From the NCBI GenBank assembly GCA_045612345.1, contig JAZKYV010000040.1, positions 13,749-77,748 on the forward strand: 64,000 bases of DNA. Reading direction: 5' to 3'. Positions 1 through 64,000 of the stretch are shown here, piece after piece. Numbering within the stretch: position 1 is the stretch's first letter; each line of letters opens with the position of its first letter. The position numbers and the translations under genes were made by a program. Source of the DNA: Bacteroidales bacterium (GTDB taxonomy: Bacteria > Bacteroidota > Bacteroidia > Bacteroidales > F082). The notes below the pieces were generated by a model that saw nothing but the letters and a program-made list of their open reading frames with translations, searched no databases and was not told the origin of the DNA.

Positions 1-131
1 AATTGCTCAATAATGAAGAAGAACGTAAACGACGCATAACATCAAGCATGGAATACGTTCAAAAATATAAAGGAACAAACATTGCTAATGCCGTCATTGA
101 AGTTTATAAGAAGTTGAAAACTGAAAATTGA
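1..131 (+). CDS. 3' end of a CDS entering from upstream (C-terminal fragment, glycosyltransferase-like tail)
   Basis: The frame is open from the window edge (phase of nt 3) and reads ...NIANAVIEVYKKLKTEN*, with TGA at 129-131. The product guess rests only on a GT4-like ...EVYKKL C-terminal pattern. The last codons lie inside a heptad repeat array. Confidence 0.35.
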   Translation, partial: LLNNEEERKRRITSSMEYVQKYKGTNIANAVIEVYKKLKTEN

Positions 132-182
132 AAATTGAAAGTTAGCACGACTTCCAATTTTCCATTTTCAACTTTCAATTTT
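114..182. repeat. Inverted pair of tandem 7-bp word arrays (YTGAAAR)x4 / (TTYCAAY)x4, an imperfect hairpin
   Basis: Read directly: ttgaaaa ctgaaaa ttgaaaa ttgaaag, spacer ttagcacgac, then ttccaat tttccat tttcaac tttcaat. It overlaps the stop codon of the upstream partial CDS. Confidence 0.85.
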
Positions 183-187
183 AAACT

Positions 188-219
188 AAAAAAAGAGCTG
201 CTTTAAAGCAGCTCTTTTT
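188..219. terminator. Bidirectional rho-independent terminator
   Basis: Perfect palindrome GAGCTGCTTT/AAAGCAGCTC (195-214) with an A-run on one side and a T-run on the other, between convergent genes. Confidence 0.8.
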
Positions 220-220
220 A

Positions 221-245
221 CTTAGTGTCTTAGAGTCTTGGTGAC
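221..245. repeat. Tandem 8-bp word array (CTTRGWGW)x3, reverse complement of the GACACCRA family
   Basis: cttagtgt cttagagt cttggtga c. It ends 1 nt before the stop codon (246-248) of the minus-strand T9SS protein gene. Confidence 0.8.
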
Positions 246-2792
246 TTATTTCTTTACAATCTTAACCATTGTCTCATCAACGCTGATGAAATACATACCT
301 GCGTTAAGGTTTGAGATGTTGATTGTGTTGATGCCTTCGCTGATGTTTTGTTGTGAAAGCATTTGACCGTTGACAGAATAAATCTTGACAACTGCGTCTT
401 TTGCACTTTCTATTGTAACGAAATCTTTAGCAGGATTTGGATACATAGTGAAAACTACTTCATTGTTTTCTGCTACAGATACTGTGAGTGTTGCAGTAGC
501 AGTTGCTTTTTCTGATTCGCCGTCTTCATAAACAGCTGTTACAGCGTAGTTATATATACCTGATTCCAAGTCTTCGTCAACGTATGATGTTTTTGCTGTA
601 TTGCCGATCAAAGCATCATTTCTGTAGATATTGTATTTTGTTGGTTCTGCATTGAATGGAGCATTCCATGTCAATTCAATATCATTATCGCTAACTACTA
701 TTGCTTCAAGATTTGATACAGGTGTGAATTGGTCTGCAAGTTGGTAATATTTTGCAGAAGCCTTGCTGCCCATAGCGATATCTGTATAAACGACACATGG
801 AGATTCTTTGTGTAATGTCATTGCCATGTAAGTGTCTGTACTTGATTCTGTGAAAGCTCTTTGACCGACATAAGACCATTCTGTTCCGTTATATTTCATC
901 ACAGAAACTTTGTCTCCGAAGCTGCCGTCAGCGTAAGCCACATAGAAGTTATTTTCGCTGTCTACAGCAACGTCGATGCCTTTAACTGTACCGTCTGCTA
1001 TGTTGTCGCCTAACATTTCCCAGTCAGCGCCGTTGTGACGATAAACTGCTAATTGTTCAGTACCTTTTACAACATAAGCGAGGTAGATGTTACCGTTAGC
1101 GTCGATTGCTACGTCTTGACAGTTTTTAGCGATGAAGTTTTCTTCAGATACTGGAGCGTTGCCTATTGTCAACCAGAGTTCGCCTACGAGTTTAGAGACG
1201 TACATCTTGTTGCCAGCGTAGAAGTCAACCCATGATACATAAGGAACGCCTTTGCTGTCGAGAGCCAATCTTGACCATGAGCCACCGCCTGAAGTGATGT
1301 AGCTGCCCATTGTCTCCCAGTTGCCGTTTTTATATCTGTTCAAGTAGTAACGGTTGTTTTCACCAGCATCGTTAAATGCTACATAAACGCTGTTTTGTGC
1401 GTCAACAGCAATCTTTGGAACTGAACCGATCTTACCGATGTTGCTAACTTCTGACCATTCGTCATTAGCATATTTCATGACTTTAATCAAGTTGTTTGAC
1501 TTAAGGTTATATGTTACATATACACCGTCAGTACCAGCTGCGATGCTACCATCGTAACCCATTTCATCCATGATTATTGCTAACTTCTTCCATGTCTTGT
1601 TTTTATCATATCTGTAAAGGGTAGGGAAACCTGATTCATATAAGAATGTGTAGATATCACCATTGTAAGAACATGTTCCGAAGATGAAGCCGTAGCCTAC
1701 TTGTGTGAAAGCGCGTTCGCCTAATGTTTCCCAGCTTGCGTTCAAAGCGTCTTTAACAGTGATTGTGAATTCTTGGTAAGTTGCATCTGCGCCATCGCTG
1801 ACTTTCAATACTACTACATATTCGCCTGCTTGTGCTGGAACGCCAGAAAGTTTTGCTGACTTACGATCAATTTGTTTTAATGTCAACCATTCTGGTTTTT
1901 GTTCTACGCTTACGACAACATCTCTATTATCTGTATCGTGGAAGTATACATCATAGATATATTCTGTACCAGCTGGGACGTCTAAAACAGGAACTGAAGT
2001 GAATTTTGGAGCAGCGTTTGTTTTGCCGTTAGCATAAGCGCTTATGCCAGCATTGTCAACAGTGCCGTTTTCATTTAACACGATACCAACGACTCTGATA
2101 TAGTTGTGGTCATAAGCTTCTGGCAAATAATATGTAAATGTCTGAGCGAATGACTGACCTTTTGCAAGTGTCATTGGGAAACCTGTTTCGCCTTCATAAG
2201 GAGAGAGAAGCTGACGAGCTACGTGGTCGTAAGCAATTCTATAAGCAGGAACTGGGTTTGGAAGATTTTCAAAACCACCTACAGGGTAGTAGTAGTTTGA
2301 ATATTGGTTTGCTTGGTTATATTGAGAAGTTGTACCAGAGACAGCGTCTTCGCAAACAACGCCGCCAACTGTGTATGTGCCTTCCATATTTTCAAGAGCT
2401 GTGACTGTGACAATGGCTGTCAACAAACGTGTAGCTTCTTCGAATTGTGTTGTCACGACAACGCTTGCTTTTGGAGCATAGTTCATTTCATCCTGAACAG
2501 CAGCAAACCATTCGTCTGTGTTCTTACCAGTGAAACGACGACCGATGTTTGCTGATGGAGCTGAAGTGAGCTTTGCTTTTTCAAAGTAATCTTCGCATGC
2601 CATTACGTCGTTGGTATGTATTGCTATCGCAATAACATTGTCATAAGTATGCACCAATGAATCGATGTAGTAAATACCAGTAGGGCAATAGCTGCACCAT
2701 GTTCCGGTAACCTCTTCAAGAAGCACATTCTTTTGCGCTGTCAAAATGTTCAAAGACAACATTGCGCAAATAACAAGTAATAATTTCTTCAT
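246..2792 (-). CDS. T9SS-sorted multidomain surface protein with Omp28/thioredoxin-like N-domain
   Basis: 848 aa with a signal peptide (MKKLLLVICAMLSLNILTAQ). The N-domain has a CxxC (WCSYCP), followed by an Ig/He_PIG-like segment. There are repeated W-x-x-hG propeller-like units (NDEWSEVSNIG, KNGNWETMGSY, NGADWEMLGDN, NGTEWSYVGQ) and an FN3-like segment. The C-terminal T9SS sorting domain reads MYPNPAKDFV...GMYFISV...KIVKK. Confidence 0.8.
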   Translation of the reverse strand: MKKLLLVICAMLSLNILTAQKNVLLEEVTGTWCSYCPTGIYYIDSLVHTYDNVIAIAIHTNDVMACEDYFEKAKLTSAPSANIGRRFTGKNTDEWFAAVQDEMNYAPKASVVVTTQFEEATRLLTAIVTVTALENMEGTYTVGGVVCEDAVSGTTSQYNQANQYSNYYYPVGGFENLPNPVPAYRIAYDHVARQLLSPYEGETGFPMTLAKGQSFAQTFTYYLPEAYDHNYIRVVGIVLNENGTVDNAGISAYANGKTNAAPKFTSVPVLDVPAGTEYIYDVYFHDTDNRDVVVSVEQKPEWLTLKQIDRKSAKLSGVPAQAGEYVVVLKVSDGADATYQEFTITVKDALNASWETLGERAFTQVGYGFIFGTCSYNGDIYTFLYESGFPTLYRYDKNKTWKKLAIIMDEMGYDGSIAAGTDGVYVTYNLKSNNLIKVMKYANDEWSEVSNIGKIGSVPKIAVDAQNSVYVAFNDAGENNRYYLNRYKNGNWETMGSYITSGGGSWSRLALDSKGVPYVSWVDFYAGNKMYVSKLVGELWLTIGNAPVSEENFIAKNCQDVAIDANGNIYLAYVVKGTEQLAVYRHNGADWEMLGDNIADGTVKGIDVAVDSENNFYVAYADGSFGDKVSVMKYNGTEWSYVGQRAFTESSTDTYMAMTLHKESPCVVYTDIAMGSKASAKYYQLADQFTPVSNLEAIVVSDNDIELTWNAPFNAEPTKYNIYRNDALIGNTAKTSYVDEDLESGIYNYAVTAVYEDGESEKATATATLTVSVAENNEVVFTMYPNPAKDFVTIESAKDAVVKIYSVNGQMLSQQNISEGINTINISNLNAGMYFISVDETMVKIVKK

Positions 2793-2839
2793 AACTTTTT
2801 TGTTGATTTAATTAAGGGCACAAAGATAAAAAAAGTCTT

Positions 2840-4582
2840 TTAATAAACTTTCAATTTATCACCAGTTTGTTCTATGATTGCTCTATAATATTCATCGCTG
2901 AATTTAGGTTGTTCAACCTTTGGAGCATAGAACTTGTGGCTTTTTGGTGTTGCTTGAGCTGTCTTGACGTTGAAGTCCATATATTTTACAAATAAATATT
3001 TATAGAACTCTCTCCAGTCTGCAACCAATCTTTCAGCTTCTGTGCATGAGAATTTAGTGAGGAACTTAACAGCTTCTGCTGGATTTTCATTATACAATCT
3101 AGCTGCTTGTTCGTCGATGCGAGCTACTTCTTTAGCCCAGCCTTTTTCATAAGCTGCTTGGCGTTCAGCGATTTCTGGTTGGATGTAACGATATTTTGTA
3201 TAAGCCCAGTTTGTAACTTGGTTGAATGCCCAGAATGCTGATGTCTCTGAGAATTCCATGATGCTGCCGTTGCCAACACTGTATGCCTTAGGTGTTTCTG
3301 TCATACATGTGTACATTGGGCAATATACTGTGCTTGCTGCATCGTCAACGCCGAACCAGATGATACCGCCGATTTCAGCGATTGTGTTAGGACGACATTG
3401 TGCTACAAATGAGAAAGCTGTCTGTTGTGTTGCTGTTGCACGTTCGTGAACATATTCAACGCCGTCAACTTCCCAGCCCATTGGACGTGGTCTGTAAGGA
3501 CAACCGAATGGACCAGCGCCGATGTCTTGAGTCATGTCGAGTTCTGTTCCTTCAAGGTGGTCACGCATAAATGCCATAACATCTAAAAGGCTGACTTTTT
3601 CTGTTGGCTTAACCCAGAGAGGCATTCTGTTTGTTGGGAAGTTCTCAGGTGTTTGTGGCTGACCGCTTACATAAGGTTTTGCGCGGTTGATGTTTCTACC
3701 TGTTGCATAATCCCAGTATTGATCCATGCCGTCAACGATTTGGTTAAACATAGCCCAAACACGGATTTCACAAGCGCGAGCGCCGCTGAAGTCTACTGGT
3801 GCATAAACGTCTGAGAATGAGAATTTCTCATCTGGACCTGCGTATAAATTATTTTTCTTAGCGAATGAGATAACGTCAGCTGCGTAAACACAGTCGATGT
3901 TTTGATTCTTCAAAAGCTTGTCGATGTTCTTTGAAGTGATACTGTTTTTGTTTTGCTTGTTAGCTAATGGGAAAGTGGTAATACGAGCTTGGTTAGCGTG
4001 AGCTGAAACATAGCCGTCTGGCACACGGAGAGCTACCCAAACAGCGCCTGTCTCTTGACCTTTACCGATGAGTTCCATGATCCATACTTCGTTAGGGTCA
4101 ACGATAGAGAATGATTCGCCGTCGCTGATATAACCATAGTTAGCAACTAACTCAGCCATGACCTTGATAGCTTCACGAGCTGTCTTAGCACGTTGTAATG
4201 TGATGTAAATCAAGCTGCCGTAATCGATCAAACCATTAGGATTGCCTAAGTTTGGAAGTCCGCCGTAAGTTGTTTCTGCAATAGCGAGCTGCCATTCATT
4301 CATATTACCTACAACATTGTAAGTGTGAGCAACTTCTGGGATGCTGCCGAGATATCTTCCTGAGTCCCAATCGACGATTTGTCTCATTGTGCCTTCTGGA
4401 TAGTCAGCTGCAGGGAAATGATATAACTCGCCGTAAAGAACGTGAGAGTCTGCTGCGTAAGAAACCATAGATGTTCCGTCAACAGAAGCTCCCGGAGTGA
4501 TTAAGAAATTTGTACATGCCATAGCTGGTCTCACGAATGAAACTAAGCAGATAGCAACTAATAAAGTCAATACTCTTTTCAT
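2840..4582 (-). CDS. Peptidase family C69 dipeptidase (secreted)
   Basis: 580 aa. The signal peptide ends directly before a Cys nucleophile (PAMA|CTNFLITPGASVDGTSM), the Ntn-hydrolase signature of C69 dipeptidases. Confidence 0.8.
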   Translation of the reverse strand: MKRVLTLLVAICLVSFVRPAMACTNFLITPGASVDGTSMVSYAADSHVLYGELYHFPAADYPEGTMRQIVDWDSGRYLGSIPEVAHTYNVVGNMNEWQLAIAETTYGGLPNLGNPNGLIDYGSLIYITLQRAKTAREAIKVMAELVANYGYISDGESFSIVDPNEVWIMELIGKGQETGAVWVALRVPDGYVSAHANQARITTFPLANKQNKNSITSKNIDKLLKNQNIDCVYAADVISFAKKNNLYAGPDEKFSFSDVYAPVDFSGARACEIRVWAMFNQIVDGMDQYWDYATGRNINRAKPYVSGQPQTPENFPTNRMPLWVKPTEKVSLLDVMAFMRDHLEGTELDMTQDIGAGPFGCPYRPRPMGWEVDGVEYVHERATATQQTAFSFVAQCRPNTIAEIGGIIWFGVDDAASTVYCPMYTCMTETPKAYSVGNGSIMEFSETSAFWAFNQVTNWAYTKYRYIQPEIAERQAAYEKGWAKEVARIDEQAARLYNENPAEAVKFLTKFSCTEAERLVADWREFYKYLFVKYMDFNVKTAQATPKSHKFYAPKVEQPKFSDEYYRAIIEQTGDKLKVY

Positions 4583-4612
4583 ATCAAATAATTTAAAGTG
4601 TTAATAATCAAT

Positions 4613-5539
4613 TTATAATATTTCTCTAATTTGTCTTTCGTCAATTTCTAGCTGTCTCTTCAGTTCCTCGAGTCCATTGAATTTACGTTCGTCTCTAATC
4701 CTTTTCACGAAACGTATCTTGAGATCTTTTTCGTATATATCTCCATCAAAATCAAAGATATGTACTTCTATGCACTCTTCATCGCCAGCGTTGATAGTTG
4801 GTTTTTTTCCTATATATGTCATTGACTTATAAACCTGACCTTGCAAATCGACATAAGTGGCATAAACGCCAGGCATCTCTATCAAGCGGTATTCTTTCTC
4901 AACATCAAGATTAGCGGTACGATAGCCCAATTCTCTTCCTATCTTATTTCCGGAAACGACTTTTCCGACATACGAATATTGATAGCCGAGGAGCATGTTG
5001 GCATGTTCCACGTCGCCGCGTTGTAAAGAGATTCTAATCTTGGTAGAGCTAACAGCGATATTTTCAACATCGTGAGCCTCAATACGCTGTACCTCGAAAT
5101 TATATTGTTTTGCCAAGTCTTGCAACAAACCGAAATCGCCGGTTCTGTTCTTTCCGAAATGATGGTCATAACCGATGACGATCTTGGCTGGATTTATTGT
5201 TTCTATCACATAATCACGGATGAAGACGTCGGAAGGGACACGTGAAAACTCCTTGGTGAAATTCACAATGATAAGATTATCGATGCCAATATCTTCAAGA
5301 TGTTTTATCTTATCTTCTTGAGTAGTGATGAAGCGCAAGTTAGCGCTGTTGATATTGAGAACTTGTCGAGGATGTGGATAGAAAGTAATCACAACCGTCT
5401 CACCGCCAATCGCTTTCGCAGCATTCACCATATCGGACAGTATGGCACGATGTCCTTGATGCACGCCGTCGAAAGTACCAATTGTGACTATTGCATTAGG
5501 CACTTTTACAAAATCGGTGAAATTGTGATATATTTTCAT
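4613..5539 (-). CDS. ribF: Bifunctional riboflavin kinase / FAD synthetase
   Basis: 308 aa with a nucleotidyltransferase N-domain (GTFDGVHQGH) and a riboflavin kinase C-domain (IEVHIFDFDGDIY). The start overlaps the asd stop by 4 nt. Confidence 0.9.
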   Translation of the reverse strand: MKIYHNFTDFVKVPNAIVTIGTFDGVHQGHRAILSDMVNAAKAIGGETVVITFYPHPRQVLNINSANLRFITTQEDKIKHLEDIGIDNLIIVNFTKEFSRVPSDVFIRDYVIETINPAKIVIGYDHHFGKNRTGDFGLLQDLAKQYNFEVQRIEAHDVENIAVSSTKIRISLQRGDVEHANMLLGYQYSYVGKVVSGNKIGRELGYRTANLDVEKEYRLIEMPGVYATYVDLQGQVYKSMTYIGKKPTINAGDEECIEVHIFDFDGDIYEKDLKIRFVKRIRDERKFNGLEELKRQLEIDERQIREIL

Positions 5540-6525
5540 AAGTTAAAATTCTCGATTATATATTTTGCAATCTGCACTGCGTTTGTGGCCGCGCCTTTTC
5601 TGATATTGTCTGAAACCAACCAGATATTCAATCCTTTATCTATGCTGAAGTCGCGACGGATTCTACCTACGAAGACATCGTCTTTATCGTAAGCCATCAC
5701 TGGAGTAGGGTAGACATTCTCACTTGGATTGTCATAAAGCGTTACGCCTGGAGATGCAGACAAGATATTTCTAACTTCGTCTAAATCAAAGTCTTGTTCA
5801 AACTCGATATTGATGCTTTCAGAGTGACCTCCATAAACAGGCACGCGCACCACTGTAGCAGTGACAGCGATGTCAGAGTGCAAGATTTTATTTGTCTCGA
5901 AGACAAGTTTTTCTTCTTCAGCGGTATAGCCATTTTCCAAGAAATTACCACCGTGAGGAATCACATTCTCGTGAATCTGAGTAGGATAAGCAGGATTATC
6001 GCAGACTTCGCCCTTTTGTTCAAGAGCCAACTGGTTAAGACCCTTCTGTCCGCTTCCGCTCACTGACTGGTAAGTGGAAATCACCAGACGCTTGGCATTG
6101 TATCTCTTATGCAATGGAGCCAATGCCATCAACATACATATTGTAGTACAATTAGGATTTGCAATGATGTGGTTGTCAACACTGATGTCGGAGGCATTGA
6201 TTTCTGGCACTACGAGCGGCACGTTTTTGTCCTTACGCCATGCAGAGCTGTTATCGATGACGTATGTGCCGACCGCTGCGAATTTCTCGGCATACTTTAG
6301 CGAGACCTCTGCGCCTGCCGAAAAAATCGCGATGTCTGGTCGAGCTTCAACGGCCTGATCCATCGAGATCAATGTTAACTCCTTATCTTTATATGTGACT
6401 TTCTTTCCTATAGACTTATCTGATGCTGCAACTATGATCTCGTCAATCTGCAAATTTTGTTCAGCCAAAACCTGTAACATTTTCTGACCGACTAAACCTG
6501 TAGCTCCTATAACAGCGACTTTCAT
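5536..6525 (-). CDS. asd: Aspartate-semialdehyde dehydrogenase
   Basis: 329 aa with a Rossmann N-terminus (MKVAVIGATGLVGQ) and the active-site region IIANPNCTTI. Confidence 0.9.
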   Translation of the reverse strand: MKVAVIGATGLVGQKMLQVLAEQNLQIDEIIVAASDKSIGKKVTYKDKELTLISMDQAVEARPDIAIFSAGAEVSLKYAEKFAAVGTYVIDNSSAWRKDKNVPLVVPEINASDISVDNHIIANPNCTTICMLMALAPLHKRYNAKRLVISTYQSVSGSGQKGLNQLALEQKGEVCDNPAYPTQIHENVIPHGGNFLENGYTAEEEKLVFETNKILHSDIAVTATVVRVPVYGGHSESINIEFEQDFDLDEVRNILSASPGVTLYDNPSENVYPTPVMAYDKDDVFVGRIRRDFSIDKGLNIWLVSDNIRKGAATNAVQIAKYIIENFNL

Positions 6526-6713
6526 TTCTTAATAGATATTAATAAATAATGACCTTTTTTAGCTTATTTCGACCTCATTTTTAACACTTTTTAACACAAA
6601 AGTTAAAGTTAGTTAAAAATCAGTGCCTTATTAAAAAAAAGATATACTTTTACACGCAAAAATACGAATTTATTAGAAACCTTAAACGTACAAAATCGAA
6701 AAACCATAAAACT

Positions 6714-8438
6714 ATGAAACATATATTTATTTCATTGTTAATTATGATGTGTGCGCTGTATAATCACGCACAAATCATTCACGAAAACGAGGTCGTAATA
6801 AACGAAATCATGGCCGATCCAAGTCCGAGCGTCGCGCTTCCGGAATGGGAATACATCGAACTATATAATGCTTCCGAATCAGCAATAAATATCAAGAATT
6901 GGAAAATAATAATCGGGAAGAAAGAACTGCCGTTCAATGAGGATCTCATAATACAATCTGACGAATATCTCATCCTTTGCCATAATGACGCCCTCGATGA
7001 ACTGTCATCTTTCGGCGACTGTCACGGTTTCTCTTCTTTTCAGATAACGAACTCCGGAAGCAACATCACTTTGGTGGATGAAAATGAAAATCTCATCTCT
7101 ACCGTAAACTTCAACATCTCATGGCATTCAACGGCTTATAAAAAAGACGGCGGCTGGTCGCTGGAACAGATCGACGCCTTCAATCCATGTGCCGGGAAAA
7201 GCAACTGGGGCAGCTGCATCAACAAAAACGGAAGCACTCCTGGAGCAAAGAATTCAATCATAAACTCCAATGTCATCGTTCCCAAACTCGACCATATAAA
7301 TCCTAGTTCGTCTAATGAAATAGAGGTGTTCTTCAATCAGAATATGAATCTGAAAGACCTACAAAATATTGATAACTACATTATTAAAGAATTGAATCTA
7401 TATCCTGAAAAAGCAGAGACCACACAATATAAAAACGATTACGTCAAGCTAACTTTCGATTACATTTTCGAAGAAGATAAATTATACACACTCAATATCA
7501 ATAATGTGACAAACTGCAAAGACATTCCTCCAGAAAAAGAAATCGAAATCATGTTCGGGATGCCGTCAGAGGTAAGTCACAACGACATCATCATCAACGA
7601 AATATTATTCAACCCAATATATCCAGGAGTAGACTATCTGGAACTTTACAATCGTTCCGACAAAGTCATCGACTTAAAGGAAATAATGTTCGGAACCATA
7701 AAAGAGACTTTCCCGAATCATGCCGACACCACGCTTAAAGAGATATGTTCTGAAAGCCGAATCATGCTTCCTCATTCTTATATATTGATTTCTTCAGACA
7801 AAGAAATCGTCAGATATCAGTATGATGTTGAGGAAGACAACAACTTTCTTGATGTGGAGTCGTTTCCATCATTGACCAATGAAGAAGGTCATGTCATAAT
7901 ATGCGACAAAGGAAGAACTAAAATCGACGAGATGAAATATTCCGACAAGATGCATTACGATTTATTGTCTATAACACAAGGCGTTGCATTGGAACGCATC
8001 TCTACGGAAAATCCGTCACTCGATGAAAACAACTGGCATTCTGCTTCTTTTAACTTCAATTACGGAACGCCTGGATATAGAAACTCTATGGCAAAAGATG
8101 ATATTGCAAATAGTAATGAAAATGAAAACGAAATTAAAATCATACCGGAAATCTTCTCTCCTGACGGCGACGCCAAGGATGACATCTGCGGCGTTTACTA
8201 TAATCTTGACGATAACGGATATACTTTAAACATCAAGATTTTCAACTCTGACGGACTACTTATAAGGAATTTATTCAATAACAATCTCGTCAGCAAAGAA
8301 GGTGTCGTTTATTGGGATGGCAGCGATGACAACAATCGCTGCATCTCATCCGGAATCTATATCGTACAAACGGAAACCTTCGACTTGAACGGGAATGTGA
8401 AAAGAAGCAGAAATGTAGTGGTAGTAGCAAGAAATTAA
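6714..8438 (+). CDS. Lamin-tail-domain (LTD) protein with gliding-motility/T9SS type-B-like C-terminal domain
   Basis: 574 aa with a signal peptide and two LTD-like modules (VVINEIMADPSP...WEYIELYN and IIINEILFNP...DYLELYN). The C-terminus reads FSPDGDAKDD...IFNSDGLLIRNL...GIYIVQ. Confidence 0.65.
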   Translation: MKHIFISLLIMMCALYNHAQIIHENEVVINEIMADPSPSVALPEWEYIELYNASESAINIKNWKIIIGKKELPFNEDLIIQSDEYLILCHNDALDELSSFGDCHGFSSFQITNSGSNITLVDENENLISTVNFNISWHSTAYKKDGGWSLEQIDAFNPCAGKSNWGSCINKNGSTPGAKNSIINSNVIVPKLDHINPSSSNEIEVFFNQNMNLKDLQNIDNYIIKELNLYPEKAETTQYKNDYVKLTFDYIFEEDKLYTLNINNVTNCKDIPPEKEIEIMFGMPSEVSHNDIIINEILFNPIYPGVDYLELYNRSDKVIDLKEIMFGTIKETFPNHADTTLKEICSESRIMLPHSYILISSDKEIVRYQYDVEEDNNFLDVESFPSLTNEEGHVIICDKGRTKIDEMKYSDKMHYDLLSITQGVALERISTENPSLDENNWHSASFNFNYGTPGYRNSMAKDDIANSNENENEIKIIPEIFSPDGDAKDDICGVYYNLDDNGYTLNIKIFNSDGLLIRNLFNNNLVSKEGVVYWDGSDDNNRCISSGIYIVQTETFDLNGNVKRSRNVVVVARN

Positions 8439-8447
8439 ACATTAAAA

Positions 8448-8490
8448 TCTCAAAATTTTTGAGGTTCTGAGTTTCTGAATTTCTGAATCT
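8448..8490. repeat. Tandem 7-8-bp word array (TTYTGAR), reverse complement of the YTCARAA family
   Basis: tctcaaaatttttgagg ttctgag tttctgaa tttctgaa tc. It fills the gap after the LTD gene stop and encodes the last ~13 codons of the minus-strand DUF1893-like ORF. Confidence 0.8.
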
Positions 8491-8884
8491 TTAAAAATGC
8501 TCCTTGAGGATCGTCAATATCAATACAAAGCGTTTCCATCGGGCATAAGCCATCGCCTTTTCTGTTGATGATTCTATCTACGATTTTATCGTATGAGATT
8601 TTAATATTATGATTTTCAAATACAACAACAGCAGGTTTGCTGATGGTAGGAGTATATACTTCCTTGACGCCTGCGTAGACCATAAGCAAAGCAGCAGCTT
8701 TACCTATTACTTTATCAGCCACAATAGCACCTTGCAGCTGCGATGCGTCTTCGTTAAGAAGTTTTAATAATGGAGCAACGCCCCTGTCATTTGAAACTAT
8801 AACAGAGGCGTCACTTTTATATATCACTATAGTGTGATTTTCCTTTAATAAAATATCTTTTAAATCTTCAATATGCATAATCAT
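8450..8884 (-). CDS. DUF1893 (TM1506-like) domain protein
   Basis: A glycine-rich core (DKVIGKAAALLMVYAGVKEVY) is typical of DUF1893. I place the start at the ATG at 8882-8884 (MIMHIEDL). The longer track ORF start (8932) is encoded by repeat arrays. The C-terminal KIQKFRNSEPQKF is also repeat-encoded. Confidence 0.55.
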   Translation of the reverse strand: MIMHIEDLKDILLKENHTIVIYKSDASVIVSNDRGVAPLLKLLNEDASQLQGAIVADKVIGKAAALLMVYAGVKEVYTPTISKPAVVVFENHNIKISYDKIVDRIINRKGDGLCPMETLCIDIDDPQGAFLKIQKFRNSEPQKF

Positions 8885-8887
8885 GGT

Positions 8888-8947
8888 CAACAGACTACGG
8901 ACAACAGTCAACAGATTTTGTTCAGAGTTCAACGTTCAATGTTCAAC
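8888..8947. repeat. Two abutting heptad arrays: (CAGACTA/CGGACAA family) then (GTTCARN family)
   Basis: caacagactacggacaacagtcaacagat (8888-8916), then gttcagagttcaacgttcaatgttcaac (8920-8947). It lies between two co-oriented genes and contains the stop codon of ORF 8929-9432. Confidence 0.85.
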
Positions 8948-9432
8948 AAAAAATATGTTCCAAACAATTGCAATAACATTCCAGGAACACCGATTCTAAA
9001 GTCTTGAACAGCAAGGTAAAATGATGATGTAATAGCCCATTCTGCCAATGTACCGATACATTGGTATGCCAAAACAACGATTAAAAGATTTATTATTGAA
9101 ACCTTATGTGTCTTGCTTGCAATGAAAGATGCAGCCAATGCCAAGACCACTGATTTTATCAATATTGCAGGAAGGACAGCGAGAGCTGGCATCCCGAATA
9201 AGATAGAGTTTATCACCGGCGACAAGACCGCTGTCATCAAACCGACTTTCGCACCATATTTATAAGATGCTATTAAAGTGAAGAAATAAATTGGCAAGAA
9301 GATTCTGCCACCGTTAGGAATCAGATGGCACAGTTGAGGCAGCAAGATATTGCCAACAACAAATAAAAAGACAAACAGATAAGTCTTTAACTCATTTAAT
9401 CCGTAGTTATAAATCTTTATTTCTCTTTCCAT
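8929..9432 (-). CDS. Small polytopic membrane protein (ECF-transporter S-component-like)
   Basis: 167 aa with about 5-6 hydrophobic helices. Size and topology resemble ECF S components or ThiW-type carriers, but I recognised no specific motif. The start is 1 nt from the upstream gene stop. Confidence 0.4.
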   Translation of the reverse strand: MEREIKIYNYGLNELKTYLFVFLFVVGNILLPQLCHLIPNGGRIFLPIYFFTLIASYKYGAKVGLMTAVLSPVINSILFGMPALAVLPAILIKSVVLALAASFIASKTHKVSIINLLIVVLAYQCIGTLAEWAITSSFYLAVQDFRIGVPGMLLQLFGTYFLLNIER

Positions 9433-9433
9433 A

Positions 9434-10429
9434 TCACTTCAAATAATTTTCAACAAATATTCTCAAATCGTTTCCGTTCAAGTTTTTAGCAACAATATTT
9501 CCGTCAATGTCGAGCAAGACGTTTTGAGGAATCCAGGCGACGCCATATTCTTTAGCAGCGCTGCAGTCCCAGCCTTTCAATTCAGAAACATGGTTTTTCC
9601 ATGACAACTTATCATCGGCAATCGCTTTTGTCCAAGCAGCCTTGTCTGTATCCAACGACACGCTTATGACATCAAATCCTTTGTCTTTGAAATCATTATA
9701 AACAGCAACGACATTAGGATTCTCGACGCGACAGTCAGGGCACCATGCAGCCCAGAAGTCAATCATAAGAAGTTCATTGTCTCCAACAAGATCTGACAAT
9801 GAAACCTCTTGACCGTCAACATTATTCATTGTGAAATCAATGTAAGGCTGACCGACATCAGTGCGTTCAAGGAAGCTTATATATTCATTAAGCTTAGCGG
9901 TATAAGATGTTGCTGCATCGTTAAAATATGACATAATATTTCTCAATTCATCTAGATTGAAAAGCCATTTGTAACGATATACGACATAAGGTGCCAGATC
10001 TTTTTCCGGGTGGTTTTCAACGATTTCTATTACCAATATTTTCTTGGCATTATCATCAGCTTGAGCAAAAGAGCTGTTGAAGTCATTGAGCAGCTCTTGT
10101 GTTTCAGAAGCTGTCACGTTGATCTTATTATAATTGTTGAAATCACCTTTAATGATAACATCTTCATTATCTGCGAAGAAAGGCAAGGCGCGACGCCAAC
10201 CTTTAATAAAGAGATGATAAGCATTCTTATCATCTTTCTTGACATCAAAGTGCGCCTTATTATCTTTTATCAATACTGAATCAATATTAACAAATTCATT
10301 ATCAATTATCTTCTGGAGATAAACTATTTTACCGTTAGCATTAGTCATTTCAACATCAATATTGAATGTATTCTTATTACATGCAAATAATGTTAAAATT
10401 ATGATAGAAGAAATTATAAGTCTTTTCAT
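9434..10429 (-). CDS. TlpA-family thiol:disulfide oxidoreductase lipoprotein (DUF4369-like N-domain)
   Basis: 331 aa with a lipoprotein signal (LTLFAC) and a thioredoxin-fold C-domain containing WAAWCPDCR. Confidence 0.8.
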   Translation of the reverse strand: MKRLIISSIIILTLFACNKNTFNIDVEMTNANGKIVYLQKIIDNEFVNIDSVLIKDNKAHFDVKKDDKNAYHLFIKGWRRALPFFADNEDVIIKGDFNNYNKINVTASETQELLNDFNSSFAQADDNAKKILVIEIVENHPEKDLAPYVVYRYKWLFNLDELRNIMSYFNDAATSYTAKLNEYISFLERTDVGQPYIDFTMNNVDGQEVSLSDLVGDNELLMIDFWAAWCPDCRVENPNVVAVYNDFKDKGFDVISVSLDTDKAAWTKAIADDKLSWKNHVSELKGWDCSAAKEYGVAWIPQNVLLDIDGNIVAKNLNGNDLRIFVENYLK

Positions 10430-10455
10430 GTTAATATTTTTTCAGATAAACAAAT

Positions 10456-11553
10456 TTACTTAAGAATTTCCTCAACTTTCTTTCTTAAATCTTCGCCTCT
10501 TAAGTTTTTAGCGATGATGAAACCTTCTGCATCGATCAAGATATTGCTTGGTATTGAAGATACTGCATAATCTTGAGCGGCTTCGTTGTTCCAATATTTG
10601 AGGTCTGAAACGTTATGCCAGATAAGTCCGTCAGCTTCAATAGCTTTAATCCAGTTTTCTTTTTTCATATCCAAAGAAACGCCGAGAACATCGAAACCTT
10701 TTTCATGATATTCTTTGTAAACAGCAACGACATTTGGATTTTCAGCGCGGCAAGGACCACACCATGAAGCCCAAAAATCAACTAACAAAAGCTTTGATTT
10801 TCCTACGAGTTCTGACAATGACAAGAATGTTCCTTCTGGTGTCTCTTGTGTGAAATCGAGATAAGGCTGGCCAACGCTAACACGTTTAAGCTTTAAGATA
10901 TACTCATTCAAAAGCTTTGCGAATTCATTGTCTTGAGCAATATTGAAATGATTAACAAAATCTTCGAGTTCATAGAGTTCGTAGCTCAAACGATTGTTAT
11001 ATAATATATAAGGTGATACAAAGCTGCTGTAGTTCTTAGCAATAAAAAGATTTCTGTAAGCAGCTTGATTCTTTTCAACTTGATCATATTCATCATAGAT
11101 CTTTGCCATAGCAGCTTCATCGTTTTCTTGAGCTGCTATCTCGTAATTATTTCCTAACTCTCTGAGTTGGTTATAGAATTTTCTATTTTCAGCATCAAAT
11201 TCATTAACAAGTTGTTGTGCGTATGATGCTGTTACCTGAATACTTGCATTATCTTTAACATCACCAACAATTGTAACGTCGTTGTTTTCGCTGAAGAAAC
11301 CTATAGGATATCTTACCTTTTCTACCTTTATTGAATAATATGTTGTTGGATTACCTTCTTCAACAGTAAAATTCACAACATTATTTTGCATTACGACAGA
11401 ATCTATAACTGTTGATTTTTTGTCAACGAATTTTTGCAAATAAACCATTTTTCCTTCTGCATTTTGCAATTCAACCTTAACATTAAATGAAGGTTTGCTA
11501 CATGCTACTAATGCAAATAATGCAACGACTGATGTCAATAATCTGATTTTCAT
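10456..11553 (-). CDS. TlpA-family thiol:disulfide oxidoreductase lipoprotein (paralog)
   Basis: 365 aa with a lipoprotein signal (FALVAC) and WASWCGPCR. It has the same architecture as the adjacent gene. Confidence 0.8.
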   Translation of the reverse strand: MKIRLLTSVVALFALVACSKPSFNVKVELQNAEGKMVYLQKFVDKKSTVIDSVVMQNNVVNFTVEEGNPTTYYSIKVEKVRYPIGFFSENNDVTIVGDVKDNASIQVTASYAQQLVNEFDAENRKFYNQLRELGNNYEIAAQENDEAAMAKIYDEYDQVEKNQAAYRNLFIAKNYSSFVSPYILYNNRLSYELYELEDFVNHFNIAQDNEFAKLLNEYILKLKRVSVGQPYLDFTQETPEGTFLSLSELVGKSKLLLVDFWASWCGPCRAENPNVVAVYKEYHEKGFDVLGVSLDMKKENWIKAIEADGLIWHNVSDLKYWNNEAAQDYAVSSIPSNILIDAEGFIIAKNLRGEDLRKKVEEILK

Positions 11554-11565
11554 AACAATATAATT

Positions 11566-12087
11566 TTATAATGATTTCTTTTTAGTCTTCTTGAATAATA
11601 AAAGTATAATGAATATTAACATTAAAGAGCTGAATACGCTCAATAATGTCTCCAATAATACCACACCGATAAGTTTAAAGCTGAAGGCTTCCAGCATAAA
11701 CAACACTAGATTATGAACCATAAGCAATAAGAATGAATACACTAGGAACCTGCTGACTCCCATATTATTAAGCGATGGTTCATCATTTTCGTTTATGTCT
11801 TTTCTTCTTGTCATTCCATTTATCACCAAAGGACGGACGAAAGCCATGAAGACAGTTGCCGCGGCATTAAGTCCTGGCGTTCCATTGAACAAATCGACTG
11901 CAAGACCCATGAAAAATCCTGCAAAAAGAAGACGCCAATTTGGAATGTTAAATGGCAGAAGAAGAATATACAAAATGTAAACGTGAGGATGTATATAATA
12001 ACCAAGACGAATATTATCTATCACCAATACCTGCAAAAGAAGCAAGCCAATGAATCTTAAAAAGTTTATTATCAGCCTATTATTCAT
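11566..12087 (-). CDS. mreD: Rod shape-determining protein MreD
   Basis: 173-aa polytopic membrane protein immediately downstream of mreC (4-nt gap). Confidence 0.7.
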   Translation of the reverse strand: MNNRLIINFLRFIGLLLLQVLVIDNIRLGYYIHPHVYILYILLLPFNIPNWRLLFAGFFMGLAVDLFNGTPGLNAAATVFMAFVRPLVINGMTRRKDINENDEPSLNNMGVSRFLVYSFLLLMVHNLVLFMLEAFSFKLIGVVLLETLLSVFSSLMLIFIILLLFKKTKKKSL

Positions 12088-12091
12088 TTTA

Positions 12092-12898
12092 TCATTGGTT
12101 TAAGGTTAGTGAATCTATTTCAGCTTGGTGTAAGTTTTCGATAACAAAAACATGACGTAAAGTGCTGAAGTTTGTTGAAAAACGGATCTTAGCTGAGTTA
12201 AAATCCTTGGAGTCAGACTCAAGCATTTCCTCAATAGTTCCGATCATGATGTCTGCCGGATAAATATTAGAGAAACCACTTGTCACCAAAGTGTCTCCTT
12301 TTTCAAGGTTCAAATGCAAAGGAATATCATTTACAGTTCCGAAACGATAGTTACGATTGCCCCAAGTCACATTTGCTATATGCTGATTATCTGTAAATCT
12401 GGCACTTACTACAGTATAAGGATGCAACATGCTTATCACAGATGCATAATGATCCGTCACGTTGACGACTTTTCCAACCACACCTTTCTCACAAATGACA
12501 CCCATATCTTTTTCTATACCATCTCTTCTTCCTTTATCTATAAGCAAATAATTATTAACATTATAAACACTATTGTCAATAACCTTGGCTGGGATAAAGT
12601 GAAATTCGAAAGAAGACGAATCTATCAAAACAGAATTATCAGAATTACCATTATACAACTGACTCATCAGTAAAGCGTTATGCTCCACCATCAGCTGGTT
12701 TTCTTCTTTCAAGGAAAAGTAGTTGGTACAATTGGTTTTGGTTTTAAAGAACCTGCCAGATATGGCGTTACCTACCTTTGTTAACTTACGTTTCTGATAT
12801 GGAAGATTGTTTACCAACATTATGATACACAATACTTCCAATATCAAAAACAGTAGGATGTTATTATATTTTTTTAAAAAATTTAATAAACTATACAT
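12092..12898 (-). CDS. mreC: Rod shape-determining protein MreC
   Basis: 268 aa with an N-terminal TM helix and a beta-rich periplasmic domain (GVVGKVVNVTDHYASV, VTSGFSNIYPADIMIG). It lies between mreB and mreD. Confidence 0.8.
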   Translation of the reverse strand: MYSLLNFLKKYNNILLFLILEVLCIIMLVNNLPYQKRKLTKVGNAISGRFFKTKTNCTNYFSLKEENQLMVEHNALLMSQLYNGNSDNSVLIDSSSFEFHFIPAKVIDNSVYNVNNYLLIDKGRRDGIEKDMGVICEKGVVGKVVNVTDHYASVISMLHPYTVVSARFTDNQHIANVTWGNRNYRFGTVNDIPLHLNLEKGDTLVTSGFSNIYPADIMIGTIEEMLESDSKDFNSAKIRFSTNFSTLRHVFVIENLHQAEIDSLTLNQ

Positions 12899-12912
12899 GA
12901 CGTCAATCCAGA

Positions 12913-13935
12913 TTACTTAATCAGGAATGGGAATTTGTCAAAGTTTTTAAGAGCGATACCTGTACCGCGAGCCACAGCTCTCAATGGGTCGTCAGCAACG
13001 TGGATAGGCAACTTTGTCTTAGCATGCAAACGTTTGTCGAGACCGCGCAACAAAGCACCGCCACCTGTGAGATAGATACCTGTGCGATAGATATCCGCTG
13101 CCAATTCTGGAGGAGTCTGTTCCAATGCGTTGAGCACAGCTGTCTCAATCTTAGAGATGCTCTTATCCAAGCAATATGCTATTTCTGAATAGTTTACCTT
13201 TATTTCCTTTGGAATACCTGTCAAAAGGTCTCTACCATGAACTGCGTATTCATCTGGTGGATTGTCGAGTTCTGTCAAGGCTGAACCTACTTCAATCTTA
13301 ATCATTTCTGCTGTTCTCTCACCGATGTACATATTATGCTGTTTACGCATATATTCAACGATTTCAGCTGTGAAGTCATCACCAGCAGTACGGATTGACT
13401 TGTTATTTACGATACCGCCGAGAGCTATGACAGCGATTTCACTTGTACCGCCGCCGATGTCAACGATCATATTACCCATTGGTTCAAGAACGTCGATGCC
13501 GATACCGATAGCAGCTGCCATTGGTTCATGGATAAGACGAACTTCCTTAGCGCCAGCTTGTTCTGCTGAATCCTTAACAGCTCTCTCTTCAACTTCTGTG
13601 ATACCTGATGGAATACAGATAACCATTTTCAATGCTGGAGGGAAGATGCTGTTATGGAAGTTGATCATCTTGATCATATCTCTAAGCATATATTCAGCTG
13701 CTTGGAAGTCAGCGATAACACCATCACGCAAAGGACGGATAGTCTTGATGTTTTCGTGTGTCTTTCCATGCATCATCATAGCGCGTTTACCGACAGCCAT
13801 GATTTTCTGAGTGTCTCTTTCTATCGCGACAATAGAAGGCTCGTCAACAACCACCTTATCATTATAGATAATGATGGTGTTGGCTGTACCTAAGTCTATC
13901 GCTAATTCTTTATTGAAAAATGAAAACAATCCCAT
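12913..13935 (-). CDS. mreB: Rod shape-determining protein MreB
   Basis: 340 aa with actin-fold motifs (AIDLGTANT, VDIGGGTSEIAVI, YLTGGGALLRGLD). Confidence 0.95.
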   Translation of the reverse strand: MGLFSFFNKELAIDLGTANTIIIYNDKVVVDEPSIVAIERDTQKIMAVGKRAMMMHGKTHENIKTIRPLRDGVIADFQAAEYMLRDMIKMINFHNSIFPPALKMVICIPSGITEVEERAVKDSAEQAGAKEVRLIHEPMAAAIGIGIDVLEPMGNMIVDIGGGTSEIAVIALGGIVNNKSIRTAGDDFTAEIVEYMRKQHNMYIGERTAEMIKIEVGSALTELDNPPDEYAVHGRDLLTGIPKEIKVNYSEIAYCLDKSISKIETAVLNALEQTPPELAADIYRTGIYLTGGGALLRGLDKRLHAKTKLPIHVADDPLRAVARGTGIALKNFDKFPFLIK

Positions 13936-13950
13936 TTTGACAATCTTTTA

Positions 13951-15468
13951 TTAATGTTTGAAATGACGATATCCTGTGAATACCATTGCCATATCGTTAG
14001 CATTGCAATAGTCGATAGAATCTTGGTCTTTAATAGAACCACCAGGTTGGATAACTGTTGTAACGCCTGCATTATGTGCTATTTCAACACAGTCAGCAAA
14101 TGGGAAGAAAGCGTCAGATGCCATAACAGCGCCGTTGAGGTCGAAGTCGAATGACTGAGCTTTTTCAATAGCTTGTCTCAAAGCGTCAACGCGTGATGTT
14201 TGACCGATACCTGAAGCATATAATTGCTTGTTCTTTGCCAAAACGATAGCGTTTGAACGGCTGTGTTTAACGATCTTGTTTGCAAAGATTAAGTCTTCAA
14301 TTTCTTGAGCTTCAATGTTTTTGTTTGTAACAGCTTTGAAGTCTTCAATAGTTTCTGTATGAAGGTCACGATCTTGAGCCAAGATGCCGTTAAGAGCTGA
14401 TTTATATACTGTTTTTGGGAAATCGTTTGATTTGAGTTTCAAGACGATTCTGTTTTTCTTTGCGAAGAGGATATCCAAAACGCCTTCGTTGTAGTCAGGA
14501 GCTACGATAACTTCGAAGAACATCTTGTTAATTTCGTTAGCTGTCTCAACGTCAATAGCCTTGTTGCTTACGAATACACCGCCGAATGCTGAAACAGGGT
14601 CACCTGCCAATGCTGCTTGATAAGCTTCTGCAATTGTTGGGCGTGATGCGATGCCGCAAGGATTGTTGTGTTTCAAGATTGCGAATGTTGGTTCGTCGAA
14701 TTCGCGGATAAGATTAAGACCAGCTTCTAAGTCTAACAAGTTGTTATATGATAAATCTTTACCGTGAAGTTTTTCAAAAACATCATCGAGTTTGCCGTAG
14801 AAAACAGCTTTTTGATGAGGGTTTTCACCATAGCGCAATTCGCTGCGATTGTCGATATGGATGTTCAAGTCTTTAGCTTCGTCATCTTTTGCGAACCAGT
14901 CGTAGATCATGCCGTCGTAGTGAGAACTTGTTGCGAAAGCATATTTTGCGAAACGTTTACGATCTTCGAGGCTTGTGCAGCCGTTTTGAGCTTTGTAGAG
15001 CTCCATGAATTCGAGGTAATATTTTGAATCTGGAACGATAACGACTTCGTTGAAGTTCTTGCCGCCAGCACGAATCAATGAGATACCGCCTATATCGATC
15101 TTTTCGATGATCTTAGCAGGATCGTCTGTTGACTTCACTGTTTCTTCAAAAGGATAGAGGTCAACGATAACGAGGTCGAAAGCTGGAATTTCATATTGCT
15201 TCATTTCCTCAACGTCCTTCTCATTTTGCAAACGGCCTAAGATACCGCCGAACACTTTTGGGTGCAAAGTCTTCACGCGACCGCCGAGAATTGAAGGATA
15301 TGATGTGAGTGATTCTATAGTCTTAACAGAATCATCAAGTTCTTTAATGAAATCGTATGTTCCGCCAGTAGCATAAATTTGAACATCTTGCTCTTTCAAC
15401 AAAGCAACAATCTTATCTAAATTAGTCTTGTAAAAGACTGATATTAAGCAGGTTTTAATCTTTTTCAA
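13951..15468 (-). CDS. purH: Bifunctional AICAR transformylase / IMP cyclohydrolase
   Basis: 505 aa with an MGS-like N-domain (LISVFYKTNL...ATGGT) and an AICARFT domain (GGVFVSN, QPGGSIKD, C-terminal TGYRHFKH). The start appears to be TTG at 15466-15468. Confidence 0.93.
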   Translation of the reverse strand: MKKIKTCLISVFYKTNLDKIVALLKEQDVQIYATGGTYDFIKELDDSVKTIESLTSYPSILGGRVKTLHPKVFGGILGRLQNEKDVEEMKQYEIPAFDLVIVDLYPFEETVKSTDDPAKIIEKIDIGGISLIRAGGKNFNEVVIVPDSKYYLEFMELYKAQNGCTSLEDRKRFAKYAFATSSHYDGMIYDWFAKDDEAKDLNIHIDNRSELRYGENPHQKAVFYGKLDDVFEKLHGKDLSYNNLLDLEAGLNLIREFDEPTFAILKHNNPCGIASRPTIAEAYQAALAGDPVSAFGGVFVSNKAIDVETANEINKMFFEVIVAPDYNEGVLDILFAKKNRIVLKLKSNDFPKTVYKSALNGILAQDRDLHTETIEDFKAVTNKNIEAQEIEDLIFANKIVKHSRSNAIVLAKNKQLYASGIGQTSRVDALRQAIEKAQSFDFDLNGAVMASDAFFPFADCVEIAHNAGVTTVIQPGGSIKDQDSIDYCNANDMAMVFTGYRHFKH

Positions 15469-15649
15469 GGGACACGAATTTTAAGGTTAAACATATTTGC
15501 AATATTAAGAAATATATATCATTTAGAAAAGTGTTTTTGAGATTTTTTTCAAAAAAAATCAAAGTTTTCCGCTCTATCTTTGCTCGCTCCGTTTCACTTC
15601 GCTCACAAAGGATGCCGCTCCAATCCCTAACGCAGCACCGCTATTATAA

Positions 15650-15735
15650 AAATTCAGAATCTCAAAATACCAAAACCCAAAAATTTTGAGATTCTGAGTT
15701 TTTGAAGTTTTGAGGTTTTGAACTTCTGAGATTTT
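15650..15735. repeat. Octad word arrays (YTCARAAN)x4 / (TTYTGARN)x6 in inverted orientation
   Basis: Perfect 15-bp inverted repeat TCAGAATCTCAAAAT (15654-15668) / ATTTTGAGATTCTGA (15683-15697) with a 14-nt loop. The right arm continues as ttttgaag ttttgagg ttttgaac ttctgaga. Confidence 0.85.
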
Positions 15736-15837
15736 AAAATGCTGAATATTAAACATTTATTTTTTTTGATTTTTTTAACAAAAAAACTTGTTTATCGGAT
15801 TTATTTGTTGTACTTTTACAAGTCAAATTTTTTTAAT

Positions 15838-17625
15838 GTGGAAACTCGTTGGATAATAAATAATAATATTGATAAACAAATCGTTAACGATTTATCTATT
15901 GCATTGGGCATAGATGAAAATCTTGCGACTTTGCTTGTCCAACGTGGCATTACAAATTATGACGAAGCAAAAGATTTCTTCCGACCTTCTTTAACACATC
16001 TTCACGATCCATTCTTGATGAAAGATATGGATAAAGCCGTTGAACGTGTAAAGAAAGCTTATGAAAACGGAGAGAAAATCTTGATATACGGCGACTATGA
16101 CGTAGATGGCACAACAGCCGTCGCATTGATTTACACTTACCTCAAGAACTTCATCAGCAAGAAAAAGATTGAGTTCTACATTCCAGACAGATACGATGAG
16201 GGTTATGGCATATCTTATAAAGGTATTGACTACGCCGCTGAAAACGGATTCAGTCTCGTCATTGTCTTGGACTGCGGCATCAAAGCTGTCGATAAAATCG
16301 AATACGCAAATGAACGTAACATCGATTTCATTATCTGCGACCACCATCGTCCTGGAGACGAAATTCCTAATGCAGTAGCCGTATTGGATTCAAAGCGTCC
16401 AGATTGTCAATATCCTTATAAAGAATTATCAGGCTGCGGCGTTGGCTTCAAACTCATAACAGCATTGTCAATGAGCTTGAATCGCCCTATCGAAGAAGTA
16501 TATGAACTTCTCGATTTAGTTGCAGTAAGTATCGCTGCCGATATAGTTCCTATCACTGGTGAAAACAGAGTCTTGGCTTATTACGGACTTCTGCTCATCA
16601 ACAAAAATCCTAGACCAGGATTGGAAGCCGTGCTCGGTCACGCTAACGTACATAGAGTTGAAGAAGAACCTTCAGCAAATTCAGAACAACCTCAAAACGT
16701 ACTTAACAAGGAAGTGACAGTCAGCGACCTGGTCTTCATGATCGGACCTCGTATCAATGCTGCAGGTCGACTTGAAAAAGCCAGCGACTCAGTAAGATTG
16801 CTCATCGCTGAGAGAAAAGAACATGCTGAAAAATTGGCTTCGTCAATCAATGACTTGAACGTAAGACGTCGCGAATTCGACAACAAAATAACAGAAGAAG
16901 CTCTCTTGATGATTCAACAAAACGAGAGACTCCTTAACGCGAAAAGCACAGTTATCTTTAACGAAAACTGGCATAAAGGCGTTATCGGTATCGTAGCATC
17001 AAGACTTACAGATAGTTACTATAGACCTACTATAGTACTCACAAGATCCAACAACCTTATCACAGGTTCTGCTCGTTCTATAAAGAACTTCGATATTTAT
17101 GACGCTATCGACCATTGTTCTGACTTGTTAGAACACTTCGGCGGTCATAAATACGCAGCAGGATTGTCATTAAAACCAGAAAACCTCGCAGAATTTGCTC
17201 GTAGATTTGAAGAATACGTGGCAAATAATATCGATAACGAAGAACTTATTCCAGAACTTAATGTCGACCTCGAAATAAACTTCTCCGACATAACACCGAA
17301 ATTCGTCAGAGTATTGAAACAATTCGCTCCTTTCGGTCCTGGTAATATGGCTCCTGTATTCCTTTCTAAAAACGTAATCGACACTGGCTCTTCACGACCT
17401 GTCGGCGGACAAGAAAAGAAGCATCTTAAATTGTCGATGACTCAAAAACAAGACAATAACACTGTCTTGCCTGGTATAGCTTTCCAAAAAGGTTCAGATT
17501 ATCAAAGAGTTAATTCTAAAGAACCTTTCTCTATATGCTACTGCATAGAGAAAAACTTCTGGCAAGGAAAGACAAATCTTCAACTTAACGTCAAAGACAT
17601 TAAATTCGAGAATATCGAGGAATAA
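15838..17625 (+). CDS. recJ: Single-stranded-DNA-specific exonuclease RecJ
   Basis: DHH-family motifs are present (YGDYDVDGTT, ICDHHRP, FGGHKYAAG). I place the start at the in-frame GTG at 15838 (VETRWII...). The track's upstream extension is AT-rich junk. Confidence 0.88.
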   Translation: METRWIINNNIDKQIVNDLSIALGIDENLATLLVQRGITNYDEAKDFFRPSLTHLHDPFLMKDMDKAVERVKKAYENGEKILIYGDYDVDGTTAVALIYTYLKNFISKKKIEFYIPDRYDEGYGISYKGIDYAAENGFSLVIVLDCGIKAVDKIEYANERNIDFIICDHHRPGDEIPNAVAVLDSKRPDCQYPYKELSGCGVGFKLITALSMSLNRPIEEVYELLDLVAVSIAADIVPITGENRVLAYYGLLLINKNPRPGLEAVLGHANVHRVEEEPSANSEQPQNVLNKEVTVSDLVFMIGPRINAAGRLEKASDSVRLLIAERKEHAEKLASSINDLNVRRREFDNKITEEALLMIQQNERLLNAKSTVIFNENWHKGVIGIVASRLTDSYYRPTIVLTRSNNLITGSARSIKNFDIYDAIDHCSDLLEHFGGHKYAAGLSLKPENLAEFARRFEEYVANNIDNEELIPELNVDLEINFSDITPKFVRVLKQFAPFGPGNMAPVFLSKNVIDTGSSRPVGGQEKKHLKLSMTQKQDNNTVLPGIAFQKGSDYQRVNSKEPFSICYCIEKNFWQGKTNLQLNVKDIKFENIEE

Positions 17626-17649
17626 CACTGATATTATTGAAAACTAAAT

Positions 17650-17690
17650 AAAAAAAACGCCGTAACACTTCTGTATTATGGCGTTTTTTA
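17650..17690. terminator. Bidirectional rho-independent terminator
   Basis: Stem AACGCCGTAA / TTATGGCGTT (one G:T) flanked by an A-run and a T-run, between convergent recJ and the LysE-like gene. Confidence 0.75.
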
Positions 17691-17696
17691 TTTCTG

Positions 17697-18368
17697 CTAA
17701 AATGATATTGGGAAAAATATTACCCTTACTGCGATAAATAATCCAAATAACATCAATATTATTCCTATTATTTGGTTCATTATTTTCATCATCTTTTCAG
17801 TGAAAAATCTCTTTAAAGAGTATGCCCCTGCAGCTTTCAAAATATCAAAAAACAAAACAGTAGCAAAAACTCCAATAAAGAAAATAATCATAGAATATCT
17901 GTTGCCTCCGAAATTACTTGAAGCCGTTGCAACGCAAGTAATCCAAAATATCCAGACAAAAGGATTGAAAATATTGATGATAAAGCCTTTTGTGATATAA
18001 ACATACCATTTAGGCTTGTCGATGAATTTCTCATTCATTTTCTCAATCTTCTGATTGTTGTTCTCACTGATATGGATGATTTTCTCAGGAGAAAGAAGGA
18101 AAGTATATATTCCGAATATAATAAGGATAATACCTGCACTTATACCTGAATATATAATGTTTTCTTTATCAGCAATATTAAACTGAACATTGGTCATCAT
18201 CATCAATGCAACGACCATGATGTCATTTAAAATGATTCCCAAGTCGAGGAACATAGCAGCTTTGAAGCCTCTGCTGATGCTCGTCTGTATCAAAGTAAAA
18301 AATGAAGGTCCGAATCCCATTATCAATGCGAGAGACAGACCTATTATTACACCTTCTAGAAATATCAT
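17697..18368 (-). CDS. LysE-family translocator-like membrane protein
   Basis: 223 aa and polytopic, with N-terminus GVIIGLSLALIMGFGPSFF typical of LysE/RhtB exporters. It overlaps the upstream GH3 gene by 4 nt. Confidence 0.55.
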   Translation of the reverse strand: MIFLEGVIIGLSLALIMGFGPSFFTLIQTSISRGFKAAMFLDLGIILNDIMVVALMMMTNVQFNIADKENIIYSGISAGIILIIFGIYTFLLSPEKIIHISENNNQKIEKMNEKFIDKPKWYVYITKGFIINIFNPFVWIFWITCVATASSNFGGNRYSMIIFFIGVFATVLFFDILKAAGAYSLKRFFTEKMMKIMNQIIGIILMLFGLFIAVRVIFFPISF

Positions 18369-19912
18369 CTTTCAGTGTTTAAAGAAGTTATAAACTGCTT
18401 CCAGTCTTCGTATCTTTTACCTTTCAAGACACGTGGGAATTTTGTCGCACCGCCAATTTTTCCTGTCTTTTCCATAAAGTCATAGAAAACATGTGTCGGC
18501 AAGACATCTATATATAAGTTTCTCAGAGCTTCTTCTCTTTCAACGCGATAGTCATCGTTCAACACTTTCAGATGCTCATCGATTTTTTTGATGGCTAACT
18601 CTTTATCAATTGGTTCGTCGCATGCCAAGTACCAATGATGTGAGAATGTGCTGTCTTCACGGAAACCAGCGACTGTAAACTCGTTGATATCAACTTTCAA
18701 TTCGTTTGATATATTTTCAACAGCTTGATTCATATTATCTTGTGAAAGATGTTCACCAACCAAGCTTAAAAATTGCTTTGTTCTTCCGCTTATGGTGATT
18801 TCACATTTTTCTTTATTGACAAATTTTACGACATCACCGATAAGATATCTCCATGTTCCAGCATTTGTAGATAACAAGATTGCATAATCGACACCTTCTT
18901 CAACTTCTGTGATATTAAGAGCTGTACAATTTTGTTTTATATTGCCGTCTTCATCAAAATTGTTTTCGTTGAATGGAACGAATTCATAATAAATTCCATT
19001 ATCAACAACAAGTTGCATGATACGTTTGTTAAGATCAACTTGATATGCTATATAACCTTCTGATGCCAAATAACTTTCGCTATATACCACAGGCTTTCCG
19101 AAAAGTTTTTCGAAACTCTTTTCATATGGAGCGAAAGCAACGCCGCTATGAACATAAACCGACAATGAAGGCCATAAGTCGTGGATTGTGTTTAAGTTAT
19201 ATTCTTTTATGATTCTTTCCAAAAGAATTTGCACCCAAGAAGGAACGCCAACGAGAACACCTATATCCCAAGAAGGTGCTTTCTTCACCATCTCATCGAG
19301 CTTGGTATTCCAATCTGTTGTTCTGGAGATTTTTCTTCCTGGCTTATAGAAATATTCGAACCAGAAAGGAAGTTTGGCTGCAGTAATACCTGACAAATCG
19401 CCAGAATAATATGTGCCGTTATATTGAAGATGTGTACTTCCGCCAATCATCAAGAAGCCTTTTTCATAGAAATCAGAAGGGAAATCATATTTCGTAGCAG
19501 CCAGAATCTGTTGGATACTTGCCTTCTTGATAGAAGATAACATGTTATTGGTGATAGGAATAAACTTACTTGATGCTTCAGATGTTCCTGAACTCAAAGC
19601 GAAATATTTTACCTTTCCTGGCCATGTAACATAGGTCTCTCCATTCAAAGCACGGAACCACCAATTTTTATACATGGAGTTGTAATCAAAGATAGGAACG
19701 TTTTCTTTATAAGTTTTAAGAATATCATCAGATTTCAAAATTTCTTCAAATTTATAATTCTGACCAAAAGCAGTATTTGATGCCTTTTTAAGTAATTTAA
19801 CCAATTCCTTTGTTTGAGCTTTAACTGGATTTAATCTCTTCTTTTTCATATCAATAGGAATATTACCTACTGAATATATGGTCTTCATTAATGTTCCAAA
19901 AATCTTTGACAT
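18365..19912 (-). CDS. GH3 (auxin-responsive promoter) family acyl-adenylate-forming enzyme homolog
   Basis: 515 aa with FALSSGTSEASSKFIP (GH3/ANL P-loop-like motif), YLASEGYIAYQ, and GRTKQFLSLVGEHL. Confidence 0.75.
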   Translation of the reverse strand: MSKIFGTLMKTIYSVGNIPIDMKKKRLNPVKAQTKELVKLLKKASNTAFGQNYKFEEILKSDDILKTYKENVPIFDYNSMYKNWWFRALNGETYVTWPGKVKYFALSSGTSEASSKFIPITNNMLSSIKKASIQQILAATKYDFPSDFYEKGFLMIGGSTHLQYNGTYYSGDLSGITAAKLPFWFEYFYKPGRKISRTTDWNTKLDEMVKKAPSWDIGVLVGVPSWVQILLERIIKEYNLNTIHDLWPSLSVYVHSGVAFAPYEKSFEKLFGKPVVYSESYLASEGYIAYQVDLNKRIMQLVVDNGIYYEFVPFNENNFDEDGNIKQNCTALNITEVEEGVDYAILLSTNAGTWRYLIGDVVKFVNKEKCEITISGRTKQFLSLVGEHLSQDNMNQAVENISNELKVDINEFTVAGFREDSTFSHHWYLACDEPIDKELAIKKIDEHLKVLNDDYRVEREEALRNLYIDVLPTHVFYDFMEKTGKIGGATKFPRVLKGKRYEDWKQFITSLNTER

Positions 19913-19984
19913 ATTTTTATATTTTATTTCACAAAAATAAGAAAAAAAATTTTTCTGATATTTATATTACATTTAAAAAAATAT

Positions 19985-19992
19985 TACTTTTG
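19985..19992 (+). promoter_or_regulatory. Bacteroidota -7 promoter motif TAnnTTTG (TACTTTTG)
   Basis: Exact match, 34 nt upstream of the ATG at 20026. Confidence 0.45.
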
Positions 19993-20025
19993 TGTCATAG
20001 TATTAACCAAAAAAAATAAAAAATC

Positions 20026-20484
20026 ATGAAAAAATTTTTATTATCATTAGTAGCTATTTGCTTTTTAGGTTTAGGAGTTCAAGCTCAAGAAATGAGCAAA
20101 GGTCAATTAGTTGGTAGTGCACGTTTAGGTTTAGGCGGTGGTGGCTTCCCAATCGCTGTTTCAGCTGACTATGGTATTGTTGGAAATCTCATTAATAATA
20201 ACGATGCTATTTCTGTTGGTGGTCAAGTTGGTATGTTTATTTGGAACGATGGTTATGAAAGCCATATTAACCTTACTTTAACAGCAAGAGGTAACTTCCA
20301 CTATCAATTCATTGATAACTTGGATACTTATGCAGGTCTTCAAATTGGTCTCCACACAGCAGGTCTTGGCTTCGGCTTCGATTTAGGTGCTCGTTACTAC
20401 TTCAACGATAAATTCGCTGCAAATCTCGAATTTGGTGGTTGTGGTTTCACAGGTGTTTCAGCTGGTATCTCAATGAAACTCTAA
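20026..20484 (+). CDS. Small outer-membrane beta-barrel protein
   Basis: 152 aa with a signal peptide, alternating Gly/aromatic beta-strand pattern, and a C-terminal hydrophobic strand (GISMKL). Confidence 0.5.
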   Translation: MKKFLLSLVAICFLGLGVQAQEMSKGQLVGSARLGLGGGGFPIAVSADYGIVGNLINNNDAISVGGQVGMFIWNDGYESHINLTLTARGNFHYQFIDNLDTYAGLQIGLHTAGLGFGFDLGARYYFNDKFAANLEFGGCGFTGVSAGISMKL

Positions 20485-20506
20485 GAATTTAAAAAACAAT
20501 CCAAAT

Positions 20507-20547
20507 AAAAAAAAATACCGATTTCATAACGAAGTCGGTATTTTTTT
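20507..20547 (+). terminator. Rho-independent terminator
   Basis: Stem ATACCGATTTC / GAAGTCGGTAT followed by T7, and preceded by an A-run. Confidence 0.75.
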
Positions 20548-20574
20548 ATGACTATATCCAAAAATTGTAAATCA

Positions 20575-20609
20575 TAAATAAAAGAGATGCCACAAAAGTA
20601 ACATCTCTA
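20575..20609 (-). terminator. Probable rho-independent terminator (minus strand)
   Basis: Stem AGAGATG / CATCTCT with a T-rich tail on the minus strand, just downstream of the nitroreductase stop. Confidence 0.45.
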
Positions 20610-20629
20610 ATTATAGACTTTGAGACTTA

Positions 20630-21277
20630 TTATTCGACAAATCTTATCTTTTCTTTAACTCTTGACTTAACTTGAGGTGTCTCGTCTGGATAACCAAAAC
20701 CTATCACCATTAAAGGCTCATAACCTTCAGAGAAAGACAATTTTTCAAGATATGGCTTTGCTTCTTCTGATTTCAAAAAACCTACAGGAGCCATTTGTAT
20801 ACAACTTCCTATTCCGTAAGCCCAAGCTGCGTTAACCATATTGCCTGCCAAAAGTCCGCAATCCACCTGTGAACACATTCCTGGTTCCATTGCAATGAAT
20901 ACTACAGTCGGAGCGTTGCGAAACATATTTCTGAATTTAGGATCTTTCTTTGGATATCTTGGATTATCTTCATCCATACCAGCAAGATAAACATCCGTCA
21001 TTCCATTAAGAATCTCAGGATTGTCGACGATTCTGATTTCCCAAGGCTGTTTGTTCATACCGTTAGGAGCATGTATGCCACATTCCAGAATGACATCCAT
21101 TATCTCACGTGGAACAACCTCATCCTTATAAGCACGAACGCTGCGACGAGTCATCAGATTGTCAACTATTATCTGCTCTTTTTTAAAACTTTCTTCATTG
21201 TTTTTCTTAGGTTCTGCACAACTCATAATGAAAAGAGCTAAAGCTGATAAGCAAAATAACTTCCAACCTTTATTCAT
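20630..21277 (-). CDS. Nitroreductase-family protein with lipoprotein signal
   Basis: 215 aa with a signal peptide and Cys (LFIMSC), RRSVRAY near the N-terminus, and a nitroreductase-fold core. Confidence 0.72.
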   Translation of the reverse strand: MNKGWKLFCLSALALFIMSCAEPKKNNEESFKKEQIIVDNLMTRRSVRAYKDEVVPREIMDVILECGIHAPNGMNKQPWEIRIVDNPEILNGMTDVYLAGMDEDNPRYPKKDPKFRNMFRNAPTVVFIAMEPGMCSQVDCGLLAGNMVNAAWAYGIGSCIQMAPVGFLKSEEAKPYLEKLSFSEGYEPLMVIGFGYPDETPQVKSRVKEKIRFVE

Positions 21278-21280
21278 GAC

Positions 21281-21511
21281 TTATTTCTTGTATTCTAATT
21301 CGTATAAATCATGTAATTCTTGGTGAGACATTTTCATGATTTCTTTATAATCCATTTGTTTTGTCAATAACAACCATTCAAAAAATTCATCTAAAAATGA
21401 TTCAATACCCGCTGCATGAGCTTTGTGATAATACAAACTTAATTTCTTTTCAGCTTTGATATCATCATAACCTTCTTGTTGTTGTTTAAGTAATTCAATT
21501 AAGTTTTCCAT
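21281..21511 (-). CDS. Hypothetical small helical protein
   Basis: 76-aa ORF, 3 nt upstream of the nitroreductase gene on the same strand. No motif recognised. Confidence 0.4.
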   Translation of the reverse strand: MENLIELLKQQQEGYDDIKAEKKLSLYYHKAHAAGIESFLDEFFEWLLLTKQMDYKEIMKMSHQELHDLYELEYKK

Positions 21512-21633
21512 AGCGCATATTTTTTAAGGGTTAATAATTATGTTAATAGAGGACAAATATAAGAATTTAGATTGTTTTTGTCAATACCTTGTTAATATTT
21601 TATCATATAGTTTTTAACCTTCAAAGTTAAACA

Positions 21634-22107
21634 CTAAACATGATGATAAGGTTCACCTTTTATAATAGTAAAAGCGCGATAAAGCTGTTCAACAAAAATC
21701 AGACGTATCATCTGATGAGAGAATGTCATTTCTGAAAGGCTGATCTTGAATTTCGCCTTGTCATAAACATCTTTTGAAAAACCATAAGGACCGCCAACAA
21801 CGAAAACTATTCTTTTACTGCCGGCATTCATCTGTTTTTCTATCCATTGTGAAAACATCACCGAAGTGAAAGTCTTGCCTTTTTCATCTAATAAAATAAG
21901 ATCATCACCTGGATTAAGCTGCGATAAAATCAAATCGCCTTCTGCTTTTTTCTGCTGCTCTTCCGTTAAAGTCTTCCTGTTCTTTATGTCAGGAATAACC
22001 TTCATTTCAAAAGGAATATAATGTTCTAACCTTTTGATATATTTACCGATACCTGTCTCTAAATAACTTTCGTCGGTTTTGCCTATGACTACAAATAAAA
22101 TCTTCAT
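21634..22107 (-). CDS. rlmH: 23S rRNA (pseudouridine1915-N3)-methyltransferase RlmH
   Basis: 157 aa of SPOUT family: MKILFVVIGKT..., VFVVGGPYGF, LSEMTFSHQMIRLIFVEQLYRAF. Confidence 0.9.
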   Translation of the reverse strand: MKILFVVIGKTDESYLETGIGKYIKRLEHYIPFEMKVIPDIKNRKTLTEEQQKKAEGDLILSQLNPGDDLILLDEKGKTFTSVMFSQWIEKQMNAGSKRIVFVVGGPYGFSKDVYDKAKFKISLSEMTFSHQMIRLIFVEQLYRAFTIIKGEPYHHV

Positions 22108-22116
22108 ACTTTTTTA

Positions 22117-22154
22117 AGACAACAGACTACGGACAACATCAACAGACATTGTCC
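22117..22154. repeat. Heptad word array of the CAGACTA/CGGACAA family
   Basis: agacaacagactacggacaacatcaacagacattgtcc. It shares a 19-bp identical core, CAACAGACTACGGACAACA (22120-22138), with 8888-8906. Confidence 0.85.
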
Positions 22155-22196
22155 ATATTAATTTATGAGCAAAGATAATAAAGAATTTACAATTAA

Positions 22197-22267
22197 AACT
22201 CAGAAATTCAGAACTTAAGAAACTTAAAAAAATTTGAGATTTTGATGTTTTTAAATTCTGAATTTTT
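22197..22267. repeat. Inverted octad arrays (YTCAGAAN / TTAAGAAA) and (TTTGAKRT / TCTGAATT)
   Basis: aactcagaaattcagaacttaagaaactt, then an A-run, then tttgagattttgatgtttttaaattctgaattttt. Confidence 0.8.
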
Positions 22268-22280
22268 ATAATAAATTTTA

Positions 22281-22288
22281 TAATTTTG
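22281..22288 (+). promoter_or_regulatory. Bacteroidota -7 promoter motif TAnnTTTG (TAATTTTG)
   Basis: Exact match, 28 nt upstream of the ATG at 22316. This argues against the track's TTG start at 22286. Confidence 0.4.
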
Positions 22289-22315
22289 AAGAAAAATAAG
22301 ATAAAGGTTAATATA

Positions 22316-23491
22316 ATGGAAATCAATGTTTTTCTTAATAAAATAAAGCAAGATTTTATTGAAAGTTGTAATTTGTATCACAGCAATCAAATTGGAAATA
22401 CTATCACTATATATAAAGAAGGTGAAGAATTTCCAGACTTGGATGAGTTCCAACTTGCTATTATAGGTGTTGAAGAAGAACGTAATTCCTTTGACAACAA
22501 AGGTTGTAAAGATGCTCCTAACGCAATAAGGAAATCATTATATCAGCTTTTTAATCATTGGGGTGATTTGAAAATCATCGACTTAGGAAATATCAAAACA
22601 GGTTTTGATATAGAAGACACTTATTTTGCTCTCAATAAGGTTTTCTCAATATTGATGAGATATCGTATTGTACCTATTATATTAGGTGGCAGTCAAGACC
22701 TCACTTATCCAATTTACCAGGTTTATGAAAATACAGGCAAACTGGTGAATATCACTTCTATAGATTCACGTTTCGATATTGGTCAAGATGATGAAGAATT
22801 AAATTCAAATTCTTATTTAAGTCATATCATTTTACATCAGCCTAGTTTCCTTTTCAATTATACAAACATTGGTTATCAAAGTTATTATGTTGATAATCAA
22901 AGTGTAGAACTTATGAAAAATCTTCTTTTCGATGTTCATAGAATTGGAAATATAAAGGCTAATGTTGAAGTCACAGAGCCATTATTACGTAATGCTGATA
23001 TTATTACTGTAGACACTTCTGCATTTTGCGCTGCCGATGCTCCTGGCGTGAAATATAATTCTCCAAACGGTTTCTCTTCAGAAGACGGCTGCAAGATGAC
23101 ACGTTACGCCGGCTTGAATCCAAAACTGACTTCAATAGGTTTCTTTGAATATAATCCTGCTTATGATATTAATAACATAACAGCCAATACATTAGCACAA
23201 ATGATTTGGTATTTCATAGAAGGATTCAGCTTGCGTATCAACGATTTTCCAACATATAACAGCAAGGATTTCAAACGTTACATCGTTAAGTTGGATGATT
23301 TCAACGAAGAAATCATTTTCCTTTGTCATAAGGTCAGCGGAAAATGGTGGATGGACTTGTCATTCAAGAGCAAGGACAGAGAAAAATATGAACGTCACCA
23401 TTACATTCCATGCTCGAGAGAAGATTACGACCTGACAATGGAAAATGAATTGCCAGATAAATGGTGGCAGTTTTATCAAAAACTCATGTAG
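22316..23491 (+). CDS. Arginase/formimidoylglutamase-fold family protein (divergent metal-site motifs)
   Basis: Ureohydrolase-like motif positions are LGGSQD (canonical GGDHS), SIDSRFD, and TVDTSAFCAADAPGV. The start is taken at the ATG at 22316. Confidence 0.55.
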   Translation: MEINVFLNKIKQDFIESCNLYHSNQIGNTITIYKEGEEFPDLDEFQLAIIGVEEERNSFDNKGCKDAPNAIRKSLYQLFNHWGDLKIIDLGNIKTGFDIEDTYFALNKVFSILMRYRIVPIILGGSQDLTYPIYQVYENTGKLVNITSIDSRFDIGQDDEELNSNSYLSHIILHQPSFLFNYTNIGYQSYYVDNQSVELMKNLLFDVHRIGNIKANVEVTEPLLRNADIITVDTSAFCAADAPGVKYNSPNGFSSEDGCKMTRYAGLNPKLTSIGFFEYNPAYDINNITANTLAQMIWYFIEGFSLRINDFPTYNSKDFKRYIVKLDDFNEEIIFLCHKVSGKWWMDLSFKSKDREKYERHHYIPCSREDYDLTMENELPDKWWQFYQKLM

Positions 23492-23505
23492 TAAATTGAA
23501 AACTT

Positions 23506-24105
23506 TCAAATTGTCCTATCTGGGTTATTATTAATGAAGGTGAGCCAGCTGGATTTTGATGATGATTTTTTAGCTTTAGGAATTTTGACAGTCTTTGTTT
23601 CATCAGTATCGCTGACGATATTTAATGAACGTTGGAAATAGTGGCATACTGCAGCTGCTGTGGCATCAGTCGCGTCCAAGAAATCAGGCAGATGGTCAAA
23701 CTTAATGATTTTCTGTAACATAATCGCTACTTGTTCCTTCGACGCTGCTCCATTGCCTGTTATCGACTGTTTTATCTTACGAGGAGAATATTCGAAAATC
23801 GGAATGTCTCTATATAAAGCAGCTGCCATCGCAACTCCTTGTGCTCTGCCAAGCTTCAACATAGACTGGACATTCTTTCCGTAAAATGGAGCTTCAATGG
23901 CTAATTCATCAGGATGATATTCATCTATTATCTCAAGAACTCTCTCAAAAATTTTCTTTAATTTCAAAGCTTGATTATCATATTGCTTCAATTTCAACAC
24001 TCCCATCCTCAATAATGAAAGCTGTTTGTCTTTCTGCAAGATCAAACTGTAACCCATTATCAAAGTTCCTGGGTCAATGCCTAATATTATCCTTTCCTTA
24101 ACCAA
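23506..24105 (-). CDS. ruvC: Crossover junction endodeoxyribonuclease RuvC
   Basis: 199 aa with [13 protein letters not shown] and [10 protein letters not shown], an RNase H-fold RuvC, plus a basic C-terminal tail. Confidence 0.88.
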
Positions 24106-24128
24106 TTTTTTTTTATTTTTGTAGAGTT

Positions 24129-25118
24129 ATGAATAACAAAGCAAAAATAAAAAAAATCACAGAAATAATGGTTAAAATAGTAATCGTACTATTAGGCATC
24201 TGGATTTTATACAAAAAGCTATTTCATAACCAAAACATCTCACAGCTTCTGATTGACATAGAATCATCAATCAAGACAACAAAAAACCTCATTCTTATAT
24301 TAGCAGCATTATTATTAGTTCCTCTTAATATTTATTTAGAAGGAATTAAATGGAAAATGCAACTTAAACCTATCGAAAATATAAATATCTGGAAATCATT
24401 TCTTTCAATTTTTACAGGAATAACTTCAGGAATGTTTTTTCCAAACAGAATGGGAAATTTTCTAGGAAGAATATTTATGTTGGAAAAAGGCGACAGGATA
24501 AAAGCCGCCATGGTTACAATAGTCGGAGGCATGGCACAAATGATAGCTACAGTAAGCCTCGGATTGATAGCAGCTATATTTTTTGTTAATAAAAATTTAG
24601 TGTTATTAACAATAGCAGCTGTTTTAATTATAGGAATATTATTAATAATGTATTTCAACATACATATCTTAAAATATTTTCAGTTTTTGATTCCTAAAAA
24701 ATTTAAAGAAAAGACCAAAGAATATTTTGAGGTATTTTCATTCTATAATAAAACAGAACTGTTAAAAATTTTAACAATATCATTTTTAAGATACTTTCTT
24801 TACACATTCCAATTTGTGCTTTTGATATGGTCCTTCGACGTGCCGCTGACATATTTCAAAGCAATGATACCAATTTCAGCAACATATATATTGATGATGA
24901 TAATACCATTTATCACAATAACAGAAATAGCAGTCAGAGGATCCGTAAGCATTTTAGTTTTTGAAAAATGGTTAATTATCAATAATATAAGTAGTTCATA
25001 CGGAATGATGGTATTTTCAGCAAGTTCATTATTATGGATTTTTAATATAGCGATTCCATCTATTATCGGACTGTTTTTAACATATCGATTTAAATTTTTC
25101 AGGAAAAATGAATTTTGA
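24129..25118 (+). CDS. Flippase-like membrane protein (LPG-synthase TM / UPF0104 family)
   Basis: 329 aa with about 8 TM helices. It overlaps the downstream GT2 gene by 11 nt. The true start may be the internal Met at 24168. Confidence 0.5.
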   Translation: MNNKAKIKKITEIMVKIVIVLLGIWILYKKLFHNQNISQLLIDIESSIKTTKNLILILAALLLVPLNIYLEGIKWKMQLKPIENINIWKSFLSIFTGITSGMFFPNRMGNFLGRIFMLEKGDRIKAAMVTIVGGMAQMIATVSLGLIAAIFFVNKNLVLLTIAAVLIIGILLIMYFNIHILKYFQFLIPKKFKEKTKEYFEVFSFYNKTELLKILTISFLRYFLYTFQFVLLIWSFDVPLTYFKAMIPISATYILMMIIPFITITEIAVRGSVSILVFEKWLIINNISSSYGMMVFSASSLLWIFNIAIPSIIGLFLTYRFKFFRKNEF

Positions 25119-26238
25119 ACTGCTTCAAATATTATTAAATATAGTATTGATAATAAGTGCTTTATATCTTATTTGTATAGTTGCATTTACTTACGGACTA
25201 TATAATTTAAAAGAAAGATTTTTTGCCTTCAATAAAAAAAGCGATGTTAAAGTATCAGTCCTGATTGCAGCACGCAATGAAGAAAAAAATATCGAAAGAT
25301 TATTAAAATCACTTTATAATCAATCATTTGAAAAAGAATTATTTGAAGTAATAATAATTGATGATCATTCAAATGACAACACATTTTCTATAATAGAGAA
25401 CTTCTCAAAAACATATAAAGATTTTAACTTAAAAATTTTTAAAGCTGATAATGAAGGAAAGAAACTAGCCATTTCACAGGCTTTGCATTTAGCTGAAAAT
25501 GAATTGGTTTTAGTCACAGATGCTGATTGTGTCTTAAAATCCACATGGATTGAAAGCATCGTTGATTTCTATAAAAGAGAAAACTGCAAGATGATATTAG
25601 CTCCTGTTTTATTATCTCCGGCTGAGACATTTTTCGAAAAGATTCAGGTTTTAGAGCATTTGAGTTTGATAGGCAGCACTGCTGGATCAGCAGAAATAGG
25701 TTTTCCTGTGATGTGTAACGGAGCAAATATGGCTTACGAAAGAGCTGCTGCTTTAGAATGTGAAAAATTCAGAAAAGATTTCAACATAGCATCAGGAGAC
25801 GATATGTTTTTAATGGAACAATTCTCTAAAAATTACGGTCTTAAAAACGTCAGATTCCTGTTAAGCAAATCAGCTATCGTAGAGACTAAGACATGCAAAA
25901 ACATTTCCGAATTTTTCCGTCAGAGGAGAAGATGGGTTTCAAAAACGAAATCATATACCAGCTGGAAAATAATAGCTACTGCCTTGGTGGTTTTCTTTTT
26001 CAATTTAAGCATTGTTTCGCTGTTTGTAAGCGCCTTTTTCATCCCAGCCTTGTGGAGCATCTATTTTCTGTTAACAATCCTTAAATTCTTTATAGATTAT
26101 CCTCTTTTGAAAAACATAACCTCATTCATGAATCAAGGTAGTCTTTTAAGATGGACATTGCCACTTGAATTCATATATCCGTTTTATGTTGTCATTACAG
26201 CAATCAGCGGAATGTTGGTAAACGTTAAATGGAAGTAG
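25108..26238 (+). CDS. Family 2 glycosyltransferase with C-terminal TM helices
   Basis: 376 aa with VSVLIAARNEE, IIIDDHSND, and VTDADC (DxD), plus a QRRRW-type motif (RQRRRWVSK) typical of processive GT2 enzymes. Confidence 0.75.
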   Translation: MNFELLQILLNIVLIISALYLICIVAFTYGLYNLKERFFAFNKKSDVKVSVLIAARNEEKNIERLLKSLYNQSFEKELFEVIIIDDHSNDNTFSIIENFSKTYKDFNLKIFKADNEGKKLAISQALHLAENELVLVTDADCVLKSTWIESIVDFYKRENCKMILAPVLLSPAETFFEKIQVLEHLSLIGSTAGSAEIGFPVMCNGANMAYERAAALECEKFRKDFNIASGDDMFLMEQFSKNYGLKNVRFLLSKSAIVETKTCKNISEFFRQRRRWVSKTKSYTSWKIIATALVVFFFNLSIVSLFVSAFFIPALWSIYFLLTILKFFIDYPLLKNITSFMNQGSLLRWTLPLEFIYPFYVVITAISGMLVNVKWK

Positions 26239-26242
26239 CAGT

Positions 26243-26332
26243 ATCTTGAACTCAGAACCTTGAATCTTGAACACTGAACCTATTAGTTCAAAGTTCAAAG
26301 TTCAGAGTTCAGAGCTCAAAGCTCAGAGTTCT
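26243..26332. repeat. Gene-less hairpin built from heptad arrays: (CTTGAAY/CTCAGAAC)x5, loop, (GYTCARA)x6
   Basis: cttgaac tcagaac cttgaat cttgaac actgaac c, tatta, then gttcaaa gttcaaa gttcaga gttcaga gctcaaa gctcaga gttc. It starts 5 nt after the GT2 stop codon. Confidence 0.88.
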
Positions 26333-26339
26333 TAACAAA

Positions 26340-26742
26340 ACTTACTCTATTATTCTTTTTAAATATTTTTAAAATTAAAAATTAATATGAAAAATTGAGT
26401 GAATGAGTAAATGTTGATAACTTCTTAATGAATTAAAAATCAAAAAAATAACCCTATTTTTTATTGTTGATAACTCTGTTAAAATGTGTTAACAAACAAC
26501 GATAAATATTGTTCAAAACCCACAAATGTTTATTTGTTAAAAAGTTTTTAAATAATTTTAACAAGTTTTAAAGTTATTAACAATGTAAATGTTGATAACT
26601 TTTATTGTATTGATTAGTAGTGAGATACAAATTCAACAAATATTAGATTTTTTTTTGTAAAATATTCATAATTAGTGAGAAAAATAATATTTAGTCATGG
26701 AAATATTTTTTAACTTTGTGGAAATTTATCAACAATTGTAAT
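26340..26742. other. Very AT-rich non-coding region with four exact TGTTGATAA/TTATCAACA boxes
   Basis: The boxes are at 26412-26420, 26465-26473 and 26590-26598 (TGTTGATAA), and 26726-26734 (TTATCAACA). A 17-bp string, GTAAATGTTGATAACTT, is shared by boxes 1 and 3. Further TTAACAA-type half matches occur. A nearly pure A/T stretch lies at 26345-26395. Confidence 0.6.
26711..26718 (+). promoter_or_regulatory. Bacteroidota -7 promoter motif TAnnTTTG (TAACTTTG)
   Basis: Exact match, 25 nt upstream of the rpiB ATG at 26743. Confidence 0.45.
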
Positions 26743-27180
26743 ATGAAAAGATTAATTCCTATAGCTTGCGATCATGGTGGATTTGCCATGAAGCAATATA
26801 TCATTGAAAGACTGATAGAAAACGGTTACGAAGTTAAAGATTACGGTACATTTTCAGAAGAAAGTGTAGATTATCCTGATTACATCCATCCATTGGCACA
26901 GGATATTCAAGACGGAGTTTATCCACTTGGTATCATTTTATGCGGAAGTGGCAACGGTGCACAAATGACAGCTAACAAACATCCTAATGTTAGAGCTGCT
27001 CTTTGCTGGAATGTTGAATTAGGAAAATTGGCTCGTCAGCACAATGACGCTAACATTTTAACACTTCCTGGTCGTTTCATTTCAAACGAATTAGGTTGGG
27101 AAATAGCTCAAGCTTATTTGACAACTGATTTCGAAGGCGGAAGACACGCTAATAGAGTTGCTAAAATTAACCTTAAATAA
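26743..27180 (+). CDS. rpiB: Ribose-5-phosphate isomerase B
   Basis: IACDHGGFAMK and ILCGSGNGAQMTANKH are RpiB/LacAB family motifs. The start is taken at MKRLIP. Confidence 0.9.
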   Translation: MKRLIPIACDHGGFAMKQYIIERLIENGYEVKDYGTFSEESVDYPDYIHPLAQDIQDGVYPLGIILCGSGNGAQMTANKHPNVRAALCWNVELGKLARQHNDANILTLPGRFISNELGWEIAQAYLTTDFEGGRHANRVAKINLK

Positions 27181-27189
27181 TATAGGTAC

Positions 27190-28566
27190 ATGAATGATAA
27201 AGGAATGATCTTTAACCAGAATGCAAGAAGAATTGCTTTCGACGATGAACATTATGAAAAAATGATGTCTCGTTACGATTCTTTTATGCAGAATGTTAAA
27301 GATCGTTCCAATTATTATTCAAATATAGATTTAGAAAAACAGAGAGCTTTTAACATAAGAAGCAAGGCTTTTAAAAAATTAGATAAGCTATTAGTCGATT
27401 TTGATACAAATTTTGTCAAAAACGGAGGTAACTTATTGTGGGCTAACGATTCAGACGAAGCCAGAAAAATGATTTATGATATTCTTAATCAGAATAGAGT
27501 AAAGAAAATCGTCAAGACAAAGAGTTCTACAATAGAAGAAATAGGGCTGATATCTTATCTTGAAATGAAAAAGATAAAAGTCGTTGAGACTAATATCGGT
27601 GATTTCGTATGCAGTGCCTTTAATGAGACTCCTTATAATTTCAAGTCATCGGCAGCTCATAAAACAACAGAGGAAATCGCTGATTTGTATTCTAGTAAAT
27701 TCGGCATCAAAGAAGGCTGCAATGCAAGACAGCTCACCGCTTTTACCAAAAACACTCTAAAAAAAGACATCTACAATCCGGAAGCTCTTATAACAGGTGC
27801 CAACTTTTTAGTATCTAATACTGGTACTGTAGTGTTGACTGAAAACGAAGGAAATATTTTAAAGTCAAGCGCTTTTGCACCGATACATATAATAGTTGCC
27901 GGCATCGACAAAATGATTACCTCCATGGACGAGTTGGGTGTGTTATTGCCTTTATCGTCTTTATATGATTCAAATAACAATTTATCTTCTTTATATTCTT
28001 TTGTCAACAAGCCATTGACTAATGATGGTGAGGTTCAAAAATTGTATCTTATATTACTTAATAACAATAGAACCAATATCTTATCAAAAGACAAACAAAG
28101 AAATATACTTTCTTGTATACAATGCGGTGCTTGTTTGCAAGTATGCCCTATCTATAATACTGTTGGTGGTCATACATACGAAGAATATAATCCTGGACCT
28201 GTCTGTTCAATTTCTTTACCTTTATTAAAAAACATAGAAGATACATCACATTTTTGTTCTTTATGTACGCTATGTGGCAGATGCTCAGAAGTTTGTCCTG
28301 TTAATATTCCTTTAAAAGATTTATTTATAGAAAACAGAAAAGATCTTATAAAAGCAGATAAATCTTTGGTTGGAGAAAAGAATTTTTTCAATGCTATAAT
28401 GAAAAAAATGACTAGCAGAAAAAATCTTGACAAACATAGCAGTAACTTGAAAGATATGGAATTAAGTTTTCATATAAAGAAAAAATGGGGATCAAAAAGA
28501 GAATTACCAAAATTTGCAAAGGAATCTTTTTCTCAGTATTGGAAAAACATTAATAATAACAAATAA
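27190..28566 (+). CDS. LUD-domain iron-sulfur protein (LutB-like)
   Basis: 458 aa with two 4Fe-4S ferredoxin-type motifs (CIQCGACLQVCP, CSLCGRCSEVCP) and a LUD/DUF162-like region. No lutA or lutC is adjacent. Confidence 0.62.
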   Translation: MNDKGMIFNQNARRIAFDDEHYEKMMSRYDSFMQNVKDRSNYYSNIDLEKQRAFNIRSKAFKKLDKLLVDFDTNFVKNGGNLLWANDSDEARKMIYDILNQNRVKKIVKTKSSTIEEIGLISYLEMKKIKVVETNIGDFVCSAFNETPYNFKSSAAHKTTEEIADLYSSKFGIKEGCNARQLTAFTKNTLKKDIYNPEALITGANFLVSNTGTVVLTENEGNILKSSAFAPIHIIVAGIDKMITSMDELGVLLPLSSLYDSNNNLSSLYSFVNKPLTNDGEVQKLYLILLNNNRTNILSKDKQRNILSCIQCGACLQVCPIYNTVGGHTYEEYNPGPVCSISLPLLKNIEDTSHFCSLCTLCGRCSEVCPVNIPLKDLFIENRKDLIKADKSLVGEKNFFNAIMKKMTSRKNLDKHSSNLKDMELSFHIKKKWGSKRELPKFAKESFSQYWKNINNNK

Positions 28567-28567
28567 A

Positions 28568-30088
28568 ATGAAGAAAACTATTTTACTTTTATTAGCATTA
28601 TGCATTACATCAATGATGTTTGCAGATAATTTTGTAATGGTCAAAGTTAAAGATCAACAAAATTTAAGAGAATTATTTAACAGCAAAGACATTAACATTC
28701 ATTATTATAATGATAATTTTGTACTTGCTACAGCTGAAGATCTTAATGATAATATGATTTTGTTAGATGATAAATCATTTGAAGACAATGATTTATATTT
28801 CATAGTTTATTGTGAAAAAGAAAATCAACAAAGCTATATTGAAAGAGAAAACGTAGAAGTTTTATTCAGCAATGAAGATTTGTTAATTGTAAAGCCTTTA
28901 GGTGAAAATTTGAATCCTGCTAAAAATGACGGTATGGTCGCCATTTCAAACCAAACTGCAAGATTAGCTCAAGCACACCGTGATTTTCCTACAGTAACAG
29001 AAGAAAATCAAGCTATTAGAGATTTGATGAATGAAGTTGACATCGAAAACTTAACAATTACAGTTCAACATTTACAAGATTACGAAAGAAGATACTATAA
29101 TTCAACAGAAGCATATGCAGCTGGAGAATGGATCTATGAACAATTTGAAAATTTAGGATTAGATGTTGAAGAGTTTGAATTCAAATATGGTGTAAACGAA
29201 TCATCACCAAACATCATCGCTACACAATGGGGAGCAAAATATCCAGATCAATATGTAGTTTGCGGAAGCCACTATGATTCATACAGTCACTCAGGTATGT
29301 GTCCAGGCGCTGACGACAATGCAACAGGTGTAGCAACAGTTTTAGAGACAGCAAGAATCTTATCTCAATACACTTTTGATTATTCAATTATCTATTGTTC
29401 ATTCTCAGCTGAAGAACAAGGTTTGGTTGGAAGTGCTGCATACGCAAAATTCTGTGCAGACATGGGTTATGAAATAATTGGTTATTTCAATAACGATATG
29501 AACGGATATTTACAAGAAGGCAGTGAAATTCATATCGACTTGATCTATCCAGACAATGTTGCAGCTATCGGTGACTATTATACAAGTTTAGCTGGTGTTT
29601 ATTTCCCAGAAATGCAAGTACGCCATGTAACTTTCAAATCAGGCGACAGCGACCATACATCATTCAATAATAATGGTTTCATGGGTATTTATCCTTTCGA
29701 AGATAATGAATATCATAGTCCATATATCCACACAGGCAATGATGTTATCGGAGCAAGTGTCAACTCATTCGAACAATCAGAACGTTTCACACACATGAAC
29801 ATCGCTTGTGTTGCAACATTAGCTAATTTGTCATCAGAAGGTGTTATGGAAAATGAATATAACAATGTTACTATCTTCCCAAATCCTGCTAAGACAGCAT
29901 TGACATTAAGAGCAGAAACAGCAGGTGTAAAAGAAGTTAAGATTATCAATTCATTAGGCCAAATCGTCAAGGAATTTTCATTTGAAACAACAACTACTGT
30001 AGACATTAAAGATTTAAACAATGGTGTTTACTTTGTTAAGATATTAGGTGACAATGTCATAACAAAGAAAATAGTTGTAAGAAATTAA
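28568..30088 (+). CDS. M28-family aminopeptidase with T9SS C-terminal sorting domain
   Basis: Signal peptide at MKKTILLL. M28 motifs are present (VVCGSHYDS, PGADDNATG, FSAEEQGLVGS, DSDHTSF). The CTD reads IFPNPAKTALTL...GVYFVKI...KIVVRN. Confidence 0.82.
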   Translation: MKKTILLLLALCITSMMFADNFVMVKVKDQQNLRELFNSKDINIHYYNDNFVLATAEDLNDNMILLDDKSFEDNDLYFIVYCEKENQQSYIERENVEVLFSNEDLLIVKPLGENLNPAKNDGMVAISNQTARLAQAHRDFPTVTEENQAIRDLMNEVDIENLTITVQHLQDYERRYYNSTEAYAAGEWIYEQFENLGLDVEEFEFKYGVNESSPNIIATQWGAKYPDQYVVCGSHYDSYSHSGMCPGADDNATGVATVLETARILSQYTFDYSIIYCSFSAEEQGLVGSAAYAKFCADMGYEIIGYFNNDMNGYLQEGSEIHIDLIYPDNVAAIGDYYTSLAGVYFPEMQVRHVTFKSGDSDHTSFNNNGFMGIYPFEDNEYHSPYIHTGNDVIGASVNSFEQSERFTHMNIACVATLANLSSEGVMENEYNNVTIFPNPAKTALTLRAETAGVKEVKIINSLGQIVKEFSFETTTTVDIKDLNNGVYFVKILGDNVITKKIVVRN

Positions 30089-30115
30089 TGATTGAAATAA
30101 CCAAACTATAGAATC

Positions 30116-32710
30116 ATGAAAAAATTATCATTGTTAATTCTCTCTTTATTTATGATATTATCTGTACAGGCACAGACTGTCATAACAAAGGATTTCAACA
30201 ATTATGAAGAAGATGCCATTTTAAATGGTCAGGATAATTGGGTTGCTAGAGCACATAGCGCAGGCGGCGGACAATTTAAAGTAGAGTATTTAGGTGGCGG
30301 CGGCGAGACATCTCCAGATGAATCTTTAGCTGTTTTCTTTGATAATGCTAACACTAATTACGGAGAAGTTGCAACACACAAGTCAACTCCGGATTTCCAA
30401 TTTGATTTTTCACAAGGCGGAACTATTGAGATAGAATTAGACGTCATGCGTAACTGGTGGGGAACAGTCTTTGGCGTTGGTTATGATGCTGACGGAGACG
30501 GCGTTGTTTTGCCTCCAATGAATTATGAGACAACACAGCCTAATCCAAACTTGTCAAGTAAAGATGGCGGTATCTATTTCACAACAACAGGTCATTCAAC
30601 TACTGATAACAGATTTGTCAATGGTATTGTATTGCCAGACAATAAATTAGCAGTCGACTTTAAATACGAACATGGAGGATGGACACGCTGGAAAATCATG
30701 ATTGACCTTGAAGCTAATGACAAAGAAGGTAGTGTTACATTATTTTCTGACTATGGATGTACAGGTGAATTTCAGCCAGTTCCAGAAATCCAAGGTATCA
30801 ATGCAGGTTTGAAGCCAGGTTCAGGCGATCGTTTCGATCCAGCTATGTGGGACGGTATCTTTTTCTTGAACAGTTCACATGCTGGCTACGATAACTTATT
30901 GGTTCGTCATATTCCAGCAGGTTTGGCATCACAGTTCATCGAATTCCCAATGATTTCAGACCAATTGATTTCAGCAGCTCCTATTGAATTGAACGCTACT
31001 GCAACATCAGGTCTTCCTGTCTCTTTTGAACTTCTAAGCGGTCCTGCTACATTAGAAGGCAACATCCTTACCATCACAGGCGAAGAAGGTGTCGTTAAGG
31101 TGAAGGCTGTACAAAACGGCGACAGTGAATGGCAAGCAGCTCCTTCTGTTACACGCACATTCGAAGTTATCGACCCTAGCAATTATACTCCAGAAATAAC
31201 AATACGTCGTCCATACGAAGGAACAATGGTTTATGTCAGCGACCTCGAATCACCTATTATGATAGTATTGAGCGCTTATGTTGAACATGGCGACGCTATC
31301 AAATTCGAGTCAGTGACATGCGACATCGATGGTGAAGTTGTTGAATTGATGACATCTTATCCTGATGATCCAGAAAACGGATATTGGTACACACAATGGA
31401 CTCCTACAAAATACGGCACTTTCAACATGACTGCTAATATCAAGCAATCAGGTGGAAAAGTCACAAGCGTTTCTAACACTTTTGAAGTGACAAATGAGTT
31501 CGATAACATCAGCGTTACAGCTTTTGATGGTGACCTTGTCATCACTCCACAAAACCAATATAACAACAAGGATTATGCTTTTCCAACACACGTCAATGCA
31601 TTTAACAAGATTGACTTGATCTATAATCACAACTGTGCTGGAACTTGCGATCCATACGACAGAGTCGGTTATTGCCGTGTGAAAAACTATCGCGGTGAAT
31701 GGGTTGAGCTTTATCGTTATGTGACACCATTCGGCGGTGAATGTGATGATAAGATGGACGTAACAGACTATACATCATTGCTCCAAGGTCTCGTTGAGTT
31801 TGAACTTTACTTCCAGACATGGGATGGTCAAGGTTATAATCCAACAGCTATCTTTGACATGACTAAAGGAAAACCAGAATATAAATATGTCAACGTCAAT
31901 GAGATATGGTATGGTATTTTCGACTTTGGTGATTACAGAAACAGACAGCCTATTCCAACAAGATTCTATACTTTCGATGAAAATGTTGAAAAAGCTAACT
32001 TGAAGGTTACCACAACAGGTCACAACTGGAGCAGCGGTAATAACGGAGCTTACAACACAGGAAACGCTGCTGAGTTCTATGATGGTACTCATAACATCAT
32101 TATCAACGATCAGAAGACTTACGAACAACATTTATGGAGAACATGTAACCCTAACCCAGCAGGCTGCCAGCCACAAGCAGGTACTTGGACTTACAACCGT
32201 TCAGGATGGTGCCCAGGCTCTTTGGCAATGGTTTGGGACTATAGTCTCGATGAATATATCAAAGGTTCTAAAGTTAAGTTGTTCTACGAATTAGATCCAT
32301 CATACATTGATGAATGTCATCCAAATTATCCTGACTGCGTCAATGGACAAAACAACTGTCCTAACTGTTCGGCAGCAGATAACCCAATCTTAAGAGTGTC
32401 AGGTCAGGTTGTTACATATAGCAATGAGATAACTTCTATTTACGCACTCTCAGGTGTTGGTGTTAAAGAACTTCAAGCTCCTTTTGAAGTAGGATTATAT
32501 CCAAACCCAGCGACAGACGTCTTGAGATTGACAACAGATTACGACAAAGGAAAAGTTTGTGTACATATCGTTAATATGCAAGGACAAGAAGTCCGTAACT
32601 TCGTCTTCGAAGGAAGTACAACGATAGATATTTCAGACTTCGCTCCTGGAATGTATTTCGTTAACGTAATCGGAGGACAATTAGTTACAAAGAAACTTAT
32701 CGTTAAATAA
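30116..32710 (+). CDS. PNGase F-family peptide-N-glycosidase, long form with ~450-aa N-terminal extension and T9SS CTD
   Basis: 864 aa. The C-terminal half aligns by eye with Elizabethkingia PNGase F: CDPYDRV vs CDEWDRY, GEWVELYRYVTPF vs GEWYEIGRFITPY, DVTDYTSLLQG vs DVTDFKSLLSG, GKPEYKY vs GTPDYKY, AAEF..THNIIIN vs CAEWCFRTHTIAIN, NRSGWCPG vs DRAGWCPG. The T9SS tail reads LYPNPATDVL...GMYFVNV...KLIVK. Confidence 0.82.
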   Translation: MKKLSLLILSLFMILSVQAQTVITKDFNNYEEDAILNGQDNWVARAHSAGGGQFKVEYLGGGGETSPDESLAVFFDNANTNYGEVATHKSTPDFQFDFSQGGTIEIELDVMRNWWGTVFGVGYDADGDGVVLPPMNYETTQPNPNLSSKDGGIYFTTTGHSTTDNRFVNGIVLPDNKLAVDFKYEHGGWTRWKIMIDLEANDKEGSVTLFSDYGCTGEFQPVPEIQGINAGLKPGSGDRFDPAMWDGIFFLNSSHAGYDNLLVRHIPAGLASQFIEFPMISDQLISAAPIELNATATSGLPVSFELLSGPATLEGNILTITGEEGVVKVKAVQNGDSEWQAAPSVTRTFEVIDPSNYTPEITIRRPYEGTMVYVSDLESPIMIVLSAYVEHGDAIKFESVTCDIDGEVVELMTSYPDDPENGYWYTQWTPTKYGTFNMTANIKQSGGKVTSVSNTFEVTNEFDNISVTAFDGDLVITPQNQYNNKDYAFPTHVNAFNKIDLIYNHNCAGTCDPYDRVGYCRVKNYRGEWVELYRYVTPFGGECDDKMDVTDYTSLLQGLVEFELYFQTWDGQGYNPTAIFDMTKGKPEYKYVNVNEIWYGIFDFGDYRNRQPIPTRFYTFDENVEKANLKVTTTGHNWSSGNNGAYNTGNAAEFYDGTHNIIINDQKTYEQHLWRTCNPNPAGCQPQAGTWTYNRSGWCPGSLAMVWDYSLDEYIKGSKVKLFYELDPSYIDECHPNYPDCVNGQNNCPNCSAADNPILRVSGQVVTYSNEITSIYALSGVGVKELQAPFEVGLYPNPATDVLRLTTDYDKGKVCVHIVNMQGQEVRNFVFEGSTTIDISDFAPGMYFVNVIGGQLVTKKLIVK

Positions 32711-32822
32711 AAATTCAGAATTTCAAAATATCAGAAATTCAGAAAAATTTAAAACCCCTATAAGTTTAACTTATGGGGGTTCTTTATTTTGAGGTTTTGA
32801 GATTTTGAATTTCTGATATTTT
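32711..32822. repeat. Octad word arrays flanking a terminator; perfect 17-bp inverted repeat
   Basis: AAAATATCAGAAATTCA at 32725-32741 and its exact reverse complement at 32806-32822. Both arms are made of YTCARAAW / WTTYTGAR words. The terminator hairpin lies between them. Confidence 0.88.
32751..32790. terminator. Rho-independent terminator nested inside the inverted arrays
   Basis: Stem ACCCCTATAAG / CTTATGGGGGT with a T-rich tail, and an A-run on the other side. It lies between convergent genes. Confidence 0.75.
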
Positions 32823-32828
32823 AACTAA

Positions 32829-33350
32829 TTATTTTCTGTCGAAGAAAACGCTTTTTCCACTGACTGAGAGTGGGAGAGCGAGTACCATGCTGCATTCTGG
32901 CATTAGGTTGAGTTGGAGGGCTGCCTGACCTGCTGAGAACATCACGCGGCTGTCTATTCTGAAGTCGGCTGCTAATGATGCAGCGGAGCCTATTGCGATG
33001 CCGAGGTCGTTGGCGTTGAAGAAGCAAGGCACGTTTTTAGGTTTTTCGCCGCAAGTTTTGAAGCCGCATGCTGCGCAGTTCAATCCGAGAGGACTTATCT
33101 TCATACCGAACAAAATGACAGCGCCGCTGTTCAGGATGTTTGCAGCGTCGCGGTTAAAGAATTCCAGATTATGTTCAATAGCGATTTCTTTCATCTTGTC
33201 AGACAATGCTATGATAGTGTCGTCGGTCGCCACTGCGAGCACGAGGTTATCTGTTCCTCTGGCCTTCGGTGCGGTGCGAGCAGCTGCCATCAATTTATTA
33301 GCAATATCTTTGATATTTTCGTTGCGGATGTCTTCTTCAAAAGTTATCAT
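32829..33350 (-). CDS. DUF2148 (ferredoxin-like, Cys-cluster) domain protein
   Basis: 173 aa with the LNCAACGFKTCGE cysteine motif characteristic of DUF2148. Confidence 0.62.
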   Translation of the reverse strand: MITFEEDIRNENIKDIANKLMAAARTAPKARGTDNLVLAVATDDTIIALSDKMKEIAIEHNLEFFNRDAANILNSGAVILFGMKISPLGLNCAACGFKTCGEKPKNVPCFFNANDLGIAIGSAASLAADFRIDSRVMFSAGQAALQLNLMPECSMVLALPLSVSGKSVFFDRK

Positions 33351-33460
33351 GATGATTTAATTTTTAAGTTTAATGAAAGACAAAATTAAGGAAAAAAAGT
33401 TTAGGAAATAACACCTTCTATTTACTAATTCTTATTAACATTTCTCAGAGAAATATTTAT

Positions 33461-33468
33461 TATCTTTG
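33461..33468 (+). promoter_or_regulatory. Bacteroidota -7 promoter motif TAnnTTTG (TATCTTTG)
   Basis: Exact match, 36 nt upstream of the metG ATG. Confidence 0.5.
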
Positions 33469-33503
33469 CACCTTAATTAATATATCATAAAACATTACAG
33501 ACA

Positions 33504-35564
33504 ATGGAAAATAACGACAAACATTTCAAACGTTACACGGTAACGACAGCATTACCTTACGCTAATGGTCCAGTGCATATCGGTCACTTGGCAGGCGTAT
33601 ATATCCCAGCCGATACTTACGTTCGTTATCTACGAATGAAAGGCGAAGAGGTTTTGTTTGTCGGCGGCTCCGATGAACACGGCGTGCCTATCACTATCAA
33701 AGCTGAAAAAGAAGGCTGCACTCCACAAGATATCGTCGATAGATACCACAATATAATCAAAGATTCTTTCGAAAAACTCGGCATTAGCTACGACATCTAT
33801 TCTCGTACAAGCTCAAAGACTCACCATGAGACAGCAGCTGCTTTCTTCAAGAAACTCTACGAAGACGGCAAATTCATCGAAAGAGAATCAGAACAATTCT
33901 TTGATCCAGAACGTAACAAATTCTTGTCAGACCGTTACATCATCGGTACTTGCCCTAAATGTGGCAACGACCACGCTTACGGCGACCAATGTGAGAAATG
34001 CGGTTCTTCAATGAGTCCTGATGAACTCATCAATCCTCACTCAGCTCTCAGCGGCGCTGAACTCGTAAAGAAATCAACAAAACACTGGTATCTTCCTTTA
34101 GACCAATACGAACAATGGCTCCGCGAATGGATTATCGAAGGTCATAAAGAATGGAAACCTAATGTATACGGACAAGTAAAGAGCTGGTTGGATAACGGCT
34201 TGCAACCACGCGCTGTTACCCGCGACCTCGACTGGGGCGTTCCTGTTCCTGTTGAAGAAGCTGACGGCAAAGTGCTTTACGTTTGGTTCGATGCTCCTAT
34301 CGGCTACATCTCAAACACAATAGAACACTGCGCTGAAAAAGGCACTGACTGGAAAAAATGGTGGAAAGACGAAGATACAAAACTCGTTCACTTCATCGGT
34401 AAAGACAACATCGTTTTCCACTGCATCATATTCCCTTGCATGTTGAAAGCTTACGGTGATTATATCGTTCCAGAAAACGTTCCAGCTAACGAATTCTTGA
34501 ACCTCGAAAACGATAAGATTTCAACATCACGTAACTGGGCTGTTTGGTTACACGAATATCTCGAAGAGTTCCCTGGCAAACAAGACGTCCTTCGTTATGT
34601 TTTGACAGCTAACGCTCCTGAGACAAAAGACAATAACTTCACTTGGAAAGATTATCAAGATAGAAACAATAACGAGTTACTTGCTATCTTCGGCAACTTC
34701 GTAAATCGTACATTGGTTCTTACACATAAATATTTCGAAGGTAAGGTTCCAGCTATGATTAACCTTAATGAAAAAGATCAGGCTGCTATCGAAGAAATGA
34801 ATCAATATCCAGACAAGATCGCTAACCTACTCGATAACTATAAATTCCGTGAAGGCTTGTCAGAATTGATGAACTTGGCTCGTCTTGGTAACCGTTACCT
34901 CACAGAAAACGAACCTTGGAAACAATTCAAGACAGATCCAGAAAGAGTCAAGACAGTTCTCGCAGTTTCATTGCAAATCGTTGCTAAACTCGCTATCTTG
35001 TCAGAACCATTCTTGCCATTCTCAGCTAAGAAGTTACAATCAATGATTGGTTTGGAAGTAAGCAGCTGGAATCAAGCTAAGGAAACAATCTTATTGAACG
35101 AAAACGCTACTATCGGCGAAGTCGAATTGTTATTCACAAAAGTCGAAGACGAGACAGTGGCAGCTCAAGTCAATAAGTTGGAAGAGACAAAGAAACAAAA
35201 TGAACTCAACGCATGGGCTCCAAATCCAATCAAACCTAACACCAACATCGATGAATTTGGTAAGATGGATATCAGAGTCGGTACTGTTTTAGAATGCGTT
35301 AAAGTTCCAAAAGCAGATAAGTTATTACAATTCTTGATCGACGACGGTATGAACAAACGTACTATCGTTTCAGGAATCGCTAAATATTATCCAAATCCTG
35401 AAGAATTAGTTGGCAAGCAAGTATGCTTCATCGCTAACTTCGAGCCTCGTAAATTGAAAGGCATCGTCAGCGAAGGCATGATTTTGTCAGCTGAAGACAA
35501 AGACGGAAGATTGGTTGTTATGTCACCAAGTCAACCTGTTGCTCCAGGAAGCAGTGTTGGATAA
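33504..35564 (+). CDS. metG: Methionine--tRNA ligase (with C-terminal tRNA-binding/EMAP domain)
   Basis: 686 aa with HIGH ([14 protein letters not shown]), a Zn knuckle ([18 protein letters not shown]), KMSKS-equivalent KISTSRN, and a C-terminal DIRVGTV...[10 protein letters not shown] domain. Confidence 0.95.
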
Positions 35565-35588
35565 AAAGACACCAAGTCTCTGTGACTT
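35565..35588. repeat. Short array of the GACACCRA family filling the whole metG/yraN convergent spacer
   Basis: aaagacaccaagtctctgtgactt. The first 13 nt (AAAAGACACCAAG, counting the last A of the metG stop) also occur downstream of radA at 49781-49793. Confidence 0.6.
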
Positions 35589-35955
35589 ATTTAAGAGAAG
35601 GATAGAATGCATCTTCAATGTGTTCTATCCTTTTTTCATTATTTCTGTCGATGACGATTGCGATGATGTCGAATCTTACATCGTTGTCGTATTGATAGCG
35701 ATTGACGTATGAATTTGCAGCCCAGATGAGATGTCGTTGTTTATAGACATCGACAGTCGCTTCAGGTTCGACGAGGCAGGTGCTGTGTCGCGTTTTCACT
35801 TCTACGAAGACGATGGTGTTACCGTCTTTTGCGATGATGTCGACTTCTTTGTGGCCGCATGACCAATTCTTTTCTAAGATCTGATAATTACGCTCCAGAA
35901 GATACTCCAAAGCGATTTGTTCGCCTAAGGCGCCAATTTCATTGTGTTTTGCCAT
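35587..35955 (-). CDS. yraN: YraN-family (UPF0102) endonuclease-like protein
   Basis: 122 aa with GEQIALEYL, EVDIIA, IVFVEVKTR, a PD-(D/E)xK-like core. Confidence 0.8.
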   Translation of the reverse strand: MAKHNEIGALGEQIALEYLLERNYQILEKNWSCGHKEVDIIAKDGNTIVFVEVKTRHSTCLVEPEATVDVYKQRHLIWAANSYVNRYQYDNDVRFDIIAIVIDRNNEKRIEHIEDAFYPSLK

Positions 35956-35975
35956 AATTTTTTTGGTTTAAGGTT
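35952..35975. repeat. 24-bp perfect direct repeat, copy 1 (CCATAATTTTTTTGGTTTAAGGTT)
   Basis: Covers the yraN start codon and leader. An identical copy lies at 36370-36393. Confidence 0.9.
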
Positions 35976-35982
35976 TAATAAA

Positions 35983-36012
35983 AGACTACAGACTATGGAC
36001 TACAGACTACGG
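35983..36012. repeat. Heptad array (AGACTAY/GGACTAC)x4
   Basis: agactac agactat ggactac agactac gg. It is inverted relative to 36416-36443, with a 12-bp perfect complementary core (GGACTACAGACT). Confidence 0.88.
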
Positions 36013-36022
36013 TTAGAGTGTT

Positions 36023-36373
36023 TTAATTATTTTTTAGAAATTCTCTTAACTTATAGATTTGTTTGGATATAACTGACAATTTTGATTGTAGTTCTTGTCG
36101 TTTTTCTGTACTGCAATAATTTAAATCTTCACAAAGGTAAAGCATACTTTTGACTTCTGCGCAACTTCCATAAGATATGTTGAGATAACGAATGTAAGTT
36201 TTATCAGAACCACTTTCTGAACCTTCAGCAATGTTGTTCATAATAGACAAAGAAGCTCTTTGTATTTGATCACGGAAACCATAATCATTACAAGTATACA
36301 TTACTTCATAAATGGCTTTGACAAATAATCTAGAGTCTTGCCATACTCTTAAATTTTCAAGATTTCTTTCCAT
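36023..36373 (-). CDS. Four-helix-bundle protein, 23S rRNA-intervening-sequence / DGR-Avd family (copy 1)
   Basis: 116 aa with the family signature DQIQRASLSIMNNIAEGSESGS...YL.IS.GS..E. Confidence 0.85.
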   Translation of the reverse strand: MERNLENLRVWQDSRLFVKAIYEVMYTCNDYGFRDQIQRASLSIMNNIAEGSESGSDKTYIRYLNISYGSCAEVKSMLYLCEDLNYCSTEKRQELQSKLSVISKQIYKLREFLKNN

Positions 36374-36393
36374 AATTTTTTTGGTTTAAGGTT
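36370..36393. repeat. 24-bp perfect direct repeat, copy 2
   Basis: Covers the four-helix-bundle ORF start codon and leader, 418 bp from copy 1. Confidence 0.9.
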
Positions 36394-36408
36394 ATTATTA
36401 TGATTGAT

Positions 36409-37002
36409 TTAATCTGAAGTCCGAGGTCCGAAGTCTGTAGTCCTTCTTTCCACTAACTCGCAAATAATATGTCCTATCATAATGTGGCTTTCTTGTATGC
36501 GTGGGGTGTCGGTGGAAGGAACGTTAAGTAATATTCCGCCGAAGTCTTTCATCATTCCACCCGTTGCTCCGGTGAGCGAGATGATGTTGACGCCGAGTTC
36601 TTCACATGTTTTATAAGCTTCTATTATGTTACGGCTGTTACCGCTTGTCGATATTCCAACGAGCACGTCGCCTTTTTTTGCTGACGCTCTCATGATTCTG
36701 CTATAAACCATGTCGTAGCCGTAGTCGTTGCTGACGGCTGTCATGTAAGAAGAGTTGCAATGCAGGGCTTCTGCGTTGAGCGGATCGCGATCCAGATAAA
36801 AGCGGCCGCTGAGTTCCGCAGCGAGATGCTGTGCGTCGGCAGCGCTGCCGCCATTGCCGCAGAAATGAATCTTGCCGCCATTACGCAGACTCTCTACGAT
36901 GAGATTGACAGCGTCTTCAATAGACTGCATCAGTTTCTCATCAGATAAGATTTTGCTTTTTACCTCAATGCTTTGCTCTATGGACTCTTTTATTCTGTTC
37001 AT
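36409..37002 (-). CDS. gmhA: D-sedoheptulose-7-phosphate isomerase (SIS domain)
   Basis: 197 aa, collinear with E. coli GmhA (FCGNGGSAADAQHLAAEL, GISTSGNS, RIQESHI). The last ~12 codons (RRTTDFGPRTSD) are encoded by the heptad array. Confidence 0.85.
   Translation of the reverse strand: MNRIKESIEQSIEVKSKILSDEKLMQSIEDAVNLIVESLRNGGKIHFCGNGGSAADAQHLAAELSGRFYLDRDPLNAEALHCNSSYMTAVSNDYGYDMVYSRIMRASAKKGDVLVGISTSGNSRNIIEAYKTCEELGVNIISLTGATGGMMKDFGGILLNVPSTDTPRIQESHIMIGHIICELVERRTTDFGPRTSD
36416..36443. repeat. Heptad array (GRAGTCY/GTAGTCC)x4
   Basis: gaagtcc gaggtcc gaagtct gtagtcc. It lies inside the 3' end of gmhA. Confidence 0.88.
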
Positions 37003-37157
37003 GACTTTATGATTTGCTTATTGCAAAGTTACCTATAATTTATTGAAATGAGAGGTTTTTTTCAGGATTTTTTTATTCATAATATATCTGAAGACGCATC
37101 AACATTTTTTGATTTTTTAGGTATTGTTGATACGTCTCTACAAAATCCTTTTTTGTG

Positions 37158-37165
37158 TATATTTG
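37158..37165 (+). promoter_or_regulatory. Bacteroidota -7 promoter motif TAnnTTTG (TATATTTG)
   Basis: Exact match, 33 nt upstream of the ATG at 37198. Confidence 0.5.
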
Positions 37166-37197
37166 CACAAATTGAAAACAATCAAATTTTTATCAAT

Positions 37198-39357
37198 ATG
37201 AAAAAACTCCTTTTATCATTATTTATCGTGATGTCGGTTTTTATGAATGTAAGAGCCGATGAGGGAATGTGGATTCCAATGTTGTTGCAAAACAACGAAC
37301 AAGAGATGCAGGAGATGGGTATGAACATCACCGTTGAAGACATCTATTCAATCAACAATAGCAGTATGAAAGACGCTGTCGTCTTGTTCGGCGGCGGATG
37401 TACAGGCGAAATCGTAAGTAACCAAGGTCTTCTCTTCACTAACCATCACTGCGGCTTCGACTGGATTCAATATCACAGCACAGTGGAACACGACTATCTC
37501 ACCGATGGTTTCTGGGCTATGAGCTTCGAAGAAGAACTTCCATGTCCTGGCTTGACAGCTGTCATGTTAAAGAAAATGGAAGACGTTACAGACAGAGTTC
37601 TCGAAGGTGTTGAAAAAAGCACAACAGTAGAAGAAAGAGCTGAGATTATTGCAAATAACATCGCAAGAATAAAAGAAGAAACAGCTGCAACTACAGATTA
37701 CGAACTTGAGATAAAGTCTTTCTATCACGGAAATCAATATTATATGATCTATAATGAGGTGTTCAAAGACGTCCGTATGGTTGGTACACCTCCTTCAAAC
37801 ATCGGCAAGTTCGGCGGCGACACCGACAACTGGGTATGGCCTCGTCACACTGGCGACTTCTCAATCTTCCGTATCTATGTGTCACCAGAAGGCAAAGCCG
37901 TTGAATATAGCGAAGACAACGTTCCTTACAAACCAGCTTATCATTTCCCAATCTCATTGAAAGGCGTTGAAGAAGGCGACTTCACATTCGTATTCGGCTA
38001 TCCAGCTCGCACTAACGAATATCTCCCTTCAGTGGCTGTCGACCAAGAAGCTAACGTCATCTATCCTGTCAGCGTTGACCTCCGCGGCAAGATCCTCGAC
38101 ATCTACAACAAACATCAAGAAAAAGATCCTAAAGTTAGAATCCAATATGCTTCAAAACATGCACACCTCGGCAATGGCTGGAAAAAATGGATGGGCGTGA
38201 TAGAAGGTATCAACAACTTCAAAGGCGTTGAAAAGAAATATGCTTTCGACAAGGCATTTACAAAATGGGCTAACTATAGCCGTTCAAGAGGCGCTTACCT
38301 CGAACTTATCAAAGATTTCGAAAGAGTTTATGCTGAATACGAACCATATCGTTTGGCAACAACATATCTCTCAGAGACAGCTCTTAAAATTGAAGTCGTG
38401 ACATTTGCTGCTAACTTCAACAAACTCGCTCAAGTGACAAAAGACACTCCTCAAGAAGAAATCGACGCTCTCATCGCTGCAGCAAGAGAAGAAGCTAAGG
38501 TGTTCTTCAAGGATTATTATCAGCCAATAGATAGAGAAGTAGCTGCTATGGTGCTTCAAGAATATATCGACAACCAGCCAGCTGACTTCCGTCCAGAGCT
38601 TCTCAACACTATCGTTGAAAAATATGCTGACGTTCAGGCTTACGTCGATGAGTTGTTCGCTAAGACAATGTTCGCTTCAGAAGAAAACGTCAATAAGTTG
38701 TTAGACGAATTCAAGGCTTCAAAGGCAAAGAAAATCGCTAAAGACCCAGCTCTTATGGCATATAACAACGTTATGGATTTCTACTTAGGAAACGTAAGAC
38801 CAAAAGTAGCTGAGATAAGCGGTCAGATAAGCGAATTGCAAAGAATATTCATGCGCGGACAAATGGAGTTCCATGCAGAACAGAATCCTGATAAGATGAT
38901 GTATCCTGACGCTAACTTCTCATTACGCGTTACATACGGTAAAGTAGGTGGTTTCTCACCAAGAGACGCTGTTCGTTATAAACATTACACAACATTAGAC
39001 GGTATCATGCAAAAGGAAAATCCTGCAATCTATGACTATGTTGTTACAGACCGTTTACGCGAGCTTTACGAAACAAAAGACTATGGTCGTTATGCAGATA
39101 AGGACGGCAGCATGCACGTTGCTTTCATCGCTGGCAACCACACAACAGGCGGCAACTCAGGCAGTCCTATCTTAAACGCTGACGGTCACCTCCTCGGTCT
39201 CAACTTCGACCGTACATGGGAAGGAACAATGAGCGACTTGATCTACGATCCATCAATCTGTAAGAATATTTCAGTCGACGTTCGTTATGTCTTATTCATC
39301 ATCGACAAATACGCTGGCGCAACAAGATTGATCGACGAAATGACAATTGTTGAGTGA
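37198..39357 (+). CDS. S46-family dipeptidyl-peptidase (DPP7/DPP11-like)
   Basis: Signal peptide, then ADEGMWIP (the canonical S46 N-terminus). Catalytic-triad contexts are TNHHCG, the D region, and TTGGNSGSPILN. The start is taken at MKKLLLSL. Confidence 0.87.
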   Translation: MKKLLLSLFIVMSVFMNVRADEGMWIPMLLQNNEQEMQEMGMNITVEDIYSINNSSMKDAVVLFGGGCTGEIVSNQGLLFTNHHCGFDWIQYHSTVEHDYLTDGFWAMSFEEELPCPGLTAVMLKKMEDVTDRVLEGVEKSTTVEERAEIIANNIARIKEETAATTDYELEIKSFYHGNQYYMIYNEVFKDVRMVGTPPSNIGKFGGDTDNWVWPRHTGDFSIFRIYVSPEGKAVEYSEDNVPYKPAYHFPISLKGVEEGDFTFVFGYPARTNEYLPSVAVDQEANVIYPVSVDLRGKILDIYNKHQEKDPKVRIQYASKHAHLGNGWKKWMGVIEGINNFKGVEKKYAFDKAFTKWANYSRSRGAYLELIKDFERVYAEYEPYRLATTYLSETALKIEVVTFAANFNKLAQVTKDTPQEEIDALIAAAREEAKVFFKDYYQPIDREVAAMVLQEYIDNQPADFRPELLNTIVEKYADVQAYVDELFAKTMFASEENVNKLLDEFKASKAKKIAKDPALMAYNNVMDFYLGNVRPKVAEISGQISELQRIFMRGQMEFHAEQNPDKMMYPDANFSLRVTYGKVGGFSPRDAVRYKHYTTLDGIMQKENPAIYDYVVTDRLRELYETKDYGRYADKDGSMHVAFIAGNHTTGGNSGSPILNADGHLLGLNFDRTWEGTMSDLIYDPSICKNISVDVRYVLFIIDKYAGATRLIDEMTIVE

Positions 39358-39365
39358 TTTTGTAG

Positions 39366-39405
39366 AATCTCAGAAATTCAAAAATTCAAAACCTCAGAAT
39401 TTCGG
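39366..39405. repeat. Solo octad array (YTCARAAW)x4
   Basis: aatctcagaa attcaaaa attcaaaa cctcagaa tttcgg. It begins 9 nt after the S46 peptidase stop. Confidence 0.8.
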
Positions 39406-39465
39406 TATAATTGCCAAAAATGGTTGGTGAAATTCTTGTAAAACAATGTATATCAATTTAATTAA

Positions 39466-39506
39466 GTAACTTTGATGAAAACAGTTTTCATCAAAGTTAT
39501 TTTTTA
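39466..39506 (+). terminator. Rho-independent terminator
   Basis: Perfect 15-bp stem AACTTTGATGAAAAC / GTTTTCATCAAAGTT followed by ATTTTTT. Confidence 0.7.
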
Positions 39507-39658
39507 TGTCAAAATTATAGCCCTGTAAGGGCGACAGATTATAGGCAGGTATGGAGAACGAAGTTCGGAATGCTTGTAAAGAATTGTTGTATGATAATCC
39601 CAAAGTGCCGTAGGTACGACAGAAGGACAAATAGCGCCAATAATATCTTTTTCATAGT

Positions 39659-40432
39659 TTATTTATTTGGAGTTGTATAATAGAAAGAATGGTATATTTC
39701 TTTGTCTTTATATATTACACGTTTAGACGGATAGCCATCTTCATCTATCTCAATCCCATAAGCTTCATTTTGGGGTATATTTTTCCAAAACGGAGTTAAA
39801 AGCGGATCTCTTATTTCGAATGCAATTTCACTAGATAAATAGAATGGGAGTGTGTAATGCGGATGTATATAATCAGAAAATTCCTCATATATGCGATTTC
39901 CCCATTTTATAACATTATCTCCATCCCATTCAAATGTATCTTGAACAAAACCATTGGAGTTTATTCTTTTTACCAATTTTCCATCATCATTGTAAACATA
40001 TTCTTCAATATTAAGCAATTCTCCATATCCATATCCATATATTTTTTTAATTCCGTTATCAGTTAAATGAATTGTCATTTTATCATAAAACAACTCCCAT
40101 ATCGGATAGCTAAAAAAACCATCATAAGGCACGATAGACAATGCTACGACTATGCTATCTTCATTGTAGTAAGTAAAATCATAATTGACATAATCTCCAT
40201 TACCGGTACCATACTTCACATTTTTTATCTGAGAGCAGTCTTCATTCCAGTCAATTGAAAGTATTACTTTTTCAGGATCGTCATTCAATAATTGTTTGGT
40301 AAGATACTTTCTTACCAAAGGTGTTTCGGGCAATGTGTCATTATTGTCGTCTTCGCCGCCTATCGGGTCCGGCTTACATGCTATCATCAAGACTGATAAC
40401 AAGAGAATCAAAGGGAATAATGTTTTTTTCAT
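39659..40432 (-). CDS. Hypothetical lipoprotein (last gene of the SusC/SusD/PNGase string)
   Basis: 257 aa with a lipoprotein signal (SVLMIAC), rich in Y/D/N/G beta-type repeats. No family recognised. Confidence 0.5.
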   Translation of the reverse strand: MKKTLFPLILLLSVLMIACKPDPIGGEDDNNDTLPETPLVRKYLTKQLLNDDPEKVILSIDWNEDCSQIKNVKYGTGNGDYVNYDFTYYNEDSIVVALSIVPYDGFFSYPIWELFYDKMTIHLTDNGIKKIYGYGYGELLNIEEYVYNDDGKLVKRINSNGFVQDTFEWDGDNVIKWGNRIYEEFSDYIHPHYTLPFYLSSEIAFEIRDPLLTPFWKNIPQNEAYGIEIDEDGYPSKRVIYKDKEIYHSFYYTTPNK

Positions 40433-40470
40433 AGTTTATTTTTTTAAAAGTCAACAAGATAATGGTGCCT

Positions 40471-40509
40471 GAGCCTGTCGAAGACACGACTCGGCGCTTC
40501 GACAAGCTC
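40471..40509. repeat. GC-rich REP-like palindrome
   Basis: GAGCCTGTCGAAG (40471-40483) / CTTCGACAAGCTC (40497-40509), a 13-bp stem with one mismatch and a 13-nt loop. It is followed by agttcaaagttcaac words (40522-40539). Confidence 0.75.
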
Positions 40510-40650
40510 AGCGACCAACTTAGTTCAAAGTTCAACAGCTTTAATTTTTATTGCAAATGTACGTTATGAAAAAAACAATGTCAAGTGGAAAATAATCAAC
40601 CAAAATGAGTTAATTTATTGATAATGTGTTGTAGGGTGTGTTTTGCTAAA

Positions 40651-40683
40651 TAAAAAAACCGTCACTTCGTATGAAGCAACGGC
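40651..40683 (-). terminator. Rho-independent terminator (minus strand)
   Basis: The minus strand reads CCGTTGCTTC-ata-CGAAGTGACGG followed by T7, downstream of the PNGase F paralog. Confidence 0.65.
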
Positions 40684-40686
40684 TTT

Positions 40687-40732
40687 AATTATGAATTATG
40701 CATTAAGCATTATGAATTATCTAATGATTATC
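40687..40732. repeat. Heptad array (ATTATGM/ATTAAGC)x5-6 overlapping a stop codon
   Basis: aattatg aattatg cattaag cattatg aattatc taatgat tatc. It contains the stop (40717-40719) and the last codons of the PNGase F paralog. Confidence 0.75.
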
Positions 40733-43266
40733 TTCTTAGTCTGCATTGTGTTTCCTAAGACCTTGACGAAGTAGACTCCGCTTGAGAGGTCTGAAACGTC
40801 GATGCTTCTGCTTCCATCGAATGTGAATCTTCTTACTTCCTGACCTTGAGCATTTATGATGAGTACGCTTAACTTGCCGTGTTCATAATCTGAAGAGAAG
40901 TTAAGAGTTGACTTTGCTGGGTTAGGGAAGATGTCAACGTTGAATGTTTCTTTTTCAACTAAAGCAGGAACGTCTGTTAAGATCTCGATAGTGTTACTTA
41001 AAGAAACGACTTTGCCTGATACTCTTAAGACAGGATTGTCAGGAGCGTCGCATTTTTCACATGTATAACCGTCAACGCAGTTAGGGTGGTTTGGATGACA
41101 TTCATCGACGTATGATGGGTCGAATTCGTAGAATAAGTCAGCATAACCGGTTGTGATATATTCTGTCAAGTCGAAGTCCCAAACCATAGCGATGCTACCT
41201 GGGCACCATCCTGAACGGTTGTAAGTCCAAGTACCTGCTTGTGGCTGGCAGCCTGCTGGGTTAGGATTACATGTTCTCCATAAGTGTTGTTCGTAAGCTT
41301 TCTCGCCGTTGATGTTGATGTTATGAGTTGCATCGTAGAACTCAGCAGCATTGCCTGTATTGTGTGTGCCGTTTGCGCCGCTGCTCCAGTTGTGACCTGT
41401 TGTAGTGAGTTTCAATCTTGCAGCTTCTGTATTAGGTGTGAAGAAGTATTTTACCTTTGGAACAGGTTGTTGGTTCTTATAGTCACCGAATGAGAAGATG
41501 TCGAACCATAATTCTTCAACGTTAGCGTAGTCATATTCAGGAGTTCCTTTAGTCATGTTGAATGTAAGAGTTGGGCAGTAGCCTTCGCCATTCCATGATT
41601 CGAAATAGAGTTCGAATTCAACGAGACCTTGGAGTACAGATGTATAGTCAGTTACGTCAACGTTGTCTTCGCATTCACCGCCGAATGGAGTTGTGTAACG
41701 GAAGAGTTCCATCCATTCACCACGGTAGTTTCTTACCTTAACGCCACCAACGCGGTCGTAGTCGTCGCATTTGCTGTTGATACAGTTGTGGTCGTAGTGA
41801 GCGTTGATCTTATTGAAAGCGCCTACGTGTGTTGGCATTACGTAATTGCCTTTTGCAGAGTGGATCTGAGGAGTACATTTAAGGTCACCGTCGAAAGTAA
41901 CGACGTCGAGGTCTTCATATTCGTTTGTGATGGTGAATGTAGAAGACTTTTCTGTTACGTTGCCACCTGTTGTTGTGACAGCTACTGTCATATTATGTTC
42001 ACCGTATGATGAAGGTGTCCAGTAGCAATAGTAATAACCGTTTTCTGGGTCGTTAGGATATATTGTTGCCAAAGCCATTGCTTCGCCGTTGATTGTACAT
42101 GTTACTTCTTCGAAGTGAAGAGCGTCGGCATGTTCAACTTGGAGGCTTGTGCTTATTACGATAGCCTTTAATTCTGGAAGATAAACTGTTGTCTCGTTAT
42201 AAGGACGACGGATTGTGATGTCTGTTGGGTAGGCTGTGTGGTCGATAACTTCGAAAGTCTTCACTACGTCAGGAGCTGCGAGCCATTCATCGTTACCGGC
42301 TTGAGTAGCTTTGACAGAAACCTTGCCAGTCTCGCCTGTGAGAGTAAGGATGTTGCCGTCTAATGTAGCAGGACCACTGATGAGTTCGAAAGAAACAGGA
42401 AGACCTGATGTTGTTGTAGCTTCCAATGTATAAGGAGGGTTTATTGTCAGCTGTTTTGGGATATCAGGCATATTGATATATTGCATATTGCCTTCTGGCA
42501 TCTGGCGTACCAAGAAGTTGTCGAACCCGCCTGTACCGCCTTGGCAGTGATAGAAGACAGCGTCCCATACTTTATAGTCGCGTCTGTCGCCAGAACCTGG
42601 AGTCATGCCCATATTGAGTTCTGTAGCGTCTGCGAGCTGTTGCCATTCGCTCCAGTTTGTGCCGTCGAAGTCTTTAACGAAGACTGTCAAAGAACCTTCG
42701 CCGTCGTAAGCTGAGAAGTCGAAAGACATTTTATATCTTGCCCATCCTTCTTGTCTGTAGTTTTTAACAACGATATCTTTACCGTTAGGAAGTACGATGT
42801 TAGGATGTTTGTCGTTGCCAGAACCAGCTACGCGGAGATAAACGCCGCCGTCGCCGTCTGTCATGCCTTGAAGAACGTGGCCGTCGCCGTCAGCGTCGAA
42901 GCCAACGCCAGCGTAGTTGCCCCACCATGCTGAGTAGAGGTCGAATTCAAGGTCGATGATGCCGCCGTTCTTGAAGTTGAAGGCGAAGTTTTCTGAAGCT
43001 TTACGTGTTGCTGTTCTACCAACACCAGCGCCGCCGTAAGGATAGAAAACTGCTACTGATTCGTCTGGTGACAATAAACCGTCAGCGGTATAGTCGACGT
43101 CGAAGTCTTGTGATGTACCTGCTGTCTGGTAATGTGTAACCCAATTGTCTTGTCCGTTAAGACATTGTGTTCCTTGTTTATAATCATTGAAATCGATGAT
43201 GTATTCTTCTTGCGCGAAAGCTGTCAAGCACAACATCAAGGAAAGTGTCAAAAATAATTTTTTCAT
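40717..43266 (-). CDS. PNGase F-family peptide-N-glycosidase, long form with T9SS CTD (paralog 2)
   Basis: 849 aa, collinear with 30116-32710, with the same PNGase F motifs (CDDYDRV, GEWMELFRYTTPF, DVTDYTSVLQG, GTPEYDY, AAEFYDATHNININ, NRSGWCPG). The T9SS tail reads IFPNPAKSTL...GVYFVKV...KIIIR. Confidence 0.82.
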   Translation of the reverse strand: MKKLFLTLSLMLCLTAFAQEEYIIDFNDYKQGTQCLNGQDNWVTHYQTAGTSQDFDVDYTADGLLSPDESVAVFYPYGGAGVGRTATRKASENFAFNFKNGGIIDLEFDLYSAWWGNYAGVGFDADGDGHVLQGMTDGDGGVYLRVAGSGNDKHPNIVLPNGKDIVVKNYRQEGWARYKMSFDFSAYDGEGSLTVFVKDFDGTNWSEWQQLADATELNMGMTPGSGDRRDYKVWDAVFYHCQGGTGGFDNFLVRQMPEGNMQYINMPDIPKQLTINPPYTLEATTTSGLPVSFELISGPATLDGNILTLTGETGKVSVKATQAGNDEWLAAPDVVKTFEVIDHTAYPTDITIRRPYNETTVYLPELKAIVISTSLQVEHADALHFEEVTCTINGEAMALATIYPNDPENGYYYCYWTPSSYGEHNMTVAVTTTGGNVTEKSSTFTITNEYEDLDVVTFDGDLKCTPQIHSAKGNYVMPTHVGAFNKINAHYDHNCINSKCDDYDRVGGVKVRNYRGEWMELFRYTTPFGGECEDNVDVTDYTSVLQGLVEFELYFESWNGEGYCPTLTFNMTKGTPEYDYANVEELWFDIFSFGDYKNQQPVPKVKYFFTPNTEAARLKLTTTGHNWSSGANGTHNTGNAAEFYDATHNININGEKAYEQHLWRTCNPNPAGCQPQAGTWTYNRSGWCPGSIAMVWDFDLTEYITTGYADLFYEFDPSYVDECHPNHPNCVDGYTCEKCDAPDNPVLRVSGKVVSLSNTIEILTDVPALVEKETFNVDIFPNPAKSTLNFSSDYEHGKLSVLIINAQGQEVRRFTFDGSRSIDVSDLSSGVYFVKVLGNTMQTKKIIIR

Positions 43267-43290
43267 ATAAGTATAAAATTTAATAAGTTA

Positions 43291-45018
43291 TTAATCTTGC
43301 ATCCACCAAACTTTGATTTCTCTTGTGTCACCACCCATCTTCGCGACTTGTTCTTGATAGTTTTCAGAGTTGTAAGTGACTTCTGATTGTGGATAAGGCA
43401 ATCTGTTTGTTACAAGTTTCTTATGGTCTATTGTAGTAGGTGTTGAAGCGTTGGCGCCTTTAGTACGACGAGCGAGGTTCCATGCTTCGTTAGCTTGACG
43501 GAAGAGATCTAACCAACGTTGTTGATAGATTACCTCTAAGTAAGCTTCTTCGTTATATGCGAATTCTGTGTTGTAGTAAATCATCTCGTTCATGATATTT
43601 GATGCATAAGCAGAAGAGATTGAGTACAAGTCGCCGTTATCCAATATTGTCTGTAAGTCTTTGTAGATGTATTTATATGTAGCGTCAGTGCCATAGATAG
43701 GAAGTTGTAACCAGAAGTTGAAAGAGTATTCGATACCTTTTCTGAGGTGTTCTTCTGTTGCCATTCCGAGGCCGCCTGGTGTTATGCCTCTTGCTGTCAA
43801 TTCAGCTTTGATGAAGCTTACTTCAGCTGGGCTTATCATCATTTGTGGTACGAAGACGTGGTCGCGGACGAGGTAGAAGTTGAATGGAGAATAGAGGCAA
43901 GCAGGGCCTTTGAAAGCGTAGTTCTTATCTCTTGTTGAAGAGTAAGGTGTACCGCCTTCTGTTGGTGTGCTGGCGTCTCTCATCTGAGGGAATGCTCTCC
44001 ATGCGCCTTCTGGATATTCAGCAGTCTTGTTGTTTGTGTCGAAGAAGATGTAGACTCTTGGGTCGAAGATTGTATTGTCAGGAGTGCCATTTGTTTTTGA
44101 CATCTGTGCGAATACTGTCTCACCCATTCTTAAGTTTTTATGTTCACGGAAAGCCCATCCTTCATCGCCGAATGTGTTGCCTAAATATTGTGGCCATAAT
44201 GCGAATGCGCCGTTGCCGCTGTAATAATAGTCATCAACGACAGGCTTGTTGATAGCTTCTTTCAAGATAGGGCCAGCGAATTCTGTGTCTTTGTCATACA
44301 TTCTCAATCCGTGACGTAAGATCAATGAGTTGGCAATCTTAGCCCATTTGTAATAGTCGTTGTGATACATCACGTCGTATGAACCTAAAGAATAATAAGT
44401 GTTGCCTAAAGATGTCTGGGCTTTTCCGTTGCTTAAGACGTTTCTTGCCCATACGAGTTCTTCCAATAATGTCTTGTAGATAGACTCTTGGCTATCGTAT
44501 TTTGGTTTTCTGTTTTCTACTGTGTTATACCAGATGTAACCGGCTTCTGAGTAAGGGATGTCGCCGAACATATCTGTGACTTTGAAAGTCTTGAAAGCCT
44601 CGACTACTATGAGCTGAGCTCTTACCTTATCATCGATTTCGTTATCTTGTGATGACTCGCACATCTCGTCTAAACGTCTGTCTATGTCGTGGATGTTAGC
44701 GAGAGCGAGGTAGTAGTTGTTCCAAACAGCGTCGACACCGATGTTGGTGTTACCCCATGCTTCTGATGTCAAAGCACCGAGTTCTGACTCAGGGTAGAAC
44801 AATTCGTTCCATAAGTAGAACTGTTCGTTGCCGTTCCAAGTGAGGCTGCTGATGACGCCGTTGAAGAGAGGGCCTATATCGGTACCTGTTGGGCTCATTG
44901 GGTTTTTATTCATTTCCTCGAAGCCTTTGGTACATGAACCGAAAGCGAGAGCTATGACAGCTGTTGAGGCCAATAATATATTTTTGATATTCTTTTTCAT
45001 ATTTCTTTTCTCCTTCAT
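43291..45018 (-). CDS. SusD/RagB-family nutrient-binding outer-membrane lipoprotein
   Basis: 575 aa with a lipoprotein signal (ALAFGSC). It lies immediately downstream of the SusC-like gene and has helical TPR-like composition. The start could be the second Met (45000). Confidence 0.78.
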   Translation of the reverse strand: MKEKRNMKKNIKNILLASTAVIALAFGSCTKGFEEMNKNPMSPTGTDIGPLFNGVISSLTWNGNEQFYLWNELFYPESELGALTSEAWGNTNIGVDAVWNNYYLALANIHDIDRRLDEMCESSQDNEIDDKVRAQLIVVEAFKTFKVTDMFGDIPYSEAGYIWYNTVENRKPKYDSQESIYKTLLEELVWARNVLSNGKAQTSLGNTYYSLGSYDVMYHNDYYKWAKIANSLILRHGLRMYDKDTEFAGPILKEAINKPVVDDYYYSGNGAFALWPQYLGNTFGDEGWAFREHKNLRMGETVFAQMSKTNGTPDNTIFDPRVYIFFDTNNKTAEYPEGAWRAFPQMRDASTPTEGGTPYSSTRDKNYAFKGPACLYSPFNFYLVRDHVFVPQMMISPAEVSFIKAELTARGITPGGLGMATEEHLRKGIEYSFNFWLQLPIYGTDATYKYIYKDLQTILDNGDLYSISSAYASNIMNEMIYYNTEFAYNEEAYLEVIYQQRWLDLFRQANEAWNLARRTKGANASTPTTIDHKKLVTNRLPYPQSEVTYNSENYQEQVAKMGGDTREIKVWWMQD

Positions 45019-45023
45019 TTTAA

Positions 45024-48000
45024 TTAAAGACCGAATCTAAGTGATACGATAAATGAACGTGTCATAGGGAATGAACCATATTCAAGACCTTGAGCGTTAC
45101 CTGTACCTAAAGTACCTTCTGGGTTGATGTTGTCAGGTAATGACTTGTAGATGTAGAACAAGTCGCGGCCTGTGATTGAGAGAGAAGCGTTTTGGAACAC
45201 TTTGAGTTTTTCAAGGACTCTGTTAGGGAAGTTGTAGCTCAATGTGATTTCGCGCATCTTGATCCATGTGTTGTCTACGATACCTGGAGTTGTGAGGTAG
45301 TTGCCCCATCCGCCGAAGTTAGGCATGTATTTGTAGTAGTAGTGTACTACTTGTTCGTTTTCTGTTACTTCGCCTGTTTCTGGGTCTACTATAACGCCAG
45401 GCAATACGACGCCGTAGTTGCCTAAGAAGTTGCCTTCTGCGTCGTAGAGTGGGAGACCGTTACCTTCGCGTTCGTATAATGTCTCATTGCTTTGACCTGT
45501 CTGCATTGCGATGACGTAAGAACCGCAGTAGATTTCGCCGCCGAGTTTAGCGTCGATCAAGGCATATACAGATAAGTTCTTGTAGTTATATTTGAGGTTG
45601 ATACCGCCTGTCACTGCTGGAGCGCAGTTGCCTACAGGAACGCGTTGGTTTGTCTTGAGATATTCTGTACCTTCTGCGTTGAGAACAGGACGCATGTTGC
45701 CGTTAGCATCTTCTGCATAGACATAATCCCAACCGTAGATCGTACCGTATTCTTCGCCTTCTTGAACAGCGATGGCAGGACCGTTGTCGCCCCATACTTC
45801 AGACAAGATGTACATATCGGCACCGCCTAAGTCAACGATGCGGTTGGTGTTTCTTGCGATGTTGAGACCTACTTGCATATAGCTGTCTGCTTTTTGGAAT
45901 ACGTTATAGTTCATGATGGCTTCGATACCTTTGTTGGTAACGATACCAGTGTTGATACGAGCGCTGCTAGAACCAGATGACACCGCCATTGGAGAAGCGA
46001 GGATCTGATCCCATGAGTAGATGTCGTAATATGTGAAGTCCATATTGAACTTATCCCATAAGCCGAGGTCAAGACCGATTTCGAAAGAACGTTGACGTTG
46101 TGGTTTCAATTGGATTGGTGGCACCTGAGTTGGAAGTGTTGTTGCCAACTGACCGCCGAATGAACCTGTGTTGTATGTGAAGTCTAACTGATATGGGTTG
46201 TCGTCGCTAGCTGTTGTAGCAGCAGAACCTCTTACTTTCAAGAAGCTGACAGGACCCCAGTTGATCTTGAAGGCTTCAGTAGCGATGAAGCTTAATGTTG
46301 CTGATGGATAGAAGTAGCTGTTGTTATCCATTGGCAATGTTGAAGACCAGTCGTTTCTACCTGTGAAGTCCATGAAGAGGTAGTTCTTGTAAGAGATGTT
46401 CAAGAAACCGTATAATGAGTTGACTTGTTTTTCGTAGCGTGACTCGCCTGGGAGCATGTTTGTTGTAAGAGGGTTAGAACCACCGCTTAAGTAGTTGTTG
46501 AAAGTATATAAATCCTCGTAAGCCCATGTTCCTGTGCCAGCCCATAAGCCGTAGGTGTTTCTGTAATAACGTTCACCACCTAATGAGAGACGTACGTTAA
46601 ACAAAGAACCGAAGATATAATCTTTATGTGCTGTGAAGAGGAAGTCTGCATCGAGAGTATAGTCTCTTGTCATGTTTTGTTTGTAGTAGCCGCCTGTCAT
46701 ACCGTCGACTGCAGTAGGTTTGTTCTTTGTCTCGTATTGATCCAAGCTGAAGTCGACAGCTGCTTTACCAGCGAATGTCAACCAGTCGGTGATGTCGTAT
46801 GTGAGACGGAGGGAACCGTAAGCCTTGTCGCGGTCGAGGGTTGTGTTGTTGTTATAGAAACTCCAGAATGTATTGGCGTTGATGTATTGGAATGGGTAGT
46901 TGCCCCATTCTGTCATTGTGCCGTCTTCTTGTTCGTATGTTGTTGACTCGATGCCTTGCCAGCTTCTTGGCCAGCTGTAGAGAAGGCCTTTGTTGAAGTT
47001 GCTGTATGACTCGCCGAGGACTGGAGAGTTAAGACGATGGAAGTCGAAGTATGTGAAAGAGACGTCGGCTTTGATTTTTTCAGAGATGTTTAACAAAGAA
47101 CCGACGTTGAATGTAGTCTGACGGAGGTTACAGTTGTCGATGATAGCGTCTGAACGGTCGTCGGTGACAGAGACTCTCACTGAACCGAAGTCGCCTGCGT
47201 TTTGGAAGGAGACGTTGTTGGTGAATGAGTGGGCGTTTTTGTACAACATGCTGAGGTTGTTAGGTTGTGGAGAATAGTTTCTCAAGAGGCTATCCCACCA
47301 GATCATTTCTGTTCCGTCCATGACAGGACCCCATGACACAGCACCGCCGTAGTATCCGAAGGTTGTGTTTGTTGGCTCGCCTTCAGGTCCGTTGTCTGAG
47401 TTGTAGTTGCCGTTATAGACGTAGTTGCCGTTTTCGTCTTGTGTCAAAGTTGGTGTTTGGAATGACACAGGGCCGCCGGCGCCGTATTTGTTTTGAACGT
47501 CACGGTAACCGTAAGGGTTGGTCAACTTGTATGTTGATGAGAAGTTGATGCCGAGACCTTGTTGTTTCTTACCTTTTTTGGTTGTGATGAGGATCACGCC
47601 GTTACCGCCTCGTGAGCCGTAGAGAGCTGCTGCGGTAGGTCCTTTCAAGATGTTAAGGTCTTCGATATCTTCTTGGTTGATATTGTTAAGAGCTGTACCC
47701 CAGTCTTGTCCGCCGTCCCATCCTGTGACGCCGCCTTCGTTGGTCATAGGGACACCGTCGACGACGATGAGTGGCTGGTTGTCACCGAAGATGCTGTTGT
47801 TACCACGGATGACGATACGGGATGAACCGCCTGCGACACCGTCGCCAGTGATGATCTGGACACCGGCAGCACGACCGCTCAATGAGTTGATGACGTTGTC
47901 GCTACCAGAACGTGTCAAGTCTTCACCGCTGATGTCTTCAGTGGCATAACCCAACTCTCTTTTTTGACGTTTGATACCTAAAGCTGTGATAACGACATTA

Positions 48001-48305
48001 TCCAACAACATGGCGTCGGTCTTCATCACAACGTCGATTTTGTTTTTTCCATTGACAGGGATCTCTTGTGTCTGATATCCCACGTATGAAAACTGTAATG
48101 TGTCTTTGCTGCCAACGCTGATGGAATAGTCGCCGTCGATGCCGGTGACTTCTCCTCTTGTGGTGCCTTTGACTACGATAGTTACACCAGGTAATCCCCA
48201 TCCGTCTTCTGCTGAGGTGACGATACCTGTGACATTAATTTCCTGCGCATCAAGGCTTATGCCGAGTGCAAGAAAGATAATTAAGAAAAAGTAAAACTTC
48301 CTCAT
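45024..48305 (-). CDS. SusC/RagA-family TonB-dependent outer-membrane transporter
   Basis: 1093 aa with a carboxypeptidase-regulatory-like N-domain (VTGIVTSAEDGWGLPGVTIVVKGT), a plug (ITALGIKRQKRELGYA...LSGRAAGV), and a C-terminal barrel ending in ...SLRFGL. Confidence 0.9.
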   Translation of the reverse strand: MRKFYFFLIIFLALGISLDAQEINVTGIVTSAEDGWGLPGVTIVVKGTTRGEVTGIDGDYSISVGSKDTLQFSYVGYQTQEIPVNGKNKIDVVMKTDAMLLDNVVITALGIKRQKRELGYATEDISGEDLTRSGSDNVINSLSGRAAGVQIITGDGVAGGSSRIVIRGNNSIFGDNQPLIVVDGVPMTNEGGVTGWDGGQDWGTALNNINQEDIEDLNILKGPTAAALYGSRGGNGVILITTKKGKKQQGLGINFSSTYKLTNPYGYRDVQNKYGAGGPVSFQTPTLTQDENGNYVYNGNYNSDNGPEGEPTNTTFGYYGGAVSWGPVMDGTEMIWWDSLLRNYSPQPNNLSMLYKNAHSFTNNVSFQNAGDFGSVRVSVTDDRSDAIIDNCNLRQTTFNVGSLLNISEKIKADVSFTYFDFHRLNSPVLGESYSNFNKGLLYSWPRSWQGIESTTYEQEDGTMTEWGNYPFQYINANTFWSFYNNNTTLDRDKAYGSLRLTYDITDWLTFAGKAAVDFSLDQYETKNKPTAVDGMTGGYYKQNMTRDYTLDADFLFTAHKDYIFGSLFNVRLSLGGERYYRNTYGLWAGTGTWAYEDLYTFNNYLSGGSNPLTTNMLPGESRYEKQVNSLYGFLNISYKNYLFMDFTGRNDWSSTLPMDNNSYFYPSATLSFIATEAFKINWGPVSFLKVRGSAATTASDDNPYQLDFTYNTGSFGGQLATTLPTQVPPIQLKPQRQRSFEIGLDLGLWDKFNMDFTYYDIYSWDQILASPMAVSSGSSSARINTGIVTNKGIEAIMNYNVFQKADSYMQVGLNIARNTNRIVDLGGADMYILSEVWGDNGPAIAVQEGEEYGTIYGWDYVYAEDANGNMRPVLNAEGTEYLKTNQRVPVGNCAPAVTGGINLKYNYKNLSVYALIDAKLGGEIYCGSYVIAMQTGQSNETLYEREGNGLPLYDAEGNFLGNYGVVLPGVIVDPETGEVTENEQVVHYYYKYMPNFGGWGNYLTTPGIVDNTWIKMREITLSYNFPNRVLEKLKVFQNASLSITGRDLFYIYKSLPDNINPEGTLGTGNAQGLEYGSFPMTRSFIVSLRFGL

Positions 48306-48341
48306 ATTAAAACATTTTAAATTTTTTCAAAAAAAGTCCTA

Positions 48342-48349
48342 CAAAATTA
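48342..48349 (-). promoter_or_regulatory. Bacteroidota -7 promoter motif TAnnTTTG (TAATTTTG on minus strand)
   Basis: Exact match, 37 nt upstream of the susC-like start codon. Confidence 0.45.
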
Positions 48350-48384
48350 TAATAAATAATAATATAAGTCAATTAAGTTTTTCT

Positions 48385-48392
48385 TATTTTTG
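48385..48392 (+). promoter_or_regulatory. Bacteroidota -7 promoter motif TAnnTTTG (TATTTTTG)
   Basis: Exact match, 23 nt upstream of the radA ATG. Confidence 0.45.
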
Positions 48393-48414
48393 TCTAAAAA
48401 TAAAATCAATTATT

Positions 48415-49782
48415 ATGGCAAAAATTAAGACTGTTTTTTATTGTAAGGAGTGTGGTAATGAGTCACCTAAGTGGATCGGTCATTGCCCTGGCTGTGGAGC
48501 GTGGAATAGTTATGTGGAAGAAAGCGTTGCTGTTGGAAAAGATAACAAGTCTGCCAAGAATTCTTTTTTGCCAGAGATGAAATCCAAGCCTGTTCCTGTC
48601 TTGGAGATAAGCGCGGCCAAAGAGGCTCGCATCGATATGGGATGCGAGGAACTCAACCGCGTTTTGGGTGGCGGTCTCGTCTCTGGTTCTCTCATATTGC
48701 TAGGCGGCGAACCTGGAATAGGAAAATCGACGCTTTTGCTGCAAGTGGCTCTTAACCTTAAAGATAAGAAAATACTTTATGTATCTGGCGAAGAGAGCGC
48801 ACAACAGATCAAGATGCGCGCTGAGCGTATAGGTGTGCGTAACGAGAGCTGCCTCATCCTGACCGAGACAAATACTACAGACATCACGAAACATATCGAA
48901 GAGACAAAGCCAGACATCGTTGTCATCGACTCAATACAGACTCTCGAGTCGGCGGCAGTCGACTCAACGGCGGGCAGCATAAGTCAGATTCGTGAGACTG
49001 CCGCCGAGATGAACAAGGTGGCGAAATCTCTTCACATCCCGACATTCCTCATAGGTCATATCACCAAAGACGGCAGCATCGCCGGACCTAAAATCTTAGA
49101 ACATATAGTCGATACCGTGATACAATTCGAGGGCGACCGCCACTATGGTTTCCGCGTCCTTCGCACCATAAAAAACCGCTTCGGTTCTTCTTCAGAACTA
49201 GGTATCTTCGAGATGAATGCCAATGGTTTACGTGAGGTGTCAAACCCAAGTGAGATCTTGTTGTCGCAACGTGACGAGAACGTCAGCGGCATCAGCATCG
49301 CTGCCACTCTCGAAGGGCTGCGTCCTATGATGATAGAGACTCAGGCTCTGGTCAGCACTGCTGCTTATGGCACGCCTCAACGTAGCTGCACCGGCTTCGA
49401 CACTCGCCGCCTTAATATGCTGCTCGCGGTGCTGGAGAAAAGGGCAGGATTCCGCCTCTCTACCAAAGACGTCTTCCTCAACATAGCGGGAGGATTGCGC
49501 GTTGATGATCCTGCTATCGACCTTGCTGTGGTAGCAGCGATTTTATCATCGAACGAAGATGTGGAGATAAGTAACAGATATGCCTTCGCAGCAGAGGTGG
49601 GACTCTCCGGCGAGATACGCTCGGTCAACAGGATAGAAGCCCGCATCGCCGAAGCCGACAAACTCGGAATGGAAAAGATATTTGTGTCGAAATACAACTG
49701 CAGAGGCCTCGACACCTCCAAATTCAATGTTGAGGTAGTACCGTTGGCGACGATAGGAAATTTGTTTAAAGAGTTGTTTTAA
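48415..49782 (+). CDS. radA: DNA repair protein RadA
   Basis: 455 aa with a Zn finger (CKECGNESPKWIGHCPGCGAWN), Walker A (GGEPGIGKST), KNRFG, and a Lon-like C-domain. Confidence 0.95.
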   Translation: MAKIKTVFYCKECGNESPKWIGHCPGCGAWNSYVEESVAVGKDNKSAKNSFLPEMKSKPVPVLEISAAKEARIDMGCEELNRVLGGGLVSGSLILLGGEPGIGKSTLLLQVALNLKDKKILYVSGEESAQQIKMRAERIGVRNESCLILTETNTTDITKHIEETKPDIVVIDSIQTLESAAVDSTAGSISQIRETAAEMNKVAKSLHIPTFLIGHITKDGSIAGPKILEHIVDTVIQFEGDRHYGFRVLRTIKNRFGSSSELGIFEMNANGLREVSNPSEILLSQRDENVSGISIAATLEGLRPMMIETQALVSTAAYGTPQRSCTGFDTRRLNMLLAVLEKRAGFRLSTKDVFLNIAGGLRVDDPAIDLAVVAAILSSNEDVEISNRYAFAAEVGLSGEIRSVNRIEARIAEADKLGMEKIFVSKYNCRGLDTSKFNVEVVPLATIGNLFKELF

Positions 49783-49810
49783 AAGACACCAAGACACCGA
49801 GACACCGAGA
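49783..49810. repeat. Octad array (GACACCRA)x3
   Basis: aagacacc aagacacc gagacacc gaga, starting 1 nt after the radA stop. It is inverted relative to 50222-50256, with a 13-bp perfect complementary core (CCAAGACACCGAG). Confidence 0.88.
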
Positions 49811-49840
49811 TTTATATTTATTAACTAAAAGTCAAAAATT

Positions 49841-50200
49841 ATGAAGCGCACAATAGAAAATTTATACATTTGGCAAGAGTCAAGAAGCGTAGTAAATGAT
49901 ATCTACACATTGATGAAAGATTGTAGAGATTTTGGTTTTAAGGACCAAATTCAAAGAGCATCTATAAGTATTATGAATAATATTGCAGAAGGAACAGAAT
50001 CAGGATCTGATGCGAAGTATATAAACTTTCTGAATATTTCAAGAGGCAGTTGCTCCGAAGTGCATTCAATGTTATACCTATGTGAAGATTTTAAAATATG
50101 TTCACAGGAAGAAAGAATTAAGATTCAGAATAAAATAAAACTATTGTCAATAGGGATAGTAAACTTAATCAATTATATTTCAAATAACAAGAAGCATTAA
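49841..50200 (+). CDS. Four-helix-bundle protein, 23S rRNA-IVS / DGR-Avd family (copy 2)
   Basis: 119 aa with DQIQRASISIMNNIAEGTESGS...FLNISRGSCSEV. It is roughly 55-60 percent identical by eye to copy 1. Confidence 0.85.
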   Translation: MKRTIENLYIWQESRSVVNDIYTLMKDCRDFGFKDQIQRASISIMNNIAEGTESGSDAKYINFLNISRGSCSEVHSMLYLCEDFKICSQEERIKIQNKIKLLSIGIVNLINYISNNKKH

Positions 50201-50215
50201 TCAGGTTACTTAAAC

Positions 50216-51142
50216 TCAATTCTCGGTGTCTTGGAGTCTAAGTGACTTGGTGACTCTAAAAAACCATACTACCAAAAACGACATTCCCCATCGTGAAAGC
50301 AGCATCCAGAGGTATGCTCCGCCGGCTGCAGTGAACAATAAAAGATCTTCTAAGTTGCTGTGTGATATCCCTATATGCATATTTAGAAGGTCGTTTTCTT
50401 CTTTGGTGGTTTCGCCTTTTTCTGCTTCTTCTATCATAATGCCTGCGCCGTAAGCCAGTCCCAAGGTGTTGGATACTAACCATAAGAAAGCGCATTTCGG
50501 TGATAGACCGAAAAATATCATCACTGGCTTTAAGAATCTTGAGATGTATTGTATTATGCCGAACTCGGTTAATATCTTTTGTAACAATGTCAAGAGATAT
50601 ACCAACAAGGCCATCGTGAGTATGTTCTTCGTTGTTCTGAAAGCCCATTGCTTTAACATCACTGCAAATGTCAGATTGTCTTGTATGGAACTTTCAATGG
50701 CTTGGTTTTCAAAGCCTCCAGGCATGATTTTGTTTAAGACCCATCCTAATATGAATGCTGATAATGTTCTTACTATAACAATCTTGATTACAGAAGAACC
50801 TGTCTTATGCTGAACGGCTGTCTCTACGATCATATTATGCGAACAAAGCACCATGACGGATAATATCGTCGCGGCTCTTGTGCTGAGTTCTAATGTCGTC
50901 ATCACGGCGATGGCGGAATAGCAGTTGACGAAATATCCTGATACATAAGCGAGCGCTGCTTCACCAGGAAGTCCGAAGTGTGAGAAGATAGGAGTGAGCC
51001 AATATGAAATCCATTCTATGATTCCGAAATATTGTAATAATAATATCACAAATGATAGAGAGACCATTATCTTGGTCAGCCACCAGATGGTTTTTAATGC
51101 GCTCGGTCTGGCGCTTTTGATGCAATTTGTAAATCGTGACAT
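50216..51142 (-). CDS. Nucleoside-recognition (Gate) domain-like polytopic membrane protein
   Basis: 308 aa with about 8 TM helices. The family call is tentative. The last ~12 codons (VTKSLRLQDTEN) are encoded by the octad array. Confidence 0.45.
   Translation of the reverse strand: MSRFTNCIKSARPSALKTIWWLTKIMVSLSFVILLLQYFGIIEWISYWLTPIFSHFGLPGEAALAYVSGYFVNCYSAIAVMTTLELSTRAATILSVMVLCSHNMIVETAVQHKTGSSVIKIVIVRTLSAFILGWVLNKIMPGGFENQAIESSIQDNLTFAVMLKQWAFRTTKNILTMALLVYLLTLLQKILTEFGIIQYISRFLKPVMIFFGLSPKCAFLWLVSNTLGLAYGAGIMIEEAEKGETTKEENDLLNMHIGISHSNLEDLLLFTAAGGAYLWMLLSRWGMSFLVVWFFRVTKSLRLQDTEN
50222..50256. repeat. Octad array (CTYGGWGW)x4, reverse complement of GACACCRA
   Basis: ctcggtgt cttggagt ctaagtga cttggtga ctc. 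Confidence 0.88.
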
Positions 51143-51148
51143 TTTTGA

Positions 51149-51787
51149 TTATAAACGACCTGTTATCTTGAAACTGATTATTAGATTCGGAACTTCTGTT
51201 GTTAGATATTGTGTTGAGATATAGGCTCCTGCACTGTAATTATACAACTCTCTTGTGTTGTTTGTGCAGTTGCTCATTCCATACATAACTTCAACGCCAT
51301 AAGACAGTTTTTTGTGTGAGAGACCGATTTCTGGAGCGAAATACAAACCTTTGTTATAACTAGATCTCGTCACTACGCTGTATGTGTTTTCTACTGTGTA
51401 AGAATATTCTATCACCGCCTTTTTAAAAGGGCATATATATCCTGCGCTGATACTGTAATATGGAATTACTTTGCTTTCTTTTTTTGTAATATTGCCTCTG
51501 ATATTCATGAATATAGGTATCTCTAGGGAGAAGTCATTGCCTTTGTTGTCAAGAGGTATTCCAAAATTATCATCGTTTAATATGTGGTTGACATAACAGA
51601 ATCCAAGACCGCCGCCGATGGAAAAATGATCGTTTTTAAAATTGCTGTAAATTCCTTTCAATGATATTGCCATTTCCATTGATTTTGTTGCACCGGCAGA
51701 AACTTCAAGATATCCGCGATTGTTTTGCGCAAATGAAATATTTGCAATCATGAACAATGGAAGTAAAAGAGAAAGTAGTTTTTTCAT
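51149..51787 (-). CDS. Outer-membrane beta-barrel protein (porin-like, hypothetical)
   Basis: 212 aa with a signal peptide (MIANISFAQ) and an alternating aromatic/Gly strand pattern. Confidence 0.5.
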   Translation of the reverse strand: MKKLLSLLLPLFMIANISFAQNNRGYLEVSAGATKSMEMAISLKGIYSNFKNDHFSIGGGLGFCYVNHILNDDNFGIPLDNKGNDFSLEIPIFMNIRGNITKKESKVIPYYSISAGYICPFKKAVIEYSYTVENTYSVVTRSSYNKGLYFAPEIGLSHKKLSYGVEVMYGMSNCTNNTRELYNYSAGAYISTQYLTTEVPNLIISFKITGRL

Positions 51788-51795
51788 GTCTCATA

Positions 51796-51841
51796 TTTTT
51801 AATTAGCAAACATAATGATTTTTAATTAGCAAACATAATGA
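51796..51841. repeat. Perfect 23-bp tandem duplication (TTTTTAATTAGCAAACATAATGA x2)
   Basis: Copies at 51796-51818 and 51819-51841. On the minus strand each carries TATGTTTG (51807-51814 and 51830-51837), a TAnnTTTG -7 motif upstream of the gene starting at 51787. Confidence 0.9.
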
Positions 51842-51988
51842 AAAATAAAATATGCGACAATAGTGAATTTGATGTTAAATGTTAAAATTTTTAGGGAAAA
51901 TTTCTTAATTTTTATTCACAATTGATTGATTTTTAATGAATAAAAATTTTTTTTCAAAAAAATGTCGAATTTACATTTTTTATTGTAG

Positions 51989-51996
51989 TAATTTTG
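51989..51996 (+). promoter_or_regulatory. Bacteroidota -7 promoter motif TAnnTTTG (TAATTTTG)
   Basis: Exact match, 59 nt upstream of the topA ATG at 52055. Confidence 0.5.
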
Positions 51997-52054
51997 CACG
52001 CGAGAAACGTTATTGTTTCATCACGTTTTTTTTGAAATCAAACACATTATATAT

Positions 52055-54373
52055 ATGGTAAAAAACTTAGTAATTGTCGAGTCTCCTGCCAAGGCTAAAA
52101 CTATAGAAGGTTTTTTGGGTAAGGATTACGTGGTGAAGTCGAGCTATGGTCATGTGAGAGACTTGAACAAATCGAATTTGAGTTTGGACATGAACGCCGG
52201 TTTCCAACCTTTATATGAGATTCCGGAAGATAAGAAATCATTAGTAGCAGAATTGAAGAAAATAGCCGAGGACGCCGAAATGGTGTGGCTCGCATCCGAT
52301 GAGGACCGCGAAGGAGAATCAATTTCGTGGCATCTTTTCGAGACATTAGGTCTTAAAGACGAGAAATATCGTCGTATCGTTTTCCATGAGATCACCAAGA
52401 CAGCCATCGCTCATGCTATCGACAACCCTCGTAAGATTGACATGGACTTGGTTTCAGCTCAACAGGCACGCCGTGTCCTTGACCGCGTTGTTGGTTATGA
52501 GTTGTCACCTCTTCTCTGGAAAAAAGTGAAACCATCACTTTCTGCAGGTCGTGTACAGTCAGTAGTCGTTCGTCTCATCGTTGAATGTGAAGAAGAGATC
52601 AAGAACTTCAAACAGACAAGCGCATTCCGCGTGACAGCGATATTCACTTTCACTATCGACAATCGCGAATATTCTCTTTCTGCTGAACTTCCATATCGTT
52701 TTGAGACAGAAGAAGAAGCACATGCATTCTTGCAAAACTGCAAAGATGCATCATATAAAATTAAAGCTGTTGAAAAGAAACCTATTTCAAAATTGCCAGC
52801 ACCTCCATTCACAACATCAACATTACAACAGGAGGCAGGCCGTAAGTTAGGCTTCTCTGTCAGCAACACAATGCGAATCGCACAACAGCTCTATGAGTCA
52901 GGAAAGATCACTTACATGCGTACCGACTCTGTTAACTTGTCGCAGTTCGCTCTTATGTCAGCGAAAAAAGAAATCGAGAATCTCTACGGAACAGAATATG
53001 TTAAAAACCGTCAGTTCTCAACAAAATCAAAAGGCGCGCAAGAAGCTCACGAAGCTATCCGTCCAACATATCTCGACCAACAAACCATCAAGGGAACCGC
53101 TGACGAACGTAAGCTCTATGAACTTATCTGGAAACGTACCATCGCTTCTCAAATGGCAGAGGCTCAGATAGAAAAGACCAACGTCAACATAGAGATATCT
53201 AATTCAGACAAAGAATTCACAGCAAGTGGAGAAGTCGTTTTATTCGATGGCTTCTTGAAGGTATATACTGAAAGCAGCAACGAAGAACAAGGCGAAACAA
53301 GCAATGGAATGTTACCTCCTCTCGTAGTAGGTCAAGTTCTTGACTTAGAAAAGATGGAAGCACAACAACGCTTCACTCGTCATACTCCTCGCTACACAGA
53401 GTCTAGCCTCGTTAAGAAAATGGAAGAGCTCGGTATCGGACGTCCTTCAACATACGCTCCAACAATCTCTACTATTCAAAAGAGAGGTTATGTTGAAAAG
53501 AAAGATATCCAAGGCGAAGTTCGTAACTATAAAGTCTTGACTCTCAAGAAAAATAAGATTACAGAAAAGATTGGAAAAGAAAATATAGGAAACGAAAAAG
53601 GCAAACTCGTTCCAACAGACATCGGCGTATTGGTAAACAGATTCTTGTTGCAGTATTTCGATAATATCATCGACTATAACTTCACTGCTAATGTTGAAAA
53701 AGAATTCGACAAGATTGCTGAAGGCGAATGCAAATGGAACAGCATGATCAGCGATTTCTATAAAGATTTCCATAAGCAAATCGAAGATACATCAGACAAC
53801 TCAGGTAAGTTCAGCGGCGAGAAATTCCTCGGCGTCGACCCTGCTTCAGGTCTTAACGTATATGTTAAGATCGGTCGCTTCGGTCCTGTAGCTCAAATCG
53901 GTGACACCGACTCAGAAGATAAGCCTAAGTTCGCTGGTCTTAACAAAAATCAAAGTATCGAGACAATCACTTTGGAAGAGGTCCTCGCTTTATTCGCGTT
54001 CCCTCGTATCCTCGGTGAATATGAAGGTGCAGAGATTCAAGTGGCTATCGGTCGCTTCGGTCCTTATATCAAACATAATAACGTATTCTACGGCTTGACA
54101 AAACTCGATGATCCAGCAATGGTTTCTTACGATAGAGCTATCGAAATCATAGAGTCAAAACGCAAGGCTGACATGGATAATGTAGTATCTACATATCCAG
54201 AAAACGAAGACTTGAAAGTGTTGAAAGGCCGTTTCGGAATTTATATCAGTCTGAACAAACAAAACTATAAGATTCCAAAGACATACGATGCAACAAACTT
54301 GACATATCAAGATTGTATGGATATCATTAACGATCCAAATAACGCCTCAAAGAAAAGAGGAAAGAAAAGTTGA
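52055..54373 (+). CDS. topA: DNA topoisomerase I
   Basis: Toprim N-terminus LVIVESPAKAKTIEGFLG, DEDREGE, and active-site region ITYMRTDS. The start is taken at MVKNLVIV. Confidence 0.95.
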   Translation: MVKNLVIVESPAKAKTIEGFLGKDYVVKSSYGHVRDLNKSNLSLDMNAGFQPLYEIPEDKKSLVAELKKIAEDAEMVWLASDEDREGESISWHLFETLGLKDEKYRRIVFHEITKTAIAHAIDNPRKIDMDLVSAQQARRVLDRVVGYELSPLLWKKVKPSLSAGRVQSVVVRLIVECEEEIKNFKQTSAFRVTAIFTFTIDNREYSLSAELPYRFETEEEAHAFLQNCKDASYKIKAVEKKPISKLPAPPFTTSTLQQEAGRKLGFSVSNTMRIAQQLYESGKITYMRTDSVNLSQFALMSAKKEIENLYGTEYVKNRQFSTKSKGAQEAHEAIRPTYLDQQTIKGTADERKLYELIWKRTIASQMAEAQIEKTNVNIEISNSDKEFTASGEVVLFDGFLKVYTESSNEEQGETSNGMLPPLVVGQVLDLEKMEAQQRFTRHTPRYTESSLVKKMEELGIGRPSTYAPTISTIQKRGYVEKKDIQGEVRNYKVLTLKKNKITEKIGKENIGNEKGKLVPTDIGVLVNRFLLQYFDNIIDYNFTANVEKEFDKIAEGECKWNSMISDFYKDFHKQIEDTSDNSGKFSGEKFLGVDPASGLNVYVKIGRFGPVAQIGDTDSEDKPKFAGLNKNQSIETITLEEVLALFAFPRILGEYEGAEIQVAIGRFGPYIKHNNVFYGLTKLDDPAMVSYDRAIEIIESKRKADMDNVVSTYPENEDLKVLKGRFGIYISLNKQNYKIPKTYDATNLTYQDCMDIINDPNNASKKRGKKS

Positions 54374-54375
54374 TT

Positions 54376-54410
54376 AGACTTTGAACCTTGACTTTGAACC
54401 TTGAACTTTT
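54376..54410. repeat. Heptad array (CTTTGAA/CCTTGAM)x5
   Basis: agactttgaaccttgactttgaaccttgaactttt, starting 3 nt after the topA stop. It is inverted relative to 54827-54892. Confidence 0.85.
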
Positions 54411-54413
54411 AAT

Positions 54414-54446
54414 AATACCTCGGGATTTTCCGGGGTATTTTTTATA
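54414..54446 (+). terminator. Rho-independent terminator
   Basis: Stem ATACCTCGG / CCGGGGTAT (one mismatch) followed by T6. Confidence 0.7.
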
Positions 54447-54475
54447 TCAAAATTTATAACCTTAAAAATTACAAC

Positions 54476-54826
54476 ATGAGAAATTTTAGAGAATATGACA
54501 TTTGGAAAGATTCGATGATCATTACCAAAGATGTTTATTTATATACAAAAGAGTTTCCAAAACAAGATGCCATTATAAATCAAATGCAAAGGGCTGCAAT
54601 TTCTATCCCGTCTAATATTGCAGAAGGTTCATCGAGAAAGTCTTCTGTTGAATTTGCTAGATATATAGAAATAGCATTGGGTTCAGCATACGAGTTAGAG
54701 ACACAAATAGAATTGTCTTTTCTTCTTCATTACATAAATAATGATATTTATAAAAAATTAATATCAAATGTTTGTAGTGTTGAAAAACGAATGTCAAAAT
54801 TTATATCAACATTAAGAGAAAAATAG
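54476..54826 (+). CDS. Four-helix-bundle protein, 23S rRNA-IVS / DGR-Avd family (copy 3, divergent)
   Basis: 116 aa with NQMQRAAISIPSNIAEGSSR...YIEIALGSAYELETQ. Confidence 0.8.
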   Translation: MRNFREYDIWKDSMIITKDVYLYTKEFPKQDAIINQMQRAAISIPSNIAEGSSRKSSVEFARYIEIALGSAYELETQIELSFLLHYINNDIYKKLISNVCSVEKRMSKFISTLREK

Positions 54827-54892
54827 CTCAAAGTTCAGAGCTCAAAGTTCAAAGCTTAAAGTTCAGAGCTCAAAGTTCAAAGTTCAGAGTCC
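54827..54892. repeat. Heptad array (GYTCARA/GCTTAAA)x9
   Basis: ctcaaa gttcaga gctcaaa gttcaaa gcttaaa gttcaga gctcaaa gttcaaa gttcaga gtcc. It fills exactly the gap between the 4HB stop (54826) and the polA stop (54893). Confidence 0.9.
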
Positions 54893-57583
54893 TTAGTGCG
54901 CTTCCAGCCAATTGGTTCCTGTGTTGAGATTAACTTCAATAGGAACATTGAGTGGGAGCGCATTTGTCATTTTATCTTTGACGAGTTCGCTCAATATATC
55001 GAGTTCTTCTTTATGGACGTCGAAGACCAATTCGTCGTGTACCTGTAATATCATCTTGGATTTCAGATCTCTTGCTTTCATCTCGTTGTAGATGTTGGTC
55101 ATCGCTATTTTTATCATATCGGCTGAGCTGCCTTGTATTGGCGCATTGATGGCGTTTCTCTCTGCGAAGTTCCTTACTACGCTGTTGCCGGAGTTGATGT
55201 CGCGGAGATAACGACGGCGTCCTAACATAGTTTCAACATATCCGTATTGTTTCGCGAAATCGACTTGCTTGTCGATATATTCTTGAATGCCGATATATTC
55301 TTTGAAATAATTCTTTATTATCTCTGAGGCCTCGCTTCTTGATATCTTTAATCTTTCTGCCAATCCGAATGCCGACATTCCGTAAATGATGCCGAAGTTG
55401 ACAGCTTTGGCGTTGCGACGCATTTCGCTGGTGACGTCTTTTATGTCAACGCCATAGACGCGAGCTGCTGTGTCAGCGTGAATGTCAAGCCCCTCACGGA
55501 AGGCAGACTGCATGGCTTGGTCGCCGCTGAGATGAGCGATGATTCTTAACTCAATCTGCGAATAATCCGCTGCGAGCAGTATGTGGTTTTCGTCACGTGG
55601 AACGAAGGCCTTTCTGATCTCACGGCCTTTGTCGGTACGAACCGGTATGTTCTGGAGGTTAGGGTTGTTGGAACTCAATCGACCTGTGGCTGTAACGGCC
55701 TGGTTGAATGAAGTGTGAATGAGACCATCGTAAGGGCTTACCAATGAAGGCAAGGCATCGACATAAGTCGATTTGAGTTTTGTCAGAGAACGATAGTCGA
55801 GAATATGTTGTACTATAGGGTTTTCGTTTATGATCTTTTGGAGGACATCTTCGCCTGTAGGATACTGGCCTGTCTTTGTTTTCTTGGCAGGCGCCTTTAT
55901 CTGCAGCTTGTCAAAAAGAATCTCGCCCAATTGTTTTGGTGATCCAATGTTGAAAGTCGTGCCAGCGATTTCATAGATGCTGTTTTCTATATCAGCAATC
56001 TCTTTGGCTTGTTCCTCGCTGATCTGTTTCAGTCCGTTGATGTCTATCTTGACGCCGTTGGATTCCATCTTGGCAAGGACTCTTACCAATGGCATCTCGA
56101 TGTCGTGGAAAAGGCTTTCTAAATCATTTTCAGATAATAAGTCCTTGAACTTATCGTAAAGCTGCCATCTGATGTCGGTATTGTCTGTGGCGTAAATGTC
56201 GTTGAGATAATCGAGACTATGATTCAATTCCGGCTCAATGAGATAGTGAGCTATCATGCAGTCCCATAACTTATTGTTGATCTCAAAACCATATTTTGCA
56301 AGAATTGAGATGTCGGTCTTGATGTTATGGCCTATTATCGTTTTCTCATTGTCGTTGAAGATGCAAGAGAATTTTGTTAATAAGTCTTTGCATTTCTCGT
56401 CATCGACAGGAAGTTCTATCTTGTAAATGTCGTTAGGGTTGACGGCAAAAGTCATTTCTCTTGTCTCGATATGGAAAGAGAATTCATTGCAGCTCTTGAG
56501 ATTGTCAATAAGTTCATTGATTTGAGAATCATCTTTAACGATGATGAACTCACGAGTTTTAACAATGTTGGTAGCAGGTTCTTCATCGAAGCCGCCGAAA
56601 AGATCAAGCTGGCTGTTGGCTGCTGGCTGTTGGGTATTAGCCATCGGCTTTTGGCTTTTAGCTACTGGTTGTTGGTTATTGGTTGAAGTCTGTTGTCTGT
56701 TGTCTGTTGTCCGTTGACTCTTAAACCTCGCAAGGAATGTTCTGAATTCCAGTTCTTCGAATAATTCGGTGAGGCGATCCATATCAGGGTCTTTGACTTT
56801 CAGCTGTTCTTCATCGAAATCGACAGGTACGTTGGTGTCTATTGTCGCGAGTTTTTTAGACATAAGACCTTGTTGTGCGAAGTTGATGACGTTCTCTCGC
56901 ATTTTGCCTTTTAGTTTATCGGCATTTGCGATGAGGTTTTCAACGGAGTCGAATTCAGCTATGAGTTTGGAAGCGTTTTTCTCCCCGATGCCAGGGATGC
57001 CAGGGATGTTATCGGAAGCGTCGCCCCATAGTCCGAGTATGTCGATGACTTGTTCAGGGCGGGCAATGCTGTATCTCTCGCATACTTCTGCAGGTCCGAG
57101 GACTTTTGCAGGCTCGCCGCCTTTTGCAGGTTTATAGATGAATATGTTTTCACTTACGAGCTGCCCGAAGTCTTTGTCGGGAGTCATCATAAATGTGGTG
57201 AAGCCTTCTTTTTCAGCTTTCTTGGATAGCGTTCCTATTATGTCATCGGCTTCATAGCCTTCGCGTTCGAAGATAGGAATGTTAAAAGCTTTTATGATTT
57301 CCTTTATGTAAGGGACAGAAGCCTTGATGTCAGGAGGTGTCTCTTCTCGGTTGGCCTTATAAGCGGAGAAGTCGTCGGTGCGGAGGGTAGGAGCGCCGAG
57401 GTCGAAGGCAATGCCTATATGGGTGGGTTTTTCGTTTTTAAGCACTTCATATAAAGTGTTCAGAAAACCCATAATGGCAGAAGTGTTCAAGCCTTTTGAG
57501 TTGATTCTTGGGTTTTTATTTAAAGCAAAATAGGCCCTATATATAAGTGCGTAAGCGTCGAGAAAGAATACCTTTTTCATCAT
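54893..57583 (-). CDS. polA: DNA polymerase I
   Basis: 896 aa with a 5' nuclease domain (FLDAYALIYRAYF, GIPGIGEKNA), a 3'-5' exo-like domain, and pol motifs (LLAADYSQIELR, RRNAKAVNFGIIYG, QVHDELVFD). It contains an in-frame repeat-derived linker. Confidence 0.95.
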   Translation of the reverse strand: MMKKVFFLDAYALIYRAYFALNKNPRINSKGLNTSAIMGFLNTLYEVLKNEKPTHIGIAFDLGAPTLRTDDFSAYKANREETPPDIKASVPYIKEIIKAFNIPIFEREGYEADDIIGTLSKKAEKEGFTTFMMTPDKDFGQLVSENIFIYKPAKGGEPAKVLGPAEVCERYSIARPEQVIDILGLWGDASDNIPGIPGIGEKNASKLIAEFDSVENLIANADKLKGKMRENVINFAQQGLMSKKLATIDTNVPVDFDEEQLKVKDPDMDRLTELFEELEFRTFLARFKSQRTTDNRQQTSTNNQQPVAKSQKPMANTQQPAANSQLDLFGGFDEEPATNIVKTREFIIVKDDSQINELIDNLKSCNEFSFHIETREMTFAVNPNDIYKIELPVDDEKCKDLLTKFSCIFNDNEKTIIGHNIKTDISILAKYGFEINNKLWDCMIAHYLIEPELNHSLDYLNDIYATDNTDIRWQLYDKFKDLLSENDLESLFHDIEMPLVRVLAKMESNGVKIDINGLKQISEEQAKEIADIENSIYEIAGTTFNIGSPKQLGEILFDKLQIKAPAKKTKTGQYPTGEDVLQKIINENPIVQHILDYRSLTKLKSTYVDALPSLVSPYDGLIHTSFNQAVTATGRLSSNNPNLQNIPVRTDKGREIRKAFVPRDENHILLAADYSQIELRIIAHLSGDQAMQSAFREGLDIHADTAARVYGVDIKDVTSEMRRNAKAVNFGIIYGMSAFGLAERLKISRSEASEIIKNYFKEYIGIQEYIDKQVDFAKQYGYVETMLGRRRYLRDINSGNSVVRNFAERNAINAPIQGSSADMIKIAMTNIYNEMKARDLKSKMILQVHDELVFDVHKEELDILSELVKDKMTNALPLNVPIEVNLNTGTNWLEAH
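56609..56720. repeat. Intragenic heptad array, 16 units (112 bp), inside polA
   Basis: ctggctg ttggctg ctggctg ttgggta ttagcca tcggctt ttggctt ttagcta ctggttg ttggtta ttggttg aagtctg ttgtctg ttgtctg ttgtccg ttgactc. On the coding strand this gives the 7-aa-periodic QRTTDNR QQTSTNN QQPVAKS QKPMANT QQPAANS. Confidence 0.88.
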
Positions 57584-57722
57584 TTTTTATTTTTAGTAAA
57601 AGTAGAAAAAAAATGCGTAAGGAGGTAAATAAAAATGAAATTTTAAATAATTGATAATCAAGTTTGATTTTTTTAGAGAGTCAAAATGTTCAAAAAAAGT
57701 GCTGTGATTCAAAAAAAAGGTT

Positions 57723-57730
57723 TAACTTTG
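57723..57730 (+). promoter_or_regulatory. Bacteroidota -7 promoter motif TAnnTTTG (TAACTTTG)
   Basis: Exact match, 56 nt upstream of the acpP ATG. Confidence 0.5.
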
Positions 57731-57785
57731 CAACAAAGTTTTTTTTCTTGAGCAGAAAATATTATTAACTTAAATTTTTAAAATC

Positions 57786-58022
57786 ATGGCAGACGTTAAA
57801 GAAAAAGTTGTGTCAATCATCGTTGATAAATTAGGTGTTAATCCTGAAGACGTAGTAGAAACAGCAAGTTTCACAAATGATTTAGGTGCTGATTCACTTG
57901 ACACAGTTGAGTTAATCATGGAATTTGAAAAAGAATTTAATGTTACAATTCCAGACGATCAAGCAGAGAAGATCTCTACAGTGGGTGACGCTTTGAAATA
58001 TATTGAAGAAAATATTGACTAA
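57786..58022 (+). CDS. acpP: Acyl carrier protein
   Basis: 78 aa with the phosphopantetheine site [13 protein letters not shown]. Confidence 0.95.
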
Positions 58023-58036
58023 TTAAGCAATAATAT

Positions 58037-59290
58037 ATGGAATTAAGACGTGTAGTTATTACTGGATTAGGAGCTATCACGCCGATAGGTAATACAGTTT
58101 CAGAATTTTGGGATGCATTATGTAAAGGTGTTAATGGCGCAGGTCCTATAACACGTTTTGATTCTTCAAAGTTTAAAACTCGCATAGCTTGTGAGGTCAA
58201 GAATTACGATTCACTTCAATTCTTTGATCGTAAAGAAGCAAGAAAATTGGATTTGTATGCTCAGTTTGCAATCATTGCATCTGACGAAGCAATCCGAGAT
58301 TCACAAATTACCAAAGACAATACTGACTTTAATGAGGTCGGTGTTGTCTTTAGTTCTGGTATAGGTGGCATAAATAGCTTCTATGAAGAGATAATGTCTC
58401 ATGCTGCCGGAGATGGAACTCCTCGTTTCAACCCATTCATTATCCCTAAATTATTACCAGACTTAGCAGGCGGACATATTTCAATCAGACATGGTTTCTT
58501 GGGACCTAACTATTCTACTGTATCAGCATGTGCTTCATCAGCAAATGCTATAGCAGAAGGTTTCAATTATATCCGTTACGGTATGTTCCCTGTAATTGTT
58601 GTCGGCGGTTCAGAAGCTGCTGTTTCTGTTCCTGCAATGGCTGGCTTTGAATCAATGCATGCCATGACAACACGCAATGATGATCCTATGACAGCTTCTC
58701 GTCCTTTTGATAAAGACCGCGATGGTTTCCTTATGGGTGAGGGTTGCGGCTGTCTCGTATTGGAAGATCTTGAACATGCTCTTGCACGCGGAGCCAAGAT
58801 TTATGGCGAAGTGGTCGGTTGTGGCTTGTCAAGCGATGCATATCATATCACAGCTCCACATCCTGAAGGAAAAGGCGCTATGTTATGTATGGAACGCGCT
58901 ATTAAATCAGCAGGCTTGAAACCTACCGACATCGACCATATCAATACACACGGAACATCAACACCAGCAGGTGACTCTTCAGAAGCATTGGCGATAAGCA
59001 AGCTGTTCGGAGAACATGTCGCTAACATGCCTATCAACTCTATCAAGTCAATGACAGGACATTTGCTCGGTGGTTCTAGCGCTATTGAATCAATAGCAAC
59101 AGTGTTGTCATTACGTGATGGTATAATACCTCCGACAATCAATCACTTTAATGATGACCCAGCAATAGATTCTAATCTCGATATTGTTTATTGGGAAGCC
59201 CGTAAGAAAGATATGACATACGCCTTGAGCAACGCTTTTGGCTTCGGCGGTCATAATGCAAGTGTAATATTTAAGAAATATCAACAATAA
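58037..59290 (+). CDS. fabF: Beta-ketoacyl-ACP synthase II
   Basis: 417 aa with RRVVITGLG, active-site Cys context VSACASS, HGTSTP, and NAFGFGGHNAS. Confidence 0.95.
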   Translation: MELRRVVITGLGAITPIGNTVSEFWDALCKGVNGAGPITRFDSSKFKTRIACEVKNYDSLQFFDRKEARKLDLYAQFAIIASDEAIRDSQITKDNTDFNEVGVVFSSGIGGINSFYEEIMSHAAGDGTPRFNPFIIPKLLPDLAGGHISIRHGFLGPNYSTVSACASSANAIAEGFNYIRYGMFPVIVVGGSEAAVSVPAMAGFESMHAMTTRNDDPMTASRPFDKDRDGFLMGEGCGCLVLEDLEHALARGAKIYGEVVGCGLSSDAYHITAPHPEGKGAMLCMERAIKSAGLKPTDIDHINTHGTSTPAGDSSEALAISKLFGEHVANMPINSIKSMTGHLLGGSSAIESIATVLSLRDGIIPPTINHFNDDPAIDSNLDIVYWEARKKDMTYALSNAFGFGGHNASVIFKKYQQ

Positions 59291-59298
59291 TTTAGGCC

Positions 59299-60030
59299 TT
59301 GTCTTTACTCACATTCTTTAGATATAGAAATAAGTCTGATAGAGCATTGGCAAGTTCTATCCATAATATCTTTGGCTTTTATCCTAAAAATATAGAATTG
59401 TATAAATTGGCTTTCACTCATAAGTCAATGTCTATAAAAAATAGTGGATATAGCATTAGCAATGAACGCCTTGAGTTCCTTGGTGACGCTGTGTTGAGCA
59501 CTATCGTAGCTCAGTTCTTATTTAAGAAATATCCGACACGACAAGAAGGCTTCATGACAGAGATGCGCTCTAAAATCGTAAGTCGCGCTTCCTTGAATAA
59601 GCTGTCCCAGAAATTCGGTTTCGAAAATCTGATCAATTACGCAAGATCTAACGAACAAGGTAAATCTAAATCAATGGGCGGTAATGCTTTCGAGGCTTTC
59701 ACCGGCGCTTTGTTCCTAGATTATGGCTACGAATACGCATATAAGATAATGGTGAACCGTGTCATAAGAATGCATATCGATCTTGAAGAACTTGAGAAGA
59801 ACGAGACTAACTATAAAAGCAAGCTTCTTGAATGGGCGCAGAGACAGAAACGTCGCGTGGTGTTTAATCAAGTGGCTGTTAAAGGCGCCGGTTACGACCG
59901 ACTATATCATATTCAAGTCACTATCGATGATGAAGAATATGGCAAGGCTGCAGACCATTCTATAAAAGGAGCAGAACAGCTTGCAGCAGAGAAGACCTGG
60001 TTAATGATGAACGAACAGAACTCTCAATGA
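59299..60030 (+). CDS. rnc: Ribonuclease III
   Basis: RNase III signature NERLEFLGDAVL and a C-terminal dsRBD (YKSKLLEWAQ...GAEQLAAEK). The start is apparently TTG at 59299, because an in-frame TAG at 59293 precludes an upstream start. Confidence 0.88.
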   Translation: MSLLTFFRYRNKSDRALASSIHNIFGFYPKNIELYKLAFTHKSMSIKNSGYSISNERLEFLGDAVLSTIVAQFLFKKYPTRQEGFMTEMRSKIVSRASLNKLSQKFGFENLINYARSNEQGKSKSMGGNAFEAFTGALFLDYGYEYAYKIMVNRVIRMHIDLEELEKNETNYKSKLLEWAQRQKRRVVFNQVAVKGAGYDRLYHIQVTIDDEEYGKAADHSIKGAEQLAAEKTWLMMNEQNSQ

Positions 60031-60485
60031 AGAAAAAAACAAAATTCGTTGTGGAACCTTTTGATGATATCAGAATAATTGGTATCAATACAGGGATGCT
60101 TGATTATCAGCTGGCCTGGAATATAAATAAAGCATTGAAAATAGATCTTGCAAAGTATAAGGATATCCCTTCTGAGGATGACGATTTATTCTCTTTTTAT
60201 CTTTATGATGCTGGAGAGAACTCGAATGCTTTCAACCTTGTAGCTTTGTCTAATGAAGATACCAGATGGGTGTCGTTTTCTCCGCAGACAGATTATCTTT
60301 TCATCGTTAGAAATTATATCAAAGACTCAGATTTTCAATCTTTATTAATGAAGATAAAGGCGATACCAAAGGTTATTTATGCCTATGTCGTAGATCTTGG
60401 GAAGAATTCAAAGATTGACACTATCCTTGAGGACATAGAACTGCATGAGATGAATATCGTTGATGAGATGAATAAAAGATATTAA
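60027..60485 (+). CDS. IPExxxVDY-family protein (Bacteroidota, rnc-linked)
   Basis: 152 aa overlapping the rnc stop by 4 nt. The N-terminal FDDIRIIGINTGMLDYQLAWNINKAL and internal SPQTDYLFIV match my recollection of this family's pattern. Confidence 0.55.
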   Translation: MKKKTKFVVEPFDDIRIIGINTGMLDYQLAWNINKALKIDLAKYKDIPSEDDDLFSFYLYDAGENSNAFNLVALSNEDTRWVSFSPQTDYLFIVRNYIKDSDFQSLLMKIKAIPKVIYAYVVDLGKNSKIDTILEDIELHEMNIVDEMNKRY

Positions 60486-60520
60486 AAAACGTCACATTCT
60501 GAGAAAGTGACGTTTTTTTT
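60484..60520. terminator. Bidirectional rho-independent terminator
   Basis: AAAAAACGTCAC, loop, GTGACGTTTTTTTT, between convergent genes. Confidence 0.8.
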
Positions 60521-60523
60521 GTT

Positions 60524-60557
60524 CAATGGCCAACGGCCAATAGCCTTTAGCCAATTA
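60524..60557. repeat. Heptad array (CAAYRGC)x4-5 overlapping the pheS stop
   Basis: caatggc caacggc caatagc ctttagc caatta. The stop codon (60555-60557) lies in the last unit. Confidence 0.8.
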
Positions 60558-61568
60558 TGCTTGTTCAAACTGTTTCAAGAATCTTACATCGTTTTCGAAG
60601 TAAAGACGTAAGTCGTTGACTTGATATTTCAACATGGCGATACGTTCAACACCCATACCGAAAGCGAAGCCTGTATATACTTCAGGGTCGATGTTACATG
60701 CTTTCAAGATGTTAGGGTCGCAGATGCCGCAGCCTAAGATTTCCAACCAGCCTGTGTGTTTACAGATGTTACAGCCTTTTCCGCCGCAGATGTTACATGA
60801 GATGTCCATTTCTGCAGAAGTCTCTGTAAATGGGAAATAAGAAGGACGGAAACGAACCTTTGTCTCTTCGCCGAAATATTCTTTCACGAAGTGGAATAAT
60901 GTCTGTTTCAAGTCGGCAAAAGAAACGTCTTTGTCGATGTAAAGACCTTCTATCTGGTGGAAGATGCAGTGAGCGCGAGCTGAGATAGCTTCGTTACGGA
61001 ACACTCTGCCAGGAGCGATGATGCGGATAGGAGGCTGTCCTTGTTCCATAGCGCGTACCTGAACGCTTGAAGTGTGAGTTCTCAACAATACATCTGGATC
61101 TTTGCTGATGAAGAATGTGTCTTGCATATCGCGAGCAGGATGGTCAGGAGGGAAGTTCAATGCTGTGAAGCAGTGGAAGTCGTCTTCGATCTCAGGACCT
61201 TCGCTGATGACAAAACCCAATCGCTCAAATATGTTGTTGATTTCTTCTCTTACGATTGACAATGGGTGACGAGCACCTTTCATTGCATCTACAGGGAGAG
61301 ACAAATCTTGGTCGTTTGTAGCGACGTTTTGTGTCTCGAATTGTTGCATCTGTTCGTCAAAGATTTCTTGAGCTCTGTTTTTTAACTCGTTAAGTTTTAT
61401 ACCGAGCTCTTTGCGCATTTCCGGAGCCACTTGTTTGAAATCGGCAAACAATGCAGGAATAGCACCTTTCTTACTGATATAAGCAACTCTGAAGTTTTCT
61501 AAAGCTTCTTTGCTTTCTGCTTTAAAAGAGTTAATCTCTCCTAATATCTGAGCTATTTTATCTATCAT
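60555..61568 (-). CDS. pheS: Phenylalanine--tRNA ligase alpha subunit
   Basis: 337 aa with class II motifs (HPLSIV, RTHTSSVQVR, FRPSYFPFTETSAE, GFAFGMGVERIAM). Confidence 0.95.
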   Translation of the reverse strand: MIDKIAQILGEINSFKAESKEALENFRVAYISKKGAIPALFADFKQVAPEMRKELGIKLNELKNRAQEIFDEQMQQFETQNVATNDQDLSLPVDAMKGARHPLSIVREEINNIFERLGFVISEGPEIEDDFHCFTALNFPPDHPARDMQDTFFISKDPDVLLRTHTSSVQVRAMEQGQPPIRIIAPGRVFRNEAISARAHCIFHQIEGLYIDKDVSFADLKQTLFHFVKEYFGEETKVRFRPSYFPFTETSAEMDISCNICGGKGCNICKHTGWLEILGCGICDPNILKACNIDPEVYTGFAFGMGVERIAMLKYQVNDLRLYFENDVRFLKQFEQA

Positions 61569-61581
61569 TTTATTTACTTTT

Positions 61582-61650
61582 AGTCAACAGACAACGGACA
61601 ACGGACAACACTCAAAAGTCATTGTCAATTGTTAATTGTCAATTGTTAAT
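61582..61650. repeat. Heptad arrays (RGACAAC)x4 then (GTYAATT)x4, partly self-complementary
   Basis: agtcaac agacaac ggacaac ggacaac actcaaa agtcatt gtcaatt gttaatt gtcaatt gttaat. It fills the pheS-start / PPIase-stop spacer. Confidence 0.85.
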
Positions 61651-61652
61651 TT

Positions 61653-62276
61653 TTATTTTAAAATTTCAATTGTCATTGTTACGGCTTCAACAGGAACATC
61701 CATATAACCTGTCTTTACCTTAGCGATTTTGTCGATGATTTCGAGACCTTCAACAACTTCACCGAATACTGTATATTCGCCGTCCAAGTGTGGAGTGCCG
61801 CCAACTGTTGTATAAGCTTCGATTTGTTCTTGTGTGAAAGTCAAGCCCATACGTTGTTGATACATTTGGATGTGAGCATCTGTTAACACTTGACCTTGAA
61901 CGATGTAGAATTGGCATCCGCTAGAAGCTTTTTTAGGGTTGACATGGTCTCCTTGACGAGCTGCAGCCAGAGCGCCTTTTTTGTGGATGTGGTTCGCGCG
62001 GAATTCAGCTGGGATTGTATAACCTGGATCAACGCTACCGTCTTGGTTGTGGCCGCCTTGAATCATGAAGTTATTGATAACACGGTGGAATGGTGAATTG
62101 TTGTACCAACCTTCGTTAATAAGCTTTATGAAATTATCTCTATGTAATGGAGTGTCGTTGTATAACTTAACAGTGATGTCACCTAATGAAGTCTTGATCA
62201 AGACTAATGTTTCTTTTTCTTGTGCTTGTGTTGTCATGCCTAATAATATACAAATGATTAAACAAATTTTTTTCAT
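61653..62276 (-). CDS. Cyclophilin-type peptidyl-prolyl cis-trans isomerase (secreted)
   Basis: 207 aa with a signal peptide, FHRVINNFMIQGG, and SGCQFYIV. Confidence 0.9.
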   Translation of the reverse strand: MKKICLIICILLGMTTQAQEKETLVLIKTSLGDITVKLYNDTPLHRDNFIKLINEGWYNNSPFHRVINNFMIQGGHNQDGSVDPGYTIPAEFRANHIHKKGALAAARQGDHVNPKKASSGCQFYIVQGQVLTDAHIQMYQQRMGLTFTQEQIEAYTTVGGTPHLDGEYTVFGEVVEGLEIIDKIAKVKTGYMDVPVEAVTMTIEILK

Positions 62277-62278
62277 AA

Positions 62279-63598
62279 TTAATCGTTTATCTGTGAATAA
62301 ATAATTTCTAATTTGACTCTGCTTGTTGTGTCTTGGCTGTCAGGACCGTGGAAGATCCAGCGTTTTGCGTTGTTGGCTCCTGAATAAGTGTAAACGAATA
62401 ATCCGTAGTTTTCTGCATCAGGACCGGCAAGGACTAAATCTTGTACGTATTCTGAGATTCTGAACCATACTTGATCAGTTTTTGGATCATACATTCCGTT
62501 GTAGTATGCTGTTCCAACCAATTGGTCTGGCAAGATGCTATAAGAACCATCTTCCTTGGCTTTCACTACAACGAGCTGAGCTGGTTGAGAGAAAATCAGT
62601 GTGTCGTTATCAACGCCGTTTATCATTCCGTTAGCTCCTGTCATGATAAGTTTTGCCTCGTTGATAAGAACGTTGGTGTTCATATCTTTTGCCCATTGTG
62701 TTATGTTAGGGAATGTCAATCTTGATCTTACGCCTGCTGTCGACTGAACATACAGATATTGGCTGTTTGTTGTATCGTCGAAAACTATTGGAGCTTGGGC
62801 TGTTGTATAATCGTGATCGAAGTGGTTGAAGCGTATGTATTTGTCGCTTACGTTGAAGTCATAGAATGTAGTATCGTTGTCGCTATGGTAATAGATTCTT
62901 AAGTAAGATTTAGTGTTGAGCAGGTTGAAGTAACAAATAGATCCGGTTCCACTTACAGGTTCGCAAGAGACGTACAAACCATTGAAATAGTTCATGAATG
63001 CAGTGTTTGATGCGAACTGGCTTCCGTTGCTGATGAATTTTTCGCCGAGTGCATTGTCGATAGGAATTCTTACAACAGCAGTTGTGAGAGAGTCATCGTC
63101 GATGTTGCCGCGAGTTCTAGGTCTTGGCAAGAATGTATAGTTGGCTAGTTCTTCGCCATGTGCAAATGAAGTGTTTGAATAATATGTCATTGAATCTCCA
63201 GACATGCTTTCTGCAACTTCATATACTTTCAATGTCAACGGTGTCAATGTGTCGCCGTAGTATCCTGAGTATATCATTTGCAAGACGATAGAGTCGGTTG
63301 TTGCGCCCTCGTCCCATTTGATGCTGTTGCTGGTGAGACCTAATTGTGTGTAGAAACTCAAGTTAGAGTTGCCGAAGATAGGGTCGTTAAGGTCACCGAC
63401 TAACGAAAGTGATGATGCTTTTGTGCTGAGCGAGTCGATATGTTCTGTTTCTGCGACGATGTCATGCTTGCCGGAGAAAGCAACTTTGATGAAACTGCTG
63501 TTAGGTTGTAAGGAGCTGCCGATGTCTGGCAACTTCTTGCAAGAAGCAAAAGCTATAAGCGCTACAAAGAGTGTTAATAAAAGATGTTTTGTTTTCAA
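62279..63598 (-). CDS. DUF4270-like lipoprotein
   Basis: 439 aa with a lipoprotein signal (LIAFASC). Its position directly downstream of the glycogen-synthase-like gene is the usual DUF4270 context in Bacteroidota. The family call is from context and composition. Confidence 0.5.
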   Translation of the reverse strand: MKTKHLLLTLFVALIAFASCKKLPDIGSSLQPNSSFIKVAFSGKHDIVAETEHIDSLSTKASSLSLVGDLNDPIFGNSNLSFYTQLGLTSNSIKWDEGATTDSIVLQMIYSGYYGDTLTPLTLKVYEVAESMSGDSMTYYSNTSFAHGEELANYTFLPRPRTRGNIDDDSLTTAVVRIPIDNALGEKFISNGSQFASNTAFMNYFNGLYVSCEPVSGTGSICYFNLLNTKSYLRIYYHSDNDTTFYDFNVSDKYIRFNHFDHDYTTAQAPIVFDDTTNSQYLYVQSTAGVRSRLTFPNITQWAKDMNTNVLINEAKLIMTGANGMINGVDNDTLIFSQPAQLVVVKAKEDGSYSILPDQLVGTAYYNGMYDPKTDQVWFRISEYVQDLVLAGPDAENYGLFVYTYSGANNAKRWIFHGPDSQDTTSRVKLEIIYSQIND

Positions 63599-63609
63599 GG
63601 TAATACTTA

Positions 63610-64000
63610 TTAGAGATTATCGTAAAAATCGTTATAAGCATCAACGTAAGTTTCTGGAGAATGGTATTCGAGAATAGGCTTTTTCAATGATTTTGCATAT
63701 TCTTCGAGTTCAGGGTTGATTTTTTCGCTACCGAAGATGATGCCGTCAGAGAAATCCAACGCTGTTTTCATAAGATTTACATAGTTGGTGTCTTTGAGGA
63801 ATTTCACATCTTTAGGCGCTATTCCTTGAAGCTTCATTTTCTTGTCGAAGCCATTGCGGAATGTTTCTGTGAAGTCGTCGTCATAGATTGAGAAGACCAC
63901 CTTTGACTCGCTGAAGAGAGGGTTGTCTTTGAAGACTTTCTTGATGTATATCGGGATGAGAGCCGACATCCAGCCGTGACAGTGGATGATGTCAGGAGGC
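63610..64000 (-). CDS. Glycogen/starch synthase-like glycosyltransferase (5' part outside window)
   Basis: The frame stays open to the window edge. The translated edge reads PPDIIHCHGWMSALIPIYIKK, the GT5 HxHDW-type motif. Confidence 0.7.
   Translation of the reverse strand, partial: PPDIIHCHGWMSALIPIYIKKVFKDNPLFSESKVVFSIYDDDFTETFRNGFDKKMKLQGIAPKDVKFLKDTNYVNLMKTALDFSDGIIFGSEKINPELEEYAKSLKKPILEYHSPETYVDAYNDFYDNL

Follow-up and report, generated by a model that had tools for sequence, protein, structure and literature searches.

To our knowledge, the origin of the intervening sequences (IVSs) of 23S rRNA has been an open question since about 1990, and for PF05635, a protein family with two crystal structures, we know of no function outside DGR Avd. 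We likewise know of no accepted function for intergenic heptamer repeats, among them the cyanobacterial STRR heptamers, which were reportedly described by Mazel et al. in 1990. Inverted termini made of short tandem repeats are found in foldback transposons. The 23S IVS of Coxiella has a 28-bp terminal-inverted-repeat stem with strain-variable tandem heptamers, and RNase III cuts it at the first repeat (PMC4990558). Over-represented intergenic heptamers include GGGAATC in Xanthomonas and GGGGAYT in Nostoc (PMC4692102) as well as TAACTGA in Beggiatoaceae and cyanobacteria (PMC4679880); S23p, four-helix-bundle, and intervening-sequence proteins are unmentioned in the text of both papers.

Here, we analyzed a 64,000-nucleotide stretch of DNA (referred to as the window) from the MAG of an uncultured member of the Bacteroidales, focusing on a PF05635 gene and its inverted repeat arms in the spacer between topA and polA (Table 1). 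A preliminary description of this DNA had noted the gene and the arms, without recognizing the 23S rRNA IVS protein/Avd-like family or the architecture of 23S IVSs.

TABLE 1 Features of the topA-polA cassette (cassette 3), its flanks, and related elements in the window
Feature	Position	Strand	Remarks
Bare hairpin, CTTGAAC x5/GTTCARA x6.7, 6-nt loop, no ORF	26240-26333	+	MFE -32.9, z -4.9
Sister cassette 1, AGACTAC-type arms x4, period 7	35983-36445; arms 35983-36012, 36416-36445	-	
PF05635 ORF of cassette 1	36023-36373	-	Co-directional between SIS-domain gene and yraN (UPF0102)
Sister cassette 2, period 8	49783-50257	+	AAGACACC x3.5 (49783-49810); GGTGTCTT-type x4 (50221-50257)
PF05635 ORF of cassette 2	49841-50200	+	Between convergent radA-like (48415-49782) and Gate-domain (50216-51142) genes
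topA (DNA topoisomerase I, 772 aa), upstream flank	52055-54373	+	ATG 52055; stop TGA 54371-54373
Left arm of cassette 3, ~5 units TTTGAAC/CTTGAC/CTTGAAC, period 6.5-7	about 54376-54410	+	
Intrinsic-terminator-like hairpin, 11-bp stem, loop ATTT, T tail, inside arms	54414-54446 (hairpin 54414-54439)	+	
Leader motif TAACCTTAAA	54457-54466	+	9 nt upstream of ATG; motif genome-wide
PF05635/TIGR02436 four-helix-bundle protein gene (23S rRNA IVS protein/S23p/Avd-like)	54476-54826	+	116 aa, ATG, TAG
Right arm of cassette 3, 9 units GYTCARA (one is GCTTAAA), reverse complement of left-arm units	about 54826-54892	+	
polA (DNA polymerase I, 896 aa), convergent downstream flank	54893-57583	-	Identified from ORF and Pfam domains of orthologues
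rnc (RNase III)	59299-60030	+	Ribonuclease_3 and dsrm domains

Results

The cassette between topA, whose orthologues at related loci have the Toprim and Topoisom_bac Pfam domains, and the convergent polA fills the spacer from stop codon to stop codon. The topA stop ends 3 nt ahead of the left arm, and the right arm spans the first base past the TAG of the ORF to the last base before the polA stop (54893-54895), so that the exact fit of the right array into this gap, as first described, is correct. The inverted arrangement of about five left and nine right units was borne out as well: the left arm reads GAC TTTGAAC CTTGAC TTTGAAC CTTGAAC TTT (TRF, 54377-54409, period 13 x2.5 and period 7 x3.9), TRF finds period 7 x9.0 in the right arm (54825/8-54890), and positions 54390-54409 and 54872-54891 are 90% complementary across 20 nt. 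In the RNA MFE structure (-121.6 kcal/mol, z -5.5), base pairing joins the left arm to the outer right arm, and terminal inverted repeats thereby close a stem around an ORF of the S23p family. Within the window, the two-unit pattern GYTCARAGYTCARA, with 1 mismatch allowed, occurs 16 times against 0.78 expected, and strict tandem arrays of 6- to 8-nt units occur 9 times against 0 across 30 shuffles.

The hairpin inside the arms had been taken for the topA terminator. Its place inside the arms was confirmed, and the hairpin (54414-54439) with its T tail fits the pattern of a G+C-rich stem-loop with a run of U behind it, but it is not topA's own. It is found in the related loci L012, L021, and L105-114 and is missing where the two closest relatives, L001 and L002, have an empty site; because it is absent there and conserved only together with the ORF, we assign it to the cassette. 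The heptad arms themselves are A/T-rich, have no U tail, and are found within operons too. Another early observation, that ATAACCTTAAA in the leader (54456-54466) also occurs in cassette 1 (36385-36395, minus strand), stands, while the suggestion that this leader travels specifically with the ORF does not, since TAACCTTAAA is also located 10 to 27 nt ahead of where ordinary host genes start (6714, 12087, 15468, 27190, and 35955). In the 130 nt ahead of each of the three PF05635 ORFs of the window, no Bacteroidetes -7 box (TAnnTTTG) was present, which would fit expression by read-through. A scan for σ70-type promoters, uninformative for Bacteroidales, gave 5 sites against 3.5 expected, and Rfam at a permissive threshold gave chance matches only, all sub-threshold.

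The ORF of cassette 3 matches the HMMs of PF05635 (E value of 1.8e-30; 105.8 bits against a curated cut-off of 33.8) and TIGR02436 (E value of 3.3e-28; 98.1 bits against a cut-off of 24), and the sister ORFs are also above the PF05635 cut-off, with 101.8 and 112.2 bits. PF05635 is very large, with ∼5,000 clusters returned per search. The four-helix bundle proposed earlier is supported by this family match, by the PDB match to 2GSC (E value of 3.5e-19), and by an AF2 model with a pLDDT of 96.9 and helices at residues 8-26, 32-52, 57-83, and 89-115; the model was built with a 40-sequence alignment, as a single-sequence run was poor (pLDDT of 52). Foldseek aligned this model to 2GSC (XCC0516) with a TM of 0.93 and an rmsd of 1.3, to 2RLD (BT_0352) with a TM of 0.82, and to Avd 4DWL with a TM of 0.79, and the range over Avd subunits, including those of the DGR RNP, was 0.76 to 0.79. 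Sequence identity is 35% to 2GSC versus ∼9% to Avd. Both PDB homologues, 2GSC and 2RLD, have five chains, and by homology with XCC0516 and Avd the protein is probably a nucleic-acid-binding pentamer; the PF05635 protein is mildly basic (pI of 7.6 to 8.6). The dN/dS ratio was 0.05 to 0.13 in every lineage tested and about 0.05 for the cassette 3 protein, which is kept under purifying selection. The defense and phage family models of PADLOC and PHROGs gave zero matches to any of the three window ORFs.

As the preliminary description had stated, three such cassettes lie within ∼19 kb at the 3′ ends of housekeeping genes; phmmer and Pfam identify all three ORFs as PF05635 members, and each cassette has inverted tandem arms built of its own unit. 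All of them are located between protein-coding genes (topA/polA, radA-like/Gate-domain, and SIS/yraN) and not in a 23S rRNA helix. A 24-nt direct repeat is found in cassette 1, one copy of it within the arms. Its protein is close to the proteins found at the site of cassette 2 (site 2) in relatives, yet its arm period is 7 versus 8 there, and on the few available cases we rejected the idea that the repeat period tracks the protein clade. The arms are not peculiar to the cassettes: ORF-less hairpins of cassette units and of other 7- to 8-nt units are common in the genome, at many 3′ ends in the window, and at the topA-polA site of relatives. The bare hairpin at 26240-26333 shares the unit family of the cassette 3 arms, another at 221-246 resembles the right arm of cassette 2, and a hairpin at 32705-32822 encloses a canonical terminator without an ORF. 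The predicted stems carry periodic 1x1 or 2x2 mismatches.

Comparing the spacer across relatives, which had been proposed as a check, showed that the cassette is present or absent with sharp boundaries. Among 19 relatives with topA/polA synteny kept, L012 and L021 likewise carry the cassette, and the two closest relatives have only a bare hairpin of cassette 3 heptads (30 nt in L001 and 22 nt in L002). Bare hairpins of other 7- to 8-nt units, or very short spacers, were found in 11 relatives, and the remaining 4 have an unrelated ORF. The two outcomes that the preliminary description had named as speaking against it, a spacer in relatives that never contains the ORF and the lack of purifying selection, are thus contradicted by L012 and L021 and by the dN/dS of the ORF. 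No target-site duplication was seen at filled versus empty junctions.

The history of the cassette is decoupled from that of its flanks. Between the sister genomes L004 and L021, the entire stop-to-stop spacer is swapped, while the flanks are 92 to 100% identical up to the stops. L021 and L012 differ by a dS of only 0.09 in the cassette, with 97.1% identity over the spacer, compared to 1.16 (topA) and 1.82 (polA) in the adjacent 250 codons; ∼25 to 30 nt of both flanking genes also belong to the high-identity block. Comparing the window to L021 and L012 gave cassette dS values of 0.24 and 0.29, against 0.55 to 0.96 in the topA flank and 1.04 or saturation in the polA flank. L012 was placed by pairwise dS only, as the NJ tree dropped six loci, L012 among them, for incomplete coverage. 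Site 2 shows the reverse, with a dS of 1.58 for the cassette and 0.20 to 0.32 for the flanks between the window and L001; relatives have three arm-plus-ORF alleles at this site, along with a copy in inverted orientation in L009 and a pseudogene in L002. Arms, interior, and ORF therefore act as one unit that is gained, lost, swapped, and was once inverted independently of the flanks, and whose boundaries are at, or no more than ∼30 nt from, both stop codons. The dS values indicate horizontal transfer of this unit among diverged genomes, with the same site as its destination. Since the identity block of L021 and L012 enters both flanking genes, it may stem from ordinary homologous recombination over very short tracts.

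Across strains with an identical ORF and protein, the left arm has 3 to 7 units and the right arm 5 to 13. The near-identical strain L129, with an identical topA protein, has 13 right-arm units, and L105-114 have 5 to 11. The arms are microsatellite-like, changing in length by 7-nt steps.

To see how general this layout is, we turn to distant members of the family. In 47 of 73 metagenomic homologues (35 to 52% identity), flank inverted repeats exceeded the 95th percentile of the control, and in 56 of the 73 the best tandem period was equal on both sides, usually 7. Arm G/C skew, computed from DNA alignments, showed a 5′ arm with more G than C in 33 of 34 homologues, a rule that the three cassettes of the window do not clearly obey. 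The X. campestris homologue, located in accB-accC, has GGGAATC x4 and CCCATTC x4 on either side, and hexamer arms are present at a tsaB/OTCase site. A polar layout of G-rich 5′ arm, ORF, and C-rich 3′ arm, with a period of 6, 7, or 8, thus surrounds distant members in many bacteria. When arm, linker, and arm were folded together, the sense stem was the more stable one in 47 and the antisense stem in 42 of 89 cases (P = 0.67).

Discussion

We consider the topA-polA cassette to be an IVS-type element that resides in an mRNA spacer rather than in 23S rRNA, and we put the probability of this reading at roughly 60%. Its parts would be the PF05635 gene, a short leader, the internal terminator-like hairpin, and the two inverted tandem-heptad arms. 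In read-through transcripts, the arms would pair as a stem at least 30 bp long, and by analogy with homologous 23S IVSs this stem would be cut by the host RNase III. The loop with the ORF would thereby be freed or insulated, and the ends of the flanking mRNAs would be capped by stems. Such cutting would explain how these elements are tolerated in rRNA helices, within operons, and between convergent essential genes. Two prerequisites of RNase III excision are seen here, namely, a predicted stem of this length and the rnc gene of the window. As to the mode of spread, which we infer from the boundaries only, the arms most likely provide portable homology to a bare hairpin that is built of the same units and already resides at the site; candidate landing hairpins are those of the two closest relatives and the type at 26240-26333. 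The cassette has neither a recombinase nor a reverse transcriptase linked to it. Several observations sit less easily with an RNA-based model. Most transcripts reading through from topA should end at the internal terminator, which precedes the ORF, so that both arms would rarely be together on one sense transcript, and the periodic stem mismatches could lower RNase III cleavage. Moreover, equal stem stability in sense and antisense leaves no selection signature specific to sense RNA, and a role at the DNA level fits it equally.

The reading that survives next best, though we regard it as considerably less probable, is indeed such an element of the DNA itself, for which RNA processing would be irrelevant. 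The inverted arms would act as a DNA hairpin or cruciform and as substrates of slippage or recombination, and the pentamer would bind its own arms as single- or double-stranded DNA, promoting their expansion, the copying of the cassette into other repeat hairpins, or its retention. Bare hairpins such as those at 26240-26333 and 221-246, which belong to cassette unit families and are scattered in the window, would then be ORF-less derivatives or landing pads. Length differences by whole units between strains, the inversion between arms observed in L009, the exchange of entire cassettes bounded at the arms, and the fixed polarity common to ORF and arm skew are all in line with this, as is an Avd-like protein, i.e., the fold of a nucleic-acid-binding cofactor. 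Binding of the arms by the protein is a proposal, however, for a protein that is only mildly basic and whose clade is not strictly coupled to the repeat period, and for the homologous 23S rRNA elements, processing at the RNA level has been demonstrated (PMC4990558).

It is unlikely that the repeat hairpin belongs to the host, as a bidirectional terminator or mRNA 3′-end stabilizer for topA and polA, and that the ORF is a passenger, i.e., a vertically inherited accessory gene lodged in the loop and lost in places, without any mobility of the unit. The bare repeat hairpins in the spacer of most relatives and at many 3′ ends of the window, including the one that encloses a canonical terminator, would fit such a host function. 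The dS of the cassette, however, is discordant with that of adjacent codons by 10- to 20-fold, with a noncoding interior that is 97% identical, and the arm units at site 2 differ with the ORF lineage in genomes whose flank dS is 0.2. Random lodging would not give a polarity of 33 in 34, and cassettes are found inside operons (accB-accC and SIS-yraN), where a terminator would harm. The dS discordance, the polarity, and the operon-internal copies led us to reject the view that the arms are a mere host terminator. Like the passenger reading, an assignment of the ORF as the Avd of a DGR, with a neighboring RT and a template/variable repeat (TR/VR) pair, is already disfavored and in our view very improbable: the structural likeness (TM of 0.76 to 0.79) and the fact that PF05635 is the Pfam family matching Avd (PMC10053308) are set against a sequence nearer to the IVS/XCC0516 branch, neighbors (radA-like, Gate-domain, an unknown gene, topA, polA, acpP, fabF, rnc, and pheS) that include no RT within ∼5 kb on either side of the topA-polA cassette, and no TR/VR pair for the cassette regions in the general repeat output, which came from a scan not directed at TR/VR.

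With the IVS-type reading preferred, the topA-polA locus shows such an element at a non-rRNA site in filled, empty, and swapped states that are cleanly distinct, and the horizontal movement of arms and ORF as a single unit is supported quantitatively. The general polar architecture ties PF05635 to the unexplained excess of heptamers in bacterial intergenic DNA. Within the searchable literature, the one account we found that touches on PF05635 cassettes with repeat arms is that of the Coxiella IVS heptamers, and we found no paper that links the family to heptameric intergenic repeats. Tentatively, and as a speculation that we would not yet favor, PF05635 cassettes, 23S rRNA IVSs, and bare inverted arrays of 6- to 8-nt units, including the Xanthomonas, cyanobacterial, and Beggiatoaceae heptamers and the repeat hairpins of the host genome, could all belong to a single, widespread family of hairpin elements. 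An Avd-like pentamer would be its only dedicated protein, recognizing the periodic arms and driving or licensing their expansion and their copying to further hairpins. If true, this would account for where rRNA IVSs come from as well as for the long-noted excess of heptameric microsatellites in the intergenic DNA of bacteria. The link between PF05635 and heptamers is directly testable in Xanthomonas, where the gene of the crystallized protein lies between GGGAATC arrays.

Comparison with known systems

Compared to DGR Avd (4DWL and 8UBE), the cassette protein shares the four-helix bundle and the Pfam superfamily and, by analogy, may likewise be a small homopentameric cofactor that binds nucleic acid or RT, but the cassette has neither a nearby RT nor TR/VR, the sequences are only ∼9% identical, and the genomic architecture is a different one. 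MITEs and REP/BIME-type elements resemble the cassettes as small, nonautonomous, hairpin-forming repeats at gene 3′ ends with many dispersed copies. Unlike these elements and foldback transposons, the cassettes have no transposase partner that we could find in the 64-kb window and no visible target-site duplication, their unit sequence varies by copy while the architecture is constant, and they carry a conserved nonenzymatic ORF. Intergenic heptamers are also tandem 7-nt units, often in convergent (inverted) pairs and hypervariable in copy number, and in X. campestris a PF05635 gene lies between GGGAATC and complementary arrays. They are mostly bare, however, whereas the cassette units enclose an ORF, are A/T-rich, and have no G-quadruplexes.

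Similar to the topA-polA cassette, 23S IVSs with an S23p ORF (Coxiella burnetii, Leptospira, and Brucella; PMC4990558) have a PF05635 ORF in an inverted-repeat stem-loop, tandem arm heptamers that vary in number by strain, a size of ∼430 to 520 nt, and no recombinase and no evident promoter or RBS of their own. They differ in being inserted in helix 25 or 45 of 23S rRNA, where processing by RNase III is demonstrated, whereas cassette 3 lies in a protein-gene spacer, where such processing would be expected by analogy. The arms of cassette 3 are longer and are pure tandem arrays, with an intrinsic-terminator-like hairpin within them, and while the ORF of the Coxiella IVS is decaying, that of cassette 3 is under strong purifying selection.

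Architecture of the cassettes in the window

The spacer between the convergent topA and polA genes is occupied by cassette 3, in which a four-helix-bundle (4HB) open reading frame (ORF) lies between tandem-repeat arrays (arms) in inverted orientation. The sequence bears out the layout that the preliminary description proposed for 54376-54892, i.e., arms, hairpin, leader, ORF, and a right arm fitted to the polA stop codon (see table). Both arrays were called by Tandem Repeats Finder and are reverse complements of each other (20 nt at 90%), and in the minimum-free-energy fold of the RNA (-121.6 kcal/mol; z, -5.5) the outer part of the right arm is paired with the left arm. Across the window, the two-unit heptad pattern occurs 16 times versus 0.78 expected, and nine strict 6- to 8-nt arrays were found versus none in 30 shuffles.

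Features of the window: the topA-polA cassette, its sister cassettes, ORF-less (bare) hairpins, and leader motif sites
Feature	Position	Strand	Remark
topA end	54373		left array starts 3 bases after
Cassette 3 left arm	54376-54410		~5 units of 6-7 nt: GAC TTTGAAC CTTGAC TTTGAAC CTTGAAC TTT
Inner hairpin	54414-54446		11-bp stem and T tail
Leader with TAACCTTAAA			between inner hairpin and ORF
Cassette 3 4HB ORF	54476-54826	+	116 codons
Cassette 3 right arm	54826-54892		9 GYTCARA heptads; ends exactly at polA stop codon
polA stop codon	54893-54895	-	
Cassette 1 4HB ORF	36023-36373	-	AGACTAC-type heptad arms
Cassette 2 4HB ORF	49841-50200	+	AAGACACC-type octad arms
Bare hairpin	113-187		
Bare hairpin	26240-26333		GTTCARA family as in cassette 3; 6-nt loop
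Bare hairpin	32705-32822		around canonical terminator
Bare hairpin	61585-61655		
(T/A)AACCTTAAA sites	6677-6686, 27168-27177, 54457-54466		
(T/A)AACCTTAAA sites	12099-12108, 15480-15489, 35967-35976, 36385-36394	-	

A phmmer search of all window ORFs found exactly three family members, each matching PF05635 (23S rRNA intervening-sequence protein) and TIGR02436 (four helix bundle protein), confirming the three cassettes described earlier; the arms are inverted in all of them. PADLOC and PHROGs gave no matches for these ORFs. The protein encoded at 54476 matches the crystal structures of XCC0516 (2GSC; E, 3.5e-19) and BT_0352 (2RLD), for each of which five chains were deposited. The expected fold was recovered by AlphaFold with a 40-sequence alignment, which predicted four long helices (pLDDT, 96.9); in Foldseek, this model reached a TM score of 0.93 to 2GSC, 0.82 to 2RLD, and 0.76 to 0.79 to Avd, the accessory protein of diversity-generating retroelements. 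The alternative that the ORFs evolve without purifying selection does not hold, as dN/dS was 0.05 to 0.13 in every lineage tested. At the level of codon substitutions, this shows that the 4HB protein is kept by purifying selection and is therefore functional.

Some host genes read into the arms. The C-terminal codons of a Gate-domain protein (...VTKSLRLQDTEN; 50216-50260, minus strand) are supplied by an arm of cassette 2 and those of a SIS-domain protein (36409-36445, minus strand) by an arm of cassette 1, and alignments of both proteins with those of relatives stop there. The host protein's tail thus varies with the cassette allele.

The suggestion that the TAACCTTAAA leader travels with the ORF did not hold, since the motif occurs genome-wide upstream of start codons. 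The form (T/A)AACCTTAAA precedes the start codon by 9 to 27 nt in at least five ordinary genes and in two 4HB ORFs, with 18 matches (≤1 mismatch) versus 7.2 expected. The organism is expected to lack Shine-Dalgarno use, and the motif may serve in translation initiation or as a leader particular to this lineage. An exact 24-nt direct repeat, AACCTTAAACCAAAAAAATTATGG (leader plus ATGG, start codon included), is present on the minus strand at 35953-35976 and 36371-36394; one copy heads the cassette 1 ORF inside the arms, while the other heads the downstream yraN gene (UPF0102) beyond the right arm. This suggests that cassette 1 copied, or shares, the initiation region of yraN.

The window also contains many hairpins with tandem-repeat arms and no ORF. 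The four bare hairpins tabulated have z scores of -2.9 to -7.6 and consist of 5- to 6-bp helices between periodic mismatches. Together with further ORF-less 7- to 8-nt arrays (8454-8490, 8888-8947, 15640-15745, 22110-22270, 39370-39391, and 40687-40720), they are mostly inverted pairs that form hairpins with periodic mismatches and lie at gene ends or between codirectional genes, with a few recurring unit families: GTTCARA, AAATTCAG/TCTGAGATTT, CAACAGA/CGGACAA, and TTGAAAA. A half-array, GTGTCTTAGAGTCTTGGTGACTTA (221-246), resembling the right arm of cassette 2 (50225-50255), adjoins the 3' end of gene 246-2792 (minus strand), with no partner array visible nearby. A G+C-rich inverted repeat (GAGCCTGTCGAAG ... 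CTTCGACAAGCTC; 40455-40520), followed by two GTTCAA units, lies in an A/T-rich intergenic setting between genes 39659-40432 and 40717-43266 (both minus strand).

The topA-polA site in relatives

The source of the window is an uncultured ruminant-gut lineage of Bacteroidales, whose relatives are labeled Bacteroidales or Candidatus Limimorpha. As had been proposed, we compared the stop-to-stop spacer across 19 relatives that keep convergent topA and polA genes. In the two closest genomes, L001 (30 nt, ttagactttgaactttgagttcaaaggtcc) and L002 (22 nt, tattgaactttgatcaaagttc), the spacer lacks the ORF and is a bare hairpin of cassette 3 heptads, whereas loci L021 and L012 carry the same cassette as the window, inner terminator and leader included. 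The inner hairpin, described earlier as the topA terminator, thus belongs to the cassette instead. Another 11 relatives have spacers of 15 to 120 nt, mostly bare hairpins of other 7- to 8-nt units (TTGAAAA, GTCTAAA, AGACNACA, and CTTGAGAA); the L016 spacer is a plain terminator hairpin, and that of L020 is only 15 nt long.

The remaining four (L003, L006, L007, and L019) hold an unrelated small ORF (about 11201-11573 in locus coordinates). Its product, ~90 amino acids long, carries a signal peptide and the conserved motif "LLP.THG" and ends in a hydrophobic C-terminal stretch, "VPVGSGLLLLG...KKKD", resembling a sorting signal. The ORF has a TAnnTTTG promoter box upstream and no repeat arms.

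The cassette is exchanged as a unit

A neighbor-joining tree of the flanking genes pairs the window with L001 as sisters (cassette versus bare hairpin) and likewise L004 with L021 (bare TTGAAAA hairpin versus cassette). L004 and L021 differ by exchange of the whole spacer, their flanks remaining 92 to 100% identical as far as the two stop codons. At synonymous sites, the ORF has diverged far less than its flanks: between L021 and L012, dS is 0.09 in the cassette (bootstrap, 0.03 to 0.18; spacer identity, 97.1%) versus 1.16 and 1.82 in the adjacent 250 codons of topA and polA, respectively. The corresponding values for the window are 0.24, 0.55, and 1.04 against L021 and 0.29, 0.96, and saturation against L012.

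The second site (49.8 kb) shows the reverse pattern, with a dS of 1.58 in the cassette versus 0.20 to 0.32 in the flanks (window versus L001). Three alleles occur there (AAGACACC, GAGTTGCTA, and ATGAGTCA/ATAAGTC), which differ in both their arms and their ORF lineage. L009 (15405-15836) carries the window-type cassette inverted relative to the flanking genes, L002 (15422-15712) carries a decaying pseudogene whose codon 97 is a premature stop, and the site is empty in L003, L007, and L016. Given these opposite patterns and the linked arm and ORF alleles, arms and ORF are exchanged as one unit, showing gain, loss, swap, and inversion of the cassette as well as its horizontal movement into the same site in different genomes. 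Entry would most plausibly rely on homology between the arms and a bare hairpin of matching units already resident at the site. Alternatively, homologous recombination could use very short tracts in the conserved gene ends, in line with the L021-L012 high-identity block, which runs from ~25 nt before the topA stop to ~30 nt into polA.

The arms themselves behave as microsatellites. One and the same protein (P0001), 97% identical to that of the window, is encoded on ten contigs, always between topA and polA; these contigs have 3 to 7 left-arm units and 5 to 11 right-arm units, with 39, 60, 67, 74, or 81 nt separating the ORF stop from polA. In a strain whose TopA protein is identical, the right arm has 13 heptads versus 9 in the window. 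Within polA, a 7/21-nt tandem repeat (TGGCTGT type; 56610-56716) encodes the Q/P/A-rich linker of PolA, whose gene calls are 896 to 951 amino acids long across the window and related contigs; heptad slippage may thus act in the coding region too, in multiples of 21 nt.

The repeat-armed layout is general

Homologues were collected by a metagenome scan (80 loci from sediment, soil, marine, and gut samples; 35 to 52% identity), and the 120 nt upstream of each ORF were aligned with the reverse complement of the 120 nt downstream, with 300 ORFs as the control. The median local alignment score was 30.5 versus 16 in the controls; of the 73 metagenomic loci, 47 scored above the 95th percentile of the controls and 22 above the 99th. 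In 56 of the 73, both flanks had the same best tandem period (7/7, n = 41; 8/8, n = 11; 6/6, n = 4), and the units differ from locus to locus (e.g., TAGGGAC x9/CCCTAAT x9, GGTAACA/CTGTTAC, and GTGAAGC/GCTTCAC). In 33 of 34 metagenomic cases, G exceeds C in the upstream arm. The median distance is 27 nt from the end of this arm to the ATG and 11 nt from the stop to the start of the downstream arm. Arms and ORF thus show a general polar architecture.

Another homologue (P0025; 66% identity) is invariably located between convergent tsaB-like and OTCase genes, and its hexamer arms reach ~15 copies. At about 3351-3485 (minus strand) in L115 to L124, gene calls of 30 to 44 amino acids consist wholly of hexamer arm (TGTCAT/CGTCAT...) and are probably artifacts of in-frame repeats. 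The Xanthomonas campestris homologue of the crystallized XCC0516 (L125, 1420-1880) lies inside the accB-accC operon, with four GGGAATC units upstream and four CCCATTC-type units downstream; its annotated start (109 amino acids) appears too far downstream relative to the PDB sequence.

Possible mechanism and comparison with known systems

By analogy with experimentally studied intervening sequences (IVSs), the arms would pair in read-through RNA and be cut by RNase III, the gene for which lies within the window (59299-60030). Cleavage there would insulate the genes on either side, so that the element would be tolerated in rRNA, in operons (accB-accC; SIS-yraN in the window), and between convergent essential genes. 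A Bacteroidetes -7 box is absent upstream of all three window 4HB ORFs, consistent with expression by read-through. However, the inner terminator should restrict sense read-through, stem stability is equal on both strands, and the stems are broken by periodic mismatches, making a DNA-level role, with the arms as recombination or slippage substrates bound by the 4HB protein, a serious rival to RNase III cleavage.

The PF05635 family and the IVS concept are already known. Apart from a remark on Coxiella heptamers, we found no description in the searchable literature of IVS-type cassettes in mRNA spacers, of the general repeat-armed polar architecture with unit-level horizontal exchange, or of a link to unexplained heptamer repeats. 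GGGAATC is an overabundant Xanthomonas heptamer, with 70 to 75 inverted pairs per genome, reported without explanation (PMC4692102); a text search of that article found no mention of the PF05635 family. A comparable excess of heptamers, likewise unexplained, has been reported for Beggiatoaceae, cyanobacteria, and some Bacteroidetes (PMC4679880). The Coxiella 23S IVS encodes a family member, forms a 28-bp terminal-inverted-repeat stem, and carries two or three GACAGAT heptamers, varying by strain, with RNase III cutting at the first repeat (PMC4990558).

Follow-up and report, generated by a model that had tools for sequence, protein, structure and literature searches.

The entire tether between the 5'-nuclease and the 3'-5' exonuclease-like domain of DNA polymerase I (PolA) from a Bacteroidales bacterium is encoded by seven-nucleotide units arranged in tandem. 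It is likely that this tract is a heptanucleotide microsatellite, which gains and loses whole heptads and is subject to selection on reading frame and composition. The tract lies in a stretch of 64,000 nucleotides, referred to as the window; all positions are those of the window. The gene and the segments of its product are located as follows.

54893–57583, minus strand: polA, coding for DNA polymerase I (896 aa) in an intact frame (ORF, Pfam and PDB matches; product identical to P0031)
56780–57574, minus strand: 5'-nuclease domains, aa 4–268 (PF02739, aa 4–171; PF01367, aa 175–268)
56609–56720, minus strand: heptad tract of 16 units in a single 7-nt register, consensus CAAMAGC on the coding strand (TRF, unit list, lag-7 statistics)
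56123–56545, minus strand: 3'-5' exonuclease-like domain, aa 347–487 (PF01612)
54902–56035, minus strand: family A polymerase domain, aa 517–894 (PF00476, E = 3.5e-166)

A single chain carries the 5'-nuclease, exo-like and family A polymerase domains, and Klenow structures were matched as well. The homology shared with structures of full-length Pol I (6vde, 1taq; phmmer) stops at aa 286–287 (...FLARF), beyond the end of the nuclease Pfam match and ahead of the exo-like domain, which confirms the linker position proposed in an initial annotation of this DNA. In an AF2 model of poor quality (20-sequence alignment, mean pLDDT 49.9, pTM 0.36), aa 289–346 are coil with the lowest pLDDT (23–29). The exo-like domain gave no phmmer alignment to PDB Pol I sequences. 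The canonical catalytic ExoI motif is DxE; the corresponding position reads H371-I-E373 (FSFHIETREMT), and H371 varies hardly at all within the clade. Judged from these residues, the domain is probably inactive. In E. coli Pol I, a protease-sensitive tether connects the small fragment with the Klenow fragment, and the heptad linker occupies the same position. An array can live there because changes of length and sequence are tolerated in this tether.

On the coding strand, the first half of the tract reads CAACGGA CAACAGA CAACAGA CAACAGA CTTCAAC CAATAAC CAACAAC CAGTAGC and the second half TAAAAGC CAAAAGC CGATGGC TAATACC CAACAGC CAGCAGC CAACAGC CAG. The order of units in the initial annotation is correct for the plus strand but not for the coding strand, where CAACRGA units come first and GCCAA-type units last; its "heptad" GCCAAYRG comprises eight letters. 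TRF reported period 7 for 56610–56709 (14.3 copies, 70% matches) and 56688–56716 (4.1 copies, 95% matches), and period 21 for 56610–56680 (3.4 copies). Three parts can be distinguished.

56689–56716, minus strand: homogeneous 5' block, CAACGGA followed by three CAACAGA (QRTTDNRQQ; TRF, 95% matches)
56633–56688, minus strand: degenerate middle units, CTTCAAC ... TAATACC (unit list)
56609–56632, minus strand: homogeneous 3' block, CAACAGC CAGCAGC CAACAGC CAG (QQPAANSQ)

A layout of two arrays with a 3-nt spacer was dropped, because all 16 units, and every strain, can be accommodated in one register. Translation yields QRTTDNR QQTSTNN QQPVAKS QKPMANT QQPAANS Q (aa 290–325), in frame and with the 7-residue period that had been claimed. 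Since 7 and 3 are coprime, all three frames of a heptad array specify the same heptapeptide, as illustrated by three copies of CAACAGC (QQPTANS), and an exact 7-residue period in the protein follows.

The fraction of positions identical at a lag of 7 nt is 0.713 in the tract, compared to 0.33 +/- 0.044 in mononucleotide or codon-order shuffles and 0.487 +/- 0.046 in synonymous recodings of the same peptide; in neither case did any of 20,000 replicates score as high. At a lag of 21 nt, the tract (0.621) showed no excess over the recodings (0.577 +/- 0.030, p = 0.10). Because the lag-7 match exceeds that of the recodings, the 7-nt periodicity is a property of the DNA and not of the protein. Short units thus stand head to tail above chance, as in heptanucleotide simple-sequence repeats, and the 16-unit repeat of the initial annotation was borne out.

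The units bear the imprint of selection. In the orientation used in polA, the unit families have no stop codons and are hydrophilic, with a mean hydropathy of −0.5 to −2.8, whereas the reverse complements include stops or are hydrophobic. In the polA loci L083 and L084, every third TAGGAAT unit is replaced by GAGGAAT, exactly where TAG would be in frame. Selection filters the units for reading frame and composition.

Related arrays are found outside of coding sequences in the window.

8888–8915, plus strand: CAACAGA CTACGGA CAACAGT CAACAGA, adjoining the start codon of the minus-strand gene 8450–8884 and antisense to it (TRF, unit match, layout alignment)
22117–22154, plus strand: GACAACA GACTACG GACAACA TCAACAGACA, about 10 nt upstream of the start of the minus-strand gene 21634–22107 (unit match, layout alignment)
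61582–61612, plus strand: AGTCAAC AGACAAC GGACAAC GGACAAC AC, about 15 nt upstream of the start of pheS (60555–61568, minus strand; TRF, unit match, layout alignment)
60522–60554, plus strand: CAATGGC CAACGGC CAATAGC CTTTAGC CAA, directly after the pheS stop codon (GCCAANR match)
54827–54892, no strand assigned: nine-unit RGYTCAA array adjoining the polA stop codon (TRF)

A strict scan of the window detected ten segments of period 7, none of periods 6 and 9, and one of period 8, compared to no segments in block-shuffled controls; polA was the only gene with a period-7 segment inside its coding sequence. With up to two mismatches, CAACRGWCAACRGWCAAC has ten matches where 0.01 are expected, confined in the window to polA, 8888, 22120 and 61585. 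GCCAANR has 14 matches (0.31 expected), located in polA, including the 3' block of the tract, and in 60522–60554, with cross-matches to 61583–61608. These counts substantiate the claim that the polA units belong to the families of the intergenic arrays. Moreover, a four-unit layout is common to the tract and three intergenic loci (8885, 22108, 61569), with which the 5' block aligns unit for unit. CAACRGA occurs at four loci of the window, and the families RGYTCAA and TTGAAAA at several. Arrays also extend into the C-terminal tails of genes (36409–36445 and 8450–8492). An Rfam scan of the window with gathering thresholds gave no matches. At the site of the 60522–60554 array, L095, L096 and L097 contain a 15-nt mini-palindrome instead.

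That chance composition or an assembly artefact of one contig has generated the pattern is next to impossible. Nothing except the general risk of metagenome-assembled genomes points in this direction, and the lag-7, unit-match and period-scan statistics all oppose it; a chance origin of the periodicity was rejected on the lag-7 values. In addition, the window PolA is identical to a protein in NCBI (P0031), at least 17 other assemblies contain 896-aa proteins bearing homologous tracts, and the imperfection of the units makes the assembly unambiguous.

A linker is present in every orthologue among 80 Bacteroidota polA loci, with a length of 9–46 aa. An insertion into a linkerless site, as implied by the initial annotation, is at odds with this result; here, the whole linker consists of heptads. 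The predicted indel of 35–40 residues was likewise not found in clean form among the orthologues, since heptads seem to have taken the place of the ancestral linker instead of extending it. The linkers of distant orthologues are unrelated, aperiodic and of other lengths, which argues against a coincidence of composition. Only L001 has a 7-periodic linker resembling that of the window (z = 8.5); the window tract, scored separately from the 80 loci, reached a similar level. The best of the other loci scored z = 3.3 and most scored below 2; 78 other linkers are aperiodic. In these 80 loci, tethers of other bacteria are short and non-repetitive, with no 7-nt period outside the clade. A full-length PolA query was used to find full-length relatives, and repeat-coded linkers occur in nearly all of the best 120 closest proteins (77–100% identity), which are related sequences and not independent events. 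The closest genomes are all from uncultured Bacteroidales, and in this clade the linker-coding repeats are mostly heptads. The repeat-coded PolA linker is clade-specific.

The tract diverges much faster than its surroundings. Compared to the window protein, the conspecific strain P0032 is identical in 853 of 858 residues outside the tract (99.4%) but in only 21 of 38 inside (55%). For L093, the DNA flanks are 97–98% identical and the tract 72%; across strains, tract identity is 72–79% where the flanks reach 94–98%. The middle units are the most divergent part relative to L093, L095 and L001. Relative to the adjacent DNA, the tract can evolve at more than ten times the rate; for the protein, the factor is about 75.

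Selection for a particular 7-residue peptide, with the DNA period as a by-product, would also account for the exact protein period, and QQPTANS-like motifs do occur in related proteins. However, other relatives have wholly different motifs (QQSAVSS, SSKFKVQ, NEELGIR, TQTL), the linker is poorly conserved in a strain whose remaining protein is nearly identical, and the same units exist in non-coding DNA. As the lag-7 match, unlike the lag-21 match, lies far above that of synonymous recodings, this highly improbable explanation was rejected.

Length changes of the linker are quantised. The tract of L096 equals an L095-type tract minus exactly three heptads, and linker DNA in a sister lineage measures 93, 114 or 135 nt; the length polymorphism in 21-nt steps suggested as a check thus exists. 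Alleles of a second array in the sister lineage differ by 14, 35 and 49 nt. Linker lengths form the classes 31/38/59/66, 19/33/40/47 and 36/43/50 aa, and 104 of 118 lengths fall into three residue classes modulo 7, with the proviso that long homogeneous arrays may be collapsed in short-read assemblies. Among pairs with at least 95% identity in the flanks, differences of 7, 14, 21 and 28 aa are common. Close relatives hence differ by whole units, as is characteristic of microsatellites, and the postulated expansion of arrays is borne out by this variation among strains. Some allele differences are not simple and speak against gain and loss of units alone: 38-aa and 43-aa alleles are distinguished by a net block of 15 nt, which brings in a different unit family (TCAAAGT) and moves the register by 1 nt.

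The microsatellite interpretation can be formulated as follows. The polA tract would be one locus of a lineage-wide population of tandem arrays with units of 7–8 nt, whose other members fill intergenic spacers and extend into the C-terminal ends of genes. It would change by gain and loss of whole heptads, presumably through slipped-strand mispairing or unequal exchange within the array, and to some extent by exchange of whole alleles between strains. Selection would let pass only gains or losses that add up to three heptads (21 nt, 7 aa) and so preserve the frame of the polymerase, units without stop codons, and the orientation coding for hydrophilic residues. The outcome is a hypervariable linker rich in Q, S, T, N and P with quantised length. 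Slippage as the mechanism, and likewise the origin of the first units, are inferred from these patterns.

Three genes of the window belong to PF05635 (23S_rRNA_IVP, Avd-like). PF05635 gene cassettes are located in loops between inverted heptad arrays, and their presence or absence differs between conspecific strains. An HMM built from the three IVP proteins retrieved no further independent examples among the compared loci, and the literature yielded nothing usable on IVP genes plus repeats.

The vicinity of Avd-like genes and a linker far more variable than the rest of polA could suggest targeted hypermutation by a diversity-generating retroelement (DGR). Its probability is minimal: the variation consists of whole-heptad indels and reshuffled units in one register instead of fixed-length, adenine-specific substitutions, and no template repeat was seen. 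DGR-type mutagenesis was rejected on this pattern.

Heptad blocks might also be imported into polA from other arrays by active copying, i.e. by ectopic gene conversion, template switching or a mobile system; as the origin of the units, such copying could coexist with the microsatellite interpretation. We regard it as possible but rather doubtful. It would explain why four loci have units and a four-unit layout in common, and why an RGYTCAA block, from the family adjoining the polA stop codon, is found in the tracts of L001 and L097. Within the window's species, this block is polymorphic, and other species have it too. It would also fit orthologous spacers, which can swap array family between strains with PolA 99.4% identical outside the linker, and the breaks or jumps of contigs at arrays (L004, L086, P0008), a sign that those genomes harbour the same arrays elsewhere. 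On the other hand, neither a donor copy with matching flanks nor a target-site duplication or terminal structure was visible. Between the window and L001, the middle units can partly be aligned (AAAAGCC and CAAAGTT), such that divergence in place is conceivable, and the common vocabulary could reflect selection against stops and for hydrophilic residues. The active insertion from intergenic arrays that the initial annotation proposed is plausible. That an active, family-specific process writes or copies the arrays, with the polA tether as one target and perhaps with a link to PF05635, seems unlikely. In that case, the TCAAAGT units of some polA alleles, and blocks like them, would have been imported from arrays elsewhere.

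The L004 contig ends at the linker, and its first 108 nt match none of the compared sequences; this contig may be chimeric or rearranged. Neither the recurrence of few unit families at many loci nor the family swaps are predicted by passive slippage alone, which counts against the microsatellite interpretation.

Changes by one or two units would shift the frame and uncouple the 5'-nuclease from the polymerase, either as a reversible switch or as a tolerated gene split. Out-of-frame polA alleles were indeed found in two related lineages, where assembly collapse is possible. In the sister lineage, an array in the exo domain is in frame at 82 nt, whereas its alleles of 68, 47 and 33 nt are out of frame. 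The alleles differ by whole heptads, none reaches 141 nt in k141 contigs, two samples have one and the same out-of-frame allele, and these contigs keep longer linker arrays in frame. The downstream 490 codons remain open and evolve under strong purifying selection in the "split" strains, with 24–35 synonymous versus 1–3 non-synonymous codon differences, although artefactual frameshifts would equally be accompanied by strong downstream purifying selection. In the RGTCAGC lineage, nine truncated products end just past the array in a shifted frame; however, near-identical proteins with 2 to 26 units in all three frames look like assembly collapse, and the array of L082 extends over 166 nt. In-frame proteins are the majority in both lineages. 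A search that favoured full-length matches gave no truncated protein among the roughly 30 nearest to that of the window, and no out-of-frame allele in the window's own species. Since polA is moreover not a typical phase-variable gene, we consider a frameshift switch improbable.

As population-level sequences show here, a non-triplet unit can reside in a core gene of replication and repair and form an entire inter-domain tether. PolA is a clean natural example of a mutational process that creates and remodels protein, with visible change limited to three-unit steps. Linkers of 19 to 66 residues in otherwise near-identical enzymes provide a series for determining the tether requirement of Pol I. 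A practical consequence is that arrays break or mislead short-read assemblies, and polA can seem truncated or split in metagenome-assembled genomes.

Several known systems resemble the heptad tether. In contingency loci of Haemophilus and Neisseria, slippage of intragenic non-triplet repeats by one unit shifts the frame. The polA ORF likewise contains non-triplet units of 7 nt; in contrast to contingency loci, which are surface or restriction-modification genes, it codes for a housekeeping polymerase, and the window allele and its close relatives are in frame. The STRR sequences of heterocystous cyanobacteria (Mazel et al. 1990) are reportedly dispersed families of tandem heptamers of unexplained origin, and their units are said to include CAACAGT, which is present in the tracts of L001, L087 and L097. 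As with STRR, few heptamer families are dispersed at many loci here, whereas the host belongs to the Bacteroidales. STRR arrays are not known to form protein linkers. The origin of bacterial heptamer arrays has been an open question since the description of STRR. It becomes easier to test with unit vocabularies common to several loci, with orthologous sites at which some strains have an array and others a mini-hairpin, and with gene cassettes in loops between inverted arrays.

TAACTGA heptamers occur as direct repeats in Beggiatoaceae, Cyanobacteria and some Bacteroidetes (MacGregor 2015, PMC4679880). Their arrays hug start codons and share spacers with other heptamer arrays, and contigs often break there; the few copies within ORFs are in stop-free orientation at tolerant positions and encode the 7-residue period LSVISYQ (PMC4679880). 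The arrays described here are similar with respect to start-codon-adjacent positions, stop-free units at a tolerant position within an ORF, and contig breaks. They comprise several unit families instead of one, and TAACTGA itself has one match in the window (up to two mismatches; 0.92 expected). Moreover, the TAACTGA cases within ORFs concern mostly hypothetical proteins or termini rather than an internal linker as in PolA, and quantised variation between strains, as seen here, was not reported in that study (PMC4679880). According to Mrazek et al. (2007, as cited in PMC4679880), long simple-sequence repeats of the heptanucleotide class are over-represented, mostly non-coding and presumed to change by polymerase slippage, and unit lengths that are multiples of three are those expected inside genes. 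These repeats and the polA tract are both built from tandem 7-nt units. The tract differs by a non-triplet unit in frame inside a housekeeping gene, by population variation quantised in steps of 21 nt, and by its host, an uncultured gut or rumen Bacteroidales. Although it has precedents, the heptad tether of PolA clearly exemplifies how a simple DNA repeat builds and rapidly remodels a segment of a housekeeping enzyme.

The initial annotation described heptads lying in frame within polA and giving a 7-residue period, and this was borne out. The polA reading frame is intact and the tract encodes residues 290-325 of its product. The features of the locus are listed by window position or, for the Pfam domains, by PolA residue.

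54893-57583, minus strand: polA, intact open reading frame, 896-residue PolA
56609-56720, listed on the plus strand, units read on the minus (coding) strand: heptad tract, 16 consecutive 7-nt units
PolA 4-171 and 175-268: 5'-nuclease domains
PolA 347-487: exo-like domain
PolA 517-894: polymerase domain
56465-56473: ExoI motif H-I-E, PolA 371-373

On the coding strand, units 1-8 read CAACGGA CAACAGA CAACAGA CAACAGA CTTCAAC CAATAAC CAACAAC CAGTAGC, and units 9-16 read TAAAAGC CAAAAGC CGATGGC TAATACC CAACAGC CAGCAGC CAACAGC CAG. Tandem Repeats Finder reported period 7 with 14.3 copies at 56610-56709, a block at 56688-56716 with 95% matches, and a separate period-21 row. The lag-7 self-match of the tract is 0.713, compared to 0.33 +/- 0.044 in shuffled sequences, and none of 20,000 shuffles scored as high. 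When the same 36 residues were re-encoded at random with the codon usage of the window, the lag-7 match was only 0.487 +/- 0.046, and again none of 20,000 recodings attained the observed value. Chance composition is therefore not upheld as the source of the period, which is a property of the DNA and not of the protein. Under the same recoding null, the lag-21 match is not above the expectation from the peptide alone (0.621 vs 0.577 +/- 0.030, p = 0.10). Since 7 and 3 are coprime, a heptad array gives one and the same heptapeptide whichever frame is read, hence the exact 7-residue period of the PolA tract; three copies of CAACAGC, for example, translate to QQPTANS.

The phmmer alignments to the full-length Pol I structures 6vde and 1taq end at residues 286-287 (...FLARF) and pick up again at residues 477-484. 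The tract begins at residue 290 and extends to the conserved LDLFGG; it therefore constitutes the entire tether between the 5'-nuclease and exo-like domains. In the AF2 model, which is poor overall (mean pLDDT 49.9), residues 289-346 form a coil with the lowest confidence beside a well-predicted exo-like domain. The ExoI motif of the E. coli enzyme is DxE. PolA has HIE at this position and H371 is nearly invariant across the clade, so that proofreading has probably been lost there; two more distant polA loci (L083 and L084) keep FAFDTE.

Conspecific strains differ strongly in the tether. The window protein is P0031; it and its relative P0032 agree at 853/858 positions beyond the tether and at 21/38 within it; for 15 more 896-residue proteins the values are 98% and 66-74%. 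At the DNA level, locus L093 matches the window at 97.1% and 98.1% in the flanks and at 72% in the tract, and locus L095 at 94-95% and 79%, respectively. All strain tracts compared retain a single register. The 21-nt length steps that the initial annotation had proposed looking for among strains were found: the tract of L096 is an L095-type tract minus exactly CAATGGC CAGCAGC CAACAGC, and the linker DNA of a sister lineage, taken between fixed anchors, includes lengths of 93 (twice), 114 and 135 nt; a fifth linker there is 144 nt, and all are in frame. Modulo 7, the tether lengths of 104 of 118 relatives belong to three residue classes (31/38/59/66; 36/43/50; 19/33/40/47), all relatives being metagenome assemblies, the database matches being phylogenetically related to one another and the search with full-length PolA being biased toward in-frame proteins. 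Between pairs with flanks at least 95% identical, tethers differ by 7, 14, 21 or 28 residues, or by 5, 12 or 19 where one 15-nt block of TCAAAGT units is involved; tethers of hexamer units differ by 2-8 residues.

The genomes nearest to the window are uncultured Bacteroidales. A homologous linker of equal length lacking the 7-nt period was looked for in distant PolA proteins and not found; among 80 Bacteroidota polA loci, the tether varies between 9 and 46 residues and has no common sequence. Only one of these loci (L001, z = 8.5) has a 7-nt period like that of the window, and the tether DNA of L002 and L003 (64-66% identity) is without it. Within the clade, the tether is repeat-coded in nearly every PolA, with differing units:

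RGTCAGC (QQSAVSS)
GTCAACA and GCCAACA
TCAAAGT (SSKFKVQ)
TAGGAAT (NEELGIR)
the 8-mer CAAGACWA
6- and 12-mers (SQGQ, TQTL)

The polA linkers of three other Bacteroidales loci (L006, L008, L009) contain palindromic-looking runs of C and G, e.g. TCCCCCCTGCCCCCC...AGGGGGAC, translated as SPLPP..QRG; a different repeat of intergenic type may have entered the same tether there.

The spacers of the window are packed with tandem arrays of 7 and 8 nt, many of them inverted pairs. A strict scan of the window yielded ten segments of period 7, one of period 8, none of periods 6 and 9, and none in shuffled controls; period 7 is thus strongly dominant, and the polA segments are the only period-7 segments internal to a gene. 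The tract units belong to the same families as intergenic arrays, as had been claimed. CAACRGW x2.5 is restricted to polA and positions 8888, 22120 and 61585 (10 matches vs 0.01 expected), and GCCAANR joins the 3' part of the tract with 60522-60554 (14 vs 0.31). A shared four-unit block aligns across all four CAACRGA loci; each of the three intergenic copies precedes the start codon of a minus-strand gene by 0-15 nt and has the transcriptional sense opposite to polA. The C-terminal tails of three ORFs also consist of translated arrays. Further arrays and associated genes of the window are:

114-187, 15650-15735, 22196-22270, 26239-26331, 32711-32822, 39370-39391, 61621-61655: spacer arrays of 7 or 8 nt
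51795-51841: perfect 23-nt direct repeat (ATTTTTAATTAGCAAACATAATG x2), spacer upstream of topA
36409-36445: tail of ORF 36409-37002, ...RRTTDFGPRTSD*, heptads GGACTAC/AGACTTC
8450-8492: tail of ORF 8450-8884, ...KIQKFRNSEPQKF*, 8-mers
8929-8947: tail of ORF 8929-9432, ...LLNIER*
54374-54892, 35981-36445, 49783-50262: regions with the three PF05635 (23S_rRNA_IVP) genes, four-helix-bundle, Avd-like

The spacer arrays draw on a small vocabulary (TTGAAAA, RGYTCAA, AAATTCAG, ATTGTYA), often form inverted pairs flanking a terminator-like hairpin, and begin only a few bases away from a stop or start codon. Each of the three PF05635 genes lies in the "loop" enclosed by a pair of inverted arrays with 7- or 8-nt units. 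This layout is reminiscent of rRNA intervening sequences, and no description of it was found in the literature searched. Some conspecific strains with near-identical PolA have the polA-topA cassette and others lack it: the spacer holds only a 30-nt hairpin in L095 (GGACCTTTGAAC-TCAAA-GTTCAAAGTC), an inverted array of 59 nt made of another unit family (TTGAAAA) in L093, and in the window, L096 and L097 a gene cassette of ~420 nt between long TTTGAAC arrays, the arms having extended to 9 and 4.5 heptads. In the spacer after the pheS stop (60486-60554), the window and L093 have four direct heptads (TTGGCTA AAGGCTA TTGGCCG TTGGCCA), and L095, L096 and L097 a 15-nt mini-palindrome (TTGGCTTTTAAGCCA) instead. 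The nearby array-free polA-acpP spacer is, by inspection, almost unchanged in these strains. Short hairpin arms may be the starting point from which arrays grow.

The window's own polA allele is in frame, as are those of its ~30 closest relatives. In the RGTCAGC lineage, many PolA products shift frame and terminate shortly past the array; near-identical proteins carry between 2 and 26 units, and arrays reach 166 nt (L082 1636-1801; L089 4261-4377; L086; L004 1-108; proteins P0006-P0025). At long homogeneous RGTCAGC arrays, contigs end or continue as chimeras and polA is called frame-shifted. These frameshifts are more probably due to assembly collapse, which calls for caution in annotating metagenome-assembled genomes. 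In a sister lineage, the exo-like domain contains a second array, of TTCAAAG/TTCAGCG units (L090 4160-4245; L087 6124-6169; same site in L091 and L092). The frame is kept only by an 82-nt allele (12 contigs) and by a 26-residue allele class seen in proteins; alleles of 68, 47 and 33 nt are out of frame, and polA is then called as two genes of 390-413 and 454 residues. In these strains the downstream 490 codons are open and under strong purifying selection, which is compatible with an artefact as well as with a tolerated or reversible split of polA.

In the orientation used, the unit families of polA have no stop codons and encode hydrophilic residues; read as reverse complements, they give stops or hydrophobic peptides rich in Cys/Trp. 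The intergenic families absent from polA (TTGAAAA, ATTGTTA, AATTATG) have stop codons in at least one orientation, TTGAAAA alone being free of them in reverse. In the TAGGAAT array of L083 and L084, G replaces T in each third unit, precisely where an in-frame TAG would fall. The observations agree with a heptanucleotide microsatellite in which entire units are added or dropped, under selection that screens these changes for frame, stop codons and hydrophilicity. Gain and loss of whole units is seen directly, and we infer slippage as its cause. Beyond simple slippage are the handful of unit families that recur at many loci and the replacements that are not unit multiples or change family, such as the 15-nt TCAAAGT block and the polA-topA spacer. 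Copying between arrays, or allele exchange between strains, therefore probably contributes. As a contributing origin of the tract units themselves, we consider the transfer of heptad blocks into polA from other arrays of the genome, as opposed to growth in place, possible but rather doubtful.

Heptamer tandem arrays are known from Cyanobacteria, Beggiatoaceae and some Bacteroidetes (PMC4679880), and heptanucleotide repeats are the commonest class of long simple sequence repeats in bacteria (Mrazek 2007, as reported in PMC4679880). A few arrays of TAACTGA direct repeats lie within ORFs and encode 7-residue-periodic peptides at tolerant positions (PMC4679880). They resemble the polA tract in this respect, but the TAACTGA unit itself is absent from the window. 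Heptamer arrays, including a few periodic ones within ORFs, are thus already known; new are the lineage that hosts them, their position within the internal tether of a housekeeping polymerase, and the quantised, greatly accelerated change evident from population data.
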